Origin: a bacterium | GTDB lineage: Bacteria; Zixibacteria; MSB-5A5; GN15; FEB-12 | DNA: 64,000 nucleotides | Assembly (NCBI GenBank): GCA_043811375.1 | Contig: JBDRNJ010000072.1 | Coordinates: 32,001-96,000, forward strand | Direction of reading: 5' to 3' | Part shown: positions 1-64,000 of the stretch, piece by piece | Position numbering within the stretch: the first letter of the stretch is position 1 | Layout of the letters: the number at the start of each line of letters is the position of its first letter | Program-made: the position numbers and the translations under genes | Notes under the pieces: model-generated | Databases searched by the model: none | Told to the model about the DNA's origin: nothing | Seen by the model: the letters and a program-made list of their open reading frames with translations, nothing else

Positions 1-318
1 CGCTACAGCATCATAGATACCATTAGACATGGCGATCCCGATCTCCTTGGCCGACGAGACCAGGTTCTTGAGATCGGCCAGAATGCTGTCATACGACTGC
101 AGCCAGGTTTGACCCTGGGAAATGTTGCTGCGGTACTGTTCATTCTTCTTCAGTTCGGTGCGGTAGATAAGGTCCCGCTGGGTGCCGATGGGGTCATCAG
201 AGGGCACGTTGATACGACGCCCGGTGGAAATCTGGGTTTGTTTGTCCAGGAAACGCCGAATAGATCGCTGCATATTGAAAACAACGCGATCACTGATCAT
301 GCTGTTGGTAATTCGCAT
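1..318 (-). CDS. flgL: Flagellar hook-associated protein 3, N-terminal part (runs off window)
   Basis: Not in ORF track. Manual translation gives MRITNSMISDRVVFNMQRSIRRFLDKQTQISTGRRINVPSDDPIG..., the flagellin-N/FlgL 'STG.RI..PSDDP' motif. GGGAG RBS upstream; lies downstream of flgK. Confidence 0.92.
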   Translation of the reverse strand, partial: MRITNSMISDRVVFNMQRSIRRFLDKQTQISTGRRINVPSDDPIGTQRDLIYRTELKKNEQYRSNISQGQTWLQSYDSILADLKNLVSSAKEIGIAMSNGIYDAVA

Positions 319-344
319 CTGTCAACTCCCTACCACAGCTTGCC

Positions 345-686
345 TTAGCTTCCTTGAGGCCGTCTGTCATCCCGGCCGGAAGGCCGGTTGCCTCGCCGGG
401 GTTTACTTTTGTAATCAATCCGGGTCATCTTGTTCGGGTCGTCTGGTTTGCCCTTAATCTTATCCTTCAGAAGTTTGACCATACTGACCAAATCTCCCTT
501 GATCGATTTTGAGGCCTTGCGATTTTCCTGCTGGATCTTAACATAAATCTCTTCCCGGTGAACGACTATATCCGAGGGAGCATCAATTCCCAGACGCACC
601 TGGCGTCCGTGAACGCCCAGCACGGAGACCTTGATACTGTCTCCGATGGTAATTGATTCACCCAACCTCCGTGTCAGTATGAGCAC
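345..686 (-). CDS. csrA: Carbon storage regulator CsrA with C-terminal extension
   Basis: [16 protein letters not shown]...GIDAP...VHREEIY..IQ.EN signature. Confidence 0.96.
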
Positions 687-728
687 ACTACCCTCCGTGG
701 TACTTGTGTTAGCGGCGTTTCCCAGCGC

Positions 729-2123
729 CTATCGGCCTACTATACCCATTCTAAGAATCACCGTATCCAAAGCCTCATCCATGACAGTGATGATTCTGGC
801 GGCAGCGTCATAAGCATGCTGGGATTTCACCAAATTGGTCATTTCTTCATCCAAGGAAACACCCTGAACCGACTGTCGGGCATTATATACCTGGTGTACC
901 AACAGTTCACTATTTTCGGAAAACGATCTGGCCTGGTATGCTTCCACTCCCAACCGGCCTACCACGCTGTTATAATAGTTATTGAGCGTGGAAGTGTTGT
1001 TTTCCATGATTTTCTGGTTGCGCAGAGTCTGTATTGCCAGAGCGACGGAATTGTCGCCCACTTCCCCGGTTCCGGAGGCAGCGATCCTGGCTGTATCGTT
1101 CTCCACAATCGGATTCAGTCGGATATTGGCAGCATCAGTATAGTTGGCGTCAAAGAAATTATTGCCGGTACTTCCATCCAGGCCGTAACCGGCGCTGTGG
1201 AGAGAATTGACCCGCTGTACCAGTTCCTGCACGATGTTGTTGAGTTCGTTCTGGTAACGTGGTATGAGGATGTCACGGGTATCCATCAGCCCCTTAATCT
1301 GACCGTTGTTGTTGGTGATGGTGATAGTGCTGTTCCCCAGGAGCAACCGATGCCCGATGGTGCCATCCCCCGTAAACGTCTCAGAAGTTATCGTAGTGGT
1401 ATCAGGTCCGTCAACGATTCCCATCGCGCCTATATACACTGTCAATTCGCCATTGTCCTGTTCGAGCGTGTTGACATCGACCAGCAGAGCCAGTTCATCG
1501 ACCAGCCGGTCACGGATATCGCGCAGATCGTTGGCCCGATTACCTCCCAACTCCTGCATCTTAACCTGATTGTTGAGTAGAGCGATTTCAGCCGACAGGC
1601 GGTTGACATCGTTGACCATAGCGACCATATCGGAGTCGGTCGCTTCCTGCAGAGTCGACAACTGGTTGGCCATCTGGTGAAATCGGCTGGTTAACAGGTT
1701 GGTATACTCCAGCACCGCTACCCGATGGCTGGTGGAACTGGGATTGGTAGAGAGGTCGGACCAAGCATCCCAGAAATCGTTGATGAGATCCGACAGGGTG
1801 TTGTCGTTGGGTTCGCCGAAAAGGGCCTCGACCTGGTAGAGTATCTTATCCTTGTAGGACCACTGTCCCAGCGCCTTGGTCTCCCGGCGGTATTGCTCAC
1901 CGAGAAAGAGGTCGCGCACGTGCCTGATATCAGTTGCTTCAACACCGGAGCCGATGGCACCGATCGTGTTGAACTCAGGCCGGGTGGACGTAATACGCAC
2001 CCGCTGGCGGCTGTAACCGGGAGTATCTACGTTGGCAATATTGTGGCCGATGGTTTGCAGATAAATCTGGTGTGTCAGCAGAGCCCGTTTACCCAGTTCA
2101 ATCGTCTGGAACAATCCCGCCAT
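729..2123 (-). CDS. flgK: Flagellar hook-associated protein 1
   Basis: GHNIANVDTPGYSRQ N-terminus; GVSLDEEMTNL..QHAY.AAAR C-terminus. Confidence 0.96.
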   Translation of the reverse strand: MAGLFQTIELGKRALLTHQIYLQTIGHNIANVDTPGYSRQRVRITSTRPEFNTIGAIGSGVEATDIRHVRDLFLGEQYRRETKALGQWSYKDKILYQVEALFGEPNDNTLSDLINDFWDAWSDLSTNPSSTSHRVAVLEYTNLLTSRFHQMANQLSTLQEATDSDMVAMVNDVNRLSAEIALLNNQVKMQELGGNRANDLRDIRDRLVDELALLVDVNTLEQDNGELTVYIGAMGIVDGPDTTTITSETFTGDGTIGHRLLLGNSTITITNNNGQIKGLMDTRDILIPRYQNELNNIVQELVQRVNSLHSAGYGLDGSTGNNFFDANYTDAANIRLNPIVENDTARIAASGTGEVGDNSVALAIQTLRNQKIMENNTSTLNNYYNSVVGRLGVEAYQARSFSENSELLVHQVYNARQSVQGVSLDEEMTNLVKSQHAYDAAARIITVMDEALDTVILRMGIVGR

Positions 2124-2605
2124 CAGACTCTCCTGTCCACGGCCACATTAGCCGACACCGGAACCGTCCCGGCGCGGGCGTAGGCACCATCGGGTGTGTG
2201 TAACTTAGCCAGTTGCTTCATCGTTTTGGCGATGTACTCTCGGGACCGGTTCAGCAGCACGGCATTCTGATTGCGAACGTGCAACATCTTGTCATTGAGA
2301 CTGAGGATGGTGTCACGCAGACGGGACAACCGGTCGGATCGATTGCTATCAACCATATCCAGCAGCCGGGTCACGCTGAGATCACCCTCGACCGCGTTGG
2401 CCACCTTGATCTCTTCAATCAGTTGTTCTCGCTGCCGACTCAGAATGCGGCTCTCTATCATTTTTTCACGCTGAAGTTCCGTCACTTGATTGAGTCCTTC
2501 GACGTCATTGGCCACCAGCATCCGCTGCTGTTGCTCAAGCAATTCAAGGAACGACTCAAAGAGAGCCGCTTCCTTGCCCAGAATGTGAATCAATTTTTCT
2601 ACCAT
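2123..2605 (-). CDS. flgN: Flagellar export chaperone FlgN
   Basis: 160-aa helical protein with 'N..N..LL' and a C-terminal Y...G motif, immediately upstream of flgK. Confidence 0.85.
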   Translation of the reverse strand: MVEKLIHILGKEAALFESFLELLEQQQRMLVANDVEGLNQVTELQREKMIESRILSRQREQLIEEIKVANAVEGDLSVTRLLDMVDSNRSDRLSRLRDTILSLNDKMLHVRNQNAVLLNRSREYIAKTMKQLAKLHTPDGAYARAGTVPVSANVAVDRRV

Positions 2606-2638
2606 GTTGGCTCGCTTCCGATTGCGGGCATATCAATT

Positions 2639-2666
2639 TTATCGGATAGTTGTCATGCGATCTTTA
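2639..2666 (-). promoter_or_regulatory. Sigma28 (FliA)-type promoter for flgN-flgK-csrA-flgL
   Basis: TAAA-N16-TCCGATAA on minus strand, 34 bp upstream of flgN start. Confidence 0.7.
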
Positions 2667-3589
2667 GCCTCGTTAGACACGTCTCGGTGGCGTAATGCGA
2701 GGCGATTCATCACTCGGTCAATATACTCGGTTGTTTCCTTAAACGGCGGCACGCCCTGGTAATGCTGAACACGCCCCGGTCCGGCATTGTAAGCGGCCAG
2801 GGCCAGTTTCAGGTCACCAAAACGATCCAGCAGACGTTTGAGATAGCGGCTGCCGGCCAGAATGTTCTCCCGGGGATCAAATGGCCGAGTCACACTATAA
2901 TCCTGTATTGTGGAATCAGTCAGTTGCATGAGACCTTTGGCCCCGGCGTGGGAGACAGCTCGCGGGTTGCCGCTGGATTCTGTCTCGATAACGGCGCAAA
3001 TGAGGGCAGAGTCCAGTGATGTCTCGCCGGCGGCTTCATCTATAATACTGCCGTATCGGGCCATAACGGGATCCGATCGGTCCCGGGGTGCTTGCGCCCG
3101 AGGCGGCAGAGCTGCCGGATGATGCCGTGAGATCGAAAGTGGCGAAGCCATCGGCAGCGGGATATCCGGTCGCCGGCGCCCCAGCGGGATAGCCCGTGGT
3201 GGCGGCGCCTTTAATGATTTGATGGCCGCTTCCGGTTCCTGCCCGTGCTGCCGCTCCAGTACCTGCTCCATAGAATGGTAGAGGATTTCGGCGATTGAAC
3301 TGTTGCCGGATCCGGACATTTTTCGGGCCAGTTCCATGTCGAACATTTGCGTGAAAGTTTCTTTGCCCAGGTCACCCGAGAGAGCGCCCTGTTTCGACAG
3401 ATCGCTTTTGGGAATCGTCTGGCGCATAGTCTTGAGCATCTCGTACATGAACAGCGATTCGAACTCCGCTGCGGCCCGCCGCAGCCGCTGTTTCTCCGAG
3501 GCCAGACCACCCCGGCCGGAGCCTTTGAGTTTCTCCAGGTCCGATTGAGGGTAGACTCCCACGGTGGCTTTGGATACCGGGTAAGACAT
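2639..3589 (-). CDS. flgJ: FlgJ-like rod-binding protein fused to SLT lytic transglycosylase domain
   Basis: N-term 'L..AA.EFESLF...MLK.MR' rod-binding motif; C-term 'ES.GNP.AVS..GAKGLMQL', 'ALAAYNAG', 'PPFKET..Y' SLT motifs; follows flgI. Confidence 0.85.
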   Translation of the reverse strand: MSYPVSKATVGVYPQSDLEKLKGSGRGGLASEKQRLRRAAAEFESLFMYEMLKTMRQTIPKSDLSKQGALSGDLGKETFTQMFDMELARKMSGSGNSSIAEILYHSMEQVLERQHGQEPEAAIKSLKAPPPRAIPLGRRRPDIPLPMASPLSISRHHPAALPPRAQAPRDRSDPVMARYGSIIDEAAGETSLDSALICAVIETESSGNPRAVSHAGAKGLMQLTDSTIQDYSVTRPFDPRENILAGSRYLKRLLDRFGDLKLALAAYNAGPGRVQHYQGVPPFKETTEYIDRVMNRLALRHRDVSNEAKDRMTTIR

Positions 3590-4722
3590 CAGAGTATAAT
3601 CAGCTCCGCTCTGAGGGCACCCACCTGTTTGAGAGCCTGGAAGATGGCAATGATGTCACGTGGCGTGGCCCCGATCCGGTTCATCGCTTTGGCAATATCA
3701 GCCAGATACACTGACCGTTCTAAGTGTACCACCCGTGCCATCTCATCGGTTACCGTGATCCGCGACTCGGAAGTTACGACCGTTTCGCCGGCGGAAAACG
3801 GCTGCGGCTGCGATATGACGGGGGTGGACCTGATGTCGACCGTTATAGTGCCGTGAGCCACCGCTACCGGCTCGATGGTCACATGCTGCCCGGCTACGAT
3901 GGTACCGGTCTTCTCGTTGATAACCACCCGGGCGCTGTTGTCCGGCACCACCTGAAGCAGTCCTATATCGGAAATGAACTTCATCCGCGTAGTAGGATGA
4001 GACAACGAATCCGGAACCATTATCCGGATAGCGCCGCCATCGATGGGATAAGCCATCAGCCCGTACTTGATGTTGATTCGTTCAGCGATGCGATGGGCAG
4101 TCGTGGGATCGGGATTGTGCAGTGAAAGATAAAACTCCCGGTAGGTATCCTCGGGTGTCGGCAGCGCACCGGTGATCTTGCCGCCACCCGGCACCCGACC
4201 GACCAGAGTGTAATTGTTGACGATTTTATTGTCGTCCACCTGAATATTGAAACCGCCGATGGAAACCGGTCCCTGGGCAACAGCGTATACAACCCCGTCC
4301 GGGCCGGACAGCGGCGTCAGCAGCAGAGTGCCGCCCTGCAGCGAGCCGGCGTCGCCCACGGATGAGACGGTGACGTCAAAATAGGCGCCGTCCGTTTGAT
4401 GACTGGATATGCGCGCCGTAACGATTACCGCAGCAACATTCTTAACCTTGACCTTGTCGGCCTCGACTGTCAGCCCCATGCGTTCCATCATATTGACCAG
4501 TGACTGCACTGTAAACTGTGTGCCGGTGCCGTCACCGGTGCCGTCCAGACCGATTATCAAGCCATAACCGACCAGGTCAACTTCCTGCTTGTTCTGGAAA
4601 GAACAGATGTCCTTAACCCTGACTTTACCGGCGTGAAGGGAAGTACCGAGAGTGACCAGGATGATCAGCACCAGCACCCAACGCCACCAGATGCGACCGG
4701 TTCTAATGGTAATAGTTGACAT
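3589..4722 (-). CDS. flgI: Flagellar P-ring protein
   Basis: RVKDI..., LVGYGLIIGLDGTGD, SLQGGTLL.TPL, VVINEKTGTIV, LQALK..GAL.AEL-type end. Confidence 0.96.
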   Translation of the reverse strand: MSTITIRTGRIWWRWVLVLIILVTLGTSLHAGKVRVKDICSFQNKQEVDLVGYGLIIGLDGTGDGTGTQFTVQSLVNMMERMGLTVEADKVKVKNVAAVIVTARISSHQTDGAYFDVTVSSVGDAGSLQGGTLLLTPLSGPDGVVYAVAQGPVSIGGFNIQVDDNKIVNNYTLVGRVPGGGKITGALPTPEDTYREFYLSLHNPDPTTAHRIAERINIKYGLMAYPIDGGAIRIMVPDSLSHPTTRMKFISDIGLLQVVPDNSARVVINEKTGTIVAGQHVTIEPVAVAHGTITVDIRSTPVISQPQPFSAGETVVTSESRITVTDEMARVVHLERSVYLADIAKAMNRIGATPRDIIAIFQALKQVGALRAELIIL

Positions 4723-4731
4723 ACTATTCTC

Positions 4732-5322
4732 CTAAAAAAGCCAGCTTAAGAAACGGGATATGGGTCCCGGTCGGGAACTGGTGCTGGCGTTGCCCTTACC
4801 CGAGTAATGGATTTCAGCATCGGCAATCAGGTAAGAATCGATAGTGTTTTGCGGCGTTACATCTTTTTGCCTGACAACACCGGCCAGGTTAAGTGTCTCC
4901 CGGTCACCGGAGAGACCGATAGTACGGGAGCCTTCGATAATGAGATCACCACTTGGTTTGACCGCCACCACTGTTACCGACATCCTGGCTCGCAGGCTGC
5001 CGTTGCGGATATTCTCACCCTTGCCGTCATGCGAACCCTTGGTGCTGCCGTCGGCGCCAAACAATGGCAGGAAATCCAAGGGACCGACACCCGGGCCTCC
5101 TTTGGCGGAGAACTTGGACGTTTTTTCGGTCTTGGTTTCCACCTTCTGGGACGCCTGGTTCTGCTCATAGATAAGCACGGTTAGAATATCACCGACCTTG
5201 TGGGCCTTGATATCCGTGAACAACGACTGGTTCTGCCCGAAATCCTGGCCCTGCGTTCTCATTGATAGGAACGGCAACAACAACAGTATCAACAGTACTA
5301 TCAGCGCGGTTTTGTATCTCAT
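4732..5322 (-). CDS. flgH: Flagellar L-ring protein (no lipobox Cys)
   Basis: SLF.D.KA..VGDILTV.I.E, G.VR..DV...NTI.S..IADA.I.YSG.G motifs; between flgA and flgI; start chosen at ATG 5322 after AAAGGTG. Confidence 0.92.
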   Translation of the reverse strand: MRYKTALIVLLILLLLPFLSMRTQGQDFGQNQSLFTDIKAHKVGDILTVLIYEQNQASQKVETKTEKTSKFSAKGGPGVGPLDFLPLFGADGSTKGSHDGKGENIRNGSLRARMSVTVVAVKPSGDLIIEGSRTIGLSGDRETLNLAGVVRQKDVTPQNTIDSYLIADAEIHYSGKGNASTSSRPGPISRFLSWLF

Positions 5323-5349
5323 TTCTGCACCTTTCATCAGACTGACGGC

Positions 5350-6042
5350 TTAGCGGTCGACCGCCACCACGGTTTCATCGACCACCCGGGCTACAATAAT
5401 TTTTCCCGACTGTCTGTTTTTCACTTTGACATATTCCCCGGCTATCCCCGCTTGCAGGGCCACCCCGGCCACAGTAATGCGGAACAGATCATCGACGTAG
5501 ACGATGGATACTTCCCTCCCGGCCTCGATATCGGGCACCGGCTCAACGGCACCGGTGGTGAGGATGGTACCCCGGCGAAGATTGCGCCTGGCCCGGAAGC
5601 CGTCGATTTCGGACAGTGTCCGCAGAGGTGTCTCATTCAGAGAGGTGACGTCCATACGCCTGATAGTCAGGCATTGCCCGGTCAGCAACTGGCGGTTTCT
5701 GATCTTGTCGGCAGCCACCAGGACATCGGCGAATTTCTTTATACGCAGCCGCACCTGTCCGCTCTCTATGACCCGCCCGTCGTCTTTGACATCAACCATG
5801 ACGGTAAACAGCCCCAATGGTTCTTTGGGCGTCAGCGGGCGGATGATGATATCATCCGACTCGATGTCGACTGATTTCAAGCGACAGGAGAGAACTTCGA
5901 CGGCATAGGCATTGGTATCCAGATCGTACATAGCGGCCAGCCTGCCGGTAATGGCCTGTTCACAGGTAGCCGCCTGCGGCGACTCGCCCGAAACCAGGAG
6001 CGCCACTACAACCGTTAGCAAAACCGCCAGATAGTTTTTCAT
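5350..6042 (-). CDS. flgA: P-ring assembly chaperone FlgA
   Basis: Signal peptide, SAF-like region, 'G.ALQ.G..GE.V.VKN..SGKII.ARV' motif. Confidence 0.92.
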   Translation of the reverse strand: MKNYLAVLLTVVVALLVSGESPQAATCEQAITGRLAAMYDLDTNAYAVEVLSCRLKSVDIESDDIIIRPLTPKEPLGLFTVMVDVKDDGRVIESGQVRLRIKKFADVLVAADKIRNRQLLTGQCLTIRRMDVTSLNETPLRTLSEIDGFRARRNLRRGTILTTGAVEPVPDIEAGREVSIVYVDDLFRITVAGVALQAGIAGEYVKVKNRQSGKIIVARVVDETVVAVDR

Positions 6043-6049
6043 GGTATCG

Positions 6050-6838
6050 TTACCTCTTGAGATTGTTGGCGATGCCGGCCATGTCGTCGGCGGTCTGAAT
6101 AGCCTTGGAGTTCATTTCGTACGACCGCTGGGCGACGATCATGTTTACCATTTCATCGATGACCTTGACGTTGGACGTTTCCAGGGCACCCTGATCGATC
6201 TGCCCCATACCGCTCTGGGTCGGGACATCGGTGATAGGGTCTCCGGAAGCCCCAGTAGGCATCAACAGATTGTGTCCGATAGCCATCAGTCCGGCCGGAT
6301 TCACAAAACGGGCCAGTTCGATCTGTCCGATCTGGGTCGGCTCATCCTGCCCGACCAGCAGCACCTCAATCACACCGTCGCTGCCTACGGATACCGCCGT
6401 GGCATCCTCGGGTATGGTCAACTCCGGTAACATAAAGTAGCCGTCGCTGGTTACTACCCGGCCATCGGCCGACAGTTTGAAAGCGCCGTCCCTGGTGTAG
6501 GCGGTAGTGCCGTCGGGATACTGAACCTGGAAGAACCCATCGCCACTGATGGCCAGGTCCAGCGGATTGCCGGTGGGCATCAGGGTACCTCCGGAGAAAT
6601 GCCTGACAGTGGAGCTGGCCCGGGTCCCGTAACCGATAGCCAGACCGGTCGGCAGTTCCGAACCAACCGCCGTGGCGCTTCCGGCACGACGATAATTCTG
6701 GTATAAAACATCCTGAAACTCCACCTTGCTTCTTTTGAAACCGGTGGTGTTCACGTTGGCCAGATTGTTGGCGATATTGTCCACATTCATCTGCTGCGCC
6801 AGCATACCTGACGCCGCAGTTCGCATAGCTTTGAGCAT
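6050..6838 (-). CDS. flgG: Distal rod protein FlgG
   Basis: IANNLANVNTTGFK, FQDVLYQ, YTRDGAF, LETSNV..EMV.MI.AQR.YE.NSK. Confidence 0.97.
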   Translation of the reverse strand: MLKAMRTAASGMLAQQMNVDNIANNLANVNTTGFKRSKVEFQDVLYQNYRRAGSATAVGSELPTGLAIGYGTRASSTVRHFSGGTLMPTGNPLDLAISGDGFFQVQYPDGTTAYTRDGAFKLSADGRVVTSDGYFMLPELTIPEDATAVSVGSDGVIEVLLVGQDEPTQIGQIELARFVNPAGLMAIGHNLLMPTGASGDPITDVPTQSGMGQIDQGALETSNVKVIDEMVNMIVAQRSYEMNSKAIQTADDMAGIANNLKR

Positions 6839-6865
6839 GGCTTCTCCAAATCAAAAGCGCTTATG

Positions 6866-7597
6866 TCAGCCCGTCTTGCCGACGCGCTGGAACAGATGTT
6901 CCAGCGACCGGTCCTGGGCTTGCAGGGCGCGTGAGTTTGCCTCGTAAGCGCGGAAAGAGACAATCATTTCGATCATCTCCCCCACGACATCAACGTTAGA
7001 CGCCTCCAGGTATCCCTGGCGGATTTCAGCCTGGGTTACCGGTATCAGTTCCACACCTTCGGGAACCAGAAAAAGCGAGTTGCCTATTTTATTCAGACTT
7101 TGCAGGTCATCGACGGTCACCGGTACGATACGCCCGACCGCAGATCCATCGACCTCCACTCCACCCGACTGATCCACCGTCACCTTACCGTTGCCTGCCT
7201 CAATCGGCCCTCCTTCCCCCAGCAGAAAAGCACCACCGGGAAAAACCATGAACCCCTCATTGTTTATTGTAAAGGAACCGGATCGAGTCAGAGCCTGGGT
7301 ACCGTCAGCAAGTTCGAGCGTAAAAAATCCATCGCCGTCGATGGCCAAGTCCAGCGGATTGCCGGTCTTGTCAAAGGTACCGGAAGCAAAATCCGTGTAG
7401 GTCTCATTGACCATCGGCTGATGCCAGTCGGTCCGGGTGGGTATCAGTTTTTTCTCTGCCCGGCTGAGTTCTTTGGTGAAAAGCATGTCGCGCTTATATC
7501 CGGGAGTGCTGACGTTAGATATATTGTGAGCCGTCAGTTCCTGTTTCTTGATCCGGGGCAACATTCCCGAGGCCGATGTATACAAACCCTTAATCAT
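6866..7597 (-). CDS. flgF: Proximal rod protein FlgF
   Basis: MIKGLYTSASGM start with GGAGG RBS; TGNPLDLAIDGDGFF; GYLEASNV; upstream of flgG. Confidence 0.9.
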   Translation of the reverse strand: MIKGLYTSASGMLPRIKKQELTAHNISNVSTPGYKRDMLFTKELSRAEKKLIPTRTDWHQPMVNETYTDFASGTFDKTGNPLDLAIDGDGFFTLELADGTQALTRSGSFTINNEGFMVFPGGAFLLGEGGPIEAGNGKVTVDQSGGVEVDGSAVGRIVPVTVDDLQSLNKIGNSLFLVPEGVELIPVTQAEIRQGYLEASNVDVVGEMIEMIVSFRAYEANSRALQAQDRSLEHLFQRVGKTG

Positions 7598-7620
7598 GGT
7601 ATCCTCCGCCGACAGATAAA

Positions 7621-7636
7621 GCATGGGCTGTGCCAA
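7621..7636 (-). promoter_or_regulatory. Sigma54 -24/-12 promoter of flgF operon
   Basis: TTGGCAC-AGCCC-ATGC on minus strand with correct GG-N10-GC spacing, 24 bp upstream of flgF. Confidence 0.75.
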
Positions 7637-7736
7637 CAATCTCGGGGTCGCCGGAAGTGACGAAATACCAAGTTGTTACGGATATTATTCGGGGCCGCTT
7701 CGAACCCGGGGGGATTATTAAAAGGAAACTATTTCT

Positions 7737-8012
7737 TCAGACCCTGGGATATTTTTTCATTGGTCCGGGGGGGGGTGCCGTGGATTTGTCGGATACTACC
7801 GATTTCTTCAAATTGGCGTGCCGGGCGCGGGTTTTGTCGATCAATCGGTCAACTGCTTCATTAAAACGGCTCTCACTGTAGAACTCTCCGTTGGATTGCT
7901 GGTACAAAGGACAGTCGGCTTTGTAGCCGAAGCATTTCAGTTCTTCGGCCAGATAGCAAGCCTTCAGGTAAACACAGCGTTCGGACCTTTTGCAGATCGA
8001 CTCGCGGTTCAT
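7737..8012 (-). CDS. Small Cys-rich hypothetical protein
   Basis: ORF with C-x5-C-x5-C-x7-C-x6-C filling the intergenic gap, co-oriented with flagellar genes; GCCGATAA motif at 8021-8028 just upstream of ATG 8012. Confidence 0.6.
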   Translation of the reverse strand: MNRESICKRSERCVYLKACYLAEELKCFGYKADCPLYQQSNGEFYSESRFNEAVDRLIDKTRARHANLKKSVVSDKSTAPPPGPMKKYPRV

Positions 8013-8312
8013 AGTCGGCATTATCGGCAACTGACGCCGTCCGGATGAGTCCCCCGGGGATCACAATTCGGTGATCGTGGGTAATCCGCTTGCAGGCAAG
8101 ACTGAATTGAAGTGCATACGTAAGGAGTGAAGCTAAAAAACCTGTTGCTTTCCGACGGCGCAAACCTTATATTTCCGAGGATCAAAGAAGCGTACTATCA
8201 AGTACTTACAGAAGCGTCTCCGGACGCACTCTGATATTTGACAGATTTTCAGTATTCCTGTCGAGACAGCATCTTATTTGCTTAAAAACAGGTTTGTTGT
8301 ACAAGAGGTAAT

Positions 8313-9077
8313 TTGATGCACACAAGAATGTTTTTTATCACCGGTGCCCTTCTGATAATGTCACTGGTCCCCTGCTGGGGTCAGACATTGATCGAAGATC
8401 CCGGAAATCCTGACTGGGTAATGGTGGATTCGGCCATAGTATCCAAGTCCGGACCTGGTTTGGTGGCGATCGATTTTGTCAATGATGAGTCCCTGGCTGG
8501 AATCGAAATAACGTTGATCTTCGACTCACCCGACCTGACCATAGACTCGATTTCGTTTGCCGCATCCAGGGTGGAATATGCCACAGTCAAGGGATTCATG
8601 ACCAGCGACAGTACCATCACGGTTTACTGTTTCCCCATTTCCGAGGAACAACTGATTGCTCCCGGTACCGGATTGTTCGGGACCTTGTACTTCTCCTACC
8701 CGCCTTCAATCGACGACCAGGTGGTCATAATTGACACTTTCACGATAATCAACGGCGACATTGAGTACTCCACAACATTTTCCGATTCGATATCCAATGT
8801 CTTCAAACCGCAATTTCAGAAAGGCTATCTTGACATCCAGGGCGGCAGTAGTTGTTGCATCGGTAATCGTGGTAATGTAGACGGCAGCCCGGACGATGTC
8901 ATCAGTGTGGGCGACCTGACCTATCTGGTAGCCTATCTCTTCCAGGGCGGAGCTCCCCCGCCATGTATGCCGGAGGGCAATGTCGATGGCGATGAACTGG
9001 GTGTGGTCGTCGGAGACCTGACGTACCTGGTGGCTTATCTGTTCCAGGGAGGAGCAAACCCGCCCTTGTGCCCCTGA
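8313..9077 (+). CDS. Secreted cohesin-like beta-sandwich protein with C-terminal dockerin-like domain
   Basis: Signal peptide; 'V.IDF.N...LAGIEI.L.F...L.IDS.SF..SR' cohesin-like pattern; duplicated GNVDG...GDLTYLVAYLFQGG..PP.C. Confidence 0.8.
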   Translation: MMHTRMFFITGALLIMSLVPCWGQTLIEDPGNPDWVMVDSAIVSKSGPGLVAIDFVNDESLAGIEITLIFDSPDLTIDSISFAASRVEYATVKGFMTSDSTITVYCFPISEEQLIAPGTGLFGTLYFSYPPSIDDQVVIIDTFTIINGDIEYSTTFSDSISNVFKPQFQKGYLDIQGGSSCCIGNRGNVDGSPDDVISVGDLTYLVAYLFQGGAPPPCMPEGNVDGDELGVVVGDLTYLVAYLFQGGANPPLCP

Positions 9078-9128
9078 AATCGATGAGTATTGTTGCCCCC
9101 TGCCGTCATTAGCCAACCGGTACTTCCC

Positions 9129-9575
9129 TTATCCCTCTTTCAGCCGGAAGCTGTTGATCGCTATCTCATCGTTTTCCTTGGTGGTCAACATCCGGACCTT
9201 CTCATCAAAGTGTCGACGACGACGATCTCTCAGTTTTTCAAAAACCTTACGCTCTTTTGAGGCCTTCAGTAAAGCCTGGTGTTTTTCACCGGCCATCTTC
9301 TGAAAAGCCCGTAAAAGCTCATCACCGGCCAGCAAGTCTCTTTTGAGTTTATTGACGTAGCGGGCATGGATGAGCATCCCCGCCACCGACAGCCGGTCGC
9401 TCAGCCGATGGCGTTGCCGATCTATCGTGTCCAGTTTGTGTCGGCTGACCTCCCCCTGACGCCGCCGTTGATCGTAGACTTGCTTCAGGGCAGTGGCGTG
9501 TTCCTTCTGCTTCTCTCTTTCGATATGCTCTTTAGCTTTGAGTAAAACCTGAAGACGAAACCGGAACTTTTTCAT
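9129..9575 (-). CDS. fliJ: Flagellar export protein FliJ
   Basis: MKKFRFRLQ.LL..KE, 'A..ERK..EKL', 'E..E.DE.A'; downstream of fliI. Confidence 0.9.
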   Translation of the reverse strand: MKKFRFRLQVLLKAKEHIEREKQKEHATALKQVYDQRRRQGEVSRHKLDTIDRQRHRLSDRLSVAGMLIHARYVNKLKRDLLAGDELLRAFQKMAGEKHQALLKASKERKVFEKLRDRRRRHFDEKVRMLTTKENDEIAINSFRLKEG

Positions 9576-9579
9576 CGGT

Positions 9580-10920
9580 TCAGTCCGTTTCGGTCACGGT
9601 TGAATCGTCGGCCATGATGGCCTGCAATTGCTCAAATGATTCGGAGTATTGGGCTTGTTCGTCGATCCCCTGTCGGAAGAAGGCATTGATGGCGTCTATC
9701 TTTGAAATGGCTCGATCTATACGAGGATTGGATCCCTTGACGTAGGCGCCGATGTTAATGAGGTCTTCGGCTTCACGGTAGACCGAAACCAATTCGCGCA
9801 GTTCTCCGGCCAGAGCAACTTCTTCGGGTGTGCACACTTCCACCATCAACCGGCTGATGGAATCAAGAATATCGACGGCCGGGTACTGGTTGAGTGATGC
9901 CAGCCGTCGCGAGAGTGTCACGTGTCCGTCCAGTATCGATCTGACGGCATCGGAAATCGGTTCGTTGAGATCATCACCTTCCACCAGCACCGTGTACAGG
10001 CCGGTTATGGAACCGACATCGTTCTGTCCGGCTCGTTCCAGCAGACGCGGCAGCATCGCAAACACCGACGGCGTGTATCCTTTGGTGGTGGGCGGTTCAC
10101 CGATGGCAATGCCGATTTCTCTCTGGGCCATGGCGATTCGGGTCAGGGAGTCCATCAGCAGCATCACATCCATTCCCTGATCACGAAAGTATTCGGCGAT
10201 AGCGGTAGCTACCTGAGCGCCTTTAATGCGAATCAATGAGGGTTGATCGGAAGTAACGGCCACAACCACCGTCTTCTTCATGCCTGCCGTTCCCAGATCG
10301 GACTCGATAAATTCTCGCACTTCCCGTCCCCGTTCACCCACCAGAGCAACGACGTTGACATCAGCCGAGGATCCGCGGGCCATCATGCCCAGCATAACCG
10401 ACTTGCCCACTCCCGAACCGGAGAAGATGCCCATTCGCTGCCCCTTGCCCACGGCCGCGGTCAGATCGACAGCCCTGATACCGGTGCGGAGGGCCTGAGT
10501 GATGCGCCGTCTTTTCAGGGCCGGGATGGGGTCGGCGTTGATGGGTCGCGTCACGTTTGTCAAAATCGCCCCCCGGTCATCGATCGGTTGCCCCAGGCCG
10601 CCGAGAATCCGGCCGATCAGTTCTTGTCCGACGGGGATACGCAGTTGCTCCGATGTCGAGGTGACAATAGCTCCCGGTGTAATGCCGGTAATCGATCCCA
10701 ACGGCATCAACAGAAGACGGTCATCGCGAAAACCAACCACTTCGGCCCGGATCCGGGCACCGGTGTCGTGGTTCTCGATGTTGCACAGACGACCTATTGA
10801 AACGGCCGGACCGGCTGATTCGATAACCAGCCCCACCACCTGCGTAACCTTGCCGAAATGGGTAACAGTGCGGGCATTCCTGATACGCTCGGCATAGACA
10901 TCGTAGGCAACCAGACTCAC
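9580..10920 (-). CDS. fliI: Flagellar export ATPase
   Basis: GSGVGKS Walker A, GERGREV, MDSLTR, GEPPTTKGY. Confidence 0.97.
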   Translation of the reverse strand: MSLVAYDVYAERIRNARTVTHFGKVTQVVGLVIESAGPAVSIGRLCNIENHDTGARIRAEVVGFRDDRLLLMPLGSITGITPGAIVTSTSEQLRIPVGQELIGRILGGLGQPIDDRGAILTNVTRPINADPIPALKRRRITQALRTGIRAVDLTAAVGKGQRMGIFSGSGVGKSVMLGMMARGSSADVNVVALVGERGREVREFIESDLGTAGMKKTVVVAVTSDQPSLIRIKGAQVATAIAEYFRDQGMDVMLLMDSLTRIAMAQREIGIAIGEPPTTKGYTPSVFAMLPRLLERAGQNDVGSITGLYTVLVEGDDLNEPISDAVRSILDGHVTLSRRLASLNQYPAVDILDSISRLMVEVCTPEEVALAGELRELVSVYREAEDLINIGAYVKGSNPRIDRAISKIDAINAFFRQGIDEQAQYSESFEQLQAIMADDSTVTETD

Positions 10921-11630
10921 TACTGTTCCTCATCGGAGAGAATCGTTTCCTCAATAACCTCCAGCTGCGAATCCAGGCGGGCGTCGATATCACCGGTCGG
11001 GGTTTCGATCAGGCAGCCGCCATGGCGAACCCGCGGATCAGCTTCGATCTTGATTTCCTTGATCATCGCCGAACCGGCCATGAATTGATCGATATTCTGC
11101 TCAACCATCGGCAGGTGATCGGGATTGACCTTGATCCTCAGGTGTGAGCGGTCAATCAGGGTATCGATGACACCGCTGATCATGGTCAGGGTCACATCGG
11201 GATCGACCGCAACAGCATCGAAAGTCACTTTACGGCTGATCTGTATGACCAGCTCGAGTATTTTTTGTTTGGCTTGCTGCAACAGTATCTCGCGCTGTTT
11301 CACGGCGTCCCTGATGGCCTGATCGAACTGTTTCAGCACTTCTTCCGCTTCAGTCCGACCTTCAGCTCGGCCCCGGTCATATCCTCTGCGATTGCCTTCA
11401 TCGAGACCGTCCTGACGCTCCTTCAGTCTCTCCTGCCGGTGCACCTGGTCGATCTTGAAGACTTCCTGAATCGGAATCAGTTTGGCGCCGTCAGCATTGG
11501 TGATGACTGAAACCATCGGGAATATCTCCCCCAGCCGGTGTTCCGCCCGACTTTCTCTGTCGAAATCGAGTTGCTTGGCGCCGATGTACACGGTCGGCGC
11601 CGTTGAGCTGTGTCGAATGAGTTTAGACAA
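10920..11630 (-). CDS. fliH: Flagellar export protein FliH
   Basis: GxxxG repeats, 'I.VNP.', 'GGCLIET..G.IDA'. Confidence 0.92.
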   Translation of the reverse strand: MSKLIRHSSTAPTVYIGAKQLDFDRESRAEHRLGEIFPMVSVITNADGAKLIPIQEVFKIDQVHRQERLKERQDGLDEGNRRGYDRGRAEGRTEAEEVLKQFDQAIRDAVKQREILLQQAKQKILELVIQISRKVTFDAVAVDPDVTLTMISGVIDTLIDRSHLRIKVNPDHLPMVEQNIDQFMAGSAMIKEIKIEADPRVRHGGCLIETPTGDIDARLDSQLEVIEETILSDEEQ

Positions 11631-12633
11631 TTATTTCCTCTTTGCCGCCCCGTCCGGAGATAATGATCTGACCCTCTTCCTCCAGGCGGCGTACCGATTC
11701 CACGATGCGGCCCTGAGCGGCCTCGACGTCGGACAGACGTGTTGGTCCCATGAATTCCATTTCCTCGCGAATCATTACCGCCACCCTCTCGGAGACATTG
11801 GCAAAGATTTTGCCTTTGACATCATCGCTGGCAGCCTTAAGCGCAATAGCCAGATCCTTGGTCTCGACGTCCTTCAACAGGCGTTGTATGGAACGATCAT
11901 CCAGCAGTATGATGTCTTCAAAGACAAACATCATGTTCTTGATCTCAGCGGCCAGATCCGGGTCCTCCGCTTCCAGCGACTGCAGGATGTTTTTCTCAGC
12001 CGTGGCGTCAATCAGGTTCAGTATCTCGGCCACTGCTTTGGCGCCGCCGGAAGCCGTGACGCCGGCTCCTATCGATGCTTCAAAGTGACTCTGCAGCGTC
12101 TGCTCGATTTCCCGCAAAATCTCCGGAGCGATTTTCTCCATAGTGGCGATTCGCAAGGATACTTCCGCCTGAAGCTCCGGGGTCAGTTCCGACAACACCG
12201 CGGCTGCATGCTGGGGTGATAATTGAGTCAGAATAAGCGAGATAGTCTGGGGGTGCTCATTCTGCAGGAAACTCGTCAGTTGTTTGGGGTCGATGTCTTT
12301 CAGCAGGGAAAAACCACTGGACTTGATGACTGACTCCAGACGGTTCATGATTTCACGGGCTTTTGCCCGGCCGACGGCGCTCTCCAGTACCTGTCGGGCG
12401 AAATCGATACCACCCTGGGAGATGTACTGCCGGGCCATAAAGATCTGGTAGCATTCGTCAATAACCTTCTCTTCCACCTCCGGTTGTACATCACGCAGAT
12501 TGGCGATCTCGATAGCGATGCGTTCCATGTCATTTTCGGGCAGCCCCTTCATGACGTGGGCCGACACTTCTGAGCCAAAAGCTACCAGCGCTACGGCGGC
12601 CTTTTGAACCGCTGTCATTTCTTCGTATTTCAT
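11623..12633 (-). CDS. fliG: Motor switch protein FliG
   Basis: EHPQ, MFVFED, GG linkers, 'R..DVE.AQ..IV'. Confidence 0.97.
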   Translation of the reverse strand: MKYEEMTAVQKAAVALVAFGSEVSAHVMKGLPENDMERIAIEIANLRDVQPEVEEKVIDECYQIFMARQYISQGGIDFARQVLESAVGRAKAREIMNRLESVIKSSGFSLLKDIDPKQLTSFLQNEHPQTISLILTQLSPQHAAAVLSELTPELQAEVSLRIATMEKIAPEILREIEQTLQSHFEASIGAGVTASGGAKAVAEILNLIDATAEKNILQSLEAEDPDLAAEIKNMMFVFEDIILLDDRSIQRLLKDVETKDLAIALKAASDDVKGKIFANVSERVAVMIREEMEFMGPTRLSDVEAAQGRIVESVRRLEEEGQIIISGRGGKEEIIV

Positions 12634-12638
12634 GGTAC

Positions 12639-14192
12639 CTACTCAGACATCATGGTCTTGATTACGCGGGTGATTTCTTCCGGATCCTTCTCGGCCGTTT
12701 TCTGCATTTCATCAACCAGCCGCGGTTTACGGTTTCCCGGGACAATCCGAGGGAGTGGCTCCGGTTCCGGCTCCGGTTCCGGCGCCATGGTTTTCGCCAC
12801 CGGCCGAGACGGCGGCAGCAGTTGAGACAAGGCACCGAATAATTTCTTCGATTTCTTCTTCAGATAAAAGAGGGCCAATGCAATCAGAAGGACGTAGCCT
12901 ATCTTGCGGGCAACCTCGAGGTAGAAATCACGCTGGTACATGCTGTCCAGCACGTCTCTCTCCTGTTCGAGGTTTTGCCGATCAAAAGGAATGTTGACCA
13001 TTTCGATCTGGTCGTTGCGCTGCTGGTCGAACCCCACCGCGTTCTTGACGATAGCAGCCAGGCGATCGAGATCCTCCTGGGTTCGCGGTTGATAGACCTG
13101 AATGGTACTGCCGTCCTCACCTTCCACCGGCGCATAGACGCCGTCGACGAGCACGGCTACCGAGAGTCGGTCAATGTTACCCACAGCGTTGACAATGTGT
13201 TCGACGGTCTTGTTAAGTTCGTAGTTGGTGACCACCGTTTCCGAAGCGTCTTCCTGCTGGCTTTCGTTGGCTTCTTCCGCTTTGTCAGAGGAAGTATTGG
13301 ATGACTTGACCCGTTCCTCGCTGCGAATCGAGGGAGTGTTGGGGTCATACATTTCAGAAGTTCTCTCCAATTGCTGGAAGTCCAGGTCGGCCGTTACTCG
13401 AATGACGGCGGTCCCGTTCCCCAGAACGTCATCCAGCATCGTCTGGGCTTTGCTCTCCAGATACTTCTCCACCAACTGGCGGACCTCCAGTTGGTTGGAG
13501 CTGAGACCGGCCATGACATCGGCGCTGCGTCCCGAAGAAAGGAGGTTGCCGTCATAGTCGACAATGGTAATTTTATCCGGCTGGAGTCCTTCCACCGACG
13601 AGGCAACCAGATGAGTGATGCCGGCAATCTTCTGCCGGGAAAGCTCACTATGGCTCTTGAACTTCAGCACCACCGATGCCGTGGGTTCTAGCTGGTCCTG
13701 TTTGAACAGCCGGTCCTTGGGCATGACTATGTGGACACGAGCGGCGCTGACCTCGTTGAGCTGCATGATCGTGCGCGTCAACTCACCCTCCAGAGCCCGT
13801 CGGAAGTTGAGATTGAGCAGGAAATCGGTCATACCCAGATTGTTCTGGTCAAACACGGAGTAGCCGACACTTCCGGAACGTGGCAGCCCCTCAGCCGCCA
13901 GCGAGATGCGTGTTTTGTATACCTCATCGGAAGGCACCGAGATGGTGCCGCCGCCATCGCTCAACTGGAAAGGAATACGGCTTTCATTAAGGTAGGCAAT
14001 AACCTCGCCGGCTTCAGTGTTGTCCAGATTGGAATAGAGTCGGGAATAGGTTATGTCATTAACCCAGCCGACCGCAAAAAAGGCTCCGGCTATGATGCCG
14101 GTAACAACACCAAGCAGCATCATCACCTGACTGGGTGTCATTCGGCCGACATACTCAGCAATGTTCTTGAAAAAAACCTTGAATTTATCCAT
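12639..14192 (-). CDS. fliF: MS-ring protein FliF
   Basis: RALEGEL.RTI, ARVHIV.P..LF, ASVVL, LVASSVEGL; two TM segments. Confidence 0.96.
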   Translation of the reverse strand: MDKFKVFFKNIAEYVGRMTPSQVMMLLGVVTGIIAGAFFAVGWVNDITYSRLYSNLDNTEAGEVIAYLNESRIPFQLSDGGGTISVPSDEVYKTRISLAAEGLPRSGSVGYSVFDQNNLGMTDFLLNLNFRRALEGELTRTIMQLNEVSAARVHIVMPKDRLFKQDQLEPTASVVLKFKSHSELSRQKIAGITHLVASSVEGLQPDKITIVDYDGNLLSSGRSADVMAGLSSNQLEVRQLVEKYLESKAQTMLDDVLGNGTAVIRVTADLDFQQLERTSEMYDPNTPSIRSEERVKSSNTSSDKAEEANESQQEDASETVVTNYELNKTVEHIVNAVGNIDRLSVAVLVDGVYAPVEGEDGSTIQVYQPRTQEDLDRLAAIVKNAVGFDQQRNDQIEMVNIPFDRQNLEQERDVLDSMYQRDFYLEVARKIGYVLLIALALFYLKKKSKKLFGALSQLLPPSRPVAKTMAPEPEPEPEPLPRIVPGNRKPRLVDEMQKTAEKDPEEITRVIKTMMSE

Positions 14193-14249
14193 ATCAAATC
14201 CTATTTGCTGACTGACCATCCATGGTCACATCACCCACGCCGTCTCTAT

Positions 14250-14570
14250 TTACAGCGGCATGCGTAACATCTCGTTGTAAGCATTCACAATTTTGTTACG
14301 TATCTCCAACAGCAGATCGGTCGCCAGACCGGCCTGCTCGGCCTTGATCATCACCTGATGCAGTTCCACCGGGTCACCGGCCAGAAACGCCTGCTGTATC
14401 TGACTCGACTCCTGATGCAAATCATCAACTGAGTGCACCAGTTTCGAAAGTAGATCGTTAAAACTACCCTGGAGGCGTGTGTCCGGCGACACCTCTTCCG
14501 ACGGCTTCAGCCCGACTTGCTGCGCCAGACCGGGCACCAGGCGGTTTACATTGGTTAGCGGTAAACTCAT
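14250..14570 (-). CDS. fliE: Hook-basal body protein FliE
   Basis: LHQVMI..E.A...LL.EIRNKIV.AY.EM.RM.L. Confidence 0.95.
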   Translation of the reverse strand: MSLPLTNVNRLVPGLAQQVGLKPSEEVSPDTRLQGSFNDLLSKLVHSVDDLHQESSQIQQAFLAGDPVELHQVMIKAEQAGLATDLLLEIRNKIVNAYNEMLRMPL

Positions 14571-14572
14571 TT

Positions 14573-14902
14573 TCAGACCTTGACATCCACGATGCGACCT
14601 ACCAGGGTCGTTTCCCCGGCGGTATCGGCCTGTTTCATATAGCCGGGTCCAAAGCGGGCCGGGTCATTGAAGCGTCGAAATAAAAGATCCAGAGCTTGAC
14701 GCTCCTCCGTTGTCAGCAGATCAGCGTAATCGCCGCTGGGCGGCTTCACGGCCAGACGGGAGGTTGATTCCGCCGACTGCGGTGCGATAGTGATTTTCTC
14801 ATCAGCCATGGACGGACCGGCTGAGCCGATTGCCGTCTCGGCAGGTCTGTCCCGTCGTTCCAGTTGCTGGTACGACTGAATAGCTACGGGATTGATCTTC
14901 AT
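14573..14902 (-). CDS. Hypothetical flagellar-operon protein
   Basis: 109-aa ORF tightly packed between flgC and fliE with AAGGA RBS; ends 'GRIVDVKV'. Confidence 0.75.
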   Translation of the reverse strand: MKINPVAIQSYQQLERRDRPAETAIGSAGPSMADEKITIAPQSAESTSRLAVKPPSGDYADLLTTEERQALDLLFRRFNDPARFGPGYMKQADTAGETTLVGRIVDVKV

Positions 14903-14921
14903 CCGTTAGTCCTTACCTTTG

Positions 14922-15416
14922 TTATATTTCCAATGCATCTTTGGCCATTTTCTTGGCGGCTGAGATCGCCACCGTGTTGGCTTCATAAGCTCTTGAGGCC
15001 GCCATCATGTCGACCATCTCCGTGACTACCTCAACGTCCGGCATCTTCACGTAACCTTCCCCATCCGCCTGAGGATGTGATGGATCGTAAATCAGCCGGA
15101 AACTCGATTCCGGATCGACGATCTCCCGTCCGGTCACAGTCGAGAGGTCAACGCTCTCACTACTACGGTGTACGGTTCCGGAGAGGTGCCGGCGGCTGGT
15201 GCGCGACAGTCGCGTCCCGGCCTGCTTCACCAGGGAATTGAAGGTTCCTTTCAGCTTGTTTTCGCCGGCCAGCACTCGCTTGCGTCGGTAGGGTCCACCC
15301 TCTTTGGTTTCCGTGGTTTCCGCGTTAGCGATGTTTTGAGCTACGGTGTTCAACCGTTTTCGCTGTAACGACAGTCCTTGTGAAGAAATCTCCATTGCGC
15401 TCAATATTCCCGCCAT
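14922..15416 (-). CDS. flgC: Proximal rod protein FlgC
   Basis: NIANAETT...GGPYRRK; YDPSHP.AD..GYV.MP.V..EM.DM..ASRAYEAN. Confidence 0.97.
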   Translation of the reverse strand: MAGILSAMEISSQGLSLQRKRLNTVAQNIANAETTETKEGGPYRRKRVLAGENKLKGTFNSLVKQAGTRLSRTSRRHLSGTVHRSSESVDLSTVTGREIVDPESSFRLIYDPSHPQADGEGYVKMPDVEVVTEMVDMMAASRAYEANTVAISAAKKMAKDALEI

Positions 15417-15426
15417 AGTTCAACCT

Positions 15427-15840
15427 CTATCTGCTGGTTATCGCTTTTCTGAGCCCGTCCAGTTTTCTTTGCAGTAAAAGGGCTCCGGCCGAGAACAATA
15501 ACTCGTTTTGGGAAAGCGTGGAAACTTCGCGGTCAATATCGACCGAATTCATCTCTCCCTCGGCGACCCCGGTTCGATGCACCCGGGGCGGTTTAAGCTG
15601 ATGCTGACCGGTAGGAAGGTGGTCAGGATGAGACACTGATCCCACCAGGCGACTGGACTGACCGGTCATTTTCTCAAATTCAGCCTTGAAATCAATGTCC
15701 TGGCGGCGGTAACCGGGGGTGGAGGCATTGGCGATATTGCCGCTGACCAGTTTATGGCGAAATGCGGCCAGGTCAAGATACTTGCCGAAATTCGGCACGC
15801 CGATCCGTTGAAACACAAATTCCGTCAGTTTATTGCTCAT
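15427..15840 (-). CDS. flgB: Proximal rod protein FlgB
   Basis: NIANASTPGY...DI.F; NSVDIDRE. Confidence 0.95.
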   Translation of the reverse strand: MSNKLTEFVFQRIGVPNFGKYLDLAAFRHKLVSGNIANASTPGYRRQDIDFKAEFEKMTGQSSRLVGSVSHPDHLPTGQHQLKPPRVHRTGVAEGEMNSVDIDREVSTLSQNELLFSAGALLLQRKLDGLRKAITSR

Positions 15841-15878
15841 CAAACATACTCACCGATAGTTCTCCGCTGCATTGTTAA

Positions 15879-15893
15879 GCAAGTGTGATGCCA
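15879..15893 (-). promoter_or_regulatory. Sigma54 -24/-12 promoter of flgB-fli operon
   Basis: TGGCAT-CACAC-TTGC on minus strand, near-consensus. Confidence 0.85.
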
Positions 15894-16012
15894 TAGCGGA
15901 ACTATGACCGGGCAGTCATTGTGAGACAGGAGTTTACGCGGTCAAAGAGAGTTGGGCCGGTAAATGCGAATCCGATACGGGGGAAAGGTTTTCCAACCGG
16001 TGCCGGAACGAA

Positions 16013-16756
16013 TTACTCGTTGTTCGCCAGATCGTACAGTTGCGATGACGGTTCTTTCAGGGACAGTTCCCTGGTCAACACCACCAAGTCGACGCGCCGG
16101 TTTTGAGCCCGGTTTTCGATGGAATTGTTGGGACGGATGGGACGGAATTTGCCGTAGCCGAGTGCTGAGATGCGACCGGGCGACAACTCGTGATAGCTGA
16201 TGAAGTAGCGCACCACTTCCGTAGCCCGGGCGGAGGAAAGCTCCCAGTTGGAGGGATACTGAGTAGTACTGATGGGGCGGTCGTCAGTATGTCCTTCCAC
16301 TCTGATATGGTTGGGCATCGACTTGACTCTCTCGTATATAAGGTCCAGTATCTCTATCGACTGCGGTTGCAGTTTGGCGGAACCTTCATTGAAGAGCGCC
16401 TTCTCCAGAATATGCACCACCAATCCGCGTTCGGTTACTTCGGTACGGACATCTTCCTGGCGGTTGAGTTGTTTGAATCTCTCATCTATCTGGGATTGAA
16501 GCATTCGCAGATTGCCCAGCCTGAGCAGCCCGTGACCGTTTTCAGATTGTTCCTCTTCGAACGGCAGGACGCTTTCTCCCCCTTTGAGAATACCGTGCAG
16601 CGCCTCGGCTACCTTACCGAATTTCTTGGCATCGATCTGTGACATGGAGTACATGACCACGAAAAATGCCAGCAAGAGCGTGATCAGGTCAGCATAGGTC
16701 AGCAGCCAGCGCCCCTCATCTTCATTGGCATCGTCGCGAAGGCGTTTGCGGCGCAT
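16013..16756 (-). CDS. motB: Flagellar stator MotB
   Basis: WLLTYADLITLLLAFFVVMYSMS TM (Val at the position typical of proton-type MotB); OmpA-like domain GHTD, NWELS..RA, NRRV. Confidence 0.95.
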   Translation of the reverse strand: MRRKRLRDDANEDEGRWLLTYADLITLLLAFFVVMYSMSQIDAKKFGKVAEALHGILKGGESVLPFEEEQSENGHGLLRLGNLRMLQSQIDERFKQLNRQEDVRTEVTERGLVVHILEKALFNEGSAKLQPQSIEILDLIYERVKSMPNHIRVEGHTDDRPISTTQYPSNWELSSARATEVVRYFISYHELSPGRISALGYGKFRPIRPNNSIENRAQNRRVDLVVLTRELSLKEPSSQLYDLANNE

Positions 16757-16760
16757 CTAT

Positions 16761-17525
16761 TTAGCCCTCGTAACGGCGGTGGCTGGGAGCAATAAATGCC
16801 AACATGCGAGTGCGAACATAACGCGGATTCTCTCCCGATTGCATGGCTGTGATACCTTCCAGAACCAGTTCCAGGTGGGCAATCTCTTCATCGTGTCGCA
16901 TTTTCAACTTGTCCGACACCGGTAGAAAAAAGAGATTGGCAAGCCCAACCCCCCACAAGGTGGCAATAAAGGCACTGGCAATACGGGTGGCCATGGCAGA
17001 AGCATCGCTAACGTTTCCAAAGGCATGAATCAAGGCCAGCACGGTGCCGAGGATACCCATCGTAGGCGCAAAGCCACCGGCTTTCCTGAAGAAGATTATC
17101 CCTCGATTGTGACGCTCTTCGATATATGCAATTTCAGTCTCGAGGATATCACGCAATGCGGCTATTTCGGTACCGTCAATTACCAATTGAATGGCTTTCT
17201 TGAAAAACGGGTCGGTAATCTGCTTGAGGTCCTCTTCAAGTCCGAGAATGCCCTGGCGGCGCGCTTTCTCGGCCAGCCTGACGATGACATCGATGGATTC
17301 GTTATAGGGACGTGACTTGCCGAATGCGGCCACCTTCAGGTAATGAGGAATCTGCACCACGGTCTGAATCGACGTTGTGACCGTGGTGGCACCCAGCGTG
17401 CCGCCTATCACGATTAGAACGGGGGCGGTAAGAAACAGTGCTTCGAGCTGCCCACCCTCGAGAATGAAGGCACCTCCGACAGCACTAAAAGCCACTATGA
17501 GTCCGATAAACGTTGCTAAATCCAC
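16761..17525 (-). CDS. motA: Flagellar stator MotA
   Basis: GTG start; ARRQGILGLE, APTMGILGTV, AFIATLWG. Confidence 0.95.
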   Translation of the reverse strand: MDLATFIGLIVAFSAVGGAFILEGGQLEALFLTAPVLIVIGGTLGATTVTTSIQTVVQIPHYLKVAAFGKSRPYNESIDVIVRLAEKARRQGILGLEEDLKQITDPFFKKAIQLVIDGTEIAALRDILETEIAYIEERHNRGIIFFRKAGGFAPTMGILGTVLALIHAFGNVSDASAMATRIASAFIATLWGVGLANLFFLPVSDKLKMRHDEEIAHLELVLEGITAMQSGENPRYVRTRMLAFIAPSHRRYEG

Positions 17526-17592
17526 CGCGCTGAATATCCTGTGCCGCTATAGAATTATCATCCCGGAGCCTGAATAAAGCCTCTCCCTTTTG

Positions 17593-17619
17593 TTATCGGC
17601 AAGCCTGTTCAAATATCAA
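17593..17619 (-). promoter_or_regulatory. Sigma28-type promoter of motAB
   Basis: Perfect GCCGATAA -10 element; weak -35 (TTGA, 15-bp spacer). Confidence 0.6.
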
Positions 17620-17671
17620 GCAATCTGAGACGCTGCCGGCAGTGAGGAAACTCTAATTTGACGGGCCGGAG

Positions 17672-19021
17672 CTAACCCTGGTTAAGCTGGTACTCGGCGA
17701 GCTTGTTTCTTATCGTCCGCGCAGTAACACCAAGAGCCTCGGCGGCCTTGGTTTTGTTGCCGTTGAACTTCTCGAGAGTCTTCAGAATAAGGTATCTATT
17801 GCCGTCTTCCAGTTTCATGGGCACCTTCAGCGGCGGCAGGTCGTCGGCTATGGGACCCAGAGCCAGGTCGGTGGGGAAATCATCCTCAGTCAGTTGCTGG
17901 TCTCCACTGGTAACTACCGCTCGTTCGACCAGGTTCTCAAGCTCCCGGACATTACCGGGCCAGTGGTATTTCATCAGGAGTCGCATGGCGGTCTGGTCAA
18001 TCCCGCTGATATTTTTATCATTCTCCCGGTTGTACTTATCAATGAAATGCTGAACCAACAGCGGGATGTCTTCCTTACGCTCTTCCAGGGTCGTCAGATG
18101 GATGGGAATTACGTTCAACCGGTAGAACAGGTCCTCACGGAAACGGCCCTTGCTGATCGCTTCCTTGAGATTGCGATTGGAGGTGGCTATCAGACGGATA
18201 TCCACCTTGATTGTCGCACTGGAACCGATCCGCTCAAACTCTCTTTCCTGTATTACGCGCAGCAGCTTGGATTGCAGATTCAGCGGCATCTCGGAGATTT
18301 CATCCAGCAGCAAGGTGCCGCCATCGGCCAATTCGAAACGCCCCCGGTTGGTTTTCTTGGCGTCGGTAAAAGCGCCTTTTTCGTATCCGAACAACTCCGC
18401 CTCGACCAGATTCTCAGGGAGGGCCGCACAATTGAGCTTGATAAACGGTCCTCCCTGACGATTGGAGGTGTAATGGATGGCACGCGCCACCAGTTCCTTA
18501 CCGGTACCCGAAGTGCCGGTAATCATTATCGTAGAGCGGGCGTCGGCAACCGACCGGATGAGATCAAAGACGGCTTTCATCACCTGGGATTTGCCGATCA
18601 GGTTCTGGAAACTATGCCTGACATCCTGGCGCAGCGTCTCGTTTTCAGCCCGCAGGCGCAGTATTTCGCTGACTCGTGTCAGAACGTGCTCCACGGTTTC
18701 CGGCATGATCGGCTTGAGCAGAAAATCGTAGGCTCCCATTTTGATGGCTCTGACCGCCGTCTCGACAGTTCCATAAGCCGTAATCACGATCACTTGGGTC
18801 TGGGGGCTGTTCTCTCTGATGCTCTTAAGCAACTGCAGACCGGTCATTTCCTGCATCTTAAGGTCAGTCAGGACAATGTCGAACTGCTGTTGTTTGAATT
18901 TGTCCATAGCCTCTTCGCCTGAATAGGCAGCACTGCATTCATAGCCGGCACGAGTAATCGTCTCCACCAGCACTTCACTCACCAGAGTATCATCATCTAC
19001 CACTAAAACAGCATATCTCAT
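17672..19021 (-). CDS. Sigma54-dependent response regulator (FleR/FlrC/FlgR-like)
   Basis: REC + AAA+ (GTGKE, GAFTDA, LLDEISE, WPGNVREL) + Fis-type HTH; located in flagellar cluster with sigma54 promoters. Confidence 0.93.
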   Translation of the reverse strand: MRYAVLVVDDDTLVSEVLVETITRAGYECSAAYSGEEAMDKFKQQQFDIVLTDLKMQEMTGLQLLKSIRENSPQTQVIVITAYGTVETAVRAIKMGAYDFLLKPIMPETVEHVLTRVSEILRLRAENETLRQDVRHSFQNLIGKSQVMKAVFDLIRSVADARSTIMITGTSGTGKELVARAIHYTSNRQGGPFIKLNCAALPENLVEAELFGYEKGAFTDAKKTNRGRFELADGGTLLLDEISEMPLNLQSKLLRVIQEREFERIGSSATIKVDIRLIATSNRNLKEAISKGRFREDLFYRLNVIPIHLTTLEERKEDIPLLVQHFIDKYNRENDKNISGIDQTAMRLLMKYHWPGNVRELENLVERAVVTSGDQQLTEDDFPTDLALGPIADDLPPLKVPMKLEDGNRYLILKTLEKFNGNKTKAAEALGVTARTIRNKLAEYQLNQG

Positions 19022-20358
19022 GTTGCTTGCTCCCTGATCGCATGGTCAATTCGGGCCGGTAAGAGCAGGTGTATGACGGCTCCGCCGGCAGGACCGTTAT
19101 CAGCAGTGATGTCTCCCCCATGGGCTTTCATTATCTTCCAGGCCACCGCCAATCCCAGGCCGTTGCCCTCTTTGCTCATAGTAAAAAACGGTGCAAAGAT
19201 ACGGTCGAGATGTTCCGGGCTGATACCGGGACCATTATCGGTAATAGTTGTCTCGACAACGGTTTCATCCAGTCCCAGAAGGATTTGATCACTATAGTGG
19301 GACGCGGCCGTCTCCCGTGACAGACAGCGATAGCGGACCTCTATGACACCACCCTCGCCACCGGCATCGACGGCGTTCAGCAAGACATTAAACAGCACCT
19401 GGCGAATGAGCAGGCGGTCCAGTTGAAGATTGAATCCGATCGGCACCGCCTCGGGGTTACCGTACAACCGGATGGTCGTGTCCTTGATCCGGTCAGAAAA
19501 CTCCCGTCGAAATTGCTCGAGAGTCGCCCGCAGGAACTCATCGTAGACCACCTGGGTTCGGTTGACTTCCTCCAGGCGCGTATAATTGAGCAGCGTGGTG
19601 ACGGTTTCGTTGAGGTTGTTGACTCCCTCTATAATCCTGCCGGCCAGTTTCTTTCTGGGATCGGTCGGGGCCAGCTCTTTTTCCAGCAGAGAGGCAAAAC
19701 CGACAATTCCCGACAGGGGATTACGAACTTCATGGGCGATAGTCGCCGCCATCTCGCCCAGCGCGGCCAGCGTGTTCAGCCGGGCGACTTCCTGCTCCAG
19801 CTTCTTGATTTTTGTAAGATCCTGAAACACTTCCACGGCACCGATCGATCGACCCAGGTCATCGGACAGCACCGCGGTTGAAACCGACAGATACAGCCTG
19901 GTGCCGTCGGCCAACTTGATTGCTTTTTCGATGGAGGCAACTTCCCGACCACTTTCGGCGGCCCGCATAGCGTTGGCATCGGCGGGAGTACCCGGCGTGA
20001 CGACATTACGATAGCGCTGTCCGAGAGCATCGTCGGTGGAAATACTCAGAATCAGGGAAGCGGCCGGGTTAAAATGAGTAATGCGGCCATTCTGGTCAAC
20101 GGCAATAACACCAGCCGAAATGGAGTTGAGAATTCCGTTGAGAAATCCGGTGGCGGCCAGGTTGCGCCGGGTAAGTTTGACCAATTGGCTATTGGCCTCA
20201 GCCAGTTTCTCATTCTGCCGGGAGGATTCCTCCTGCAACTCGAGATAGCGCCGCTGCAGTGAATTGATGACGCGATCAAAAGAGGCGTAGGACTCGGTGA
20301 ACCTGGTTACCGCATCCTTGTTAATTTCTTCGTCGAATACTGCCCGATCATCATCCAT
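19018..20358 (-). CDS. Cytoplasmic PAS histidine kinase (FleS/FlrB/FlgS-like)
   Basis: Coiled coil, PAS, LGEMAA.IAHEVRNPL H-box, DNGPG, GNGLGL; overlaps the regulator start. Confidence 0.93.
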   Translation of the reverse strand: MDDDRAVFDEEINKDAVTRFTESYASFDRVINSLQRRYLELQEESSRQNEKLAEANSQLVKLTRRNLAATGFLNGILNSISAGVIAVDQNGRITHFNPAASLILSISTDDALGQRYRNVVTPGTPADANAMRAAESGREVASIEKAIKLADGTRLYLSVSTAVLSDDLGRSIGAVEVFQDLTKIKKLEQEVARLNTLAALGEMAATIAHEVRNPLSGIVGFASLLEKELAPTDPRKKLAGRIIEGVNNLNETVTTLLNYTRLEEVNRTQVVYDEFLRATLEQFRREFSDRIKDTTIRLYGNPEAVPIGFNLQLDRLLIRQVLFNVLLNAVDAGGEGGVIEVRYRCLSRETAASHYSDQILLGLDETVVETTITDNGPGISPEHLDRIFAPFFTMSKEGNGLGLAVAWKIMKAHGGDITADNGPAGGAVIHLLLPARIDHAIREQAT

Positions 20359-20426
20359 GACACATCTTTACCATCCTGATCGGGAATTTCAGTACTGATC
20401 AGATGTGATTCAACAAAAACTTTAGC

Positions 20427-21551
20427 TCAGAAGTAACTTACGACCTCGCCGGCGATGTTATCCAGCGAGGCAACATGGTCAGCCAGATTGGCTTCAATGA
20501 CTGCCCGGGGCATACCGTAGACAATGCAGGTCTGCTCATTCTGGGCAATAACCACCCCCCCTTTGTCCTTGAGCTTCTTCAGACCGACCACCCCGTTGCT
20601 GCCCATACCGGTCAGGATGACACCCATACCGGTAGCTCCACAGACGTCGGCGACAGAGTCCATCAGGATGTCCACACAGGGATGGTACAGCGTTTCCGCC
20701 GGACAGGGCGACACCTCGACATAAACCCTGGTGCCTCTCTTTTTGACAGTCATGTGTTTGCCGCCGGGGGCAATCAGCACGGTACCGGCCTCGGCCGGTT
20801 CACCGTGGGTTGCTTCCCTAACATTCAATAGCGACATACCGTCCAGACGCTCGGCCAGTGACTTGGTAAAGGCCGGCGGCATGTGCTGGGCAATCACGAC
20901 CGGAACCGGCAGGTTTCGAGGCAACCGTGGAATGATCGCCTGCAGGGCGGGGGGGCCCCCGGTTGACGAGCCAATGCCGATCATTCTGACCAGATGGCTT
21001 TTCCTGCGCCTGGCCACCGCCGGAGGTAGGCTGCCGGTCCTTTTGGCACCGGAGCTACCGGAGATCCTCCGAGTACCGGATGTTGCCGTTTGGGTAAACC
21101 GTCGCTGACTGAACCTCGCCATTAATATGTGACGGCGGTGGACTATATCCTTGATCTTGGCCACCAGTTCGTCCTTGATCTTGACAATGTCAAGACTCAC
21201 ATATGATAACTGCTTGGGGATGAAATCGACCGCCCCCATTTCCAGCGCCTCAAGCGTAGCCTGAGCACCGTCAGTTGTCAGAGAAGAAACCATCATTACC
21301 GGCACCGGGTCGGTTGTCATTATTTGTCGCAGTGCCGTCAGGCCGTCCATACGCGGCATCTCAATGTCCATGGTGACCAGGTCAGGCTTGAGCAGCCTGG
21401 CCTTCTCAACGCCTTCGGATCCGTCCCGGGCGGTGCCGATTACCTTGATTTCGGGATCGGACTCCAGCATCATGCTCAGGGCTTTGCGCATGAAAGCGGA
21501 ATCATCAACGACCAGAATGCCGATTTGCTTGGACGATGGTGATTCCACCAC
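20427..21551 (-). CDS. cheB: Chemotaxis methylesterase CheB (catalytic Asp position is Asn)
   Basis: REC domain + GSSTGG, QHM, TGMGSNG, VYGMP. Confidence 0.95.
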   Translation of the reverse strand: MVESPSSKQIGILVVDDSAFMRKALSMMLESDPEIKVIGTARDGSEGVEKARLLKPDLVTMDIEMPRMDGLTALRQIMTTDPVPVMMVSSLTTDGAQATLEALEMGAVDFIPKQLSYVSLDIVKIKDELVAKIKDIVHRRHILMARFSQRRFTQTATSGTRRISGSSGAKRTGSLPPAVARRRKSHLVRMIGIGSSTGGPPALQAIIPRLPRNLPVPVVIAQHMPPAFTKSLAERLDGMSLLNVREATHGEPAEAGTVLIAPGGKHMTVKKRGTRVYVEVSPCPAETLYHPCVDILMDSVADVCGATGMGVILTGMGSNGVVGLKKLKDKGGVVIAQNEQTCIVYGMPRAVIEANLADHVASLDNIAGEVVSYF

Positions 21552-21565
21552 GATTTTATATCCTT

Positions 21566-23326
21566 TTAGCTGAGTTTTCGTGCAATGCTGAACAGGCCGA
21601 TCAGATCGACAATCAGACGGATGCGTCCATCCCCAAGGATGGTGCCCCCGGCGATGCCCTCGGTAGTTCCCAGGTAATTGCCGAGCGATTTGATGACCAC
21701 TTCTTCCTGTCCCAGAAAGCGGTCAACAACCAGGCCCAGTTTCTTTTCCGCCAATCCAACCACTACTATGTACGGTTTTTCAGTGAGAACAAATCCGGCC
21801 TGGCTGGTTTTCAGTACTTCCACCAGGTTGATGACGGGAATGATCTCATCGCGCAATCGCAGAACCGGTCGCTGGTTGATGTAGGAGACATCCGACTGCT
21901 GTGTCTTGACCGTTTCCAGCACCGAAGACAGCGGCAGGATAAAAACTTCGTCGTCACAATCAACCAGCAGACCCTGGATTATGGCCAGCGTAAGCGCGAG
22001 TTTGATGGTGACGGTAGTGCCGACATCTCTTTCCGACTCCAGTTCTATCAATCCGTTCAGCTTTTCGATATTGGAACGGACGACATCCATCCCGACTCCC
22101 CGCCCGGAGACGTCGGTAACCTTCTTAGCGGTGGAGAACCCGGCCCCGAAAATAAACCTGAAAACATCGCGGTCGGGCATTTTTTCGACATCCGCTTTGG
22201 TCGCCAATCCCCGCTCTACGGCCTTGGTGCGGATAGCCGCTACATCCAGACCCCGGCCATCGTCGGTGATCTTGATAACAATATTGGAACCTTCCTGGCT
22301 CGCGGCCAGATGGACAGTACCGGTCGGCGGCTTGCCCCTGGCTGTCCGTTCATCCGGCGTTTCCAGGCCGTGACCGCATGAGTTTCTGATAATATGTACC
22401 AGGGGATCGCCGATTTCCTCGATTATGGATTTGTCCAGTTCGGTGCTTTCGCCGGACAGTTTCAGTTGGATTTGTTTGCCGGAGTCTCGCGCCAGGTCGC
22501 GTACTAATCGTGGAAAACGACCGAACACTTTCCCGATCGGGAGCATACGCATTTTCATGACAGCCATTTGCAGCTCAGTGGTGATGAAATTTACGGCCGT
22601 GACCGATTGGTTTAGCTGATCCAGTTCGTGCTCACCTTCGTGTTCGGAGTTGAGCTTGTTGGCGCTCTGTACCAAGCTGTTGCGTCCAAGAACCAGTTCA
22701 CCCATCATGTTCATCAGCATATCCAGGCGGTCGACATCGACCCGGATCGTCTGTCCGGCGGCGGGACGTTTCGATGGCCCGGATAGTTGTGGTGCAACCG
22801 GTTTTTCTGCCGTTGTGCCGGTGGTTGTGACCGGTGCCGGGGGCGTTTCCGGAGGCGGGTTCTGCAACTCGTCCGGTTCATCCTCACCGGACGGCGCTTC
22901 TTTCGCCGCGGCACCCTCCTGGCTGGTTATGCTAGCCATCAAACGATTCAATATGCCGGTCAAATCAATTTCCTCACCGCTGCCAGAGCGCACGTGCTCC
23001 AGCAATTCCTTCAGCAAGTCCAGCGCTTCCAACAGGACATCCATGATATCCGGTGTTACGACCATCTCGGACTTGCGCAGCTTGTTGAGCACGTCCTCCA
23101 TCCTGTGCGACAGGGTGGTGACCTGCTCAAAGCCGAGGAAACTGGAGGTGCCCTTTATCGTGTGGGCGGCGCGAAATATCTCATTGAGCAGATCCGGATC
23201 GTCCGGTAACGATTCCAGTTTGACGAAGTTGGTATCAAGTGATGCAATCAGTTCGTCGGCTTCCACCAGGAAATCCTGGATGATTTCCTGCATCTCGTCC
23301 AGTTGCGTATCAACTTCGTTCGACAT
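21566..23326 (-). CDS. cheA: Chemotaxis histidine kinase CheA (no evident P2 domain)
   Basis: Hpt FRAAHTIKG; IRVDVDRLD dimerisation; DDGRG; GRGVGMDVV; C-terminal CheW-like domain. Confidence 0.96.
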   Translation of the reverse strand: MSNEVDTQLDEMQEIIQDFLVEADELIASLDTNFVKLESLPDDPDLLNEIFRAAHTIKGTSSFLGFEQVTTLSHRMEDVLNKLRKSEMVVTPDIMDVLLEALDLLKELLEHVRSGSGEEIDLTGILNRLMASITSQEGAAAKEAPSGEDEPDELQNPPPETPPAPVTTTGTTAEKPVAPQLSGPSKRPAAGQTIRVDVDRLDMLMNMMGELVLGRNSLVQSANKLNSEHEGEHELDQLNQSVTAVNFITTELQMAVMKMRMLPIGKVFGRFPRLVRDLARDSGKQIQLKLSGESTELDKSIIEEIGDPLVHIIRNSCGHGLETPDERTARGKPPTGTVHLAASQEGSNIVIKITDDGRGLDVAAIRTKAVERGLATKADVEKMPDRDVFRFIFGAGFSTAKKVTDVSGRGVGMDVVRSNIEKLNGLIELESERDVGTTVTIKLALTLAIIQGLLVDCDDEVFILPLSSVLETVKTQQSDVSYINQRPVLRLRDEIIPVINLVEVLKTSQAGFVLTEKPYIVVVGLAEKKLGLVVDRFLGQEEVVIKSLGNYLGTTEGIAGGTILGDGRIRLIVDLIGLFSIARKLS

Positions 23327-23335
23327 ACCGCCCCG

Positions 23336-23941
23336 TTAACTTTTGCTCTTCCGGGAAACCAGGTCGTCGATTTCGGCTTGATCCGTTTTCTTGTTGAACA
23401 TGTCGGCGTTGGGGTCAAATGATCTTACTCGTCTGTTCTTCCGATCTCCGATCGATTCGGGGAAGTCCGTCTTCTGATCATGCAGGACAATCACAACCCG
23501 GCCCAGTTTATCCTGCACGTCCTCCAACAGTGATGTCGCGTGCGACATTTGCTGCGAAGTAATGTCCTGGAACTGCAGAGCATCCATGATGGTGTAAGCA
23601 TCGTTAACGGTCGTGGAAGCCTTCTGGGTCAGATCATCAACGATCGTACCCAAATCGGCAACACCCAGGTCGGCCGTGAGTTCCTTGATCCGATTCAATC
23701 CCTGGATCACTTCTTCCTCTCGCTGCGTTATCTGCTCAATCTTGTCGAGCATCTGGTGAGCGGCCACCTCGGTCTGTTCATTGATTTTGTCGAGTTGTTC
23801 GGTGGCCATGGGCACTTTTTTATTGGATTCGGCAAGCGGATTTTTCAACTCTCGGAACTTGTCTACGACGTCACGGATGGATTCAGCCAGTTCCTGAATC
23901 TCATTCTGGATTTTCGTTGGGAAATCATTTTTATCGGGCAT
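23336..23941 (-). CDS. cheZ: CheZ-family phosphatase
   Basis: 'ALQFQDITSQ' active-site motif; C-terminal 'Q.EIDDL' CheY-binding tail; between cheY and cheA. Confidence 0.85.
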   Translation of the reverse strand: MPDKNDFPTKIQNEIQELAESIRDVVDKFRELKNPLAESNKKVPMATEQLDKINEQTEVAAHQMLDKIEQITQREEEVIQGLNRIKELTADLGVADLGTIVDDLTQKASTTVNDAYTIMDALQFQDITSQQMSHATSLLEDVQDKLGRVVIVLHDQKTDFPESIGDRKNRRVRSFDPNADMFNKKTDQAEIDDLVSRKSKS

Positions 23942-23968
23942 AATCGCCTCCTATCGACCAGCTTCTCA

Positions 23969-24343
23969 TCAACCGGCCAGGACTTGTTCAATCTTCTGTA
24001 TTAGTGTGTCCGGGGTGAACGGTTTAACAATGTAGTTGTTAACCCCGGCCTTCAGCGCTTCCACGATGTCATCCTTTACGGAACGCGTCGTTACCATCAG
24101 GATGGGCATGTCTTTGTACTGGGCATCGGATCGTATCTTCGTCACGAAAGTCAGACCATCCATTTCCGGCATATTCCAGTCGGTGATAATGAAGTTAAAC
24201 TTTTCCACTTTCAGCTTAGCCAATGCGTCCTTGCCGTCGGTGGCTTCCATGACATCATTGAAGCCTGCTCTCTTGAGCGTGTTGACGATAATCCGCCGCA
24301 TTGTAGGACTATCATCAACCGCCAGAATCTTGAGATCAGCCAT
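23969..24343 (-). CDS. cheY: Chemotaxis response regulator CheY
   Basis: LKILAVDDSPTMRRII, TDWNMP, YIVKPF. Confidence 0.93.
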   Translation of the reverse strand: MADLKILAVDDSPTMRRIIVNTLKRAGFNDVMEATDGKDALAKLKVEKFNFIITDWNMPEMDGLTFVTKIRSDAQYKDMPILMVTTRSVKDDIVEALKAGVNNYIVKPFTPDTLIQKIEQVLAG

Positions 24344-24372
24344 GCTGCCTCCATATATCCGCGAATTTCATT

Positions 24373-24744
24373 TTATTTCAGGAACTTTGAGACTTCATTC
24401 AAAAGAACGGAAGACTTAAAAGGCTTAACCAAGTAGGCTGTGGCGCCCACCTCTAAACCTCTCTGACGATCCTCCTCTTCCGCTTCCGACGTAAGGATGA
24501 TGATAGGTGTCCTCTGATGCTGCGCGTTCTGGCGCAGGGTCTGAATCAGTCCGTATCCGTCGAGGTTCGGCATGTTCAGATCGGTAATCACCAGGTTGAC
24601 ACCGTCCGGCATGTTTGACACCTTTTCAACGGCATCCATCCCGTCGCGGGCGGTCACTACGTTGTATCCTCCGTTTTTCAACGAGAAGGAGACAAACTTG
24701 ACCACTGTCGGTGAATCATCAACAACCAAGATTGTCTGTGTCAT
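24373..24744 (-). CDS. Single-domain CheY-like response regulator
   Basis: VVDDS, TDLNMP, YLVKPF. Confidence 0.9.
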   Translation of the reverse strand: MTQTILVVDDSPTVVKFVSFSLKNGGYNVVTARDGMDAVEKVSNMPDGVNLVITDLNMPNLDGYGLIQTLRQNAQHQRTPIIILTSEAEEEDRQRGLEVGATAYLVKPFKSSVLLNEVSKFLK

Positions 24745-24772
24745 ACCAGATACCCTGTATGTTTTAAGTGCC

Positions 24773-25762
24773 CTATTTCTTCACTGTCATCGGCCTGATC
24801 TTACTCAGTAGGTCCATAGCCCGCCGCGCACCCAGTGAAGCCGATGTTTCCGACGCTGCAACTGCTCCGGCGAACCCGATTACTGGTTTGTCGTCGGCAG
24901 TAGACGCAACCTCTTTGTGGTAGACCAGAGCGTTTTTGAAATACACCAGTTTGAAAGCCTTCGAAATACCATGCAGCGTCTCCGAATGACCGATATAGAG
25001 ATACCCTCCCGGTGCCAGAGCATTGAAGAACCCCCGGACCAACTGCTTCTTCACTTCATCCGAGAAATAGATCATCACGTTGCGGCAGAAGATGACGTCG
25101 AAATTCGAGTGCATCGTTACCTTGCGTGGGTCATTGAGATTCAGGTGCGAAAACCTGACCAGTGCCTTGACCTGGGGGTTGATATGATAGAGTTCACCTG
25201 ACTTAGTGAAAAACCGGTTCAACCGAGTGGGGTTGACATTACGCAGGGTAAGTCCGTTGTATTCGCCCTTGCGGGCTTTCTGCAAGACCTTTTCGGAAAT
25301 GTCGTTGGCGATTATTTCCACGTTCCATTCCGTCAGGGAGGGCAGCTTTTCCAGGACGATCATCGCCAGCGTGTATGGTTCCTCACCGGTGGAACAGCCG
25401 GCCGACCAGATGCGCAGACTCTTGATCCCCCGACCATTCTGTTTGTTCATCACTAACAGGGGCAGCACTTCATCTGAAAACGACAGAAGCTGCGGTTCGT
25501 TGCGGTAGAAGCTGGTCTCGTTGGTGGTTATGAGATTCATCAGTTGGTGGAATTCCTTCATGGAGGAATCATACTTGACATGGTAGAAATAGTCCCGGCA
25601 GCTCTTGATTCCCAATTCGGCCATTCTCTTGATTAACCTGTTTTTCACCAGGTACATCTTGTTTTCAGCGAAGAAGATACCGCATTTTTCGTGAATGAAG
25701 TCGCGAATCATCACGAATTCTTCGTGTGTCATTTCCGGTTCTTCGACTAGATTTGTCAGCAT
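24773..25762 (-). CDS. cheR: Chemotaxis methyltransferase CheR
   Basis: TTNETSFYR, IWSAGCSTGEEPY, IFCRNVMIYF, GHSE. Confidence 0.96.
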   Translation of the reverse strand: MLTNLVEEPEMTHEEFVMIRDFIHEKCGIFFAENKMYLVKNRLIKRMAELGIKSCRDYFYHVKYDSSMKEFHQLMNLITTNETSFYRNEPQLLSFSDEVLPLLVMNKQNGRGIKSLRIWSAGCSTGEEPYTLAMIVLEKLPSLTEWNVEIIANDISEKVLQKARKGEYNGLTLRNVNPTRLNRFFTKSGELYHINPQVKALVRFSHLNLNDPRKVTMHSNFDVIFCRNVMIYFSDEVKKQLVRGFFNALAPGGYLYIGHSETLHGISKAFKLVYFKNALVYHKEVASTADDKPVIGFAGAVAASETSASLGARRAMDLLSKIRPMTVKK

Positions 25763-25834
25763 GTATCACCCCCGTAGAAACAGCCCCAGTACTTCCTAAT
25801 GGTCAAGAGACACCGTGTTGTCATAACCGATTGC

Positions 25835-26233
25835 TCAATCGTCTCCGTCAAACCCAGTTTCCTTTTCCTGAACCTTGGTTTGAATGACCTTGTAAAGTTT
25901 GTTGATATTGAAGGGTTTGGTAATGTAGTCCGTAACCCGGCAGCGCAGAGCCGTTACAGCCGAGTCGACCGACGGGTAGCCGGTCATCAGGACCACCGGT
26001 ATGTCGGGATATGACTGTTGCATTTCGCTGGTCAGTGTTAATCCGTCCATCTGTGGCATCCTGATGTCGGTCAGGACAAGGTCAATCTTTCTTGATTGCA
26101 GTATCTGGAGAGCTTTTTCGCCGTCTTCAGCGATAGCGATATCCCAGCCGTGTCCGTGAAAGAAATCATACAGCAAGTCTCGGATCAACAGCTCATCATC
26201 CACAACAAGTATCGAGGGTGTATTCAATGTCAT
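25835..26233 (-). CDS. Single-domain response regulator
   Basis: VVDDE, TDIRMP, MTG, KPF. Confidence 0.9.
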   Translation of the reverse strand: MTLNTPSILVVDDELLIRDLLYDFFHGHGWDIAIAEDGEKALQILQSRKIDLVLTDIRMPQMDGLTLTSEMQQSYPDIPVVLMTGYPSVDSAVTALRCRVTDYITKPFNINKLYKVIQTKVQEKETGFDGDD

Positions 26234-28134
26234 TCTCCCTCAAGGCTGGTGACGGCCATCTCCACGGCCTTGGTAATATCGCTGTTCTTCTCGTCTTGCA
26301 GCCCCTTAATATCCGGCAGGACCTGCCGGCATCCCATCTGAGACAGCGCCTTGATGGCGGCTATCTTGAGGATATCCTGATCATTCTTTAGAAACGGCAG
26401 CAGTAAATCAGCGTGTTTGCTCTGACCTAGGCTGCCGATGGCGGTGATGGCATGATAGCAAACCCAGACATCCTCATCGTCGAGAAGAAACCTGATGTCC
26501 GGAATTGCATCTTCTCCGCGCAATGTAATCAGCGCCGTCACGGCCGCCTTGCGCACCCCGGTGTTTTCATCGTTAAGAGCCAGTGACAACAGCTTGACAT
26601 CGGGGACCTGGCCGATTCTGGCCAGCGAGTTGATAGCCGACTTGCGTACCTCCGGTTCGGGATGATTGACGGCCTTCAACAATGGTTCCACGACCTCGGT
26701 TTCACCGATCATGCCCAGGGCCGTAACCGCCAGACGTTGTTTCTCGGCGTCCTGATGGTAGAGATCGGCGGTGAACTTAGCCACCACCCTGGGTCCGCCG
26801 GCCACTACCAGGGCACCCATAGCCGCTTCGCGCACGTCGACGTACTTGTCCTCCAGCCCCCTGAAAAGAATGTCCGTATCTTCTTCGGTGCACAGCCAGC
26901 CGAGGGCGCCGAAGGCTGCGGCGCGCACATGACCGACCTCGTCGGAGGCTAGTCTTTTCAGAACCTCAGAAGTCTCGACAATTCCGGACAAGCCCAGGGT
27001 ATGGGCAATTTTCCGCCGGATTTCAGGATCGGGATCATCGACAAAGTCAGTCAGCCTGACGGCGATTTCATGGTCAGTAAATCCGCGCAGGATTTCCAGC
27101 AGCACCAGCTTGGTATGCGACGATGCCCGGGGAAACATCTTAAGAATCGGCTCGGTGGCGTTAGGTCCGATTTGTTCGATAATTTCGGAAACATGTTTAA
27201 GCGTTTCCTCATCAACAAAATCCAACACTTCCAGCAGAGATTTCATAACATCCCGGCCGTACCAGTTCGTGAGACGGGAGAGCGTGAAGTCGGTGATTTT
27301 GGAATTGCGGCTTTTGATGCCGTCGAAGAGAAAGTCAGAAAACTTGTCCAGCGGCAGATCACAGTCAATCTTACCGCCGTGTCTGATACTGATATCTATA
27401 ATCGCCGTGAGAGCTGCCTCGGCAATAGTTCTATCCTCATGATCGAGATATGCCAGCAGTTTTTCGATCGAATTCTTAAGGCCGATATTGCCGATAGCTT
27501 CGATGGCGGCATACAGGATCACCGGATCATCGGTCTTGAGGAAACCGAACAGCATATCCAGGCTGGACGGATCGCCGATCTTCCCCAGAGCCTCAATAAC
27601 CTGCAGACGTGAGTCCTCACAGCGCTGGTAAGCGGCTACCAGTTCAGAAATCGCTTTGGAAGAGCCGATTTCACCCAGTGCCTCAGCAGCCGAGCAGACA
27701 ACGTTGTCATTTTCGTCCGAGAGACTTTTGCACAGCGGTTTGACGGCTGACTCATCTTTAATGAGCCCCAGCACGTCCACTACGAACTTGCGTACATCGG
27801 GATCGTCGCTTTCCAGGGCTTCAACCAGGGACTGAATCGCCGGGGCACCAATACGAACCAGTATCTCGGCGGCCAGGTTGCGTGTTCCGATGTCCCCGTG
27901 GGCGAGAAAACGGATCAGTAACTGGGAAACAATTTCCCCCTGCATTTTCCCCAGAACGTCGGCCGCTAATTCCCTGATACCCAGATCGGTGTCTTCCAGC
28001 GCCAGTACCAGCCCGGCTACGGCCTCATCCTCGGTGTACCGGCCCAGCTCCTTGACCGCCTCCTCGCGTTCGTAAAAGTCCGGCGACTGCAGGTTTGTCA
28101 ACAGTTGTCCGATGCGCTCGATTACATTACTCAT
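26230..28134 (-). CDS. HEAT/PBS-lyase repeat protein
   Basis: Many 'L.D.D..VR..A..ALG.IG' repeats over 634 aa. Confidence 0.92.
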   Translation of the reverse strand: MSNVIERIGQLLTNLQSPDFYEREEAVKELGRYTEDEAVAGLVLALEDTDLGIRELAADVLGKMQGEIVSQLLIRFLAHGDIGTRNLAAEILVRIGAPAIQSLVEALESDDPDVRKFVVDVLGLIKDESAVKPLCKSLSDENDNVVCSAAEALGEIGSSKAISELVAAYQRCEDSRLQVIEALGKIGDPSSLDMLFGFLKTDDPVILYAAIEAIGNIGLKNSIEKLLAYLDHEDRTIAEAALTAIIDISIRHGGKIDCDLPLDKFSDFLFDGIKSRNSKITDFTLSRLTNWYGRDVMKSLLEVLDFVDEETLKHVSEIIEQIGPNATEPILKMFPRASSHTKLVLLEILRGFTDHEIAVRLTDFVDDPDPEIRRKIAHTLGLSGIVETSEVLKRLASDEVGHVRAAAFGALGWLCTEEDTDILFRGLEDKYVDVREAAMGALVVAGGPRVVAKFTADLYHQDAEKQRLAVTALGMIGETEVVEPLLKAVNHPEPEVRKSAINSLARIGQVPDVKLLSLALNDENTGVRKAAVTALITLRGEDAIPDIRFLLDDEDVWVCYHAITAIGSLGQSKHADLLLPFLKNDQDILKIAAIKALSQMGCRQVLPDIKGLQDEKNSDITKAVEMAVTSLEGE

Positions 28135-28175
28135 ATATCAACCCCTTGTCTGTCAATTGATCAGGCACACCGGGA

Positions 28176-28538
28176 TCAGCCGGCGGCGACAGCCTGGTAG
28201 GAATTGAGTGCTTCCTGTTCGGTAGCATATATCTCAAAGATGTGCGACAGCTGCGTGATCTCAAATATCTCCTGCACATAACTGGCCAGGTTCGACAGCG
28301 TCAGGCGACCCTTGCGCAGACGAATCTCCTTCATCATCGATACCAGGGAACCTAACCCGGAGCTGTTGATAAACTCGACATCAGCAAGGTTCAGGTGGAT
28401 TGCTGTTTTCTCCTTTTCGAACAACTGTTTGACCTGTTCCTTGAGTGCGGAACCGGTGGCCAGATCCAGCCGGCCTTTGAGGTTTAGAATGGATACGTTG
28501 GCTTCTTCTCTGACATTGATTTCCATGGTTTCCTCCAC
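28176..28538 (-). CDS. STAS anti-sigma-factor antagonist (RsbV/SpoIIAA-like)
   Basis: L.GRLD, 'V.FINSSGLG.L', 'V..IFEIT.L'. Confidence 0.92.
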   Translation of the reverse strand: MEETMEINVREEANVSILNLKGRLDLATGSALKEQVKQLFEKEKTAIHLNLADVEFINSSGLGSLVSMMKEIRLRKGRLTLSNLASYVQEIFEITQLSHIFEIYATEQEALNSYQAVAAG

Positions 28539-28544
28539 ATTCAG

Positions 28545-28979
28545 CTATGTATGGTGACTAATATTCTCTTTTGTCTCGGTTAGTTCGAACTTGAGCGTGA
28601 CCTTCAGTCCGCTATCCGGCGTTTCCGTGAATCTAAGGTCGGCAGCGTAATGCTGCATAATATCCACACCACGTCCCCCCTCTGATAGCACGGATGCGGG
28701 TTGTCGGTTCTCGATTCGTTCAAGTCCATCCTGACCCTGGTCAATAATATCGGCAGATAGATCGTTCTCATTTATATGCAGAATCAGTTTAATCTCTTTG
28801 TGGGGGTCACGCCGGTTGCCATGCACCAGGGCGTTGGTAAACGCCTCCGACACCGCCAGCAGGATGTGGTTGCGCAACTCATCCGTTATTCGGTTGGTCT
28901 CCAGGATTACCATCACTTCATCGAGCATCTGGTCTTCAGAATCCGAAACCGAAGGATAAGTGTGTTCGTAATGCGGCAT
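28545..28979 (-). CDS. Anti-sigma factor / Ser kinase (RsbW-like)
   Basis: LAVSEAFTNALVHGN, IIDQG, EGGRG; start at ATG 28979. Confidence 0.9.
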   Translation of the reverse strand: MPHYEHTYPSVSDSEDQMLDEVMVILETNRITDELRNHILLAVSEAFTNALVHGNRRDPHKEIKLILHINENDLSADIIDQGQDGLERIENRQPASVLSEGGRGVDIMQHYAADLRFTETPDSGLKVTLKFELTETKENISHHT

Positions 28980-28981
28980 GA

Positions 28982-30280
28982 TCACTTCACCTTGACCTGA
29001 AGGATAGTGAAATCGTCCTGCATGTCTTCGGAGGCTCCCTCGGCAAACCGGTCGACCCATTCTTTGACCTTGTGACAGAACTCCTTGGGGGATAGCCCGA
29101 TTTCGGAGGTAAACACCTGCTCTGCCCGCTCTCGACCGAAAAGGTTGTTGTCGGCGTCGGCAGCTTCGGTCAGACCATCCGTGAACAGAAACAGCCTGTC
29201 GCCGGAGGCTAACCGACGCTGTCCCTGTTTGAACACAAAGCCAGCGAACTGGCCAACGATCGGTCCCCCCACGGCCAGTTCACAGACGGTCTGCTTCTCC
29301 TCATCCCAGAAAAGCCCCGGCAGGTGCCCGGCGTTACAGAACGTCAGAGTCGTGTTCTCAAGGTCGAATTTGGCGAAGAACAGCGTGACAAACATCTCGC
29401 GTTCCTTAATGATCGAATCGGCCAACAGGTCGTTGAGCCTGGCGACCAGGTCGGCGACCTCAATCTCGGGATTGGTCGCCAACAGGGAACTGATGATTCC
29501 GGATGCGGCCGACATCACCAGGGCCGCCGGCACACCTTTGTTGGAAACATCACCCAGAACCACCACAAAACGGTGGTCGTCCAACCTGAGAATGTCATAG
29601 AAATCGCCACCTACTTCGCGGGCCGGAAAGTAAACGGCGCCGATCTCTGTCCCCGCTATGGCATCAATATCCTGCGGAAGGATTGTCTCCTGAATCTGGC
29701 GGGCAATCGCCATCTCCTGTTCCATCTTCTGCTGCGTGAGCTTGTGCTTGATGAGGATCGAGTTGTCGATTGCGACGGCCACGAAATTCAGCAACATCTC
29801 CAGGCATTCCTGGTCCTCTTCGCCATAACTGCCACCCTCGGCTTTGTTGATAATCAGCAGTACACCGTGGCAGCGGTCGGACGTTTGAATGGGCACGCTG
29901 ATAATCGATTGGATGGACAAACCGCTGTCGTCCTTGATTTCCAAATCGTTGAGAATAACTGTCTGGTGGTTCTGGTAGCAGTAGCCGGCAAGATCCAGGT
30001 CATCCCGGTACATCAGCGACCGGGCAAACTCCCCGTTGACACCCCAACTGATTTTGACCTTCAACTGATCGTTCTCATGCAGCATTATCAGACCGACTTC
30101 GCCGTCAACCAGCCTTATGGCCATATCCATCACCACCGACAGGACGGCATTGATCTCATGTATAGACGTAATGACGGTCCCCATGGTCGCCAGGTCGCGC
30201 AACTCAGCCTTCTTGGCTTCCAGTCGAGATTCCAACTCTTCGAGGTGGTCACTCGTATCGGTATTTGTACAAACAGTCAT
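28982..30280 (-). CDS. GAF + PP2C/SpoIIE phosphatase (RsbU-like)
   Basis: AR.IQ..ILP, VGGDFYD, GDVS.KG, NAGH, FTDG, DD.T. Confidence 0.94.
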   Translation of the reverse strand: MTVCTNTDTSDHLEELESRLEAKKAELRDLATMGTVITSIHEINAVLSVVMDMAIRLVDGEVGLIMLHENDQLKVKISWGVNGEFARSLMYRDDLDLAGYCYQNHQTVILNDLEIKDDSGLSIQSIISVPIQTSDRCHGVLLIINKAEGGSYGEEDQECLEMLLNFVAVAIDNSILIKHKLTQQKMEQEMAIARQIQETILPQDIDAIAGTEIGAVYFPAREVGGDFYDILRLDDHRFVVVLGDVSNKGVPAALVMSAASGIISSLLATNPEIEVADLVARLNDLLADSIIKEREMFVTLFFAKFDLENTTLTFCNAGHLPGLFWDEEKQTVCELAVGGPIVGQFAGFVFKQGQRRLASGDRLFLFTDGLTEAADADNNLFGRERAEQVFTSEIGLSPKEFCHKVKEWVDRFAEGASEDMQDDFTILQVKVK

Positions 30281-30289
30281 ACATTAGAT

Positions 30290-30317
30290 GTATCGGTCTG
30301 AAACGTTGATTTTTTGA
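30290..30317 (-). promoter_or_regulatory. Possible sigma28-type promoter of partner-switching/chemotaxis operon
   Basis: TCAA-N16-ACCGATAC on minus strand just upstream of the phosphatase start. Confidence 0.45.
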
Positions 30318-30346
30318 GCAGAAACCGGGTAACGGCGGGAAAAGGG

Positions 30347-31660
30347 CTACTTTCTGCGGAATTTCACACGGAAAGGAACACCCTCAAAACCGTACTCCCG
30401 CCGAATCTGGTTGGAGAGAAAGGCAATGTAGGACTTGTCGATCAAGGTAGGACGGTTGGCAAAGAAAACAAACGTCGGCGGCGCCACTTCCGTTTGCGCC
30501 ACATAGTTGATCTTGATGTATTTGCCCTGACGGGCCGGTGGCTGCCGGCGTCGCAGAACCTTCTGCAGAAATTCGTTCAGTTCCGAAGTGACGATACGTT
30601 TTCTGGCTTCATGATAGACTGCCGAGGCTATAGACATCGCTTTAGCCACCCGCTGCCCCGTCAGGGCTGAAACGTAAATCACCGGCAGGTGGGCATACCG
30701 GGCCAGGATGGCATTGATCGCCTTGGTGTAACGATCGGCGGTATTGGGGTCCTTCTCGACCAGGTCCCACTTGTTGACCGCCATAAGAGCCGAACGACGG
30801 GCACCGAAGACCTGGTCCAATATACGGCGATCCTGGGTCGTCAGACCATCAACGGCGTCAACCAGAACGATAGCCACATCGCAGCCATCGATAGCCCGGA
30901 CAGTGCGCAGGGAGGTGTAGAACTCGACGTTTTCCCAAATCTTGTATTTCCGGCGCAGGCCCGCCGTATCGACCAGGACGTAGTCCTGACCGTCCATCTC
31001 CCAGGGCGTATCCACGGCATCCCGTGTGGTACCGGCTATCGGCGTGACCAGCAGGCGCGGCTGCCCGACCAGCACATTTATGAATGAGGACTTGCCGACA
31101 TTGGGACGACCCACCAGCGCCACTCGGATAGTGCTGCCGCTATCGTCATCAGCAGCCTCTTGCCGCGGCAAACAGTTCACCAACTTGTCCAGCAGATCCC
31201 CCACTCCAAGGCCGACTCTCGCCGACACCGCGATCGGGTCGCCGATCCCCAGGGCGAGAAACTGGTACACCTCGCTTTCATCCTGGTCGCTGTCAACCTT
31301 GTTGGCCACCAGCAGGCATTTTTTGCCCGATTGCTGCAGACGCCGGGCGATCTGCCGATCGGTGGTATCCAGGCCCACCTTGGTATCGACGAGAAACAGG
31401 ACCAGTTCGGATTCGTTGACGGCAAACTCGGTCTGGTCGTGGATAAGTTGCTCCATCAGGTCATCCGAATCGGGCGCCATGCCGCCGGTGTCGACCAGGC
31501 GAAAACTGGTGCCGGTCCAGTCACAGACGGCATAGTTGCGATCGCGAGTGATCCCCGGCCGTTCGTGCACCACAGCCAACTGCCTTTGCAGCATACGGTT
31601 GAACAACGATGATTTGCCGACGTTGGGGCGGCCCACTATGGCCACCGTGGCCAGTTTCAC
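30347..31660 (-). CDS. der: Ribosome biogenesis GTPase Der (EngA)
   Basis: Two GRPNVGKSS G-domains, DTGG/DTAG, NKVD/NKWD, KH-like C-terminus. Confidence 0.97.
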   Translation of the reverse strand: MKLATVAIVGRPNVGKSSLFNRMLQRQLAVVHERPGITRDRNYAVCDWTGTSFRLVDTGGMAPDSDDLMEQLIHDQTEFAVNESELVLFLVDTKVGLDTTDRQIARRLQQSGKKCLLVANKVDSDQDESEVYQFLALGIGDPIAVSARVGLGVGDLLDKLVNCLPRQEAADDDSGSTIRVALVGRPNVGKSSFINVLVGQPRLLVTPIAGTTRDAVDTPWEMDGQDYVLVDTAGLRRKYKIWENVEFYTSLRTVRAIDGCDVAIVLVDAVDGLTTQDRRILDQVFGARRSALMAVNKWDLVEKDPNTADRYTKAINAILARYAHLPVIYVSALTGQRVAKAMSIASAVYHEARKRIVTSELNEFLQKVLRRRQPPARQGKYIKINYVAQTEVAPPTFVFFANRPTLIDKSYIAFLSNQIRREYGFEGVPFRVKFRRK

Positions 31661-32940
31661 GCGAAAACCTCCCTGATTGTCCGGGCCAGATCATAATGAC
31701 CGATCCGTACTTCCCGCCCCAGTTCAGCCTGAAACTCCGACAGCGACATGTCATCCAGAAAGAGCTGATCGGCATTGAGACAATTCGGCGGCAATACCAC
31801 CAGATCGAACTCACCGGCAACCGGTCGTGCCTTAGCCAGCAGATCGCGTCCGGTCAGCAGGCCGGAAACCGTCACTGTCTTACCCCAAAAACGGTTGTCA
31901 ACCGGACGGACGGACAGATTCAGATCGAGGTTCCGGTGAATCCAGGACATGATTCCCCTGTTAAACAGTGATTCGGCCGACCTGCCGGTAAGAAAAAGCA
32001 CCCGACGATCGGAACGGATCTTCCTCAGATGCTGACGTCGACGGTCAAACATGGCGAGAAACTCCTGGTTCATTCCCACACCGTTTTCAAACTGCGCCAG
32101 GTCCTCATAAGTTTTCCGTGGTGGAAAAGACCGGCCTGCCAGCAGATGAAATTCATCAGACGGCCAGACAAAGCGAGTACCCAGTTTCCGGTACAGTTCT
32201 TTCTGACGTTCAAAAATGAAGTCCAGCACATCGGCCGCCTCAAATCGATTGAATATCCGCAGTTCCGGCAAACCGTTACGATAACGGGTCAGCCCCACCG
32301 GCACTATCGCCAGCGTTTGGATTCCCGGATAGAGCGCCGACAAATCATCGACTGTCTGCTTCAGATAGCGCCCGTCATTTATACCCGGGCAGAGAACAAC
32401 CTGGGTATGCAGAGTAATGCCGTTTTCGGTCAGACGCCGCAACAACGGCAGTATCGGCGGCAATTGGCGGTTACCCAACATCCGGCGGCGCAGCGTATCG
32501 TCGGTAGTGTGCACCGAAACATAAAGAGGCGACAGGCGTTGTTCGATAATACGCGCCATGTCCGACTCAGTGAGATTACTGAGAGTAATGTAATTGCCGT
32601 GAGTAAATGAGAGCCGGTAGTCCTCGTCCTTGACATAAAGACTGCGGCGCATCCCTTTCGGCTGCTGGTGAACAAAACAGAAGATACACTTGCAGCGACA
32701 ACGCCTGACACGGTCGTCCTGAAAAGTCAATCCCAGCGACCCGGCCGAGGTTTCATCCAGCCGGTATTCCATCTCCCGGCCACTGCGGTCGGCAAACCGG
32801 ATTTTGACCTGTTCATCGGCGGTACGAAAACGAAAGTCGATACTATCCAGCACCGGCCGGCCATTGACGGTCAGCACCCGGTAACCGGGGCGCACCTGTC
32901 CCGTGAGGGGTGAATCGGGATCAACATGCGTAATCTTCAT
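31657..32940 (-). CDS. DUF512 family PDZ + radical-SAM-like Fe-S protein
   Basis: CRCKCIFC (CxxxCxxC), SLYVKDEDYRLSF..GNYITL, ENGVG; commonly adjacent to der. Confidence 0.9.
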   Translation of the reverse strand: MKITHVDPDSPLTGQVRPGYRVLTVNGRPVLDSIDFRFRTADEQVKIRFADRSGREMEYRLDETSAGSLGLTFQDDRVRRCRCKCIFCFVHQQPKGMRRSLYVKDEDYRLSFTHGNYITLSNLTESDMARIIEQRLSPLYVSVHTTDDTLRRRMLGNRQLPPILPLLRRLTENGITLHTQVVLCPGINDGRYLKQTVDDLSALYPGIQTLAIVPVGLTRYRNGLPELRIFNRFEAADVLDFIFERQKELYRKLGTRFVWPSDEFHLLAGRSFPPRKTYEDLAQFENGVGMNQEFLAMFDRRRQHLRKIRSDRRVLFLTGRSAESLFNRGIMSWIHRNLDLNLSVRPVDNRFWGKTVTVSGLLTGRDLLAKARPVAGEFDLVVLPPNCLNADQLFLDDMSLSEFQAELGREVRIGHYDLARTIREVFA

Positions 32941-33027
32941 GGTCGGTTACAAAAAAAACTCCGACATATACAACCATCGTAACATTTGCACTGTGCGTCT
33001 TGACCCAACGTGGAGTCCACATGCCAG

Positions 33028-33057
33028 AATATAGACCCAGACTACGCTTGCTGTCAA
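33028..33057 (-). promoter_or_regulatory. Sigma70-type promoter for DUF512-der
   Basis: TTGACA-N18-TATATT. Confidence 0.55.
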
Positions 33058-33137
33058 TTGCAATCCGCTGACCCCAAAACATGTGATTGACAATGGTAGC
33101 CAACTGACATTGATTAATCCGTAATAAGGAGGTATTT

Positions 33138-33974
33138 ATGAACCTGACCAAGAATGGAGTTCTTTGCGGAGTCATGGCAGTAGTTATGTCGGCGACAACC
33201 GGCACGGCTCAGGATACCGCGAATATTGATTCTTTCCCGGACATTGTTGCAGAAGTTCGTCGATCGGTCGCCCTTGTGAAAGTGAAAACTGATATCAAAA
33301 ACGTTTTCGCATTGGGTACGGCTTTCATCCTAAAGTACAAAGATGACAAAGCATACTTGGCAAGCGCGTATCACACTTTTTTCGAGCCTATCAAACATGA
33401 GGATACAGTTGTGATCTCCGATACATCGCGTGTCGAGATAATGTTTGATTCCGACAACTCGTTCCGACCCGCCCATGTTGTCTTTACACGCAAGTCCAAA
33501 GACATCGCACTTGTGACAGTAGATATACCTCTCGACTCCCTTCAACAGTTGGGTCTTCTTGCTCTTAGCCTTGGGAAAGTCAAGACAATCCGTGAAGGCG
33601 CAAGCGTGGCAAGTACCGGCTATAACTTCCTGCAAAGGACAGTGGATTTCGGCCAGTGGCGTTATTGGCCGACCACTTATAAAGGCATTATCAGTTCCGT
33701 AAGAGCTATTTCGCCGGAAGGTGAGCCACCGTTTATCGACCGATTCCAAGTTGATCTGCCCTTGAATCAAGGTGCGAGCGGTTCTCCGGTATATCTTACA
33801 TCCGACAAAACAGTGGTTGGCATGTTTAATAAGTTTGCGACACAAGAATCTGGTGATGCCACTGTCCCAGTAGGGCTCGCATATTGCATCCCATCTTGGG
33901 CTATTCACAACTGTCTCGCCGATTACCTCAAGGAGTTACAGAACTCTGACACAACGAGCACGAGTAAAGATTAA
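33138..33974 (+). CDS. Secreted trypsin-like serine protease
   Basis: Signal peptide; SAYH (His), KDIAL (Asp), NQGASGSPV (Ser); AAGGAGG RBS; AT-richer than flanks. Confidence 0.88.
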   Translation: MNLTKNGVLCGVMAVVMSATTGTAQDTANIDSFPDIVAEVRRSVALVKVKTDIKNVFALGTAFILKYKDDKAYLASAYHTFFEPIKHEDTVVISDTSRVEIMFDSDNSFRPAHVVFTRKSKDIALVTVDIPLDSLQQLGLLALSLGKVKTIREGASVASTGYNFLQRTVDFGQWRYWPTTYKGIISSVRAISPEGEPPFIDRFQVDLPLNQGASGSPVYLTSDKTVVGMFNKFATQESGDATVPVGLAYCIPSWAIHNCLADYLKELQNSDTTSTSKD

Positions 33975-34001
33975 CTGTGTAAGCAGCTTGTAGTATGCGG
34001 T

Positions 34002-34181
34002 TCACGCTCTCAGGCTGTAGGCAGGGCTGTGCTGCACGTAGGTGTCCAGAATGTCCCGGTCGCCCAAGCGGACATACCGCTCCGGAACGACCAACGTGCT
34101 GTGGCCGAGAGCCTTCTGCAGCACAGGCAGTGATGCCGATTTGCTAGCCCACCGAGAGCTTGATGAATCTACCTGGCACAT
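34002..34181 (-). pseudogene. Tyrosine recombinase C-terminal remnant 1
   Basis: Manual translation ...SLPVLQKALGHSTLVVPERYVRLGDRDILDTYVQHSPAYSLRA*, matching box II 'LQ..LGHS....T..Y' plus the terminal 'Y...SP...L' helix. Confidence 0.75.
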
Positions 34182-34298
34182 GGGAAACGAGAAGATTCTT
34201 GACCATTCGAGGAGATTTCGGTATTTTTGAAATACTGAGAGATGTGAATAGTGTTTTTTGAACGTTTATATGGCAAATCTCGTACTAGGGAGTCACTG

Positions 34299-34712
34299 AT
34301 GTACAAAGAAGATCAAGATCTAACCGACGCACTTGTCGAACTCGGCTTGATAGTGGTTGTATTGGGAGTGGGATACATCGTCTTGAGAACCATCGATCGT
34401 TTTGAGAGAAAACAGCGGGCTTCTGTAGAGGACTTGCACGAATTAAAGGCACTGTCAGATCAGGAGCGCGCATCCGAAGAGCCGAACAATGAACTGCGGG
34501 GTGCGTCCGAAGAACCAGACGACGAACTCAGTAGGTGTATCGCGGCCGAAGCTGAAGGAAAAGACGTCTGCTGGGATTGTTATACGATAGAACCCGTACG
34601 CTGTGAAAACTCGGGCTGCGCTGATGTATATACAGGCAAAAGTATTTGCTTCCACTGTCCCGACAATGATTATAGCCCCACGTGGGGGCCTTATTGCAAC
34701 ACCTGCGTTTAG
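34299..34712 (+). CDS. Hypothetical membrane-anchored protein with Cys-rich (putative Zn-binding) C-terminus
   Basis: AGGGAG RBS; one TM helix; CWDC, CENSGC, CFHC, CNTC; 33-bp internal duplication. Confidence 0.65.
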   Translation: MYKEDQDLTDALVELGLIVVVLGVGYIVLRTIDRFERKQRASVEDLHELKALSDQERASEEPNNELRGASEEPDDELSRCIAAEAEGKDVCWDCYTIEPVRCENSGCADVYTGKSICFHCPDNDYSPTWGPYCNTCV

Positions 34713-34747
34713 TGTAGGCTAGTTATTAATATGGGCGCACCGCTTCA

Positions 34748-34834
34748 TCACACGCTCAGGCTGTTGGCTGGGCTGAATCTATCGTAGCTCCGCACCATGT
34801 CCTCGGTCAGCAGGTGAGTATAGAGCACAGTCAT
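34748..34834 (-). pseudogene. Tyrosine recombinase C-terminal remnant 2
   Basis: Manual translation MTVLYTHLLTEDMVRSYDRFSPANSLSV*, the 'MT..YTHL..ED....Y..FSP...L' integrase tail; about 40 bp from tRNA 3' end; DNA similar to remnant 1 (cacgctc..aggctgt.ggc.gggctg). Confidence 0.7.
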
Positions 34835-34871
34835 TCTATTAGTGTTTTTCCCCGAGAAGACTTGGTCTTAT

Positions 34872-34943
34872 AGCGGGCGAGGAGGGTCGAACTCCCGACG
34901 TCAAGCTTGGGAAGCTTGCATTCTACCACTGAATTACGCCCGC
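34872..34943 (-). tRNA. tRNA-Gly(CCC)
   Basis: GCGGGCG/CGCCCGC acceptor stem, CAAGC-TTCCCAA-GCTTG anticodon arm, GTTCGA T-loop; CCA not encoded; TTGACA-N17-TAGATT promoter at 34964-34992. Confidence 0.97.
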
Positions 34944-35141
34944 CGGTTCCAAATGTCGCAAGTAATCTATATGGCAGCCAGCCGGTTGTCAACGCCTTCA
35001 TGGTCTGATTAACCCGGTTGATATTTTGTTTGATTCGAATGATCGAAGCTCTCATTTTAGTAGTGTTAGTGTGTGATCGTCCCGGTCGGTAACGGACGGA
35101 TTGGAAGCACCGGACATATAATAGTCGGAGGATAACCAACA

Positions 35142-36593
35142 GTGCCGCAGAAGGAAAACCGCAAAGTCGAGCCCAAACGGTATCGAGTGTCCGGGCTGAC
35201 GTGTGTATTGGCGGCTTTTGTCCTCTCCCGCGTGGTCTATTTCGCCCTCGGGATTCGTTTCGACCTGCGGCCGCTGGACTACTTCTGGCAGTATGTTGAT
35301 CCGGAGTTGTTGCGCACCAACCTGCTGCAGAGCCTGTACTATCTCCACAGCCAGCCGCCGCTGTTTAACCTGTTTCTGGGAACGGTCCTGAAACTGTTCC
35401 CCGGTTCCGAGACGCTCGCTTTTCACATCACGTTTTTGGCCTGCGGCCTGGTTCTGGCGGTTTCTCTGTACCTGCTGATGGCGCGCCTGGGGGTGTCGGA
35501 AAGACTCAGCGCTATCCTGACGATCCTGTTAATCGCCGGTCCCTCCGCTATCCTGTATGAGAACTTCCTGTTCTATACTTACCCGGTCGCAGCCATGCTC
35601 TGCCTGTCGGCGCTGGCGCTGCTGCACTATGTCAGAACGGAGCGGTTTCGCAGCCTGGTGTTTTTTTTCGTCCTGCTGGCGGCACTGGTACTGACGCGAT
35701 CAGCCTTCCACCTGGTGTGGTATGTCATTATGGTTCTGGCGCTGACCTGGTGCCTGCGAAAACAGTGGCGGCGTGTGCTGCTGGCGGCGAGCGTGCCGTT
35801 CCTATTTTGCCTGCTTCTGTACGCCAAGAACGTTCACGAGTTCGGCAGCTTCAGCAGTAGCAGTTGGTTCGGGATGAACTTTGCCCGAATGACAACCTGG
35901 GAGCTGACGGTTGCCGAGCGCATGCGCCTGATTGAGCGCAGGGAGTTGTCGCCACTGTCTCTGGCTAAACCGTTTCGCGACCTGGAAACATACCAGCGTC
36001 ACTCCCAATTTCCCCTGGCCGAACCGACGGGCATTCCGGTGCTGGATCAGAAGCAGAAATCATCGGGGGCGCCCAATCTGAACAACCTCACCTATGTCAG
36101 GTTGTCGCGAGAATACCGCCGGGACGCAATGTACGTACTGACCAACTACCCGGGCACGTACCTGATGAGCCTGTTGAAGTCTTTAGCCACCTACTTTATT
36201 CCCATCAGTTCGTATCCGTTCGTCAGCGACAACCGGGAGCAGATAAGTTACCTGGATCGGGCCTGTAATCTTGTTCTTTGCGGTCAGTTACGGTACGAGG
36301 ACGAAGTAACCGACATCCGGTCCTGGCAAAACACCGGCTGGCTCACAGCGCTGGCGTATTTAGTGGTGATAATATACGGGTTTCTATTGCTCCGGCAGGC
36401 TTACCGGCAACGGCGGCTGGATACTCCATCGGCTGTCGTGCTCTTGTTTATCTGGTTAAATGTGGTCTACATTACGGTGGCGGGAAACGCTTTTGAACTG
36501 GGTGAAAACAACCGTTTTCGCCTGGTGGTGGAACCGCTGTTTTTCACTCTGCTGGGTCTGGCCCTGAAGAACCGTTTCCGCCGACCGACCTGA
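35142..36593 (+). CDS. Polytopic membrane protein, possibly GT-C fold glycosyltransferase-like
   Basis: About 10 TM helices with a large soluble loop; 'H.QPPL.N' and C-terminal 'E..RFR' motifs. Confidence 0.65.
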   Translation: MPQKENRKVEPKRYRVSGLTCVLAAFVLSRVVYFALGIRFDLRPLDYFWQYVDPELLRTNLLQSLYYLHSQPPLFNLFLGTVLKLFPGSETLAFHITFLACGLVLAVSLYLLMARLGVSERLSAILTILLIAGPSAILYENFLFYTYPVAAMLCLSALALLHYVRTERFRSLVFFFVLLAALVLTRSAFHLVWYVIMVLALTWCLRKQWRRVLLAASVPFLFCLLLYAKNVHEFGSFSSSSWFGMNFARMTTWELTVAERMRLIERRELSPLSLAKPFRDLETYQRHSQFPLAEPTGIPVLDQKQKSSGAPNLNNLTYVRLSREYRRDAMYVLTNYPGTYLMSLLKSLATYFIPISSYPFVSDNREQISYLDRACNLVLCGQLRYEDEVTDIRSWQNTGWLTALAYLVVIIYGFLLLRQAYRQRRLDTPSAVVLLFIWLNVVYITVAGNAFELGENNRFRLVVEPLFFTLLGLALKNRFRRPT

Positions 36594-36610
36594 TGAGACA
36601 GCCGTCGTGA

Positions 36611-37348
36611 TTACTTCCTCTTGCCCGAAATCCTTACAATAATGATTGAAATCTCATACAGCAGGTATAACGGCCCGGCTAACATTAGCTGGGTGGCGAT
36701 ATCGGGTGTCGGCGTCAGGATGGCGGCGGCGATCAGAATAAGCACCACCGCGTAACGCCGCCCCTTGCCTAACATGCGCGAGGAAACGAGACCCACCTTG
36801 CCGAGGAAATAGGCCACTACCGGCATTTCAAAACCGACACCGAAAGCCAGCAGCAACATCCCGGCGAACGACAGGTAGCTGCTGACGGTGATTATGGGGT
36901 TGAGCAGTTCACCGGAGAAACCGATCAGGAAATTCAGTGAGTACGGCAGCACCACCAGGTAGCAGAACGAAGCACCCAGCAAAAACAGGACCGTCGACAC
37001 CGCCACCAGCGGCAGGACACGGGCTTTTTCCTTCGGGTAAAGCCCCGGCGCCACAAAAGACCACAGATGATAAAAGATTACCGGTGTCGCCGCCATAACT
37101 CCCGCCACCAGCGAGACTTTCAGGTAGGCATAGAAGGAACCGGTCACCTGTGTTACATGGAGCTTGATCTCGCCCAGCGGTTTGACGGCAAAAGCCATCA
37201 ACTCATCTGAGAAATAGAAGGCTACGGCAGTAGTCAAAAGCAGCGCCAGCAGCGATTTCAGCAGTCGCCGACGCAACTCCTCGAGATGATCGAGAAAGGG
37301 CATCGAACCGGACCATGAGGATTCGTATTTTTCTTTTTCTTCAGTCAT
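36611..37348 (-). CDS. tatC: Twin-arginine translocase TatC
   Basis: MPFLDHLEELRRRL, W.FVAPGLY..E, FEMP, TPTPD. Confidence 0.96.
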   Translation of the reverse strand: MTEEKEKYESSWSGSMPFLDHLEELRRRLLKSLLALLLTTAVAFYFSDELMAFAVKPLGEIKLHVTQVTGSFYAYLKVSLVAGVMAATPVIFYHLWSFVAPGLYPKEKARVLPLVAVSTVLFLLGASFCYLVVLPYSLNFLIGFSGELLNPIITVSSYLSFAGMLLLAFGVGFEMPVVAYFLGKVGLVSSRMLGKGRRYAVVLILIAAAILTPTPDIATQLMLAGPLYLLYEISIIIVRISGKRK

Positions 37349-37534
37349 AGTATGAAACGGTCATCTTCGACAACGACGAACAATGTGGGAATGATCGGCA
37401 GATATGTCAATCAGTTTTGGCCACAAGTGGCGTTATTTACGCTATGTCAGGAATCCTTTCCTGACCGCACTAAATGTAGCCACCACGAAAGGATTCGTGA
37501 TGGCATAAAACAGCCGAAGGCTGCCACCAACCCC

Positions 37535-39955
37535 TCAGAAACCGCCACCCATCGTGATAGAAAAATGCTCCGTATCGTAAGCCGATGATTGCCAGGTGAA
37601 GTACAGCTTGAAATCGAGCGGTGTTATCCGGCCGAATCCGAACCCCAGTTCAGTGTACGGTGTGCGGGCACGGCGGACATGGCTGTCAGACGGCTGCGGC
37701 CACAGGCCATGAAAGTCAGTCCAGAAAGCTCCGCCAAAGATTCTGACAGTAAATGGAAACTTCTCCAGCAGTGGCAGGCCACTCTTGCGAAAGAGGATGC
37801 GCCTGAAGTCATGAACACCATACAGCACCAGGGCACGGCTGCCGTAGAAGTTCTTTTCTCCCAGTGTCTTGAACGAGATAGCCCGGTCCAGCAGGCGTGC
37901 CCCAAAATCAACGGTGAAATACTTCTGCGGCGGCAGGGACTTGTCCGAGGCGCCGGCATAGACAAACAACGAAGTCACACCCAGTCCGAAAGTCCGGCGG
38001 CGGTGGTGCAGCCGGGCATAGTAGCGGACGAAATCAAAATCATTGTCATAGAAGTAAGCCGATGACAATTCAGCACCTACCGAGATGAGCGTATACTGGG
38101 AAACCCCGAACTTTCTCTCGCGACCCTTGTACTTCCACAACTTGCGCGAATCATAGGAGAAACTCGCTGCAACAGATCGCATTTTCCCTTCCCGAATCGC
38201 CGGGTTCGGGCGGTGCTTCTTGGTTCGGCGAAACATGCCGTATTCGGTGGCGTTGGACAGGCTGTACTGGTTGACATCGTGGTAGGCGGCTTGAAGTCTG
38301 GTTTGCTTGAATACTCGCGTGGACATTCGGAGCTGAAAACCTTTTTCCAGGTGGTAATCAAAGGGGTCGGTTTTATTGGTGATGGCCGTCAGGGTGACGT
38401 TATCCCCGGTATCGGATATAATGGTGGAACGTCGGCGCATTTCGTCATGGTATCCGCCCCCCAACCGCAGATTCATCTGTTCCGAAAGAGCATAGTCAAA
38501 CCCGTAGCGATGTTGCCAGCGCTTGGCAGAGAAGGCATATCCTGTCCTGGCGTGGAGTTCCGTCCGGGGAACCAGGCGGTCGAACGTGAAACTGTTACCT
38601 AAGTAAGTACCCTCGACCCGGTTGAAGTGGAAAATGTCGGACCTGAAAAGGGCGATACCCAGTCCGCCTACTGCCGTGCGCAGCAGACGGCGTGGCAGCG
38701 AGCGGGGCGCCTGGGCGACGGAGTCGAGTCGGTAATAACCTCTGTTTTCTTCGGGAGTCAGCGGTATCAATTGTCCGGCGTTCCAGGCTATCGAGTCAAC
38801 GTCGTCGGCGTCCTCGGCTACTTCAATCCAGTACTCATCAAACGTCCCATTGGGATGAGTCAGGTTGAACGAGAAATCATGAAGGGCGGCAACGTAGTCA
38901 AGGGACATGATGGGAATGCCCGGCAGACCTATCTCCACCAGGCCGTCATAGCGGATTTCTATCGGCACCCAGTATTCGTTCTCAAAGCAGGCATAATTCT
39001 CCCGGTAACGCACGTCCCGCAGATATGGCACGTCAAAGCCCTCGTTGACCCCGACATCGACTCCAACCACAACAAAGGTGGAATCGACAATGTCGATAGT
39101 GCCGACGAACAAAGGTTCGCTGGAGGATTTTGGCTCAATTTCCAGTCGAAAGACCTGCCAGTTGTCGATGTAGACGGTGTCCAGCAGGTAGTACTGATAG
39201 TGATCCAGGGCATCGTGCGCGGTCGGCGACACGACTGAATAGTCGGCAATGTCCAGTCGATCCTGGTTAAAATTGGTCAGCTCGCCGAGGGCCATCAGTA
39301 CGTTATCCTCGTTCAGATTGGACGAAATCCGGCGCGCTCTTACAATCTCCTTGTACTTGTGCGGGTACTCCCAACTTGAGGACAACTGGCTTTCGATAAT
39401 GAGCATGATGTTGCTGGAGTCGTCTTTGGCGGTGTCGCGCAAGACAAGTTTGCTGTAGGCCTCGAACTGGTAGGCGTGTATCATGGAGAGTATCTCGTCC
39501 TTGCGTGCGATTGCCTCGACGATTATCCGCTGCGCCGGATCATAAGCCCGCTGATAGACCTTTATCCCCGGCAGCATGACGGGAGCCGGCTGCAGGCGGA
39601 CGTCGGCGGTCAGCGCCGAGTCACCAACGGTCAGCGTCAGCCGCTGTGAGTAGTAGGCAACGTGAGTGAATTTCAACTCATAGACGCCGGACGGCAGTGT
39701 CAGTCGATACTGACCGTCGTTGTTGGCCAGCATGGAGCGCCCGGTTCCCTCAACCCGCACCGTCACCGACGGCACCGGTTGGCTGGTTTTCTCGTCGTAG
39801 GCTGTTCCCGTGATAACGGCCGCGTTTACCCCGGCCGAGCAGAAAAACAGTACCGTCAGTGCGATAACAAGCACCAGCAACCAGGAACTGCTCGCCGAAC
39901 TAGATTGCCTGTTCAACATTGTCATAAGCATAACCTTACGATAGACCATATTCAT
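37535..39955 (-). CDS. Carboxypeptidase-regulatory-like + DUF5686 outer-membrane protein
   Basis: N-term 'ITG..D..T..P.....V.V.GT.....N.DG.Y.L'; 'VSP....A..Y.Y.L'; 'FNRVEG'; terminal Phe; start uncertain. Confidence 0.75.
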   Translation of the reverse strand: MNMVYRKVMLMTMLNRQSSSASSSWLLVLVIALTVLFFCSAGVNAAVITGTAYDEKTSQPVPSVTVRVEGTGRSMLANNDGQYRLTLPSGVYELKFTHVAYYSQRLTLTVGDSALTADVRLQPAPVMLPGIKVYQRAYDPAQRIIVEAIARKDEILSMIHAYQFEAYSKLVLRDTAKDDSSNIMLIIESQLSSSWEYPHKYKEIVRARRISSNLNEDNVLMALGELTNFNQDRLDIADYSVVSPTAHDALDHYQYYLLDTVYIDNWQVFRLEIEPKSSSEPLFVGTIDIVDSTFVVVGVDVGVNEGFDVPYLRDVRYRENYACFENEYWVPIEIRYDGLVEIGLPGIPIMSLDYVAALHDFSFNLTHPNGTFDEYWIEVAEDADDVDSIAWNAGQLIPLTPEENRGYYRLDSVAQAPRSLPRRLLRTAVGGLGIALFRSDIFHFNRVEGTYLGNSFTFDRLVPRTELHARTGYAFSAKRWQHRYGFDYALSEQMNLRLGGGYHDEMRRRSTIISDTGDNVTLTAITNKTDPFDYHLEKGFQLRMSTRVFKQTRLQAAYHDVNQYSLSNATEYGMFRRTKKHRPNPAIREGKMRSVAASFSYDSRKLWKYKGRERKFGVSQYTLISVGAELSSAYFYDNDFDFVRYYARLHHRRRTFGLGVTSLFVYAGASDKSLPPQKYFTVDFGARLLDRAISFKTLGEKNFYGSRALVLYGVHDFRRILFRKSGLPLLEKFPFTVRIFGGAFWTDFHGLWPQPSDSHVRRARTPYTELGFGFGRITPLDFKLYFTWQSSAYDTEHFSITMGGGF

Positions 39956-40130
39956 ATGTTATGGCAAAGTCAATCCCCAGGTTGAAATGCCGGTCAACCC
40001 TTTCCGAATTTCGTTGTCACCGCAACCGAGCGGCCAATGTCTAACCACTTGAACTCGCCGGCTGATACCGTATATTGTTTAAAGTGGAAAAGAGCGCCGT
40101 CATGCCGTCGTCCCGACAGGTAGTCTGCTG

Positions 40131-40916
40131 ATGCCAAAGGCAGCCCAACATAAGACTAATCGGGATATGGACAAACCATCCGAGGACGACCTTCACCAGT
40201 CGCCATCGCGGGAGTCGGTCGGAGCCATGTTTGACCGTATTGCCCCCCGCTACGACTTTCTGAACCGACTGCTGTCGCTAAGGCGAGACGTCGCCTGGCG
40301 CCGACGTGTAGCCGACTTCCTGCCCGAACATTCCGGACAGTCGGTATTGGACATAGCCACCGGCACGGGAGACCTGCTGCTCTCGCTGTTTGATTCCAGC
40401 GACCGGATCAGTGCCGCCATAGGAGTCGACCTGGCTCCCACGATGCTGGAACTGGGGCGCCGGAAGGTAGCTGAGCATCAACTGGACGACAGGGTCCTGC
40501 TGGTGCGGGCCGATGCCCTCCGGTTGCCTTTTGCCGACCGGAGCTTTGATGCCGTCACCATTGCTTTCGGCATCAGGAATATGACCGATGTTCCGCAGGC
40601 ACTGACCGAGATGCATCGCGTCCTGAAACCGGGCGGCAAGGTGCTGATCCTGGAGTTTTCCATGCCTGTCAACCCGCTCGTACGCCGCCTCTACCCGCTT
40701 CATCTGCGCGGGCTGCTGCCACTGGTGGGAGCCATGATCTCCGGCGACAGCTACGCCTACCGGTATCTGAATCGGACAGTCGAGACTTTCCCGTATGGGG
40801 AGCGGTTTTGCACTCTGATGCGAGAGGCCGGTTTCACGCAGGTAGCGGCCGTATCGCTGACTTTCGGTATCGCCACTATCTACCACGGCTGCAAACCGCG
40901 TGAGGACGGAGAATGA
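40131..40916 (+). CDS. menG: Demethylmenaquinone methyltransferase
   Basis: MFD.IAPRYD.LN, LDIATGTGD, FGIRN, AY.YL; heads men operon (UbiE/MenG family). Confidence 0.93.
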   Translation: MPKAAQHKTNRDMDKPSEDDLHQSPSRESVGAMFDRIAPRYDFLNRLLSLRRDVAWRRRVADFLPEHSGQSVLDIATGTGDLLLSLFDSSDRISAAIGVDLAPTMLELGRRKVAEHQLDDRVLLVRADALRLPFADRSFDAVTIAFGIRNMTDVPQALTEMHRVLKPGGKVLILEFSMPVNPLVRRLYPLHLRGLLPLVGAMISGDSYAYRYLNRTVETFPYGERFCTLMREAGFTQVAAVSLTFGIATIYHGCKPREDGE

Positions 40917-42328
40917 CCACCATCCTCACAGACGATACCGTGCTTAACCTCGATCAGGCGCGGGACCTGATGGCTGCCCGCATCAGGGAAGCCTATTCAT
41001 CTTCGTCACCGACCGGAACCGGTCCTGATTTCACCAGGCTGGAAGTCGCGGTGGCGGTAATCGACCCTCTGATCTGGCTCCAATCGCAACAGTCTCCGGT
41101 CAAGACCTATTGGTACAGCAGAGACGGGGAGTTTGAAATGGCCGGTATCGGCAGCGCTGATATTGTGACAGGCGGTGCCGACGACGACTGGTCGCGTGTG
41201 CTGACACGATTGAACGCCCGGCTGACTGAAAGCGACAATAAACTGCGTTATTTCGGCGGCCGTCGGTTCGATGGAGACGACTGCCCGGCCGACAGCCCCT
41301 GGGTCGGTTTTGGCAGCTATCGCTTTATTCTGCCGCAAGTGGAACTTCTGCGTCGATCCGACAAAACAGTGCTGGCATGTAATCTGGCACCATTAGAAAA
41401 CGACTTCGCCGCCAACGGGCTGTTGGAAGAACTGCGCGTTATGGTCCCGCCGGTAGTGATTCCTGACGGAATCCTTCCGGAAGTGCTGCACCGATCCGAT
41501 TGCCCTTCCCGACAGGAGTGGCTGGCCAGGGTCAGGTCTGTTTGCGAGTCATTCGGCAGTACCGAAATGCAAAAACTGGTGCTGGCCCGGCAGACATCGC
41601 TGGTTCTGTCCGATCCGCCCGACCCGACGGGATTACTGCGACGGCTGGCATCGACCGGCTCCGGTTGTTTTCGTTTTTGCTTTCAGATAGAACAGCATTC
41701 CGCCCTGATAGGCGCTTCTCCGGAATTACTCTATCGGCGTCAGGAGCAGCGGGTCCGCAGTGAAGCCATGGCCGGCACCCGACCTCGGGGCAATTCGTTA
41801 AACGAAGATCGGGCGCTTGAGCGACAACTACTCACATCGCCCAAAGAACTCGCCGAACAGCAGTTTGTCGCAGGCCACGTCAGGGAGACGCTTCAGCAAT
41901 TAGCTGCTGAAGATGTACGCGAACACGGTCCGGAAGTACTTAAACTGTCAACGGTGCAACATTTGGTAACACGGTTTGAAAGTAGCCTGGCGGCCGGCAT
42001 TACCGACGATGATCTCCTCTCCGCCCTGCCGCCGACTCCCGCCGTGGGAGGCTGGCCAATCGAACCCGCCCTGAAGGAGATCAGTCGATTTGAACTGTTT
42101 GACCGGGGTTGGTATGCCGGACCGGTCGGCTGGATCAGCGACCGGGAATCCGAGTTCGCGGTAGCTATACGCTCCGGCCTGGTGGCGGGCGAAAAGATTC
42201 ACCTGTACACCGGAGCCGGAATTGTCCCCGGCTCCACTCCGGAAAGCGAATGGCAGGAACTTCAAAGCAAACTGGCCGGTTTCACCGGGATTTGGACAGA
42301 GGTATGTTCACCAGGTTTGTCAGTCTGA
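40913..42328 (+). CDS. menF: Isochorismate synthase
   Basis: KLVLAR, GASPELL, AMAGT, PTPAVGG, RGWYAGPVG, GAGIV.GS. Confidence 0.92.
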   Translation: MTTILTDDTVLNLDQARDLMAARIREAYSSSSPTGTGPDFTRLEVAVAVIDPLIWLQSQQSPVKTYWYSRDGEFEMAGIGSADIVTGGADDDWSRVLTRLNARLTESDNKLRYFGGRRFDGDDCPADSPWVGFGSYRFILPQVELLRRSDKTVLACNLAPLENDFAANGLLEELRVMVPPVVIPDGILPEVLHRSDCPSRQEWLARVRSVCESFGSTEMQKLVLARQTSLVLSDPPDPTGLLRRLASTGSGCFRFCFQIEQHSALIGASPELLYRRQEQRVRSEAMAGTRPRGNSLNEDRALERQLLTSPKELAEQQFVAGHVRETLQQLAAEDVREHGPEVLKLSTVQHLVTRFESSLAAGITDDDLLSALPPTPAVGGWPIEPALKEISRFELFDRGWYAGPVGWISDRESEFAVAIRSGLVAGEKIHLYTGAGIVPGSTPESEWQELQSKLAGFTGIWTEVCSPGLSV

Positions 42329-44067
42329 ATGAGCTGTGGGCAAAACTTATCGTTGAGGAACTAATCCGCAACGGGGTTTCGTTTTTTGTCCTGTCACCCG
42401 GCTCTCGTAGTTCACCGTTGACGGCAGCGGTGGCCGCTCACAACGATGCCGCCAGTGTCGTCCACTATGACGAGAGAGGAGCCGCATTTCACGGTCTCGG
42501 CTATGCCCGCGCCACCAGGCTACCGACTGCGCTGATCTGCACGTCGGGCACAGCCGCCGCCAATTTCATGCCGGCAGTCGTCGAGGCAGAGATGGACATG
42601 GTGCCGCTGATACTCCTCACTGCCGACCGACCGCCGGAACTGCGCCACACCGGAGCCAACCAGACTATCGATCAGGTGCACCTGTACGGACGCTATGCCC
42701 GCTGGTTCTGCGACCTGCCCTGCCCCGACCTCGACATCGTCCCGGAATTTGTTTTGACGACTATTGATCAAGCTGTCCATTACGCGCGACGCACTCCCGC
42801 CGGGCCGGTTCATATCAATTGCATGTTCCGTGAACCGCTGGTTCCGGTCGGAGAAAAATCTGACTTCAGTAACTACCTGACACCTGTCGCACGCTGGACT
42901 CAGGACTCGGAGCCGTTCACACAGTATGTGGCCACTGAAACAGTCACAGACAAGGAATCCATACTCCAGGTCGCCAAGGCGATCAACAGTGTTGAACGTG
43001 GATTACTGGTGGTGGGACAACTCCACCGTCGTGAAAACCGGCAGGCAGTGGCAGACCTGGCTCAGCAGATCAAATGGCCGGTACTGCCCGACATCGCTTC
43101 CGGCCTGAGACTGTCCGCCGACAACCAGAACGTGATGGCTTACTATGACCAATTGCTACTCTCGGACACGTTCACAGCCGTAAATCGGCCGCAGGCCGTG
43201 CTGCACTTCGGTGGTGTGCCGACATCAAAACGCCTGCAACAGTTCCTCAAAGCATGTCAACCGGAGATATACATACATGTCGCCAACCATCCCCGGCGAC
43301 ACGACCCCGACCACCGGATCACCATGCGCATCGAAAGCAGCATCGCTGCCTTCTGCCGAAAACTCGGCGGCCGCCTGAATCCCGGTGCCGGTTCGGAGTG
43401 GCTGGAAAAGTGGGTCGCCGGTTCACGATGCGTCGAACAGGTACTGGAGACGAGGCTCGATGCCGTCAGCGAGTTGAGCGAACCGGGTATAGCTCGACTG
43501 GTATCCAAATACATATTGCCGGGATCAGGTCTGTTTGTCGCAAGCAGTATGCCTATTCGTGATCTGGACATGTATGCCGACCCTTCCGGCCCGGAGGTGA
43601 CGGTCGGCTGCAACCGTGGCGCCAGCGGTATCGACGGCACAATCGCCTCAGCAATCGGGTTCGCGCGCGGCCTCAATAGACCAACCACCCTCCTTATCGG
43701 AGACCTGGCTTTCCTTCATGATCTTAACTCCCTGGCGCTGATCAAGTCGCTGCGCCATTCATTCACAATAGTGGTGCTGAATAACGATGGCGGTGGTATC
43801 TTTTCGTTTCTGCCGACCGCCAAACTGAAAGAACATTTTGAGCCGTTCTTCGGTACCCCGCACGGTCTCGATTTCAAACCGGCGGCGCAGATGTTCGGCT
43901 GTGACCACGGTTGTCCGAACAGTTGTGAATCGTTCGTGGAGGCGTACGAATCCGCCCAACAGAAGGACGGCGTAACCATAATTGAAGTCAGCAGCAACCG
44001 CGAGAAAAACCGGCGTTTCCACCAGGACATACAGTCTGAACTTGCCGGCTCGTTGAATAAACCGTAA
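42304..44067 (+). CDS. menD: SEPHCHC synthase
   Basis: SPGSRSSPL, DERGA, CTSGTA, TADRP, NRGASGIDG, GDLAFLHD; start at ATG 42304 after GAGG. Confidence 0.96.
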   Translation: MFTRFVSLNELWAKLIVEELIRNGVSFFVLSPGSRSSPLTAAVAAHNDAASVVHYDERGAAFHGLGYARATRLPTALICTSGTAAANFMPAVVEAEMDMVPLILLTADRPPELRHTGANQTIDQVHLYGRYARWFCDLPCPDLDIVPEFVLTTIDQAVHYARRTPAGPVHINCMFREPLVPVGEKSDFSNYLTPVARWTQDSEPFTQYVATETVTDKESILQVAKAINSVERGLLVVGQLHRRENRQAVADLAQQIKWPVLPDIASGLRLSADNQNVMAYYDQLLLSDTFTAVNRPQAVLHFGGVPTSKRLQQFLKACQPEIYIHVANHPRRHDPDHRITMRIESSIAAFCRKLGGRLNPGAGSEWLEKWVAGSRCVEQVLETRLDAVSELSEPGIARLVSKYILPGSGLFVASSMPIRDLDMYADPSGPEVTVGCNRGASGIDGTIASAIGFARGLNRPTTLLIGDLAFLHDLNSLALIKSLRHSFTIVVLNNDGGGIFSFLPTAKLKEHFEPFFGTPHGLDFKPAAQMFGCDHGCPNSCESFVEAYESAQQKDGVTIIEVSSNREKNRRFHQDIQSELAGSLNKP

Positions 44068-44073
44068 ACGGAC

Positions 44074-44895
44074 ATGAAAACCACTTACAGTTTCAACCAT
44101 CGAGAATGGGGTGACAGATCGAAGCCACCCGTACTTTTCCTGCATGGCTTTCTCGGCTGCACCGACGATTGGAGTGACATTGCCACCCATATTGCCGCTG
44201 ACTACCGTTCTGTCGCCGTTGATCTGCCCGGTCACGGCCGCACAAAAGTGGACGGGTACGACGAAAATTACAGGATGGAGAACGTTGCCACCGGGGTTGT
44301 CCGCTTTATGGACAGTCATGACATAAATAAATGCGACCTGGTCGCCTACTCGATGGGCGGTCGGGTGGGCTTGTATCTGGCAGTTGAGTATCCACAGCGG
44401 TTCGGCAGGATAATCCTCGAATCGGCGTCCCCCGGACTGATTACCGAAAAGGAACGCCGGGAACGTCGGGAGCACGACAGGGAGTTGGCTCGACAACTGG
44501 AGAAAAACCCGCTGGAGCAATTTCTGATACAGTGGTACGAGCAACCCTTGTTTGCATCGCTGAAACGCGACCGGGATCGTTTCTCCGGTTGGCTGTCCCG
44601 GCGACTGGAATATACCGAAGATAACCCGGCCACACGGAAGGGACTGGCCACGTCGCTGCGCATGATGGGGACCGGTTCGCAGCCTTCGTTATGGTCACGG
44701 CTGTCAGAATTGCCGTCCTGCCTGTTGATCGTCGGCCAATTGGATGCTAAGTTCCGTCAGATAGCTAACGACATGGCCGCGACAGCCGACCAGTTGTCCG
44801 TCAGGGTCGTTGAAAATACCGGGCACAATGTCCATTGGGAGAAACCCAGGGACTACGCTCGGATTGTAATGGAGTTTCTGTCCACAGACAGGTGA
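44074..44895 (+). CDS. menH: SHCHC synthase (alpha/beta hydrolase)
   Basis: LHGFLG, DLPGHG, YSMGGR, ESASPG, D.KF, GHNVH. Confidence 0.93.
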   Translation: MKTTYSFNHREWGDRSKPPVLFLHGFLGCTDDWSDIATHIAADYRSVAVDLPGHGRTKVDGYDENYRMENVATGVVRFMDSHDINKCDLVAYSMGGRVGLYLAVEYPQRFGRIILESASPGLITEKERRERREHDRELARQLEKNPLEQFLIQWYEQPLFASLKRDRDRFSGWLSRRLEYTEDNPATRKGLATSLRMMGTGSQPSLWSRLSELPSCLLIVGQLDAKFRQIANDMAATADQLSVRVVENTGHNVHWEKPRDYARIVMEFLSTDR

Positions 44896-44903
44896 GGTAA
44901 AAG

Positions 44904-45725
44904 ATGGCTGAAATCGAGTGGGTCGCCGGCGGCCGGTATACCGACATAAAATATCACAAGGCGGATGGTATCGCCAAGATAACAATCAACCGTCCGGAGG
45001 TCCGCAACGCCTTCCGCCCGCTGACGGTAAACGAAATGTCTCAGGCACTGGCTGACGCCCGCGAAGACCCGCAGGTGGGAGTTATTATACTCACCGGCGA
45101 GGGTGACGATGCCTTCTGCTCGGGAGGCGACCAGCGAATCCGCGGTGACTCCGGGTACACCGACGATGACGGTATTGACCGTCTCAACGTTCTTGATTTT
45201 CAGCGCCAGATGCGCACCTGCCCGAAACCGATCATCGCCATGGTGGCCGGCTACGCTATCGGCGGCGGGCATGTGCTGCACCTGCTGTGTGATCTGACAA
45301 TCGCCGCCGACAATGCCATTTTCGGCCAGACCGGCCCCAAAGTCGGGTCATTTGACGGCGGCTACGGCGCCGGTTACCTGGCCCGAATCGTGGGACAGAA
45401 GAAAGCGCGGGAAATATGGTTTCTCTGCCGCCCGTACACGGCCGCCCAGGCACAGCAGATGGGACTGGTCAATGCAGTAGTTCCCCTGAAAGAGCTGGAG
45501 ACAGAAACAATCAAATGGTGCCGGGAAATTCTGGCCAACTCGCCGCTAGCGATCCGTTGCCTGAAAGCGGCGCTCAACGCCGACTGCGACGGACAGGCCG
45601 GTCTGCAGGAACTGGCCGGCAACGCCACTATGCTCTATTACATGAGTGACGAAGCCAGGGAGGGACGTGACGCCTATGTGGAAAAACGGAAACCCGATTT
45701 CTCGAAGTTCCCGCGCCAACCATAA
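44904..45725 (+). CDS. menB: 1,4-dihydroxy-2-naphthoyl-CoA synthase
   Basis: [34 protein letters not shown]. Confidence 0.97.
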
Positions 45726-45825
45726 GCAACCAGGTGACAAGCGGCAAAGTGACAAGTCACCTTTACGGCACAATCGCAAGTATGTATCAAAACGATGACG
45801 TTTGAAAGTGATGAAAAACAGACCG

Positions 45826-45851
45826 GTAGGTCGGAACCCCTGTGGTTCCGA
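45826..45851 (+). repeat. GTAG-type REP-like palindrome
   Basis: GTAG-GTCGGAACC-cctgt-GGTTCCGAC hairpin between menB and menA. Confidence 0.55.
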
Positions 45852-45872
45852 CAAATGCTTTAAATCGATCCA

Positions 45873-46757
45873 ATGAATCCTGCGTCACTCACCATATGGA
45901 TAATGGCCGCCCGGCCCAAAACGCTTCCGGCGGCGGCAGCGCCGGTGCTGATCGGGACGGCAATGGCATTCGAAAGCGGTGGCGCACACTGGCCGGCAGC
46001 ATTGGTAGCTCTGTTAGGAGCGTTGTTGATCCAGATCGGGACCAATCTGGCCAATGACTATTTTGATTTCCGGAAAGGCGTCGATCAACACGACCGCCTC
46101 GGCCCCACCCGGGTCACCCAGGCCGGGCTGGTGACGCCGAAAGCTATGAAGGCTGCCATCGTGGTCGTCTTCAGTCTGGCGATCCTGGCCGGATGCTACC
46201 TGGTCTGGCGCGGCGGCTGGCCGCTTGTGGTCATCGGCCTATCGTCCATCCTGTTCGGAATCATGTATACGGGTGGACCGTTCCCGCTCGGTTATCACGG
46301 TCTGGGTGACATCTTCGTGCTGATCTTTTTCGGACCGGTCGCCGTTGGGGGCACCTACTATGTACAGGCGCTTGATATCAACTGGACAGTCGCGCTGGTA
46401 GGTTTGTCACCGGGATTGTTTTCAGTAGCCATACTGACCGTCAACAACCTGCGCGATATCGAATCCGACCGAGCCACCGGCAAGAAAACACTTGCCGTCC
46501 GATGGGGCCGGACTTTCGCACACACGGAGTACCTGTCGTGCCTGCTGCTGGCCGTCGCCATACCGATCGCCATTTGTTTGAAAACACAACTGCATCTTGA
46601 AGTACTGGCCACCGCACTGGTCATTCCGGCAGCTATACCGGCGATCAGGACAGTCTTCGGCAACCAGGACGGTGATGCGCTCAACAAGGTACTGGCTGCC
46701 ACCGGCAGGCTGTTGCTTCTGTTCACTCTGATATTCTCAGTGGCGTGGCTGCTATGA
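45873..46757 (+). CDS. menA: DHNA polyprenyltransferase
   Basis: ARPKTL, NLANDYFD..KG.D, NNLRD...D...GK.TLAV. Confidence 0.96.
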   Translation: MNPASLTIWIMAARPKTLPAAAAPVLIGTAMAFESGGAHWPAALVALLGALLIQIGTNLANDYFDFRKGVDQHDRLGPTRVTQAGLVTPKAMKAAIVVVFSLAILAGCYLVWRGGWPLVVIGLSSILFGIMYTGGPFPLGYHGLGDIFVLIFFGPVAVGGTYYVQALDINWTVALVGLSPGLFSVAILTVNNLRDIESDRATGKKTLAVRWGRTFAHTEYLSCLLLAVAIPIAICLKTQLHLEVLATALVIPAAIPAIRTVFGNQDGDALNKVLAATGRLLLLFTLIFSVAWLL

Positions 46758-47851
46758 AAATCACCAACTCCCGCCTGCTTAAGTACCGACTGAATTGCCT
46801 TCGTCCGCTCCCCGCCGGTAAAGAGCGGCTGTCCGAGCGAATCGGACTGATAGTCGTCCTGACCGACGAGAACGGCAAATCCGGCCTGGGCGAGGCGGCC
46901 CCGCTGCCGGGATTCAGCAGTGAGACGATCACAACCGTACAAGCACAACTATCCGCACTGTGTCAATCGCTGAAAGGAACTGAAATCCCGCCGGATATTG
47001 AGAGGTTGTCGGACGGTTTCGAACGATGGCTACATGAGTATGATCCGGCACCTTCGGCCCGGTTCGCTATCGAGACGGCTGTTTTGAACCTGGTGGCGGC
47101 CGGGCGCGGGCTGCCGTTGCGGCGACTGTTTTCAGATAACGCGCTCGACAGTGTATCCATCTGCGGTCTGCTGGCCGGCTCACGCAGTGACATCCTGAAA
47201 AAAGCCGCCCTGCTCAAAGACGAAGGCTACCGAGCGATGAAACTGAAAGTGGGGCACCGGTCGCTTGAGGAAGACATCAAGCTGACTCACGATGTCCGAA
47301 AGGCTATCGGCGACGATGTGGCGTTCAGACTGGATGCCAACCGGGCCTGGTCGGTTGAGGAAGTTCTTGTTTTCGCCCGTGAAGTCAGAGACTGCCGGAT
47401 AGCATATATCGAAGAGCCTGTCTATCGTCATGAGTTGACGAATTCGATTATTAATAAAACAAACTTGTTTGTGGGGTTGGATGAGAGTTTGCGGGAGTTG
47501 ACGCCTGAATCTCTCAAAGACATGACGTGGGTGCGGGCGATTGTTCTCAAACCGACGTTGCTGGGGTTGTGGCGGTGTATGCAATTCGCACGCGTCGCTG
47601 TCTCGATGGGGATTGTCAGTGTCGTCAGTTCGTCATTTGAATCCGGTGTTGGTTTGATGGCGCTGGCTGAACTGGCTGCCTGTCTTAACAGCGATGACAC
47701 CCCGGCCGGGCTGGATACTCTCGACCGGTTCGAACACGATCTACTGGTAAACCCTCTCGACATCACCGGAGGCCGACTACTTCTTCCAGGCAGAGTGCTC
47801 CACCCGGATGATCTTCGTCATGATTTGCTCCAGGAAATCCGCTGTGCCTGA
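46754..47851 (+). CDS. menC: o-succinylbenzoate synthase
   Basis: GEAAPLPGFS.ET, KLKVG, RLDAN..W, YIEEP, LDESL, LKPTL.G, SSSFES. Confidence 0.92.
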   Translation: MKITNSRLLKYRLNCLRPLPAGKERLSERIGLIVVLTDENGKSGLGEAAPLPGFSSETITTVQAQLSALCQSLKGTEIPPDIERLSDGFERWLHEYDPAPSARFAIETAVLNLVAAGRGLPLRRLFSDNALDSVSICGLLAGSRSDILKKAALLKDEGYRAMKLKVGHRSLEEDIKLTHDVRKAIGDDVAFRLDANRAWSVEEVLVFAREVRDCRIAYIEEPVYRHELTNSIINKTNLFVGLDESLRELTPESLKDMTWVRAIVLKPTLLGLWRCMQFARVAVSMGIVSVVSSSFESGVGLMALAELAACLNSDDTPAGLDTLDRFEHDLLVNPLDITGGRLLLPGRVLHPDDLRHDLLQEIRCA

Positions 47852-49301
47852 GATCGTTTGCCCGTTGGCTGAGGCTGCCCGTGAGTACGGCAATCGAGAA
47901 GCGATAATTACCGACCTGCGCATCATCACCTATAGCGAATACGACCGCCAGGTCACTTACACTGCATCCCTGCTGAAAGAGAAAGGCGTCACTTCCGGTC
48001 ACCGGGTTGGTATTGTCCTGCCCAATTCCATAGAGTACCCGATTTTACTGGTGGCCCTGTATCGCCTCGGCGCCGTTGCCTGCCCGGTCAGCCAGCGCTG
48101 GCCGGCACGACTGACAGCCGATTATCTGGCCGGACTGGACTGTAGAACCATTATCACAGATACCGGTTCACAGGACCTTAAACCGTATCACAGGTTTGAT
48201 CTCATTGTCGTCGATGAGGTAGTCAACACCGGTCATCCAGCAGCATCATCATCGGTGCAACCAGCAACCATATCACTTGAACAAGCAGCCACAGTGATCG
48301 CCACCTCGGGGACCTCATCCCTGCCGAAAGCAGTGCTGCACTCTTACGACAACCATTACTTCAGCGCTATCGGTTCCAATATGAATATCACAGTGCGACC
48401 CGGTGATCGCTGGCTTTTGTCGCTGCCGTTGTACCATGTTGGCGGACTGGCAATCCTGTTTCGCACCATGTCTGGCGGCGGAGCGGTGGTGATGCCCAAC
48501 AGCGATACCGACCTGTCAGACAGTATCGAACGATACCTGGTGACGCATCTGTCACTCGTCCCGACACAGTTGCAGCACCTGCTGAAAACGGCCACTCCGA
48601 TAGATGTGATAAAGCGGCTTGCCGCCGTACTGGTTGGCGGCGCCCCCTTGCCGACCTCGCTGGTGGAACAGGCATACCAGGCTGGCCTGCCGCTTTACAC
48701 TACCTACGGCCTGACTGAGATGGCGTCACAGGTGACCACCACCCGCCCCGGCGATCCGCCGGACAAACTGCTGACATCCGGCACCACGCTCAAACACCGT
48801 CGGTTGAGGATTGCAGACGACGGTGAAATCCTGACTAAGGGAGATACCTTGTTTTTGGGTTATGTATCTCCGAACGGAATCAACTTACCCCTCGATAAAG
48901 ACGGCTGGTTCCACACCGGTGACCTGGGTGAAATAGACAACGACGGCTACCTGACGATCCACGGCCGCCGGGACAATATGTTCATCTCCGGCGGGGAGAA
49001 CATCCACCCCGAGCACCTCGAAGGCACGATGTCCCTTTTATCTTTTGTAGAAGAAGCAGTGGTGATACCGATTGCAGACTCCGAGTTCGGCCATCGCCCG
49101 GTGGCGGTGATCAGGACAGGGGATGGTCGAATCGTTCACAAAACCGATCTCATCCGACAACTTGAAGAGTTGGTCCCGCGTTTTATGATTCCGGTCGAAT
49201 TCTACTTCTGGCCGGATGCGATCCCGGACAGCGGCATCAAACCGGCCCGGTATCAATTGCGTCAGCTTCTGGAATCAGGAAAACTGACTGAAATCACATA
49301 A
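47844..49301 (+). CDS. menE: o-succinylbenzoate-CoA ligase
   Basis: TSGTSSLPKAV, LPLYHVGG, TYGLTE, WFHTGDLG, GRRDNMFISGGENI. Confidence 0.93.
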   Translation: MPEIVCPLAEAAREYGNREAIITDLRIITYSEYDRQVTYTASLLKEKGVTSGHRVGIVLPNSIEYPILLVALYRLGAVACPVSQRWPARLTADYLAGLDCRTIITDTGSQDLKPYHRFDLIVVDEVVNTGHPAASSSVQPATISLEQAATVIATSGTSSLPKAVLHSYDNHYFSAIGSNMNITVRPGDRWLLSLPLYHVGGLAILFRTMSGGGAVVMPNSDTDLSDSIERYLVTHLSLVPTQLQHLLKTATPIDVIKRLAAVLVGGAPLPTSLVEQAYQAGLPLYTTYGLTEMASQVTTTRPGDPPDKLLTSGTTLKHRRLRIADDGEILTKGDTLFLGYVSPNGINLPLDKDGWFHTGDLGEIDNDGYLTIHGRRDNMFISGGENIHPEHLEGTMSLLSFVEEAVVIPIADSEFGHRPVAVIRTGDGRIVHKTDLIRQLEELVPRFMIPVEFYFWPDAIPDSGIKPARYQLRQLLESGKLTEIT

Positions 49302-49698
49302 AATCTGTCAGCTTCCGCCTCAGATCATCAGGAAGGTCCACCTTACGACCATCTTTTTTGCTGGTAGCCACGTGAACTGTTTTGACGGTCGCGGCCACTT
49401 CGGCAGCGGCGTTTTTCAAAGAATACGACAGGTGAAATGATGTTTGTCCGATCTTCACCACCGTCAGCTCAACTGTCACCCTCTCCCCCAGCGGCAGCGG
49501 TTTTTTGTAGCCGGCCTCGGCATGGGCGATCAGCGGTCGAAAGTCGGTTTCTCTGATTATCCGACCAAAGTCAAATCCGATCGACTCCATAAAGGCTTCG
49601 TAGGCATCGTGCGCCAGACGGAAGTAGTTGCCGAAAAAGAGTATCCCGGCGGCGTCGGTGTCGGGCAACCATACCCGTGTATTGTGCGTATAGGTCAT
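49294..49698 (-). CDS. Hotdog-fold thioesterase, probable DHNA-CoA hydrolase
   Basis: DTDAAGILFF.NY 4HBT motif; convergent with and overlapping menE end. Confidence 0.8.
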   Translation of the reverse strand: MTYTHNTRVWLPDTDAAGILFFGNYFRLAHDAYEAFMESIGFDFGRIIRETDFRPLIAHAEAGYKKPLPLGERVTVELTVVKIGQTSFHLSYSLKNAAAEVAATVKTVHVATSKKDGRKVDLPDDLRRKLTDFM

Positions 49699-49829
49699 TT
49701 ATATGTTTCCCCTGTTGCGAACAAATTAGCGTGCCTCCACCTCACCCAATCATTATATTGGCTGCTAATGTAGAATGTTGTGAACAGATGTCCAAGTGCT
49801 AAATGTCAACTGATAAAGGAGAAACACAA

Positions 49830-51719
49830 GTGAACAGACACCCCCTCAGAAACGGATTGATCCTTTCGGCACTGATCCTCTGGGCGCTGGCGGCGCTGCC
49901 GGTACCGGCTGCCGACACGGGCGCCATACCGCAGCGGTCGGATATCGAGGATAAGTACAAGTGGAAACTTCAAGACATCTTCGCCGATGATGACGCCTGG
50001 GAAACGACCTTCACCTCACTCAAAGCCGGTATCGGTGGTTTCGAGAAATACGAGGGGCACCTGGGCGATTCACCACAAAACCTGCTGAACTGCCTTAGTC
50101 TGTCCGACAGCCTGGAACTGATCAGCGACAATCTGTATGTCTACGCCTACATGAAGCTCGATGAGGACAACCGCATCAGCAAATATCAGGAGATGGGCGA
50201 TCGTATTTCAGGACTGAACGCTGAGCTTTCAGCCGCACAGTCGTTTATCGAGCCGGAGATTCTGGCGCTGGACAGCGAACAATTGCAGTCGTTTCTGAGC
50301 GATGAGGCAGCTCTGGAGATATATCGGTTCCATCTGGAAGACCTGATGCGCAAGAAAAAGCACATTTTATCGGACAAGGAAGAGGCCCTGCTGGCGCTGG
50401 CTGATCCGGTCATCGGCTCTTGTTCGCGGATTTTTACCATGCTCGACGATGCCGACATCTCCTACGGTTCGATCTTTGACAGCGACAGCAACGAAGTGGA
50501 ATTGACCAAGCAGCGTTACTACCGTCTCCTGGAGTCAAGCGATCGACGTGTGCGCCGCGACGCCAGCGAGGCTTACAACAACGCCTACCTGGGTTACGTC
50601 AACACACTGGCAGCGACTCTCTCAGCTTCAGTCAAACGGGATTACTTCCTGATGAAGGCCAGAGGGTACAACAGTTGCCTGGAGATGTCGCTGGACCGTT
50701 ACCATATCCCGGTGACGGTATACCACAACCTGATTGAGGCGGTCAATACCAATCTGTCGTCGCTGCACCGGTTGACCGCCCTGCGCAAACGGATCCTGGG
50801 CTGTGACACCCTGTACAAATACGATATGTACGTCCCGCTTGTGCCCCGATCCCGGGAGAACTACCCGTACGAGGAAGCCAAGAAAATAGTCCTCAACGGC
50901 CTGAAACCACTGGGCGAGAAATACCTGGCCGAATTTGAGAACGGGCTCAACGGCGGCTGGATAGATGTCTTCGAAACCGAGGGTAAAGGCTCCGGCGGTT
51001 ACCAGTGGGGCTCCTACGGTACCCACCCCTATATTCTGCTTAACCACAGCGGGTCTCTGATGGATGTGTTCACTATTGCTCACGAGATGGGTCACGCACT
51101 GCATACGGAATTTACCAACCGCAACGAACCGTATGTCTACAGCAATTACTCACTGTTCATTGCCGAGGTCGGCTCCACCTGTAACGAGGCGTTGCTGATG
51201 AAGTACTTGCTGGAGCAGGCCGGGAGCAAGCAGGAGAAAATGGCCCTGCTGAGCTACTACATTGAGCAGATTGTCGGGACTTTCTTCACCCAGGTGATGT
51301 TCGCGGAGTTTGAACTGGCCATCCACGAACGGGTCGAAAACGGTCAGGCGCTGTCGGCCGATTACATGCGGCAGACTTACCGCGACATATATGAGAAATA
51401 CTGGGGACCGGAACTGGTTCTGGATGAGACCGGCGACCTGGGCTGCCTGCGGATCAGCCATTTCTACCGGCAGTATTATGTTTACGAGTATGCTACCGGC
51501 TATGCGGCGGCGCAGGCAATGTCACAACGGATTCTGGAAGGCAAAGAAGGTTATCTTGACACCTACTTCAAGTTCCTGTCTACCGGTACATCGAAATATC
51601 CCGTCGATATACTTAAAGACGCCGGGGTTGACATGACGACACCCGACCCGGTCGACCGGACACTGGCGCTGTTCGGCGAACTGGTCGATGAAATGGAACG
51701 CCTGCTGGACGAGAGCTGA
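49830..51719 (+). CDS. pepF: Oligoendopeptidase F (M3B) with signal peptide
   Basis: KW.L.DIF, WIDV....GK.SG.Y, HPYILLN, HEMGH, AEV.ST.NE, HFY; GTG start after AAGGAG. Confidence 0.94.
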   Translation: MNRHPLRNGLILSALILWALAALPVPAADTGAIPQRSDIEDKYKWKLQDIFADDDAWETTFTSLKAGIGGFEKYEGHLGDSPQNLLNCLSLSDSLELISDNLYVYAYMKLDEDNRISKYQEMGDRISGLNAELSAAQSFIEPEILALDSEQLQSFLSDEAALEIYRFHLEDLMRKKKHILSDKEEALLALADPVIGSCSRIFTMLDDADISYGSIFDSDSNEVELTKQRYYRLLESSDRRVRRDASEAYNNAYLGYVNTLAATLSASVKRDYFLMKARGYNSCLEMSLDRYHIPVTVYHNLIEAVNTNLSSLHRLTALRKRILGCDTLYKYDMYVPLVPRSRENYPYEEAKKIVLNGLKPLGEKYLAEFENGLNGGWIDVFETEGKGSGGYQWGSYGTHPYILLNHSGSLMDVFTIAHEMGHALHTEFTNRNEPYVYSNYSLFIAEVGSTCNEALLMKYLLEQAGSKQEKMALLSYYIEQIVGTFFTQVMFAEFELAIHERVENGQALSADYMRQTYRDIYEKYWGPELVLDETGDLGCLRISHFYRQYYVYEYATGYAAAQAMSQRILEGKEGYLDTYFKFLSTGTSKYPVDILKDAGVDMTTPDPVDRTLALFGELVDEMERLLDES

Positions 51720-51742
51720 TTTCGGTCACGACAGTGACACCA

Positions 51743-51774
51743 AAGCCGGCGGCTGATACCGCCGGCTTGTTTTT
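51743..51774 (+). terminator. Rho-independent terminator of pepF
   Basis: AAGCCGGCGG-ctgata-CCGCCGGCTT followed by T-run. Confidence 0.85.
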
Positions 51775-51967
51775 GCACGATAGTTGTAACTATCCGGACC
51801 AAATTCCATATCCGGTGCTACCAACTTCACCGTAACGAGCAGTTGGGTGGTGCTCTGTTTTGAATTCTGGCATTATGCCAGTTGGCATTCTACTTGTGTG
51901 TACAGAAAATGGGTAGCGGGTCACTTTCAATCATTCGGTCAGGTCATGCGGCGCAGCCGCGTGACCG

Positions 51968-52000
51968 AAAAAAAAGCGCGGCCATCATGATGACCGCGCT
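51968..52000 (-). terminator. Rho-independent terminator of histone-like gene
   Basis: AGCGCGG...CCGCGCT stem next to an A8 tract on + strand. Confidence 0.75.
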
Positions 52001-52018
52001 CACAGAAATACGTTAAGT

Positions 52019-52207
52019 CTATTTCCGTTTCTTCTTATGGAGCGAGCAGTTCATGCTCTTTCCGTCAGTGAAACGCTTGCACCTCTTGCCGTCTTTGGTC
52101 TTAGCGACGCAACGAACTTTCTTTGTCGCTACCTTTCTCTTGACCGGCTTTTTGGCTGCTTTTTTCTTAGCAGGCTTCTTGACTGCTTTCTTTTTCGCTT
52201 TGCGCAT
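52019..52207 (-). CDS. Small Lys/Ala-rich basic protein with C-x9-C-x10-C-x2-H tail
   Basis: KKAVKKPAKKKAAKK repeats; GGAGG RBS; own terminator. Confidence 0.8.
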   Translation of the reverse strand: MRKAKKKAVKKPAKKKAAKKPVKRKVATKKVRCVAKTKDGKRCKRFTDGKSMNCSLHKKKRK

Positions 52208-52341
52208 CAAAGTTCCTCCATCCTAAGTTTGGACACATCAAAAAACACACCTGTTGAAAGTTTGTCAAGAAAAAAAACTTCCCTCATAAAATAAATCGTG
52301 CACGCCTTCCGAACGGACGCATCCGCGACAGCACACCCTCT

Positions 52342-54858
52342 TCACCTGCGTCCGGTCCGGGCACGAGCGGCCGCAGTTCTATCGGAGGATGCGTCGGGAT
52401 ATTCGTCATTATCACGCTTGTCTCGTCCGAACCGCTGCAGTGTCAGCGCCATCTCCTTCAGGCGTTCATCAACAGCAGCCATCACAGATCCTTTGGTGAA
52501 ATTACCCCTGCTGGTGCGACGTCCGGCCGGTACACCGGTAAGAACCTCGATTCCTTCATCAATAGTCTTGATGGGATAAATGTGAAAGGTCCCTTTATCA
52601 ACGGCTTCAATCACGTCCGGACGCAGCAACAGGTCGGCCACATTCTGGTGCGGGATAATGACGCCCTGGTCACCGGAAAGCTTGCGGCTGCTGCAAACAT
52701 CAAAGAATCCTTCAATCTTCTCATTGACGCCACCGATCGGCTGGATTTCTCCTTTTTGGTTCATCGATCCGGTCACAGCCAGGCTCTGTTTAATGGGAAT
52801 GTTACTCAATGACGACAAAATAGCGTAAATCTCCGTTGAGCTGGCGGAGTCTCCATCAACACCACTGTAGGATTGCTCAAACGTCAGTGACGCTGACATC
52901 ACCAGCGGTTTATCCTGGGCGAACATCTGTCGCAGGTAACCGCTGAGCACCAGCACACCTTTGTTATGAATGGGACCGGACAGGTCGGCTTCGCGTTCGA
53001 TATTGATCACTCCAGCACGGCCCAGAGCGGTACTGGCGGTGATACGTGTTGGTCGGCCAAAAGCATACTCTCCATAGTTGTACACCGACAGTCCGTTTAT
53101 TTGTCCTACTGCCGACCCGGCAGTGGAAACCATCAGGCTGTTGTTGTCAAACATTTCCTGGATCTTGTCCTCAACCAGGTTAACGCGAGTTCGTCGCAGC
53201 TTGACGGCAGTATGAACATCACGACGCAGGACGCGATTCGCTCCTCGATCGCGGGCACAGAATGCCGCCTCCCGGATGATATCCGAAATCAAGGAGAATC
53301 TGGTGGTAAGTTTCCGTCGTCGTCCGGAATGCCGCATACCGTACTCGGCCACAGCCTGCATCCCGGACAGATCGAATATCGGCAAGTGTTCTTCCTGGAC
53401 AAGGCGTCGGATAAAGGTGAAGTAACTGCGCAAATTGGTTTTATTGGCCGACATAACGCTGTCAAATTCCGCTTTGACCTTAAATACTTTCTTGAAGTCT
53501 TCGTCCAGTTGCCACAATAGATGATACGTTCGCGGCTCACCGACCAGTACCACCTTGACATCGAGGGGGACCTCTTCCGGTTTGATTCCGGAACCAGCCA
53601 TCATGTAAAAGGGATCAAAACCGGTGATTTCGATAGTGCGGTTTCTCAGGGCTCGCTTGAGATGTAACCAGACGCCCGGCTCGGTAAGCACGTCCATAGC
53701 CCGCGCTATCAGGAAACCGCCGGAGGCCTGCATCAGTGAGCCGCCGAAGATACGGGTGAAGTCGGTGCGCCAGTACCCGAAGCGATCGACGACTCGTTCC
53801 AGTGAGCCGAAGAGATTCTTGTATGAGGGTGATTGCTCCATTATGATCGGTACTCGATCGGTTTCGGCGTTGTCCAGAATAAGATTGATGGAAAACTCTT
53901 CAAACGGTTCCCGCTTGCGGTAGGGTGGCGGTTCCGTTTCACCGCGTCGTGGCTGTGCCTCCCGGAAGCGGTCCAGGTCACTCAACAGCGCCTCCTCTGC
54001 TTCGTCCAGATAGCTTTCCACCTTTTTATCGGGGTAGCGTTTTTTCAATACGTTCAGCTTTTCGGAAATCAGCGGTGCTATCATCGAGTAATCGAGCTTC
54101 TCCAGAGCATCTTCCATCTTGCCGGTCAGTTTCTTTGACTCCACGGAGGTGGCATCGAAATCCCGCCTCAGGCTGTCCCACTGACGGCGTAGTTCGTCCA
54201 GCCGGGCCAGGGAGAACTTGCCGTCGCGCGCCAGTTGTTCCAGTCGCTCCAATGAGATCGGTTCTTCATCGATTATGGGCTGGATTTCGTTGCGGACACC
54301 CATCCCGGACTGGATCTGCACCATCACAAACCCGGCCTTGGTCAATCTCTCCTCAAAGGCGTGAATCAGCTCTTTCTGGCGGTTATCAAACTCGCGGGTG
54401 ATGCGGTTGGTGCGGTCCTTGTAATCTTCAGACAGGTATATCTTGGGGACCGCTTTGCGGATGGAACTGATCTGGTAACCCATGTCTTTCTTGAAACGAC
54501 GACCGTCACCTGCCCTGAAGGTCAGAATACGGGGGTTGTCTTCGTTCTTGAAGTTGTTGACGTAACAAATGTCGGCCAGGTTTGGTGTTCCGTGATCGAG
54601 TTGCTTCAGAAGATGCCGCACTGCTGAAATGCGGCCGGTTCCGGCCGGACCGGTAACGAAAATATTGTATCCGGCACTTCTGACATTCAGTCCCGTGCGA
54701 AAGGCATCCATCGCCCGCTTCTGTCCAATAATACCCGAACAGGGAGAAACATCGTCCGACGTCCTGACTGCTTTAGGCTGGTAATCGATGCTATAATCCA
54801 GGTTGCTGCTGGTGAGTTCTCGGTGTCGCTTGCGTGTCGCCTTTTTCGTGGCCGGCAT
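52342..54858 (-). CDS. Lon-like (LonB/LonC-type) protease
   Basis: IIGQ.RA, GPAGTGR, VGQINGLSV, DGDSAS (Ser) and GGVNEKIEG (Lys); start at ATG 54858 after GGAGG. Confidence 0.92.
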   Translation of the reverse strand: MPATKKATRKRHRELTSSNLDYSIDYQPKAVRTSDDVSPCSGIIGQKRAMDAFRTGLNVRSAGYNIFVTGPAGTGRISAVRHLLKQLDHGTPNLADICYVNNFKNEDNPRILTFRAGDGRRFKKDMGYQISSIRKAVPKIYLSEDYKDRTNRITREFDNRQKELIHAFEERLTKAGFVMVQIQSGMGVRNEIQPIIDEEPISLERLEQLARDGKFSLARLDELRRQWDSLRRDFDATSVESKKLTGKMEDALEKLDYSMIAPLISEKLNVLKKRYPDKKVESYLDEAEEALLSDLDRFREAQPRRGETEPPPYRKREPFEEFSINLILDNAETDRVPIIMEQSPSYKNLFGSLERVVDRFGYWRTDFTRIFGGSLMQASGGFLIARAMDVLTEPGVWLHLKRALRNRTIEITGFDPFYMMAGSGIKPEEVPLDVKVVLVGEPRTYHLLWQLDEDFKKVFKVKAEFDSVMSANKTNLRSYFTFIRRLVQEEHLPIFDLSGMQAVAEYGMRHSGRRRKLTTRFSLISDIIREAAFCARDRGANRVLRRDVHTAVKLRRTRVNLVEDKIQEMFDNNSLMVSTAGSAVGQINGLSVYNYGEYAFGRPTRITASTALGRAGVINIEREADLSGPIHNKGVLVLSGYLRQMFAQDKPLVMSASLTFEQSYSGVDGDSASSTEIYAILSSLSNIPIKQSLAVTGSMNQKGEIQPIGGVNEKIEGFFDVCSSRKLSGDQGVIIPHQNVADLLLRPDVIEAVDKGTFHIYPIKTIDEGIEVLTGVPAGRRTSRGNFTKGSVMAAVDERLKEMALTLQRFGRDKRDNDEYPDASSDRTAAARARTGRR

Positions 54859-55096
54859 AGGTACCTCCGTTAACATGATCGATTGAGCCGGAATATACCT
54901 GATGACGACCACCAAACAAGAGAAAAACCGCGAGTTGGGCCGCATCTTATTCTCTCGTATCGGCTTGCCCTGATGTCCGACCCGGTGGCCGGTCATAATA
55001 TTATCAGTTGACAAACCCCGGGGGGCAAACGTTTATTGTCTGTTGTATTGGGAGATGTGTATCCGGTTGCCTGTGGACCGGCTATAAAATGAGGAA

Positions 55097-55771
55097 ATGT
55101 TAACGTCTGAGGATATGGGAATGACTAAGGGATCAATTGCACTGGCCATTGTGATTCTGCTGGCGGTTAATTTTACTGCCGTGGCTCAGGATGAAGAGCG
55201 TGATGTTGTGGAGATGACCTTTTTCGGCGGATTTGGTATTCCCGGCAGTGGTGTGTCGGAATGGGTAACCCAAGGCTACGAACGGGCTGCCGAGACCGGA
55301 TTCGATATGGGCCTTGAAGCCGGCTGGTTCGTCAGATCGAATTTTGTTGTGGGTGTGAACATCACATACACGGAATTCGGTATCGATGACACCGCGGAAT
55401 CGTCGCATAATCACCGTCTTTACAATCCCAGCATCTATGCCAAGCTGTTATTTGAGGGAGAGTCCAACTGGACACCGTATCTCAAGGGCCACCTCGGTTT
55501 GGATAATGCCAAGTTCTCAACGAAAGTAACCAACCCGGCGGGCGGACGCTACCGCGAGATTTCCTACGAACCGGCAATCGCGATGGGTGTCGGCGCCGGT
55601 TTGATATATTACACGGCCTACTATAGTGCCCTATTCATCGAGGTTAACTACCATACTGCCATGACCGAAAAGGCTGAGGCAACATATCTGGATACCCAAT
55701 ACGAGTTCGGGGAAAACCTGGCCACATATGATATCCACGCCGGTATCCGCCTCGTTTTCAGCAAAGATTGA
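55097..55771 (+). CDS. Outer-membrane beta-barrel protein (OmpA/OmpW-like 8-strand)
   Basis: Signal peptide, alternating beta strands, 'TPYL.G..G', 'AGIRLVF' end. Confidence 0.75.
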   Translation: MLTSEDMGMTKGSIALAIVILLAVNFTAVAQDEERDVVEMTFFGGFGIPGSGVSEWVTQGYERAAETGFDMGLEAGWFVRSNFVVGVNITYTEFGIDDTAESSHNHRLYNPSIYAKLLFEGESNWTPYLKGHLGLDNAKFSTKVTNPAGGRYREISYEPAIAMGVGAGLIYYTAYYSALFIEVNYHTAMTEKAEATYLDTQYEFGENLATYDIHAGIRLVFSKD

Positions 55772-55793
55772 CGAAAGCACCGAGACAAAGTGT

Positions 55794-55823
55794 AACCCGC
55801 CCTTTAATGGGGCGGGTTTTTTT
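55794..55823 (+). terminator. Rho-independent terminator
   Basis: AACCCGCCC-tttaatg-GGGCGGGTT plus T-run. Confidence 0.85.
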
Positions 55824-55861
55824 CTGTTTGCCCTCGCGATTAGCGCCCCTTAGCTTGAGGC

Positions 55862-57214
55862 ATGTCTCAGGTCAGACTGCTTATTGTTGACGACGAGCCC
55901 GGCCAGCGGGATTTGCTCTCAGGGTTTCTGTCCAAAAAAGGGTATGAGACACACGTGGCCGGTGATGCCAACGAAGCAATGGAACAATACCACCGGGTTT
56001 TTGCTCCGGTCGCCGTCGTAGACATGAAAATGCCCGGTATGGATGGCCTGCAGTTACTGACCAAACTTCGCGAGATCAACCCCTTCATACAGGTCATCGT
56101 GCTGACTGCATTCGGCTCGGTGGAGACGGCGGTGGCAGCTATGAAGGCCGGGGCGTTTGACTACCTCACGAAACCGGTCGAGGACCTGGACGAACTGCTG
56201 CTGAAACTGGAAAAAGCCGCCGCCCAGAACCGGCTGGTGGTGGACCACCAGGTGATGACCGAGCGACTGGCTGAGATATTCCCCACAACCGAGATAATCG
56301 GCGAATCCGACGCCATCCGGAAAGTCAAAGAGATGATTTCCCTGGTGGCGCCGAAAGATGCCACGGTGTTGATCACGGGACCGTCCGGAACCGGCAAGGA
56401 GCTGGTGGCGCGGGCTATCCATGCCCTGTCGCCCCGGGCTGAGAAACGGCTGGTAGCCATAAACTGTGCGGCCTTTCCGGAGACTCTTTTGGAATCGGAA
56501 CTGTTCGGCTACGAGAAGGGTGCTTTTACGGGTGCGGACAAGACCAAACAGGGACGATTCGAGCTGGCTGACGGCGGCACCCTGCTGCTGGACGAAATCG
56601 CCGAAATGCCGCCGACCATGCAGGTCAAACTGCTGCGGGTTCTGGAGGAACGGAAGATCGAGAGGCTGGGATCAGTCAAGGAGATTGATCTCGACATTCG
56701 CATCCTGGCCGCCACCAACCGGGATCTGGTGAAACTGGTACCCGAGGGCAGGTTCCGCGAAGACCTGTTTTACCGGCTGAACGTCATTATGATCGACATC
56801 CCGCCGCTGGCTGAAAGAACCGGCGATATCCTGCTGTTAGCCGAGAAGTTTATCGAGAAGTTCTCGCGCAAGGTCGGCAAGGATATCAAGGGCATCGACG
56901 CTATGGCGGCCGAACTCCTGATCGGTTACACCTGGCCCGGCAATGTGCGTGAGTTGGAGAACGTTATCGAACGAGCGGTCGTGCTGACACGCTCGGATCA
57001 GATCACGAAGAGCGATCTCTCCGGGTTGACTTCGAAATCAAACGCTGTCATGGCTGCCGGGGTTGTCATGCCGCTGGCTGATGTTGAGAAGCAGCACATC
57101 AAGTATTGTCTCGATCAGTTGAACTGGTCTGTCGGTCAGTGCGCCGAGAAGCTCGGCATCCACAGAAACACGCTGCGGACGAAGATCAAAGAGTATGGGC
57201 TGAAGCGGGAATGA
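55862..57214 (+). CDS. Sigma54-dependent response regulator (NtrC/AtoC family), no adjacent kinase
   Basis: REC + GTGKE, ESELFG.EKGAFTGA, WPGNVREL + HTH. Confidence 0.94.
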   Translation: MSQVRLLIVDDEPGQRDLLSGFLSKKGYETHVAGDANEAMEQYHRVFAPVAVVDMKMPGMDGLQLLTKLREINPFIQVIVLTAFGSVETAVAAMKAGAFDYLTKPVEDLDELLLKLEKAAAQNRLVVDHQVMTERLAEIFPTTEIIGESDAIRKVKEMISLVAPKDATVLITGPSGTGKELVARAIHALSPRAEKRLVAINCAAFPETLLESELFGYEKGAFTGADKTKQGRFELADGGTLLLDEIAEMPPTMQVKLLRVLEERKIERLGSVKEIDLDIRILAATNRDLVKLVPEGRFREDLFYRLNVIMIDIPPLAERTGDILLLAEKFIEKFSRKVGKDIKGIDAMAAELLIGYTWPGNVRELENVIERAVVLTRSDQITKSDLSGLTSKSNAVMAAGVVMPLADVEKQHIKYCLDQLNWSVGQCAEKLGIHRNTLRTKIKEYGLKRE

Positions 57215-57316
57215 ATCGGGTTCGACGGTTTGTGACCGGGTATTCTTCAGATTGTCCGGACGGATAGCTTGTGGGGTCTGAAGATGTTGTTCCATAAGGT
57301 AACGACTCTGGGCCGC

Positions 57317-57520
57317 GTAGAGTGGGGGCTTGTCTCCCACCAATAGAAGTGGCGATGCCACTGATTTGTCAATGGCGTTGCCCGTCGGCGGACATAAAGC
57401 CCGCCGCTACGCGAAGTTGGTAAGTCGTGATTTCGTATAGTTAAAAGGTGCCGGGGTTCTCATAAGAGACGGTGTCGAGTTTCTCATAAGTGTGGCTATG
57501 CCACCGGAACCCGACCTGCG
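57317..57520. repeat. Cluster of GTAG-type REP-like palindromes
   Basis: GTAGAGTGGGGG-cttg-TCTCCCACC on + and GTAGCGGCGGGC-tttat-GTCCGCC on -, facing each other; a further GCAGGTCGGGTTC unit near 57508-57520. Confidence 0.55.
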
Positions 57521-57534
57521 ACCCCTCTCCCCCG

Positions 57535-58950
57535 TTATGACCACATGCGGGTTTTGCCTTCGCCGAAAGGCATGTGTTTGCCCTCGGCTTTCTCCTTCAT
57601 GTACTTCTTCGTCATCGCCACGACTCCGCCCGACAGCACTACCAGTGCAATCAGGTTAGGGACGGCCATCAATCCGTTGGCGGTGTCGGCGTAGGACCAG
57701 ACCGTCTTGAGGTCGAAACGTGCCCCCAATAATGTAAAGACAATGTATACGCACTTGTACGGGAACTTGGCTCGCGTGCCGCCGAGATACTCAATACCCT
57801 TCTCGCCATAATACGACCAGGCCACGACGGTCGAGAAAGCAAACAACATGACACCGACCACCACCATCCACAGGCCGAAACCCGGGAGCGCCGCGTCGAA
57901 AGCGTGCATGGTCAGTGGCGCGCCGTTGAGACCGCAGTCCCAGACACCGGTGGTGATAATAACCAGCGCCGTCATGGTACAGATAACCAGCGTGTCGATG
58001 AACGGGCCCAGCATAGCGACCAAACCCTCACGGACCGGTTCTTCCACTCGTGCGGCCGAGTGCGCCATCGCCGCCGACCCCTGCCCCGCCTCGTTGGAGA
58101 ACAGGCCGCGCCTCAGACCCCAGGTGAATGTCATCCAGACGGTAGCACCGCCGGCCGCACCACCTACCACCGCTGTCGGATTGAAGGCATGATAGAAAAT
58201 CATCCCGAAAGCTTCGGCGATCTGTTCATAGTTAATCAGTATAATGATGAAGGCGCTGACCACATATACGACCGACATAAATGGCACCAGGTACGACGCC
58301 ACTCGCCCGATTCGCTTTATCCCCCCGATTATCACGCTACCCACCAGGCCGGCGACGACAAATCCGATCAACCAGCGCACCCAGGCTTCGTTTTCGGGCG
58401 CGACTTTGAACGCATCCAGTAATGAGTGGGCCATCGTGTTCGACTGTACCATATTGCCGGCGCCAAAGGCGGCGATGGCCGTACAAAACGCAAACATGTA
58501 CGCCAGCGGCCGGAAGTATTTGTGCATTCCCAGTTCGATGAAGTACATCGGTCCACCGCGAATGTTGCCGTCCGGTTCCACCTTGCGATGCTTGATAGCC
58601 AGCATGCATTCGGTGTACTTGATAGCCATACCGAAAAAGGCGGTCACCCACATCCAGAAAATGGCGCCGGGTCCACCCCAGTAGATAGCGATCGCTACCC
58701 CTGCTATATTACCGATACCGATTGTCGCCGACAACGCCGCCGACAACGCCTGGAAGTGTGTCAACTGTCCCTTGTGGTCCGGGTCGTCATAGCGGCCGCT
58801 GGCAATGCCCACACCGTGCGCAAAGCCGCGCACCTGTATGAGGACCGTGCGCAGTGTCAGGATTAGTCCAGCCGACAGCAGGATCATCGCCATCGGCCAT
58901 CCCCACACGAAGTTGGAGACTAACTCGAGTCCGTTATTTATTTGGTCCAT
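57535..58950 (-). CDS. Sodium:alanine symporter (AGCS/AlsT family)
   Basis: FQAL..ALSATIG.GNIAGVA.AI..GGPGAIFWMW, RGLFSNEAG.GS, FIDTLVIC. Confidence 0.95.
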   Translation of the reverse strand: MDQINNGLELVSNFVWGWPMAMILLSAGLILTLRTVLIQVRGFAHGVGIASGRYDDPDHKGQLTHFQALSAALSATIGIGNIAGVAIAIYWGGPGAIFWMWVTAFFGMAIKYTECMLAIKHRKVEPDGNIRGGPMYFIELGMHKYFRPLAYMFAFCTAIAAFGAGNMVQSNTMAHSLLDAFKVAPENEAWVRWLIGFVVAGLVGSVIIGGIKRIGRVASYLVPFMSVVYVVSAFIIILINYEQIAEAFGMIFYHAFNPTAVVGGAAGGATVWMTFTWGLRRGLFSNEAGQGSAAMAHSAARVEEPVREGLVAMLGPFIDTLVICTMTALVIITTGVWDCGLNGAPLTMHAFDAALPGFGLWMVVVGVMLFAFSTVVAWSYYGEKGIEYLGGTRAKFPYKCVYIVFTLLGARFDLKTVWSYADTANGLMAVPNLIALVVLSGGVVAMTKKYMKEKAEGKHMPFGEGKTRMWS

Positions 58951-59033
58951 AGTCTGAAAGTGAAGGCAATCCGGAGCCGGTGTGCAAGCTAAAAAAGGGA
59001 AGCATTTGAGCGCTGTCGATTACCCGAAATCCC

Positions 59034-59062
59034 TTGCCAAATGCTCGATTAGATAGTATATT
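59034..59062 (+). promoter_or_regulatory. Sigma70-type promoter
   Basis: TTGCCA-N17-TATATT; the same -10 hexamer occurs in promoter candidates at 33028 and 62154. Confidence 0.55.
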
Positions 59063-59093
59063 TTGCCTATAGGGCTGCCTGGAAGTGGCAGCC

Positions 59094-59239
59094 GTGACAG
59101 CAAGCAACAGGGTCAGACAACACTGGCAGGACATCCGCAACTATTGCTTTCCACTGTACTGCGGTGGTTTACGTGAAAGCGGCTATCCGGGGTAGTGGGA
59201 CGCAGGCAACAGGGTTGATGACAACATTAGAAGGACATC
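59094..59239 (+). repeat. Imperfect ~42-bp direct repeat (2 copies)
   Basis: GTGACAGCAAGCAACAGGGTCAGACAACACTGGCAGGACATC (59094-59135) versus GGGACGCAGGCAACAGGGTTGATGACAACATTAGAAGGACATC (59197-59239). Confidence 0.75.
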
Positions 59240-59303
59240 GGGTAACTTTGTATGACCGGTTACATAGGATACACATTAGACCGGGGTTAAAACCCACCCG
59301 ATG

Positions 59304-59434
59304 GGGCTTGTTGAAAAAGTCCCATTCTCGTCATTGCGAGCGACAGCGTGGCAATCTCGGATATTGAATGTCAACGAGATAGCCACGTCGCTTCGCTCCT
59401 CGCTATGACGTTTGTTAGGTTTATCAACAGGCCC
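59304..59434. mobile_element. 131-bp MITE-like element
   Basis: Terminal inverted repeats GGGCTTGTTGAAAAA / GGGCCTGTTGATAAA (13/15 match); flanking GATG duplication; internal inverted repeat CGTCATTGCGAG...GTGGCAATCTC / GAGATAGCCAC...CTCGCTATGACG. Confidence 0.75.
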
Positions 59435-59451
59435 GATGGGTGGGGTACATG

Positions 59452-59541
59452 GTCTTTCCCTCGTCCCTCTCTGTCATTCCCGCGTCCACTTCCGTCATTC
59501 CCGCGTCCCTCTCTGTCATTCCCGCGCACGCGGGAATCCAG
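59452..59541 (+). repeat. Tandem 21-bp GTCATTCCCGCG repeats ending in ATTCCCGCG-CA-CGCGGGAAT palindrome
   Basis: Four units visible directly. Confidence 0.85.
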
Positions 59542-59654
59542 GCAACACATCCAACCGCCGTCGTGCGTCAATGCGACAAGCGCAGCGACGTGGCAATCTC
59601 ATCGGCAACAATCAATGAAGCCCATAATATCAAACCAACAGAAGGAGTAACACC

Positions 59655-61412
59655 ATGACACGTATGGTAACGCTCACAGCAACACTCATCGTCGCACTGC
59701 TGGCGCTGACCGCTCTGGCCACACCAAAGTTCATCCACTACAACGGGGTTCTGATGCAGGCGGGCGTTCCGGTCCCTGATGGCGATTACATGCTCACTTT
59801 CAGAGTCTATGAGTATGAAGTAGATCACTCCCCCATCTGGTCAGAGGTGCAGAATCCCGTTGCCACCAAAGACGGCAAATTCAACGTTAAGCTCGGGTCT
59901 ATTAACGAGTTAACAACGGACGTTTTCAGCTCTGACGACCGCTGGCTGGGGATCGAAGTCGGCACCGATGGCGAGATGACACCCCGGACGCCGATTGGAT
60001 CAGTGCCCTATGCCTTCATGGCGGGCAATGTGGCTGACAGAGCGATTGACTCCAACAAGATTGCACTGAAATCCATCAAGCATGAGAACATCAAGGACAA
60101 GGCCATTGATTCACTCAAGATAGCAGACAAATCGATCAAGCAGGAGAACATCAAGGACGGCGCCATCACCAGCGCCATAATTGCCAACGGCACGATCCTG
60201 TTTGAAGATATCGCTTCGAATGGTGCAACCTCTTCCGGCAAGATCATGAAGTGGGATGGAGATTCCTGGGAGCTCGGTGACGACAATGTCGGTGCGGCTG
60301 ACAACGACTGGACCCTGACCGGGGGTGTTCTGTTCACGGCCGGCGAGTGGGGCATCGCCCGCGCCGGTAACACTCTTCACGGACTGCATGACAGCACCCA
60401 CGTTAACCTGGGCGGGGCTTCCCAAACTGGCACCGGTGGCAAGAATTACGTGTATGCTACGGTAGCAGGGGGATGGTCCAACAGTGCCAATGGTAGCCAC
60501 TCTTCTGTCGGCGGCGGCCAGAACAACAGAGCTTGGGGAGGATACGCAACCGTTGCCGGTGGCCTTCATGACACCGCCAGCGGAGATTATGCTTCCATAG
60601 GCGGAGGAAGTGTTAACAGTGCCACCGGGTTTGGCTCAGTGATTGCTGGCGGGAATGATAACCAGGCCACCGATACTGGCGCTGCGGTCGGCGGCGGCAG
60701 TAACAACCGGGCAGAAGGCATTTATGCCACTATCCCGGGAGGATGGATGAATGAGGCAAAAGGTGATCGTTCTTTCGCCGCGGGCTCTAGAGCCGAAGCC
60801 AACCACGATGGCGCTGTCGTAATCTCATCCACCGTCTCGAGAACCAGCCCGCCTATCAGTTCGGCTTTTCCCGGGGAGATGGTCTTGCGCGCAGATAGTC
60901 TGTTTTACCTCACTGATGGCATCACGTTGGCCGGTTATCCCGGCGGCAATCCCTTTCTGTACACCTCAACAGGGGCTTTTCTCAGCAAGGGCGGCGTATG
61001 GCAGAATGCGTCGGACAAACACCTGAAGGAGAATTTCACACCCGTTGACGGCCGCGAGATTCTGGAGAAAATCACCCTGCTTCCGATCATGCGGTGGAAC
61101 TACCAGACGGAGGACGACCAAACTCAGCACATTGGTCCCGTCTCGCAGGATTTTTACACCGTCTTCGGTGTCGGGGGTGACGATAAAACGATCTCCACGA
61201 TTGATCCGTCTGGAATCGCGCTGGCTGCTATACAGGAGTTGTACGAACGGAGCAAAGAGCAGCAGCAGACCATAGAGGAGTTGCGAGAGAAAGTCGCAAA
61301 GGTTGATGATCTCAAAGCGCAGATGAAGCAGTTGCAATCGCTGGTCGAAACTCTCCTGGTTCAGAAGAACGTGACCGGAGGCGGCAGCGACAAACTGGCA
61401 GTCAGCAGGTAA
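59655..61412 (+). CDS. Secreted trimeric fibre-like protein with Gly-rich repeats and C-terminal intramolecular chaperone (Peptidase S74) domain
   Basis: Signal peptide; 'YNG.L....G.P...G.Y..TF.VY...W.E...G.FNV.LG...RWL.I.V...PR..I.SVPYA' N-domain; 'V.GG..N.A.G..' repeats; 'SD..LKEN......IL.KI..L....WNY.....HIGP..QDF' followed by a coiled coil. Confidence 0.85.
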   Translation: MTRMVTLTATLIVALLALTALATPKFIHYNGVLMQAGVPVPDGDYMLTFRVYEYEVDHSPIWSEVQNPVATKDGKFNVKLGSINELTTDVFSSDDRWLGIEVGTDGEMTPRTPIGSVPYAFMAGNVADRAIDSNKIALKSIKHENIKDKAIDSLKIADKSIKQENIKDGAITSAIIANGTILFEDIASNGATSSGKIMKWDGDSWELGDDNVGAADNDWTLTGGVLFTAGEWGIARAGNTLHGLHDSTHVNLGGASQTGTGGKNYVYATVAGGWSNSANGSHSSVGGGQNNRAWGGYATVAGGLHDTASGDYASIGGGSVNSATGFGSVIAGGNDNQATDTGAAVGGGSNNRAEGIYATIPGGWMNEAKGDRSFAAGSRAEANHDGAVVISSTVSRTSPPISSAFPGEMVLRADSLFYLTDGITLAGYPGGNPFLYTSTGAFLSKGGVWQNASDKHLKENFTPVDGREILEKITLLPIMRWNYQTEDDQTQHIGPVSQDFYTVFGVGGDDKTISTIDPSGIALAAIQELYERSKEQQQTIEELREKVAKVDDLKAQMKQLQSLVETLLVQKNVTGGGSDKLAVSR

Positions 61413-61425
61413 ACGAAACGGAGGC

Positions 61426-62007
61426 ATGAAAATGAAAACACGTTTTATTATTAGATTGGCCCTGCCGACCCTTCTCGTGGCCCTGCTATTTGCCGCCGGA
61501 TTCGGCGCCGATACCGGAAAACCACAGTCACCCGCGGCGACAAGAGCCACGGTGGATCAGAAGGAGAAACCGGCGGCGCAGACAGCTCCTGTCGTGACTC
61601 AACGACCTCCGCAGTCGTCGGCTGTCACCGCGCCTGACAGTAACCAGGTGATCGAGGGGCAGATCTTCACGGCCGGGGTTACAAGTGCGAGTTCCGCCAG
61701 TTACTCACTTGCCGCGGGTGCCGGTCAGATGGCGGTTGGAGAGGGTAGTTCGGCCAGCTACAGTAGTAGTGGCGGCATCTGGGATTTCCCGATTTTCTGC
61801 TGCCAGAATCGCGGTGACGTTGACGACAGCGGTGGCCTTGATGTCGGCGACCTCACGTACCTTGTTGCCTATCTATTCCAGGGTGGTCCAGCACCACCGT
61901 GCCCGGAAGAGGGTGATGTCGACGCCAGCGGTGGCATTGATGTCGGTGACCTGACGTATCTGGTAGCGTATCTGTTCCAGGGTGGCCCACCACCACCACC
62001 GTGTTAA
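61426..62007 (+). CDS. Secreted protein with C-terminal dockerin-like domain
   Basis: Signal peptide; 'SASYSL...AGQ..VG...SASY....GIW' motif; two GDVD.SGG.DVGDLTYLVAYLFQGGP.PPC repeats. Confidence 0.85.
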   Translation: MKMKTRFIIRLALPTLLVALLFAAGFGADTGKPQSPAATRATVDQKEKPAAQTAPVVTQRPPQSSAVTAPDSNQVIEGQIFTAGVTSASSASYSLAAGAGQMAVGEGSSASYSSSGGIWDFPIFCCQNRGDVDDSGGLDVGDLTYLVAYLFQGGPAPPCPEEGDVDASGGIDVGDLTYLVAYLFQGGPPPPPC

Positions 62008-62052
62008 ATCCCCTTTAGCCGCCGAGCACCCTATCGGCGCGCTGGAGTAACA

Positions 62053-62088
62053 GCGAGGCTCCTGCTCCCGGGAGCCTCGCGTTGTTTT
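62053..62088 (+). terminator. Probable terminator
   Basis: GCGAGGCTCC-tgctcccg-GGAGCCTCGC followed by GTTGTTTT. Confidence 0.7.
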
Positions 62089-62130
62089 GCCGGAAAGGGT
62101 CGAGTTAAACGCGCGATATGTGGTTCATTC

Positions 62131-62159
62131 TTGACACCATAGCCGTATCAGGATATATT
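62131..62159 (+). promoter_or_regulatory. Sigma70-type promoter
   Basis: TTGACA-N17-TATATT. Confidence 0.7.
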
Positions 62160-62196
62160 TGTCAGCAAAACATGAATTGCGAAAGGAAATAAGCCG

Positions 62197-62895
62197 ATGA
62201 GAACCACAGTCTTAGCGCTATTAACAGCGTTTTTATTCCTGCTCGGGCAGGTCGGATGTTCTGAGGAGGAAAAGCAGACTAAAACCGATACCCCTGCAAA
62301 AACGACGACTCCCCAGCAAACCGTAGCGACCCAGCCCAACTATGACAGCCTGGCCACTGTCACGGCTCCGATTCGAAACGAGGATAACCAGTTCGCAACC
62401 CTGGTCACCAGCTTCGGAAACCTGACGCTGGAACTGTATCATGATGTCGCCCCGGCCCATGCCGACTCGTTCATGGCCCGTACCCGGGACGGTTTCTACG
62501 ACAACTCCCTGTTCTACCGCGTCGTTAATCGCTTTATGATCCAGGCGGGAGACCCTACCGGTACCGGTGCCGGAAAGGCCGACTATACGCTCAACGCGGA
62601 GTTTTCAGAGATGCCGCATATAGAGGGCACGTTGTCAATGGCGAGGGCTATGGATCCCAACTCGGCCTCGACCCAGTTCTTCATTTGTCTGGATCGCAAT
62701 CGCCTGACATCGTCGCTCGACCGCAAGTACACGGTCTTTGGTCATCTGATCAAAGGATACGATGTCCTGCACAAGATCGGTTCGGTGGAATGCGGTCCCA
62801 ACCCCGGCAACCCCACGGAGATATCGCGACCAAAGGAGAATGTCCAATTAATCCGGGCTTATGCCTCTGATGCCGAAGGCAATGAGGTCCAGTAG
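62197..62895 (+). CDS. Cyclophilin-type peptidyl-prolyl isomerase lipoprotein
   Basis: Lipobox VGC; FY....FYRVV..FMIQAGDP.GTG.G, LSMARA.DPNSA.TQFFI, YTVFG. Confidence 0.94.
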   Translation: MRTTVLALLTAFLFLLGQVGCSEEEKQTKTDTPAKTTTPQQTVATQPNYDSLATVTAPIRNEDNQFATLVTSFGNLTLELYHDVAPAHADSFMARTRDGFYDNSLFYRVVNRFMIQAGDPTGTGAGKADYTLNAEFSEMPHIEGTLSMARAMDPNSASTQFFICLDRNRLTSSLDRKYTVFGHLIKGYDVLHKIGSVECGPNPGNPTEISRPKENVQLIRAYASDAEGNEVQ

Positions 62896-63027
62896 GGGCT
62901 TACGGAGAACCATCTGACCAGGCGCCGACCTGCCCGTTGGGGTAATGCCGATCCGGTGGCCCGGGGCTTGCCCCGGGTTTCGTTATTGACTGCAACAGTA
63001 CTGGTTCGAAGTCGTAGAATAGGAAAC

Positions 63028-64000
63028 ATGACACCACGGAAAATAGTTCTGCTCGGCTCGACCGGTTCCATTGGAAGGTCGACGCTCGATGTTATTCGGC
63101 AACATCCGGGGCACTTTGATGTTATTGCGCTGGCCGCTCACGCCAACGTCGATCTGCTCCTGGATCAATACCGCCGGTTCCGGCCGGAATATGTTTGCCT
63201 GATTGATCCTGCCGCAGCGAAAATAATGTCCGACAAGTTGAGCCGGGAACCGGTTGAGGTTCTATCCGGTGAAGCGGATATGATCGCTTTAGCCGGTCGG
63301 AAGCAAGCCGATATCGTCGTCAACGCTGTGGTTGGGGCGGCCGGATTGCGAGCATCACTGGAGACGATCCGGGCGGGCAAATATCTCGCTCTGGCCAACA
63401 AGGAATCACTGGTGGCCGGAGGTCCGCTTTTTGGGCCTTTGATAAAAAAGAGCGGTGGTAAGATACTGCCTATAGACTCTGAACATTCGGCCATCTGGCA
63501 GACCCTGACCGCCGGGAAACCGGAAGAAGTAGCCAACATCATTCTGACTGCCTCCGGCGGGCCTTTTCGGGATTATCCCATTGAGCGGTTTTCTGAGATC
63601 ACCCCCGAGCAGGCACTGGCTCACCCAACGTGGAAAATGGGTCCCAAGATTACTATCGATTCGGCTACCATGGTCAACAAGGGGCTGGAGGTTATTGAGG
63701 CGGCAACGCTTTTCTCGATACCGGTGGAGAAGATCAAAGTGGTTATCCATCCTCAGTCGATAGTACACTCAATGGTGGAGTTTATCGACAGTTCCATAAT
63801 AGCGCAGCTTTCCCGTCCTGATATGCGGTTGCCTATAACGTATGCCCTGTTCTGGCCGCAGCGGGTACAGTCGGATTTCGGGCGTCTCAGTTTCGATGAT
63901 CTCCTGTCGCTGTCGTTTGAAAAACCCGACTTTGTGCGTTTCCCGGCACTGCGTCTGGCGTTTTCCATTGCCGGACAAGGGGGCACCGCCCCGGCCGTAT
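63028..64000 (+). CDS. dxr: 1-deoxy-D-xylulose 5-phosphate reductoisomerase (partial, runs off window)
   Basis: Not in ORF track. Manual translation gives MTPRKIVLLGSTGSIG, LANKESLV, PIDSEHSAI, LTASGGPF, HPTWKMGPKITIDSAT. Confidence 0.96.
   Translation, partial: MTPRKIVLLGSTGSIGRSTLDVIRQHPGHFDVIALAAHANVDLLLDQYRRFRPEYVCLIDPAAAKIMSDKLSREPVEVLSGEADMIALAGRKQADIVVNAVVGAAGLRASLETIRAGKYLALANKESLVAGGPLFGPLIKKSGGKILPIDSEHSAIWQTLTAGKPEEVANIILTASGGPFRDYPIERFSEITPEQALAHPTWKMGPKITIDSATMVNKGLEVIEAATLFSIPVEKIKVVIHPQSIVHSMVEFIDSSIIAQLSRPDMRLPITYALFWPQRVQSDFGRLSFDDLLSLSFEKPDFVRFPALRLAFSIAGQGGTAPAV

What the first reader, a model, noticed from the sequence alone, without database searches (positions are those of the whole stretch)
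33138..34943. tRNA-Gly-anchored tandem array of 'integrase tail + convergent cargo gene' cassettes
Seen: starting at the tRNA-Gly(CCC) 3' end there are two units, each a tyrosine-recombinase C-terminal fragment (34748-34834 'MT..YTHL...Y..FSP...L*'; 34002-34181 'LQKALGHS...RY...Y...SP...L*') followed tail-to-tail by one cargo gene (Cys-rich membrane protein; secreted serine protease). The two tails are related but diverged, and neither is in the ORF track. No full integrase or tRNA-end duplication was found. Established: tRNA 3' ends are integration hotspots for tyrosine-integrase elements. Inference: either two related elements inserted serially and decayed the same way, or conserved integrase 3' ends act as recombination joints that capture and swap single cargo genes, as in a cassette array.
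Basis: partly seen in the sequence, partly recalled or inferred. Interest (0 to 1): 0.7.

Follow-up and report, generated by a model that had tools for sequence, protein, structure and literature searches.

The report
Decayed integrase island behind tRNA-Gly
Behind a glycine tRNA gene lie the stumps of two different integrase genes and of one insertion sequence, interleaved with two accessory genes; they are likely leftovers of mobile elements that piled up here and were trimmed by deletion, an ordinary way of growing genomic islands, although hints remain that the integrase ends may also serve as swap points for cargo.

Summary
Both fragments are 3' ends of a family of ~310-aa tRNA-targeting tyrosine integrases: 30 and 44 bits against a profile of intact relatives, versus 6.3 at most in 200 shuffles. 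They come from two different subfamilies. The upper part of 'tail 2' is an IS1380-family remnant whose outward promoter faces the Cys-rich gene. The 1.93-kb stretch is an insertion: tRNA-Gly(CCC) abuts DUF512 in 21 of 29 relatives. At the same tRNA, one relative has the intact integrase, one has head+tail with a tRNA-end duplicate, and two have the tail with other cargo. A full-length family member sits elsewhere in this genome. Across 285 genomes, head-only remnants (12) are as common as tail-only ones (13), and tail breakpoints are staggered. Tandem accretion plus deletion is therefore the best reading. Tails acting as swap joints is not excluded: two genomes of another genus carry integrase-cargo-tail-cargo-tail arrays with clustered breakpoints, and tail 2 may be a mosaic. 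This scan's earlier, unchecked notes describe similar tail arrays in other lineages.

The parts
34871..34944 (-). tRNA-Gly(CCC), the integration target; no CCA encoded
   Evidence: ARAGORN; Rfam. In relatives it abuts DUF512 or carries this element family.
34838..34871 (-). Likely remnant of the element's left end, next to attL
   Evidence: 19/35 nt identical, ungapped, to the left end of the G156 element and 20/35 to L156, with a 9-nt block shared with G156 at the same offset; only 13/35 to intact G184. Moderate evidence.
34748..34834 (-). Tail 1: last 28 codons and stop of a Gly-type tyrosine integrase, including the catalytic Tyr motif
   Evidence: 82% aa identity to the G002 tail; 19/28 aa to intact L124; profile score 30.3 bits.
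34299..34712 (+). Cargo 1: 137-aa protein with one hydrophobic segment and a Cys-rich end (9 Cys); unnamed family
   Evidence: no Pfam or PADLOC hit.
34182..34282 (+). Right end of an IS1380-family element with an outward sigma70-like promoter (34199-34227) facing cargo 1
   Evidence: 101-bp repeat found in 12 of 108 family genomes. Copies L178 and L188 carry the transposase C-terminus upstream; the L178 piece matches PF13701 at E 1.8e-15. Promoter-like site.
34128..34167 (+). 40-bp piece of an IS1380-family transposase N-terminus
   Evidence: 92.5% identical to contig C44. The C44 frame matches PF13701 positions 3-35 weakly (E 0.0049, below cut-off) and lies between two terminal inverted repeats.
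34002..34133 (-). Tail 2: last ~41-43 codons and stop of a second integrase subfamily (nearest intact ones sit at tRNA-Val, -Asp or -Asn); decaying, with changes at two near-invariant positions
   Evidence: 57-60% aa identity to G050 and G179; 22/41 aa; DNA alignment; alignment A4.
33138..33974 (+). Cargo 2: trypsin-like serine protease with a hydrophobic N-terminus (secretion inferred)
   Evidence: PF13365; two homologues at 82% and 51% identity.
32959..33022 (-). Start of a small degenerate ORF-like unit that recurs in such islands; it marks the distal end of the insertion
   Evidence: Also seen in G156, G002, L126 and own contig C76.
32941..32958 (-). Native T-run spacer that normally follows the tRNA, now displaced next to DUF512
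   Evidence: Nearly the same spacer before DUF512 in the close relative L156; T-run spacers in relatives.
31657..32940 (-). Host DUF512/radical-SAM-like gene, the distal flank
   Evidence: Pfam; matched in 39 of 41 genomes.

Best explanation
The 1.93-kb insertion behind tRNA-Gly(CCC) holds the 3' stumps of two different tyrosine-integrase genes and an IS1380-family remnant around two cargo genes, and is likely the trimmed residue of integrative elements that accumulated at this tRNA and were fixed by deletion. Shown: in intact elements of this family the integrase gene starts ~95 bp behind the tRNA, reads away from it, and variable cargo begins right at its stop codon. Inferred: (1) elements of two subfamilies stacked at the site; (2) an IS1380-family element landed in or next to the second integrase and supplied a promoter, and perhaps the gene, for the Cys-rich protein; (3) deletions removed the integrase bodies, the att duplicate, the mobility genes and most of the IS; (4) stumps survive because a deletion that spares the cargo leaves whatever touches it, which is the integrase 3' end. 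With no integrase and no recognisable attR, the island is predicted to be immobile.
For: Empty site in 21 of 29 relatives. A graded series at the same tRNA: intact 309-aa integrase plus type I restriction-modification genes in G184; 9-codon head fused to the tail, AbiJ-type cargo and a 25-bp tRNA-end duplicate in G156; tail only with other cargo in G002 and L156. Tail-only fragments start at staggered profile positions, from 227 to 288 of 306. Head control: 13 tail-only remnants among 83 matches and 12 head-only remnants among 85 matches in the same 285 genomes. Tandem stacking of two subfamilies with a 41-bp tRNA-end duplicate between them is seen in G024. An intact integrase followed 50-75 bp later by a foreign tail is seen in G136 and G228. 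In 8 of 9 pairs of intact integrases that are >=80% identical at the 3' end, the 400 bp after the stop share nothing. Tail 2 carries changes at near-invariant residues. The window's junctions sit at short microhomologies (read by eye).
Against: No att duplicate survives in the window, so serial integration here is inferred from relatives. Gly-type tails differ mostly at synonymous sites (for example 8 synonymous to 2-3 non-synonymous codons), while tail-only Gly-type loci outnumber the intact ones found (G184, L124). That needs many recent independent deletions, or refreshment by recombination. G000 and its close relative L156 have left junctions within about 7 bp of each other yet unrelated cargo, which suggests cargo turnover after integrase loss. 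The last 21 nt of tail 2 match tail 1 at 18/21 but its nearest body relatives at only 9-12/21. In genus g105, five tails start within about 15 bp of each other.
Confidence: 0.68

Rival explanations
1. Tail-anchored cargo exchange. After the integrase is lost, its 3' end is reused as a homology handle. Circles or fragments made of tail plus cargo recombine into a resident integrase or tail, by RecA or by relaxed integrase activity, and build integrase-cargo-tail-cargo arrays without att sites.
For: G223 contig C77 reads near-intact integrase, cargo, tail, cargo, tail, cargo, with tails 86-94% identical. G224 contig C133 has 4 co-oriented tails within 16 kb. Five tails there begin just upstream of the HxxR codons behind at least 2-3 different left flanks. 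Cargo starts at the stop codon in live elements. Possible mosaic end of window tail 2. Similar left junction but different cargo in L156. Back-to-back double tails in L144, L157 and L159.
Against: The window tails share only 51/87 nt and an IS remnant separates them. No mosaic signal in 45 pairs of g105 copies (low power). One g105 tail and two other fragments start further in. Arrays were seen in 2 of the 13 g105 genomes searched with tail DNA. No excess of tails over heads phylum-wide. An unsampled subfamily plus codon bias could explain the end of tail 2.
Confidence: 0.22
2. A true integron-like system: the tail DNA is a site-specific recombination site, read by a family integrase in trans such as the intact one on contig C8.
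For: An intact family integrase with all catalytic motifs is present in the genome. The tails share a 28-bp end. Breakpoints cluster in g105.
Against: No fixed boundary across the family. Tail DNA varies at synonymous positions like coding sequence. No unusual single-strand fold: z between +1.05 and -1.82 for six strands. No inverted-repeat core in the tails. The C8 integrase is a tRNA-His type, 54% and 38% identical to the tails.
Confidence: 0.05
3. SSV-type split integrase: attP lies inside the gene, so integration itself leaves a C-terminal fragment beside the tRNA.
For: Tail 1 lies 37 bp from the tRNA end in the same orientation.
Against: The intact G184 gene is integrated at this tRNA unsplit. 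The tail frame is closed by a stop just after the tRNA. tRNA-to-tail distances vary from about 10 to 120 bp. No N-terminal half at the far end.
Confidence: 0.02

Closest known systems
CIMEs and tandem accretion of ICE/IME elements at tRNA 3' ends (review PMC5704250; passages read)
   Same: Site-specific integration, decay with loss of integration and transfer genes, and later arrival of another element at the same att site; tandems of distantly related tyrosine integrases.
   Different: A CIME keeps attL and attR; the window has no recognisable attR. G156 does fit the definition. The host is a different phylum and the integrase family is unnamed.
Tycheposon islands of Prochlorococcus (bioRxiv 10.1101/2020.12.28.424599; passages read)
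   Same: tRNA-proximal tyrosine-integrase elements with cargo, serial integration pushing older elements inward, fragmented integrases left behind.
   Different: Different hallmark genes: relatives here carry Replic_Relax, PriCT_1 or DUF5659 genes. No partial tRNA is left in the window.
Additive flexible genomic islands of Alteromonas (PMC4898812; passages read)
   Same: tRNA-anchored hotspots with different gene cassettes in close relatives.
   Different: There the markers are tRNA repeats; here they are integrase stumps.
IS1380-family promoter supply and transposable modules (ISEcp1, ISPme1; PMC9330008; passages read)
   Same: Outward promoter at the right end; a published case where deletion left only ~200 bp of the IS including the promoter.
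   Different: The gene driven here is an unnamed Cys-rich membrane protein, not a resistance gene. Promoter activity and capture by the IS are untested.
Vibrio cholerae Aux3 (PMC7721734; passages read)
   Same: Large deletion plus IS interruption of the integrase locks cargo into the chromosome.
   Different: Aux3 loses the integrase tail and keeps the body; the window keeps only tails.
SSV-type suicidal integrases (PMC7253208; abstract read)
   Same: Integrase fragments beside tRNA genes.
   Different: There integration itself splits the gene at att; here integrated genes are intact when complete.
Integrons and attC cassette arrays (recalled, no paper read)
   Same: Repeated units separating single accessory genes.
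   Different: No attC-like fold or fixed boundary; repeats are coding remnants; cargo brings its own promoter or an IS promoter.

Membership tests
Tyrosine recombinase (PF00589) remnant | Sequence match to the catalytic-domain C-terminus | tested here: met
   Family profile 30.3 and 43.6 bits versus <=6.3 in shuffles; intact relatives match PF00589 at E 1e-31 to 1e-34. Direct Pfam hit of tail 2 is only E 0.21.
tRNA-targeting integrative element (tDNA island) | Insertion at a tRNA end relative to an empty site | tested here: met
   Empty site in 21 of 29 relatives.
tRNA-targeting integrative element (tDNA island) | Displaced tRNA fragment at the distal end | tested here: not met
   None in the window island; present in the relative G156.
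tRNA-targeting integrative element (tDNA island) | Intact integrase gene | tested here: not met
   Only tails in the window; intact in G184 at the same tRNA.
CIME (cis-mobilisable element) | Integration and transfer genes lost | tested here: met
CIME (cis-mobilisable element) | attL and attR retained | tested here: not met
   The attL side is present (tRNA plus likely left end); attR was not found.
IS1380 family remnant | DDE_Tnp_1_4 transposase linked to the repeat, and terminal inverted repeats | tested here: met
   Shown through homologous copies: PF13701 in L178, both inverted repeats at C44. The window holds only a 40-bp transposase piece and the right end.
IS1380 family remnant | Functional outward promoter | not testable with these tools
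   Consensus match only, 9 of 12; 3 such sites found against 2.7 expected by chance; the motif is conserved in the aligned copies.
Integron / attC array | Repeated site with fixed boundaries and a folded single-strand structure | tested here: not met
   Staggered boundaries; fold z-scores not extreme; no Rfam family other than tRNA at gathering score.
Integron / attC array | Integron integrase (IntI) with attI nearby | not tested
   No IntI-specific profile was run. Ten PF00589 matches exist in the genome, none in the window.
SSV-type split integrase | att site inside the integrase reading frame | tested here: not met
   Unsplit gene integrated at this tRNA in G184; frame closed next to the tRNA in the window.
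IME with Replic_Relax module (parent elements) | Relaxase/replication gene in the element | tested here: inconclusive
   PF13814 lies beside two intact Arg-type integrases; none in the window; not seen in the G184 contig as far as it reaches.

The most novel reading that the evidence does not exclude
In this phylum the 3' end of a tRNA-targeting tyrosine integrase gene works as a reusable joint. Tail-plus-cargo units recombine into resident integrases or tails and build integron-like arrays without attC sites. The window is a two-unit, eroded example whose second tail is a crossover product, and the G223 and G224 arrays are fresher examples with a preferred breakpoint just upstream of the HxxR codons.
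Probability: 0.22. Interest if true: 0.72.

Novelty: new member of a known kind. Interest (0 to 1): 0.33.

Why it matters
On the best reading this is an ordinary decayed tRNA island. Its value is that it exposes an apparently unnamed family of ~310-aa integrases that target many tRNAs in this uncultured phylum. Their cargo slot starts at the integrase stop codon and often holds defence-type genes. Short integrase stumps that Pfam misses are useful markers of such islands. If tails are reused as joints, this would be a route of gene capture that needs neither attC sites nor a resident integrase, and it is testable with long reads or a plasmid assay. I did not find such a system in print in five searches aimed at it; the library lacks most subscription journals, and no supplements were read.

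Tried and rejected
Pfam on the fragments alone was nearly blind, so family profiles were built instead. I first read the repeats at C21 and C44 as decayed integrase tails; they are IS1380-family ends, and the tail profile finds no further tail in the genome. The short motif at 32998-33022 was considered as an att or arm site; it reads as the start of a small recurring ORF-like unit. SSV-type splitting was rejected. An attC-like fold was not supported. A max-chi mosaic test gave 0 of 45 pairs at p<=0.03. Viral contigs gave 1 distant hit. A search for a full-length protein matching tail 2 found nothing among 10 candidates, which is weak evidence. The atlas search for the Cys-rich protein gave no usable hit. 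Sequencing runs: no RNA holder listed; two DNA runs with small shares did not span the island and showed no joint between the tails, which proves nothing. The L156 rows were out of frame by one codon and were redone. Rows dropped before the tail count: contig-end cases (for example G014, G136 C47), whole genes with frameshifts (G141, G008, G045, G049, G192), one internal fragment (G011 C23), long-frame hits, and the g105 and G228 tails (above the E 1e-4 cut or found by DNA search). For the head count, 20 unpaired matches were fetched: 12 head-only, 5 ambiguous at contig ends, 2 whole but frameshifted, 1 not recovered. The remaining unpaired matches (long frames or contig ends) were not fetched.

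Full report
What is there. The window has tRNA-Gly(CCC) at 34871-34944 on the minus strand. Reading away from its 3' end come: a 37-bp spacer; 28 codons ending in a stop (tail 1, 34748-34834); a convergent 137-aa gene; 155 bp of non-integrase DNA; about 41-43 codons ending in a stop (tail 2, 34002 to about 34133); a convergent trypsin-like protease; and the host DUF512 gene. The insertion is 48% G+C against 55-56% for the flanking genes. Record titles of two relatives name the phylum as Candidatus Zixiibacteriota, while two others are labelled Ignavibacteriales by their submitters; the window's own genome carries no name.

The fragments are real. Pfam gives only E 0.21 for tail 2. Both tails hit the end of a 311-aa integrase on contig C8 of the same genome, at 54% (E 1e-5) and 38% (E 6e-6) identity; that gene starts behind tRNA-His and reads away from it. 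A profile of 28 intact relatives, containing no window sequence, scores them 30.3 and 43.6 bits; the best of 200 shuffles of the island reached 6.3. The family has PF00589 and SAM-like N-terminal domains, with XerD as the nearest solved structure, and members sit behind many different tRNAs. Tail 1 is the Gly type: 82% identical to a tail at the same tRNA in G002. Tail 2 is nearest to integrases at tRNA-Val, -Asp and -Asn, at 57-60%, though only 22/41 aa against 19/41 for the Arg type. The two tails share 9/28 aa and 51/87 nt.

A correction. Positions 34182-34282 are a 101-bp repeat found in 12 of 108 genomes of the family in front of unrelated genes. Two copies carry an IS1380-family transposase end upstream (PF13701 at E 1.8e-15 for the one scanned), and the copy on own contig C44 has both terminal inverted repeats. 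Positions 34128-34167 match the transposase start of that C44 copy at 92.5%. The repeat contains a sigma70-like promoter facing the Cys-rich gene (a consensus match only). IS1380-family outward promoters, and remnants reduced to the promoter end, are described in PMC9330008 (passages).

The site in relatives. In 21 of 29 relatives the tRNA lies 10-57 bp before DUF512. Three have 291-413 bp; G003 and G023 have co-oriented gene insertions without a tail; one locus ends at a contig end; one has another context; and G002 has the same tail with other cargo. Wider searches added three cases. G184 has an intact 309-aa integrase behind this tRNA followed by type I restriction-modification genes. G156 has the element's left end, nine codons of the integrase head fused to the tail, an AbiJ-type gene, a 25-bp duplicate of the tRNA end, and then DUF512. 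L156, a close relative (flanks 91% identical), has a similar left junction, a more diverged tail and a different single cargo gene.

Decay or joint? Four tests favour decay. First, tail-only fragments begin at staggered positions of the 306-position profile, from 227 to 288. Second, a head profile of equal length run over the same 285 genomes finds 12 head-only remnants among 85 matches, against 13 tail-only remnants among 83 (dropped rows are listed under Tried and rejected). My tail-first searches were biased toward tails, and this control removes the apparent preference. Third, the intermediates of accretion and deletion are visible: two subfamilies in tandem with a tRNA-end duplicate between them (G024), an intact integrase followed 50-75 bp later by a foreign tail (G136, G228), and head-plus-tail deletions (G156; G159 read by eye). 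Fourth, in live elements cargo begins at the integrase stop: 8 of 9 close pairs share nothing in the next 400 bp, so any deletion that spares the cargo leaves a tail. The tails show no attC-like fold. This matches tandem accretion and decay as described for CIMEs (PMC5704250, passages), tycheposon islands (10.1101/2020.12.28.424599, passages) and additive islands (PMC4898812, passages).

What does not fit neatly. (a) In genus g105, G223 has a near-intact integrase, cargo, tail, cargo, tail, cargo on one contig, and G224 has four co-oriented tails in 16 kb. Five of these tails start within about 15 bp upstream of the HxxR codons behind at least two or three different left flanks. One tail and two fragments start further in, the mosaic test was negative in 45 pairs, and 11 other genomes of the genus searched showed no array. 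(b) The last 21 nt of window tail 2 match tail 1 at 18/21 and Gly-type tails at up to 18/21 (12/21 for G002), intact integrases at 13/21 or less, and its nearest body relatives at 9-12/21. This may mark a crossover at the Ser-Pro-Ala codons, or an unsampled subfamily. (c) Three metagenome loci have a Gly-type tail followed within 10-32 bp by a tail of the second type. (d) Gly-type tails differ mostly at synonymous sites. These points keep the joint model alive at about one in five. Two earlier notes of this scan describe integrase-tail arrays in an archaeal family and in Flavobacteria; they are unchecked AI notes and are not counted as support.

Verdict. The feature is real. The locus is most likely a grounded, multiply trimmed tRNA island built from an unnamed family of tyrosine-integrase elements plus an IS1380 remnant: a new member of a known kind. 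The bolder reading, integrase tails as reusable cargo joints, is best pursued in the g105 arrays rather than in this window.

Noticed in passing
L222 (G223:C77) 1506-9834; L214/L221 (G224:C133): Arrays of 86-94% identical integrase tails separating cargo blocks, five starting just upstream of the HxxR codons. The parent integrases lie on the 5' side of tRNA-Lys(CTT). Best natural test case for a tail-joint mechanism.
   Followed up: partly
window 34182-34282; own contigs C21 73123-73223, C44 66762-67295, C4 ~90500-90630, C11 57588-57689: A 101-bp IS1380-family right end with an outward promoter survives alone in front of many unrelated genes, with 7 matches in G135; C44 holds an internally deleted copy with both inverted repeats.
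   Followed up: partly
L005 (own contig C8 517-3069): Intact family element at tRNA-His: 311-aa integrase with convergent DUF5659 and PriCT_1 genes.
   Followed up: partly
window 34299-34712; proteins P0005-P0015: Unnamed protein family: N-terminal membrane segment, charged linker and a Cys-rich domain with a shared motif around two CxxC-like pairs; no Pfam family above cut-off in 8 homologues scanned.
   Followed up: partly
window 32959-33022 (-); L116 ~7150-7260; L071 ~900-1012; own C76 10246; L126 ~353: A ~100-bp unit that reads as a 30-36-codon hydrophobic ORF, often with an early stop, recurring in these islands and lying before AbiJ-type genes in two of them.
   Followed up: partly
L080 (G008:C3 31139-33938): Island on the 5' side of tRNA-Gly(CCC), bounded by a 45-bp duplicate of the tRNA 5' half, holding four small opposite-strand genes and no integrase of this family.
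   Followed up: no
window 35142-36593; L156 1049-3796: A 483-aa membrane gene lies between tatC and the tRNA, where G002 has none; L156 has a further 355-aa gene there, so the 5' side of this tRNA also takes insertions.
   Followed up: no
L144 3738-10956: tRNA-Gly(TCC) followed by two back-to-back tails, then a DNA methylase and a BsobI-like endonuclease.
   Followed up: partly
L202 (G082:C208) 2828-3884: A single gene between tRNA-Arg(TCT) and a 29-bp duplicate of its end, with no integrase inside, followed by an integrase tail.
   Followed up: no
own contig C21 70500-75000: Several co-oriented accessory genes behind tsaD, with two matches to the IS1380-end profile on this contig.
   Followed up: no
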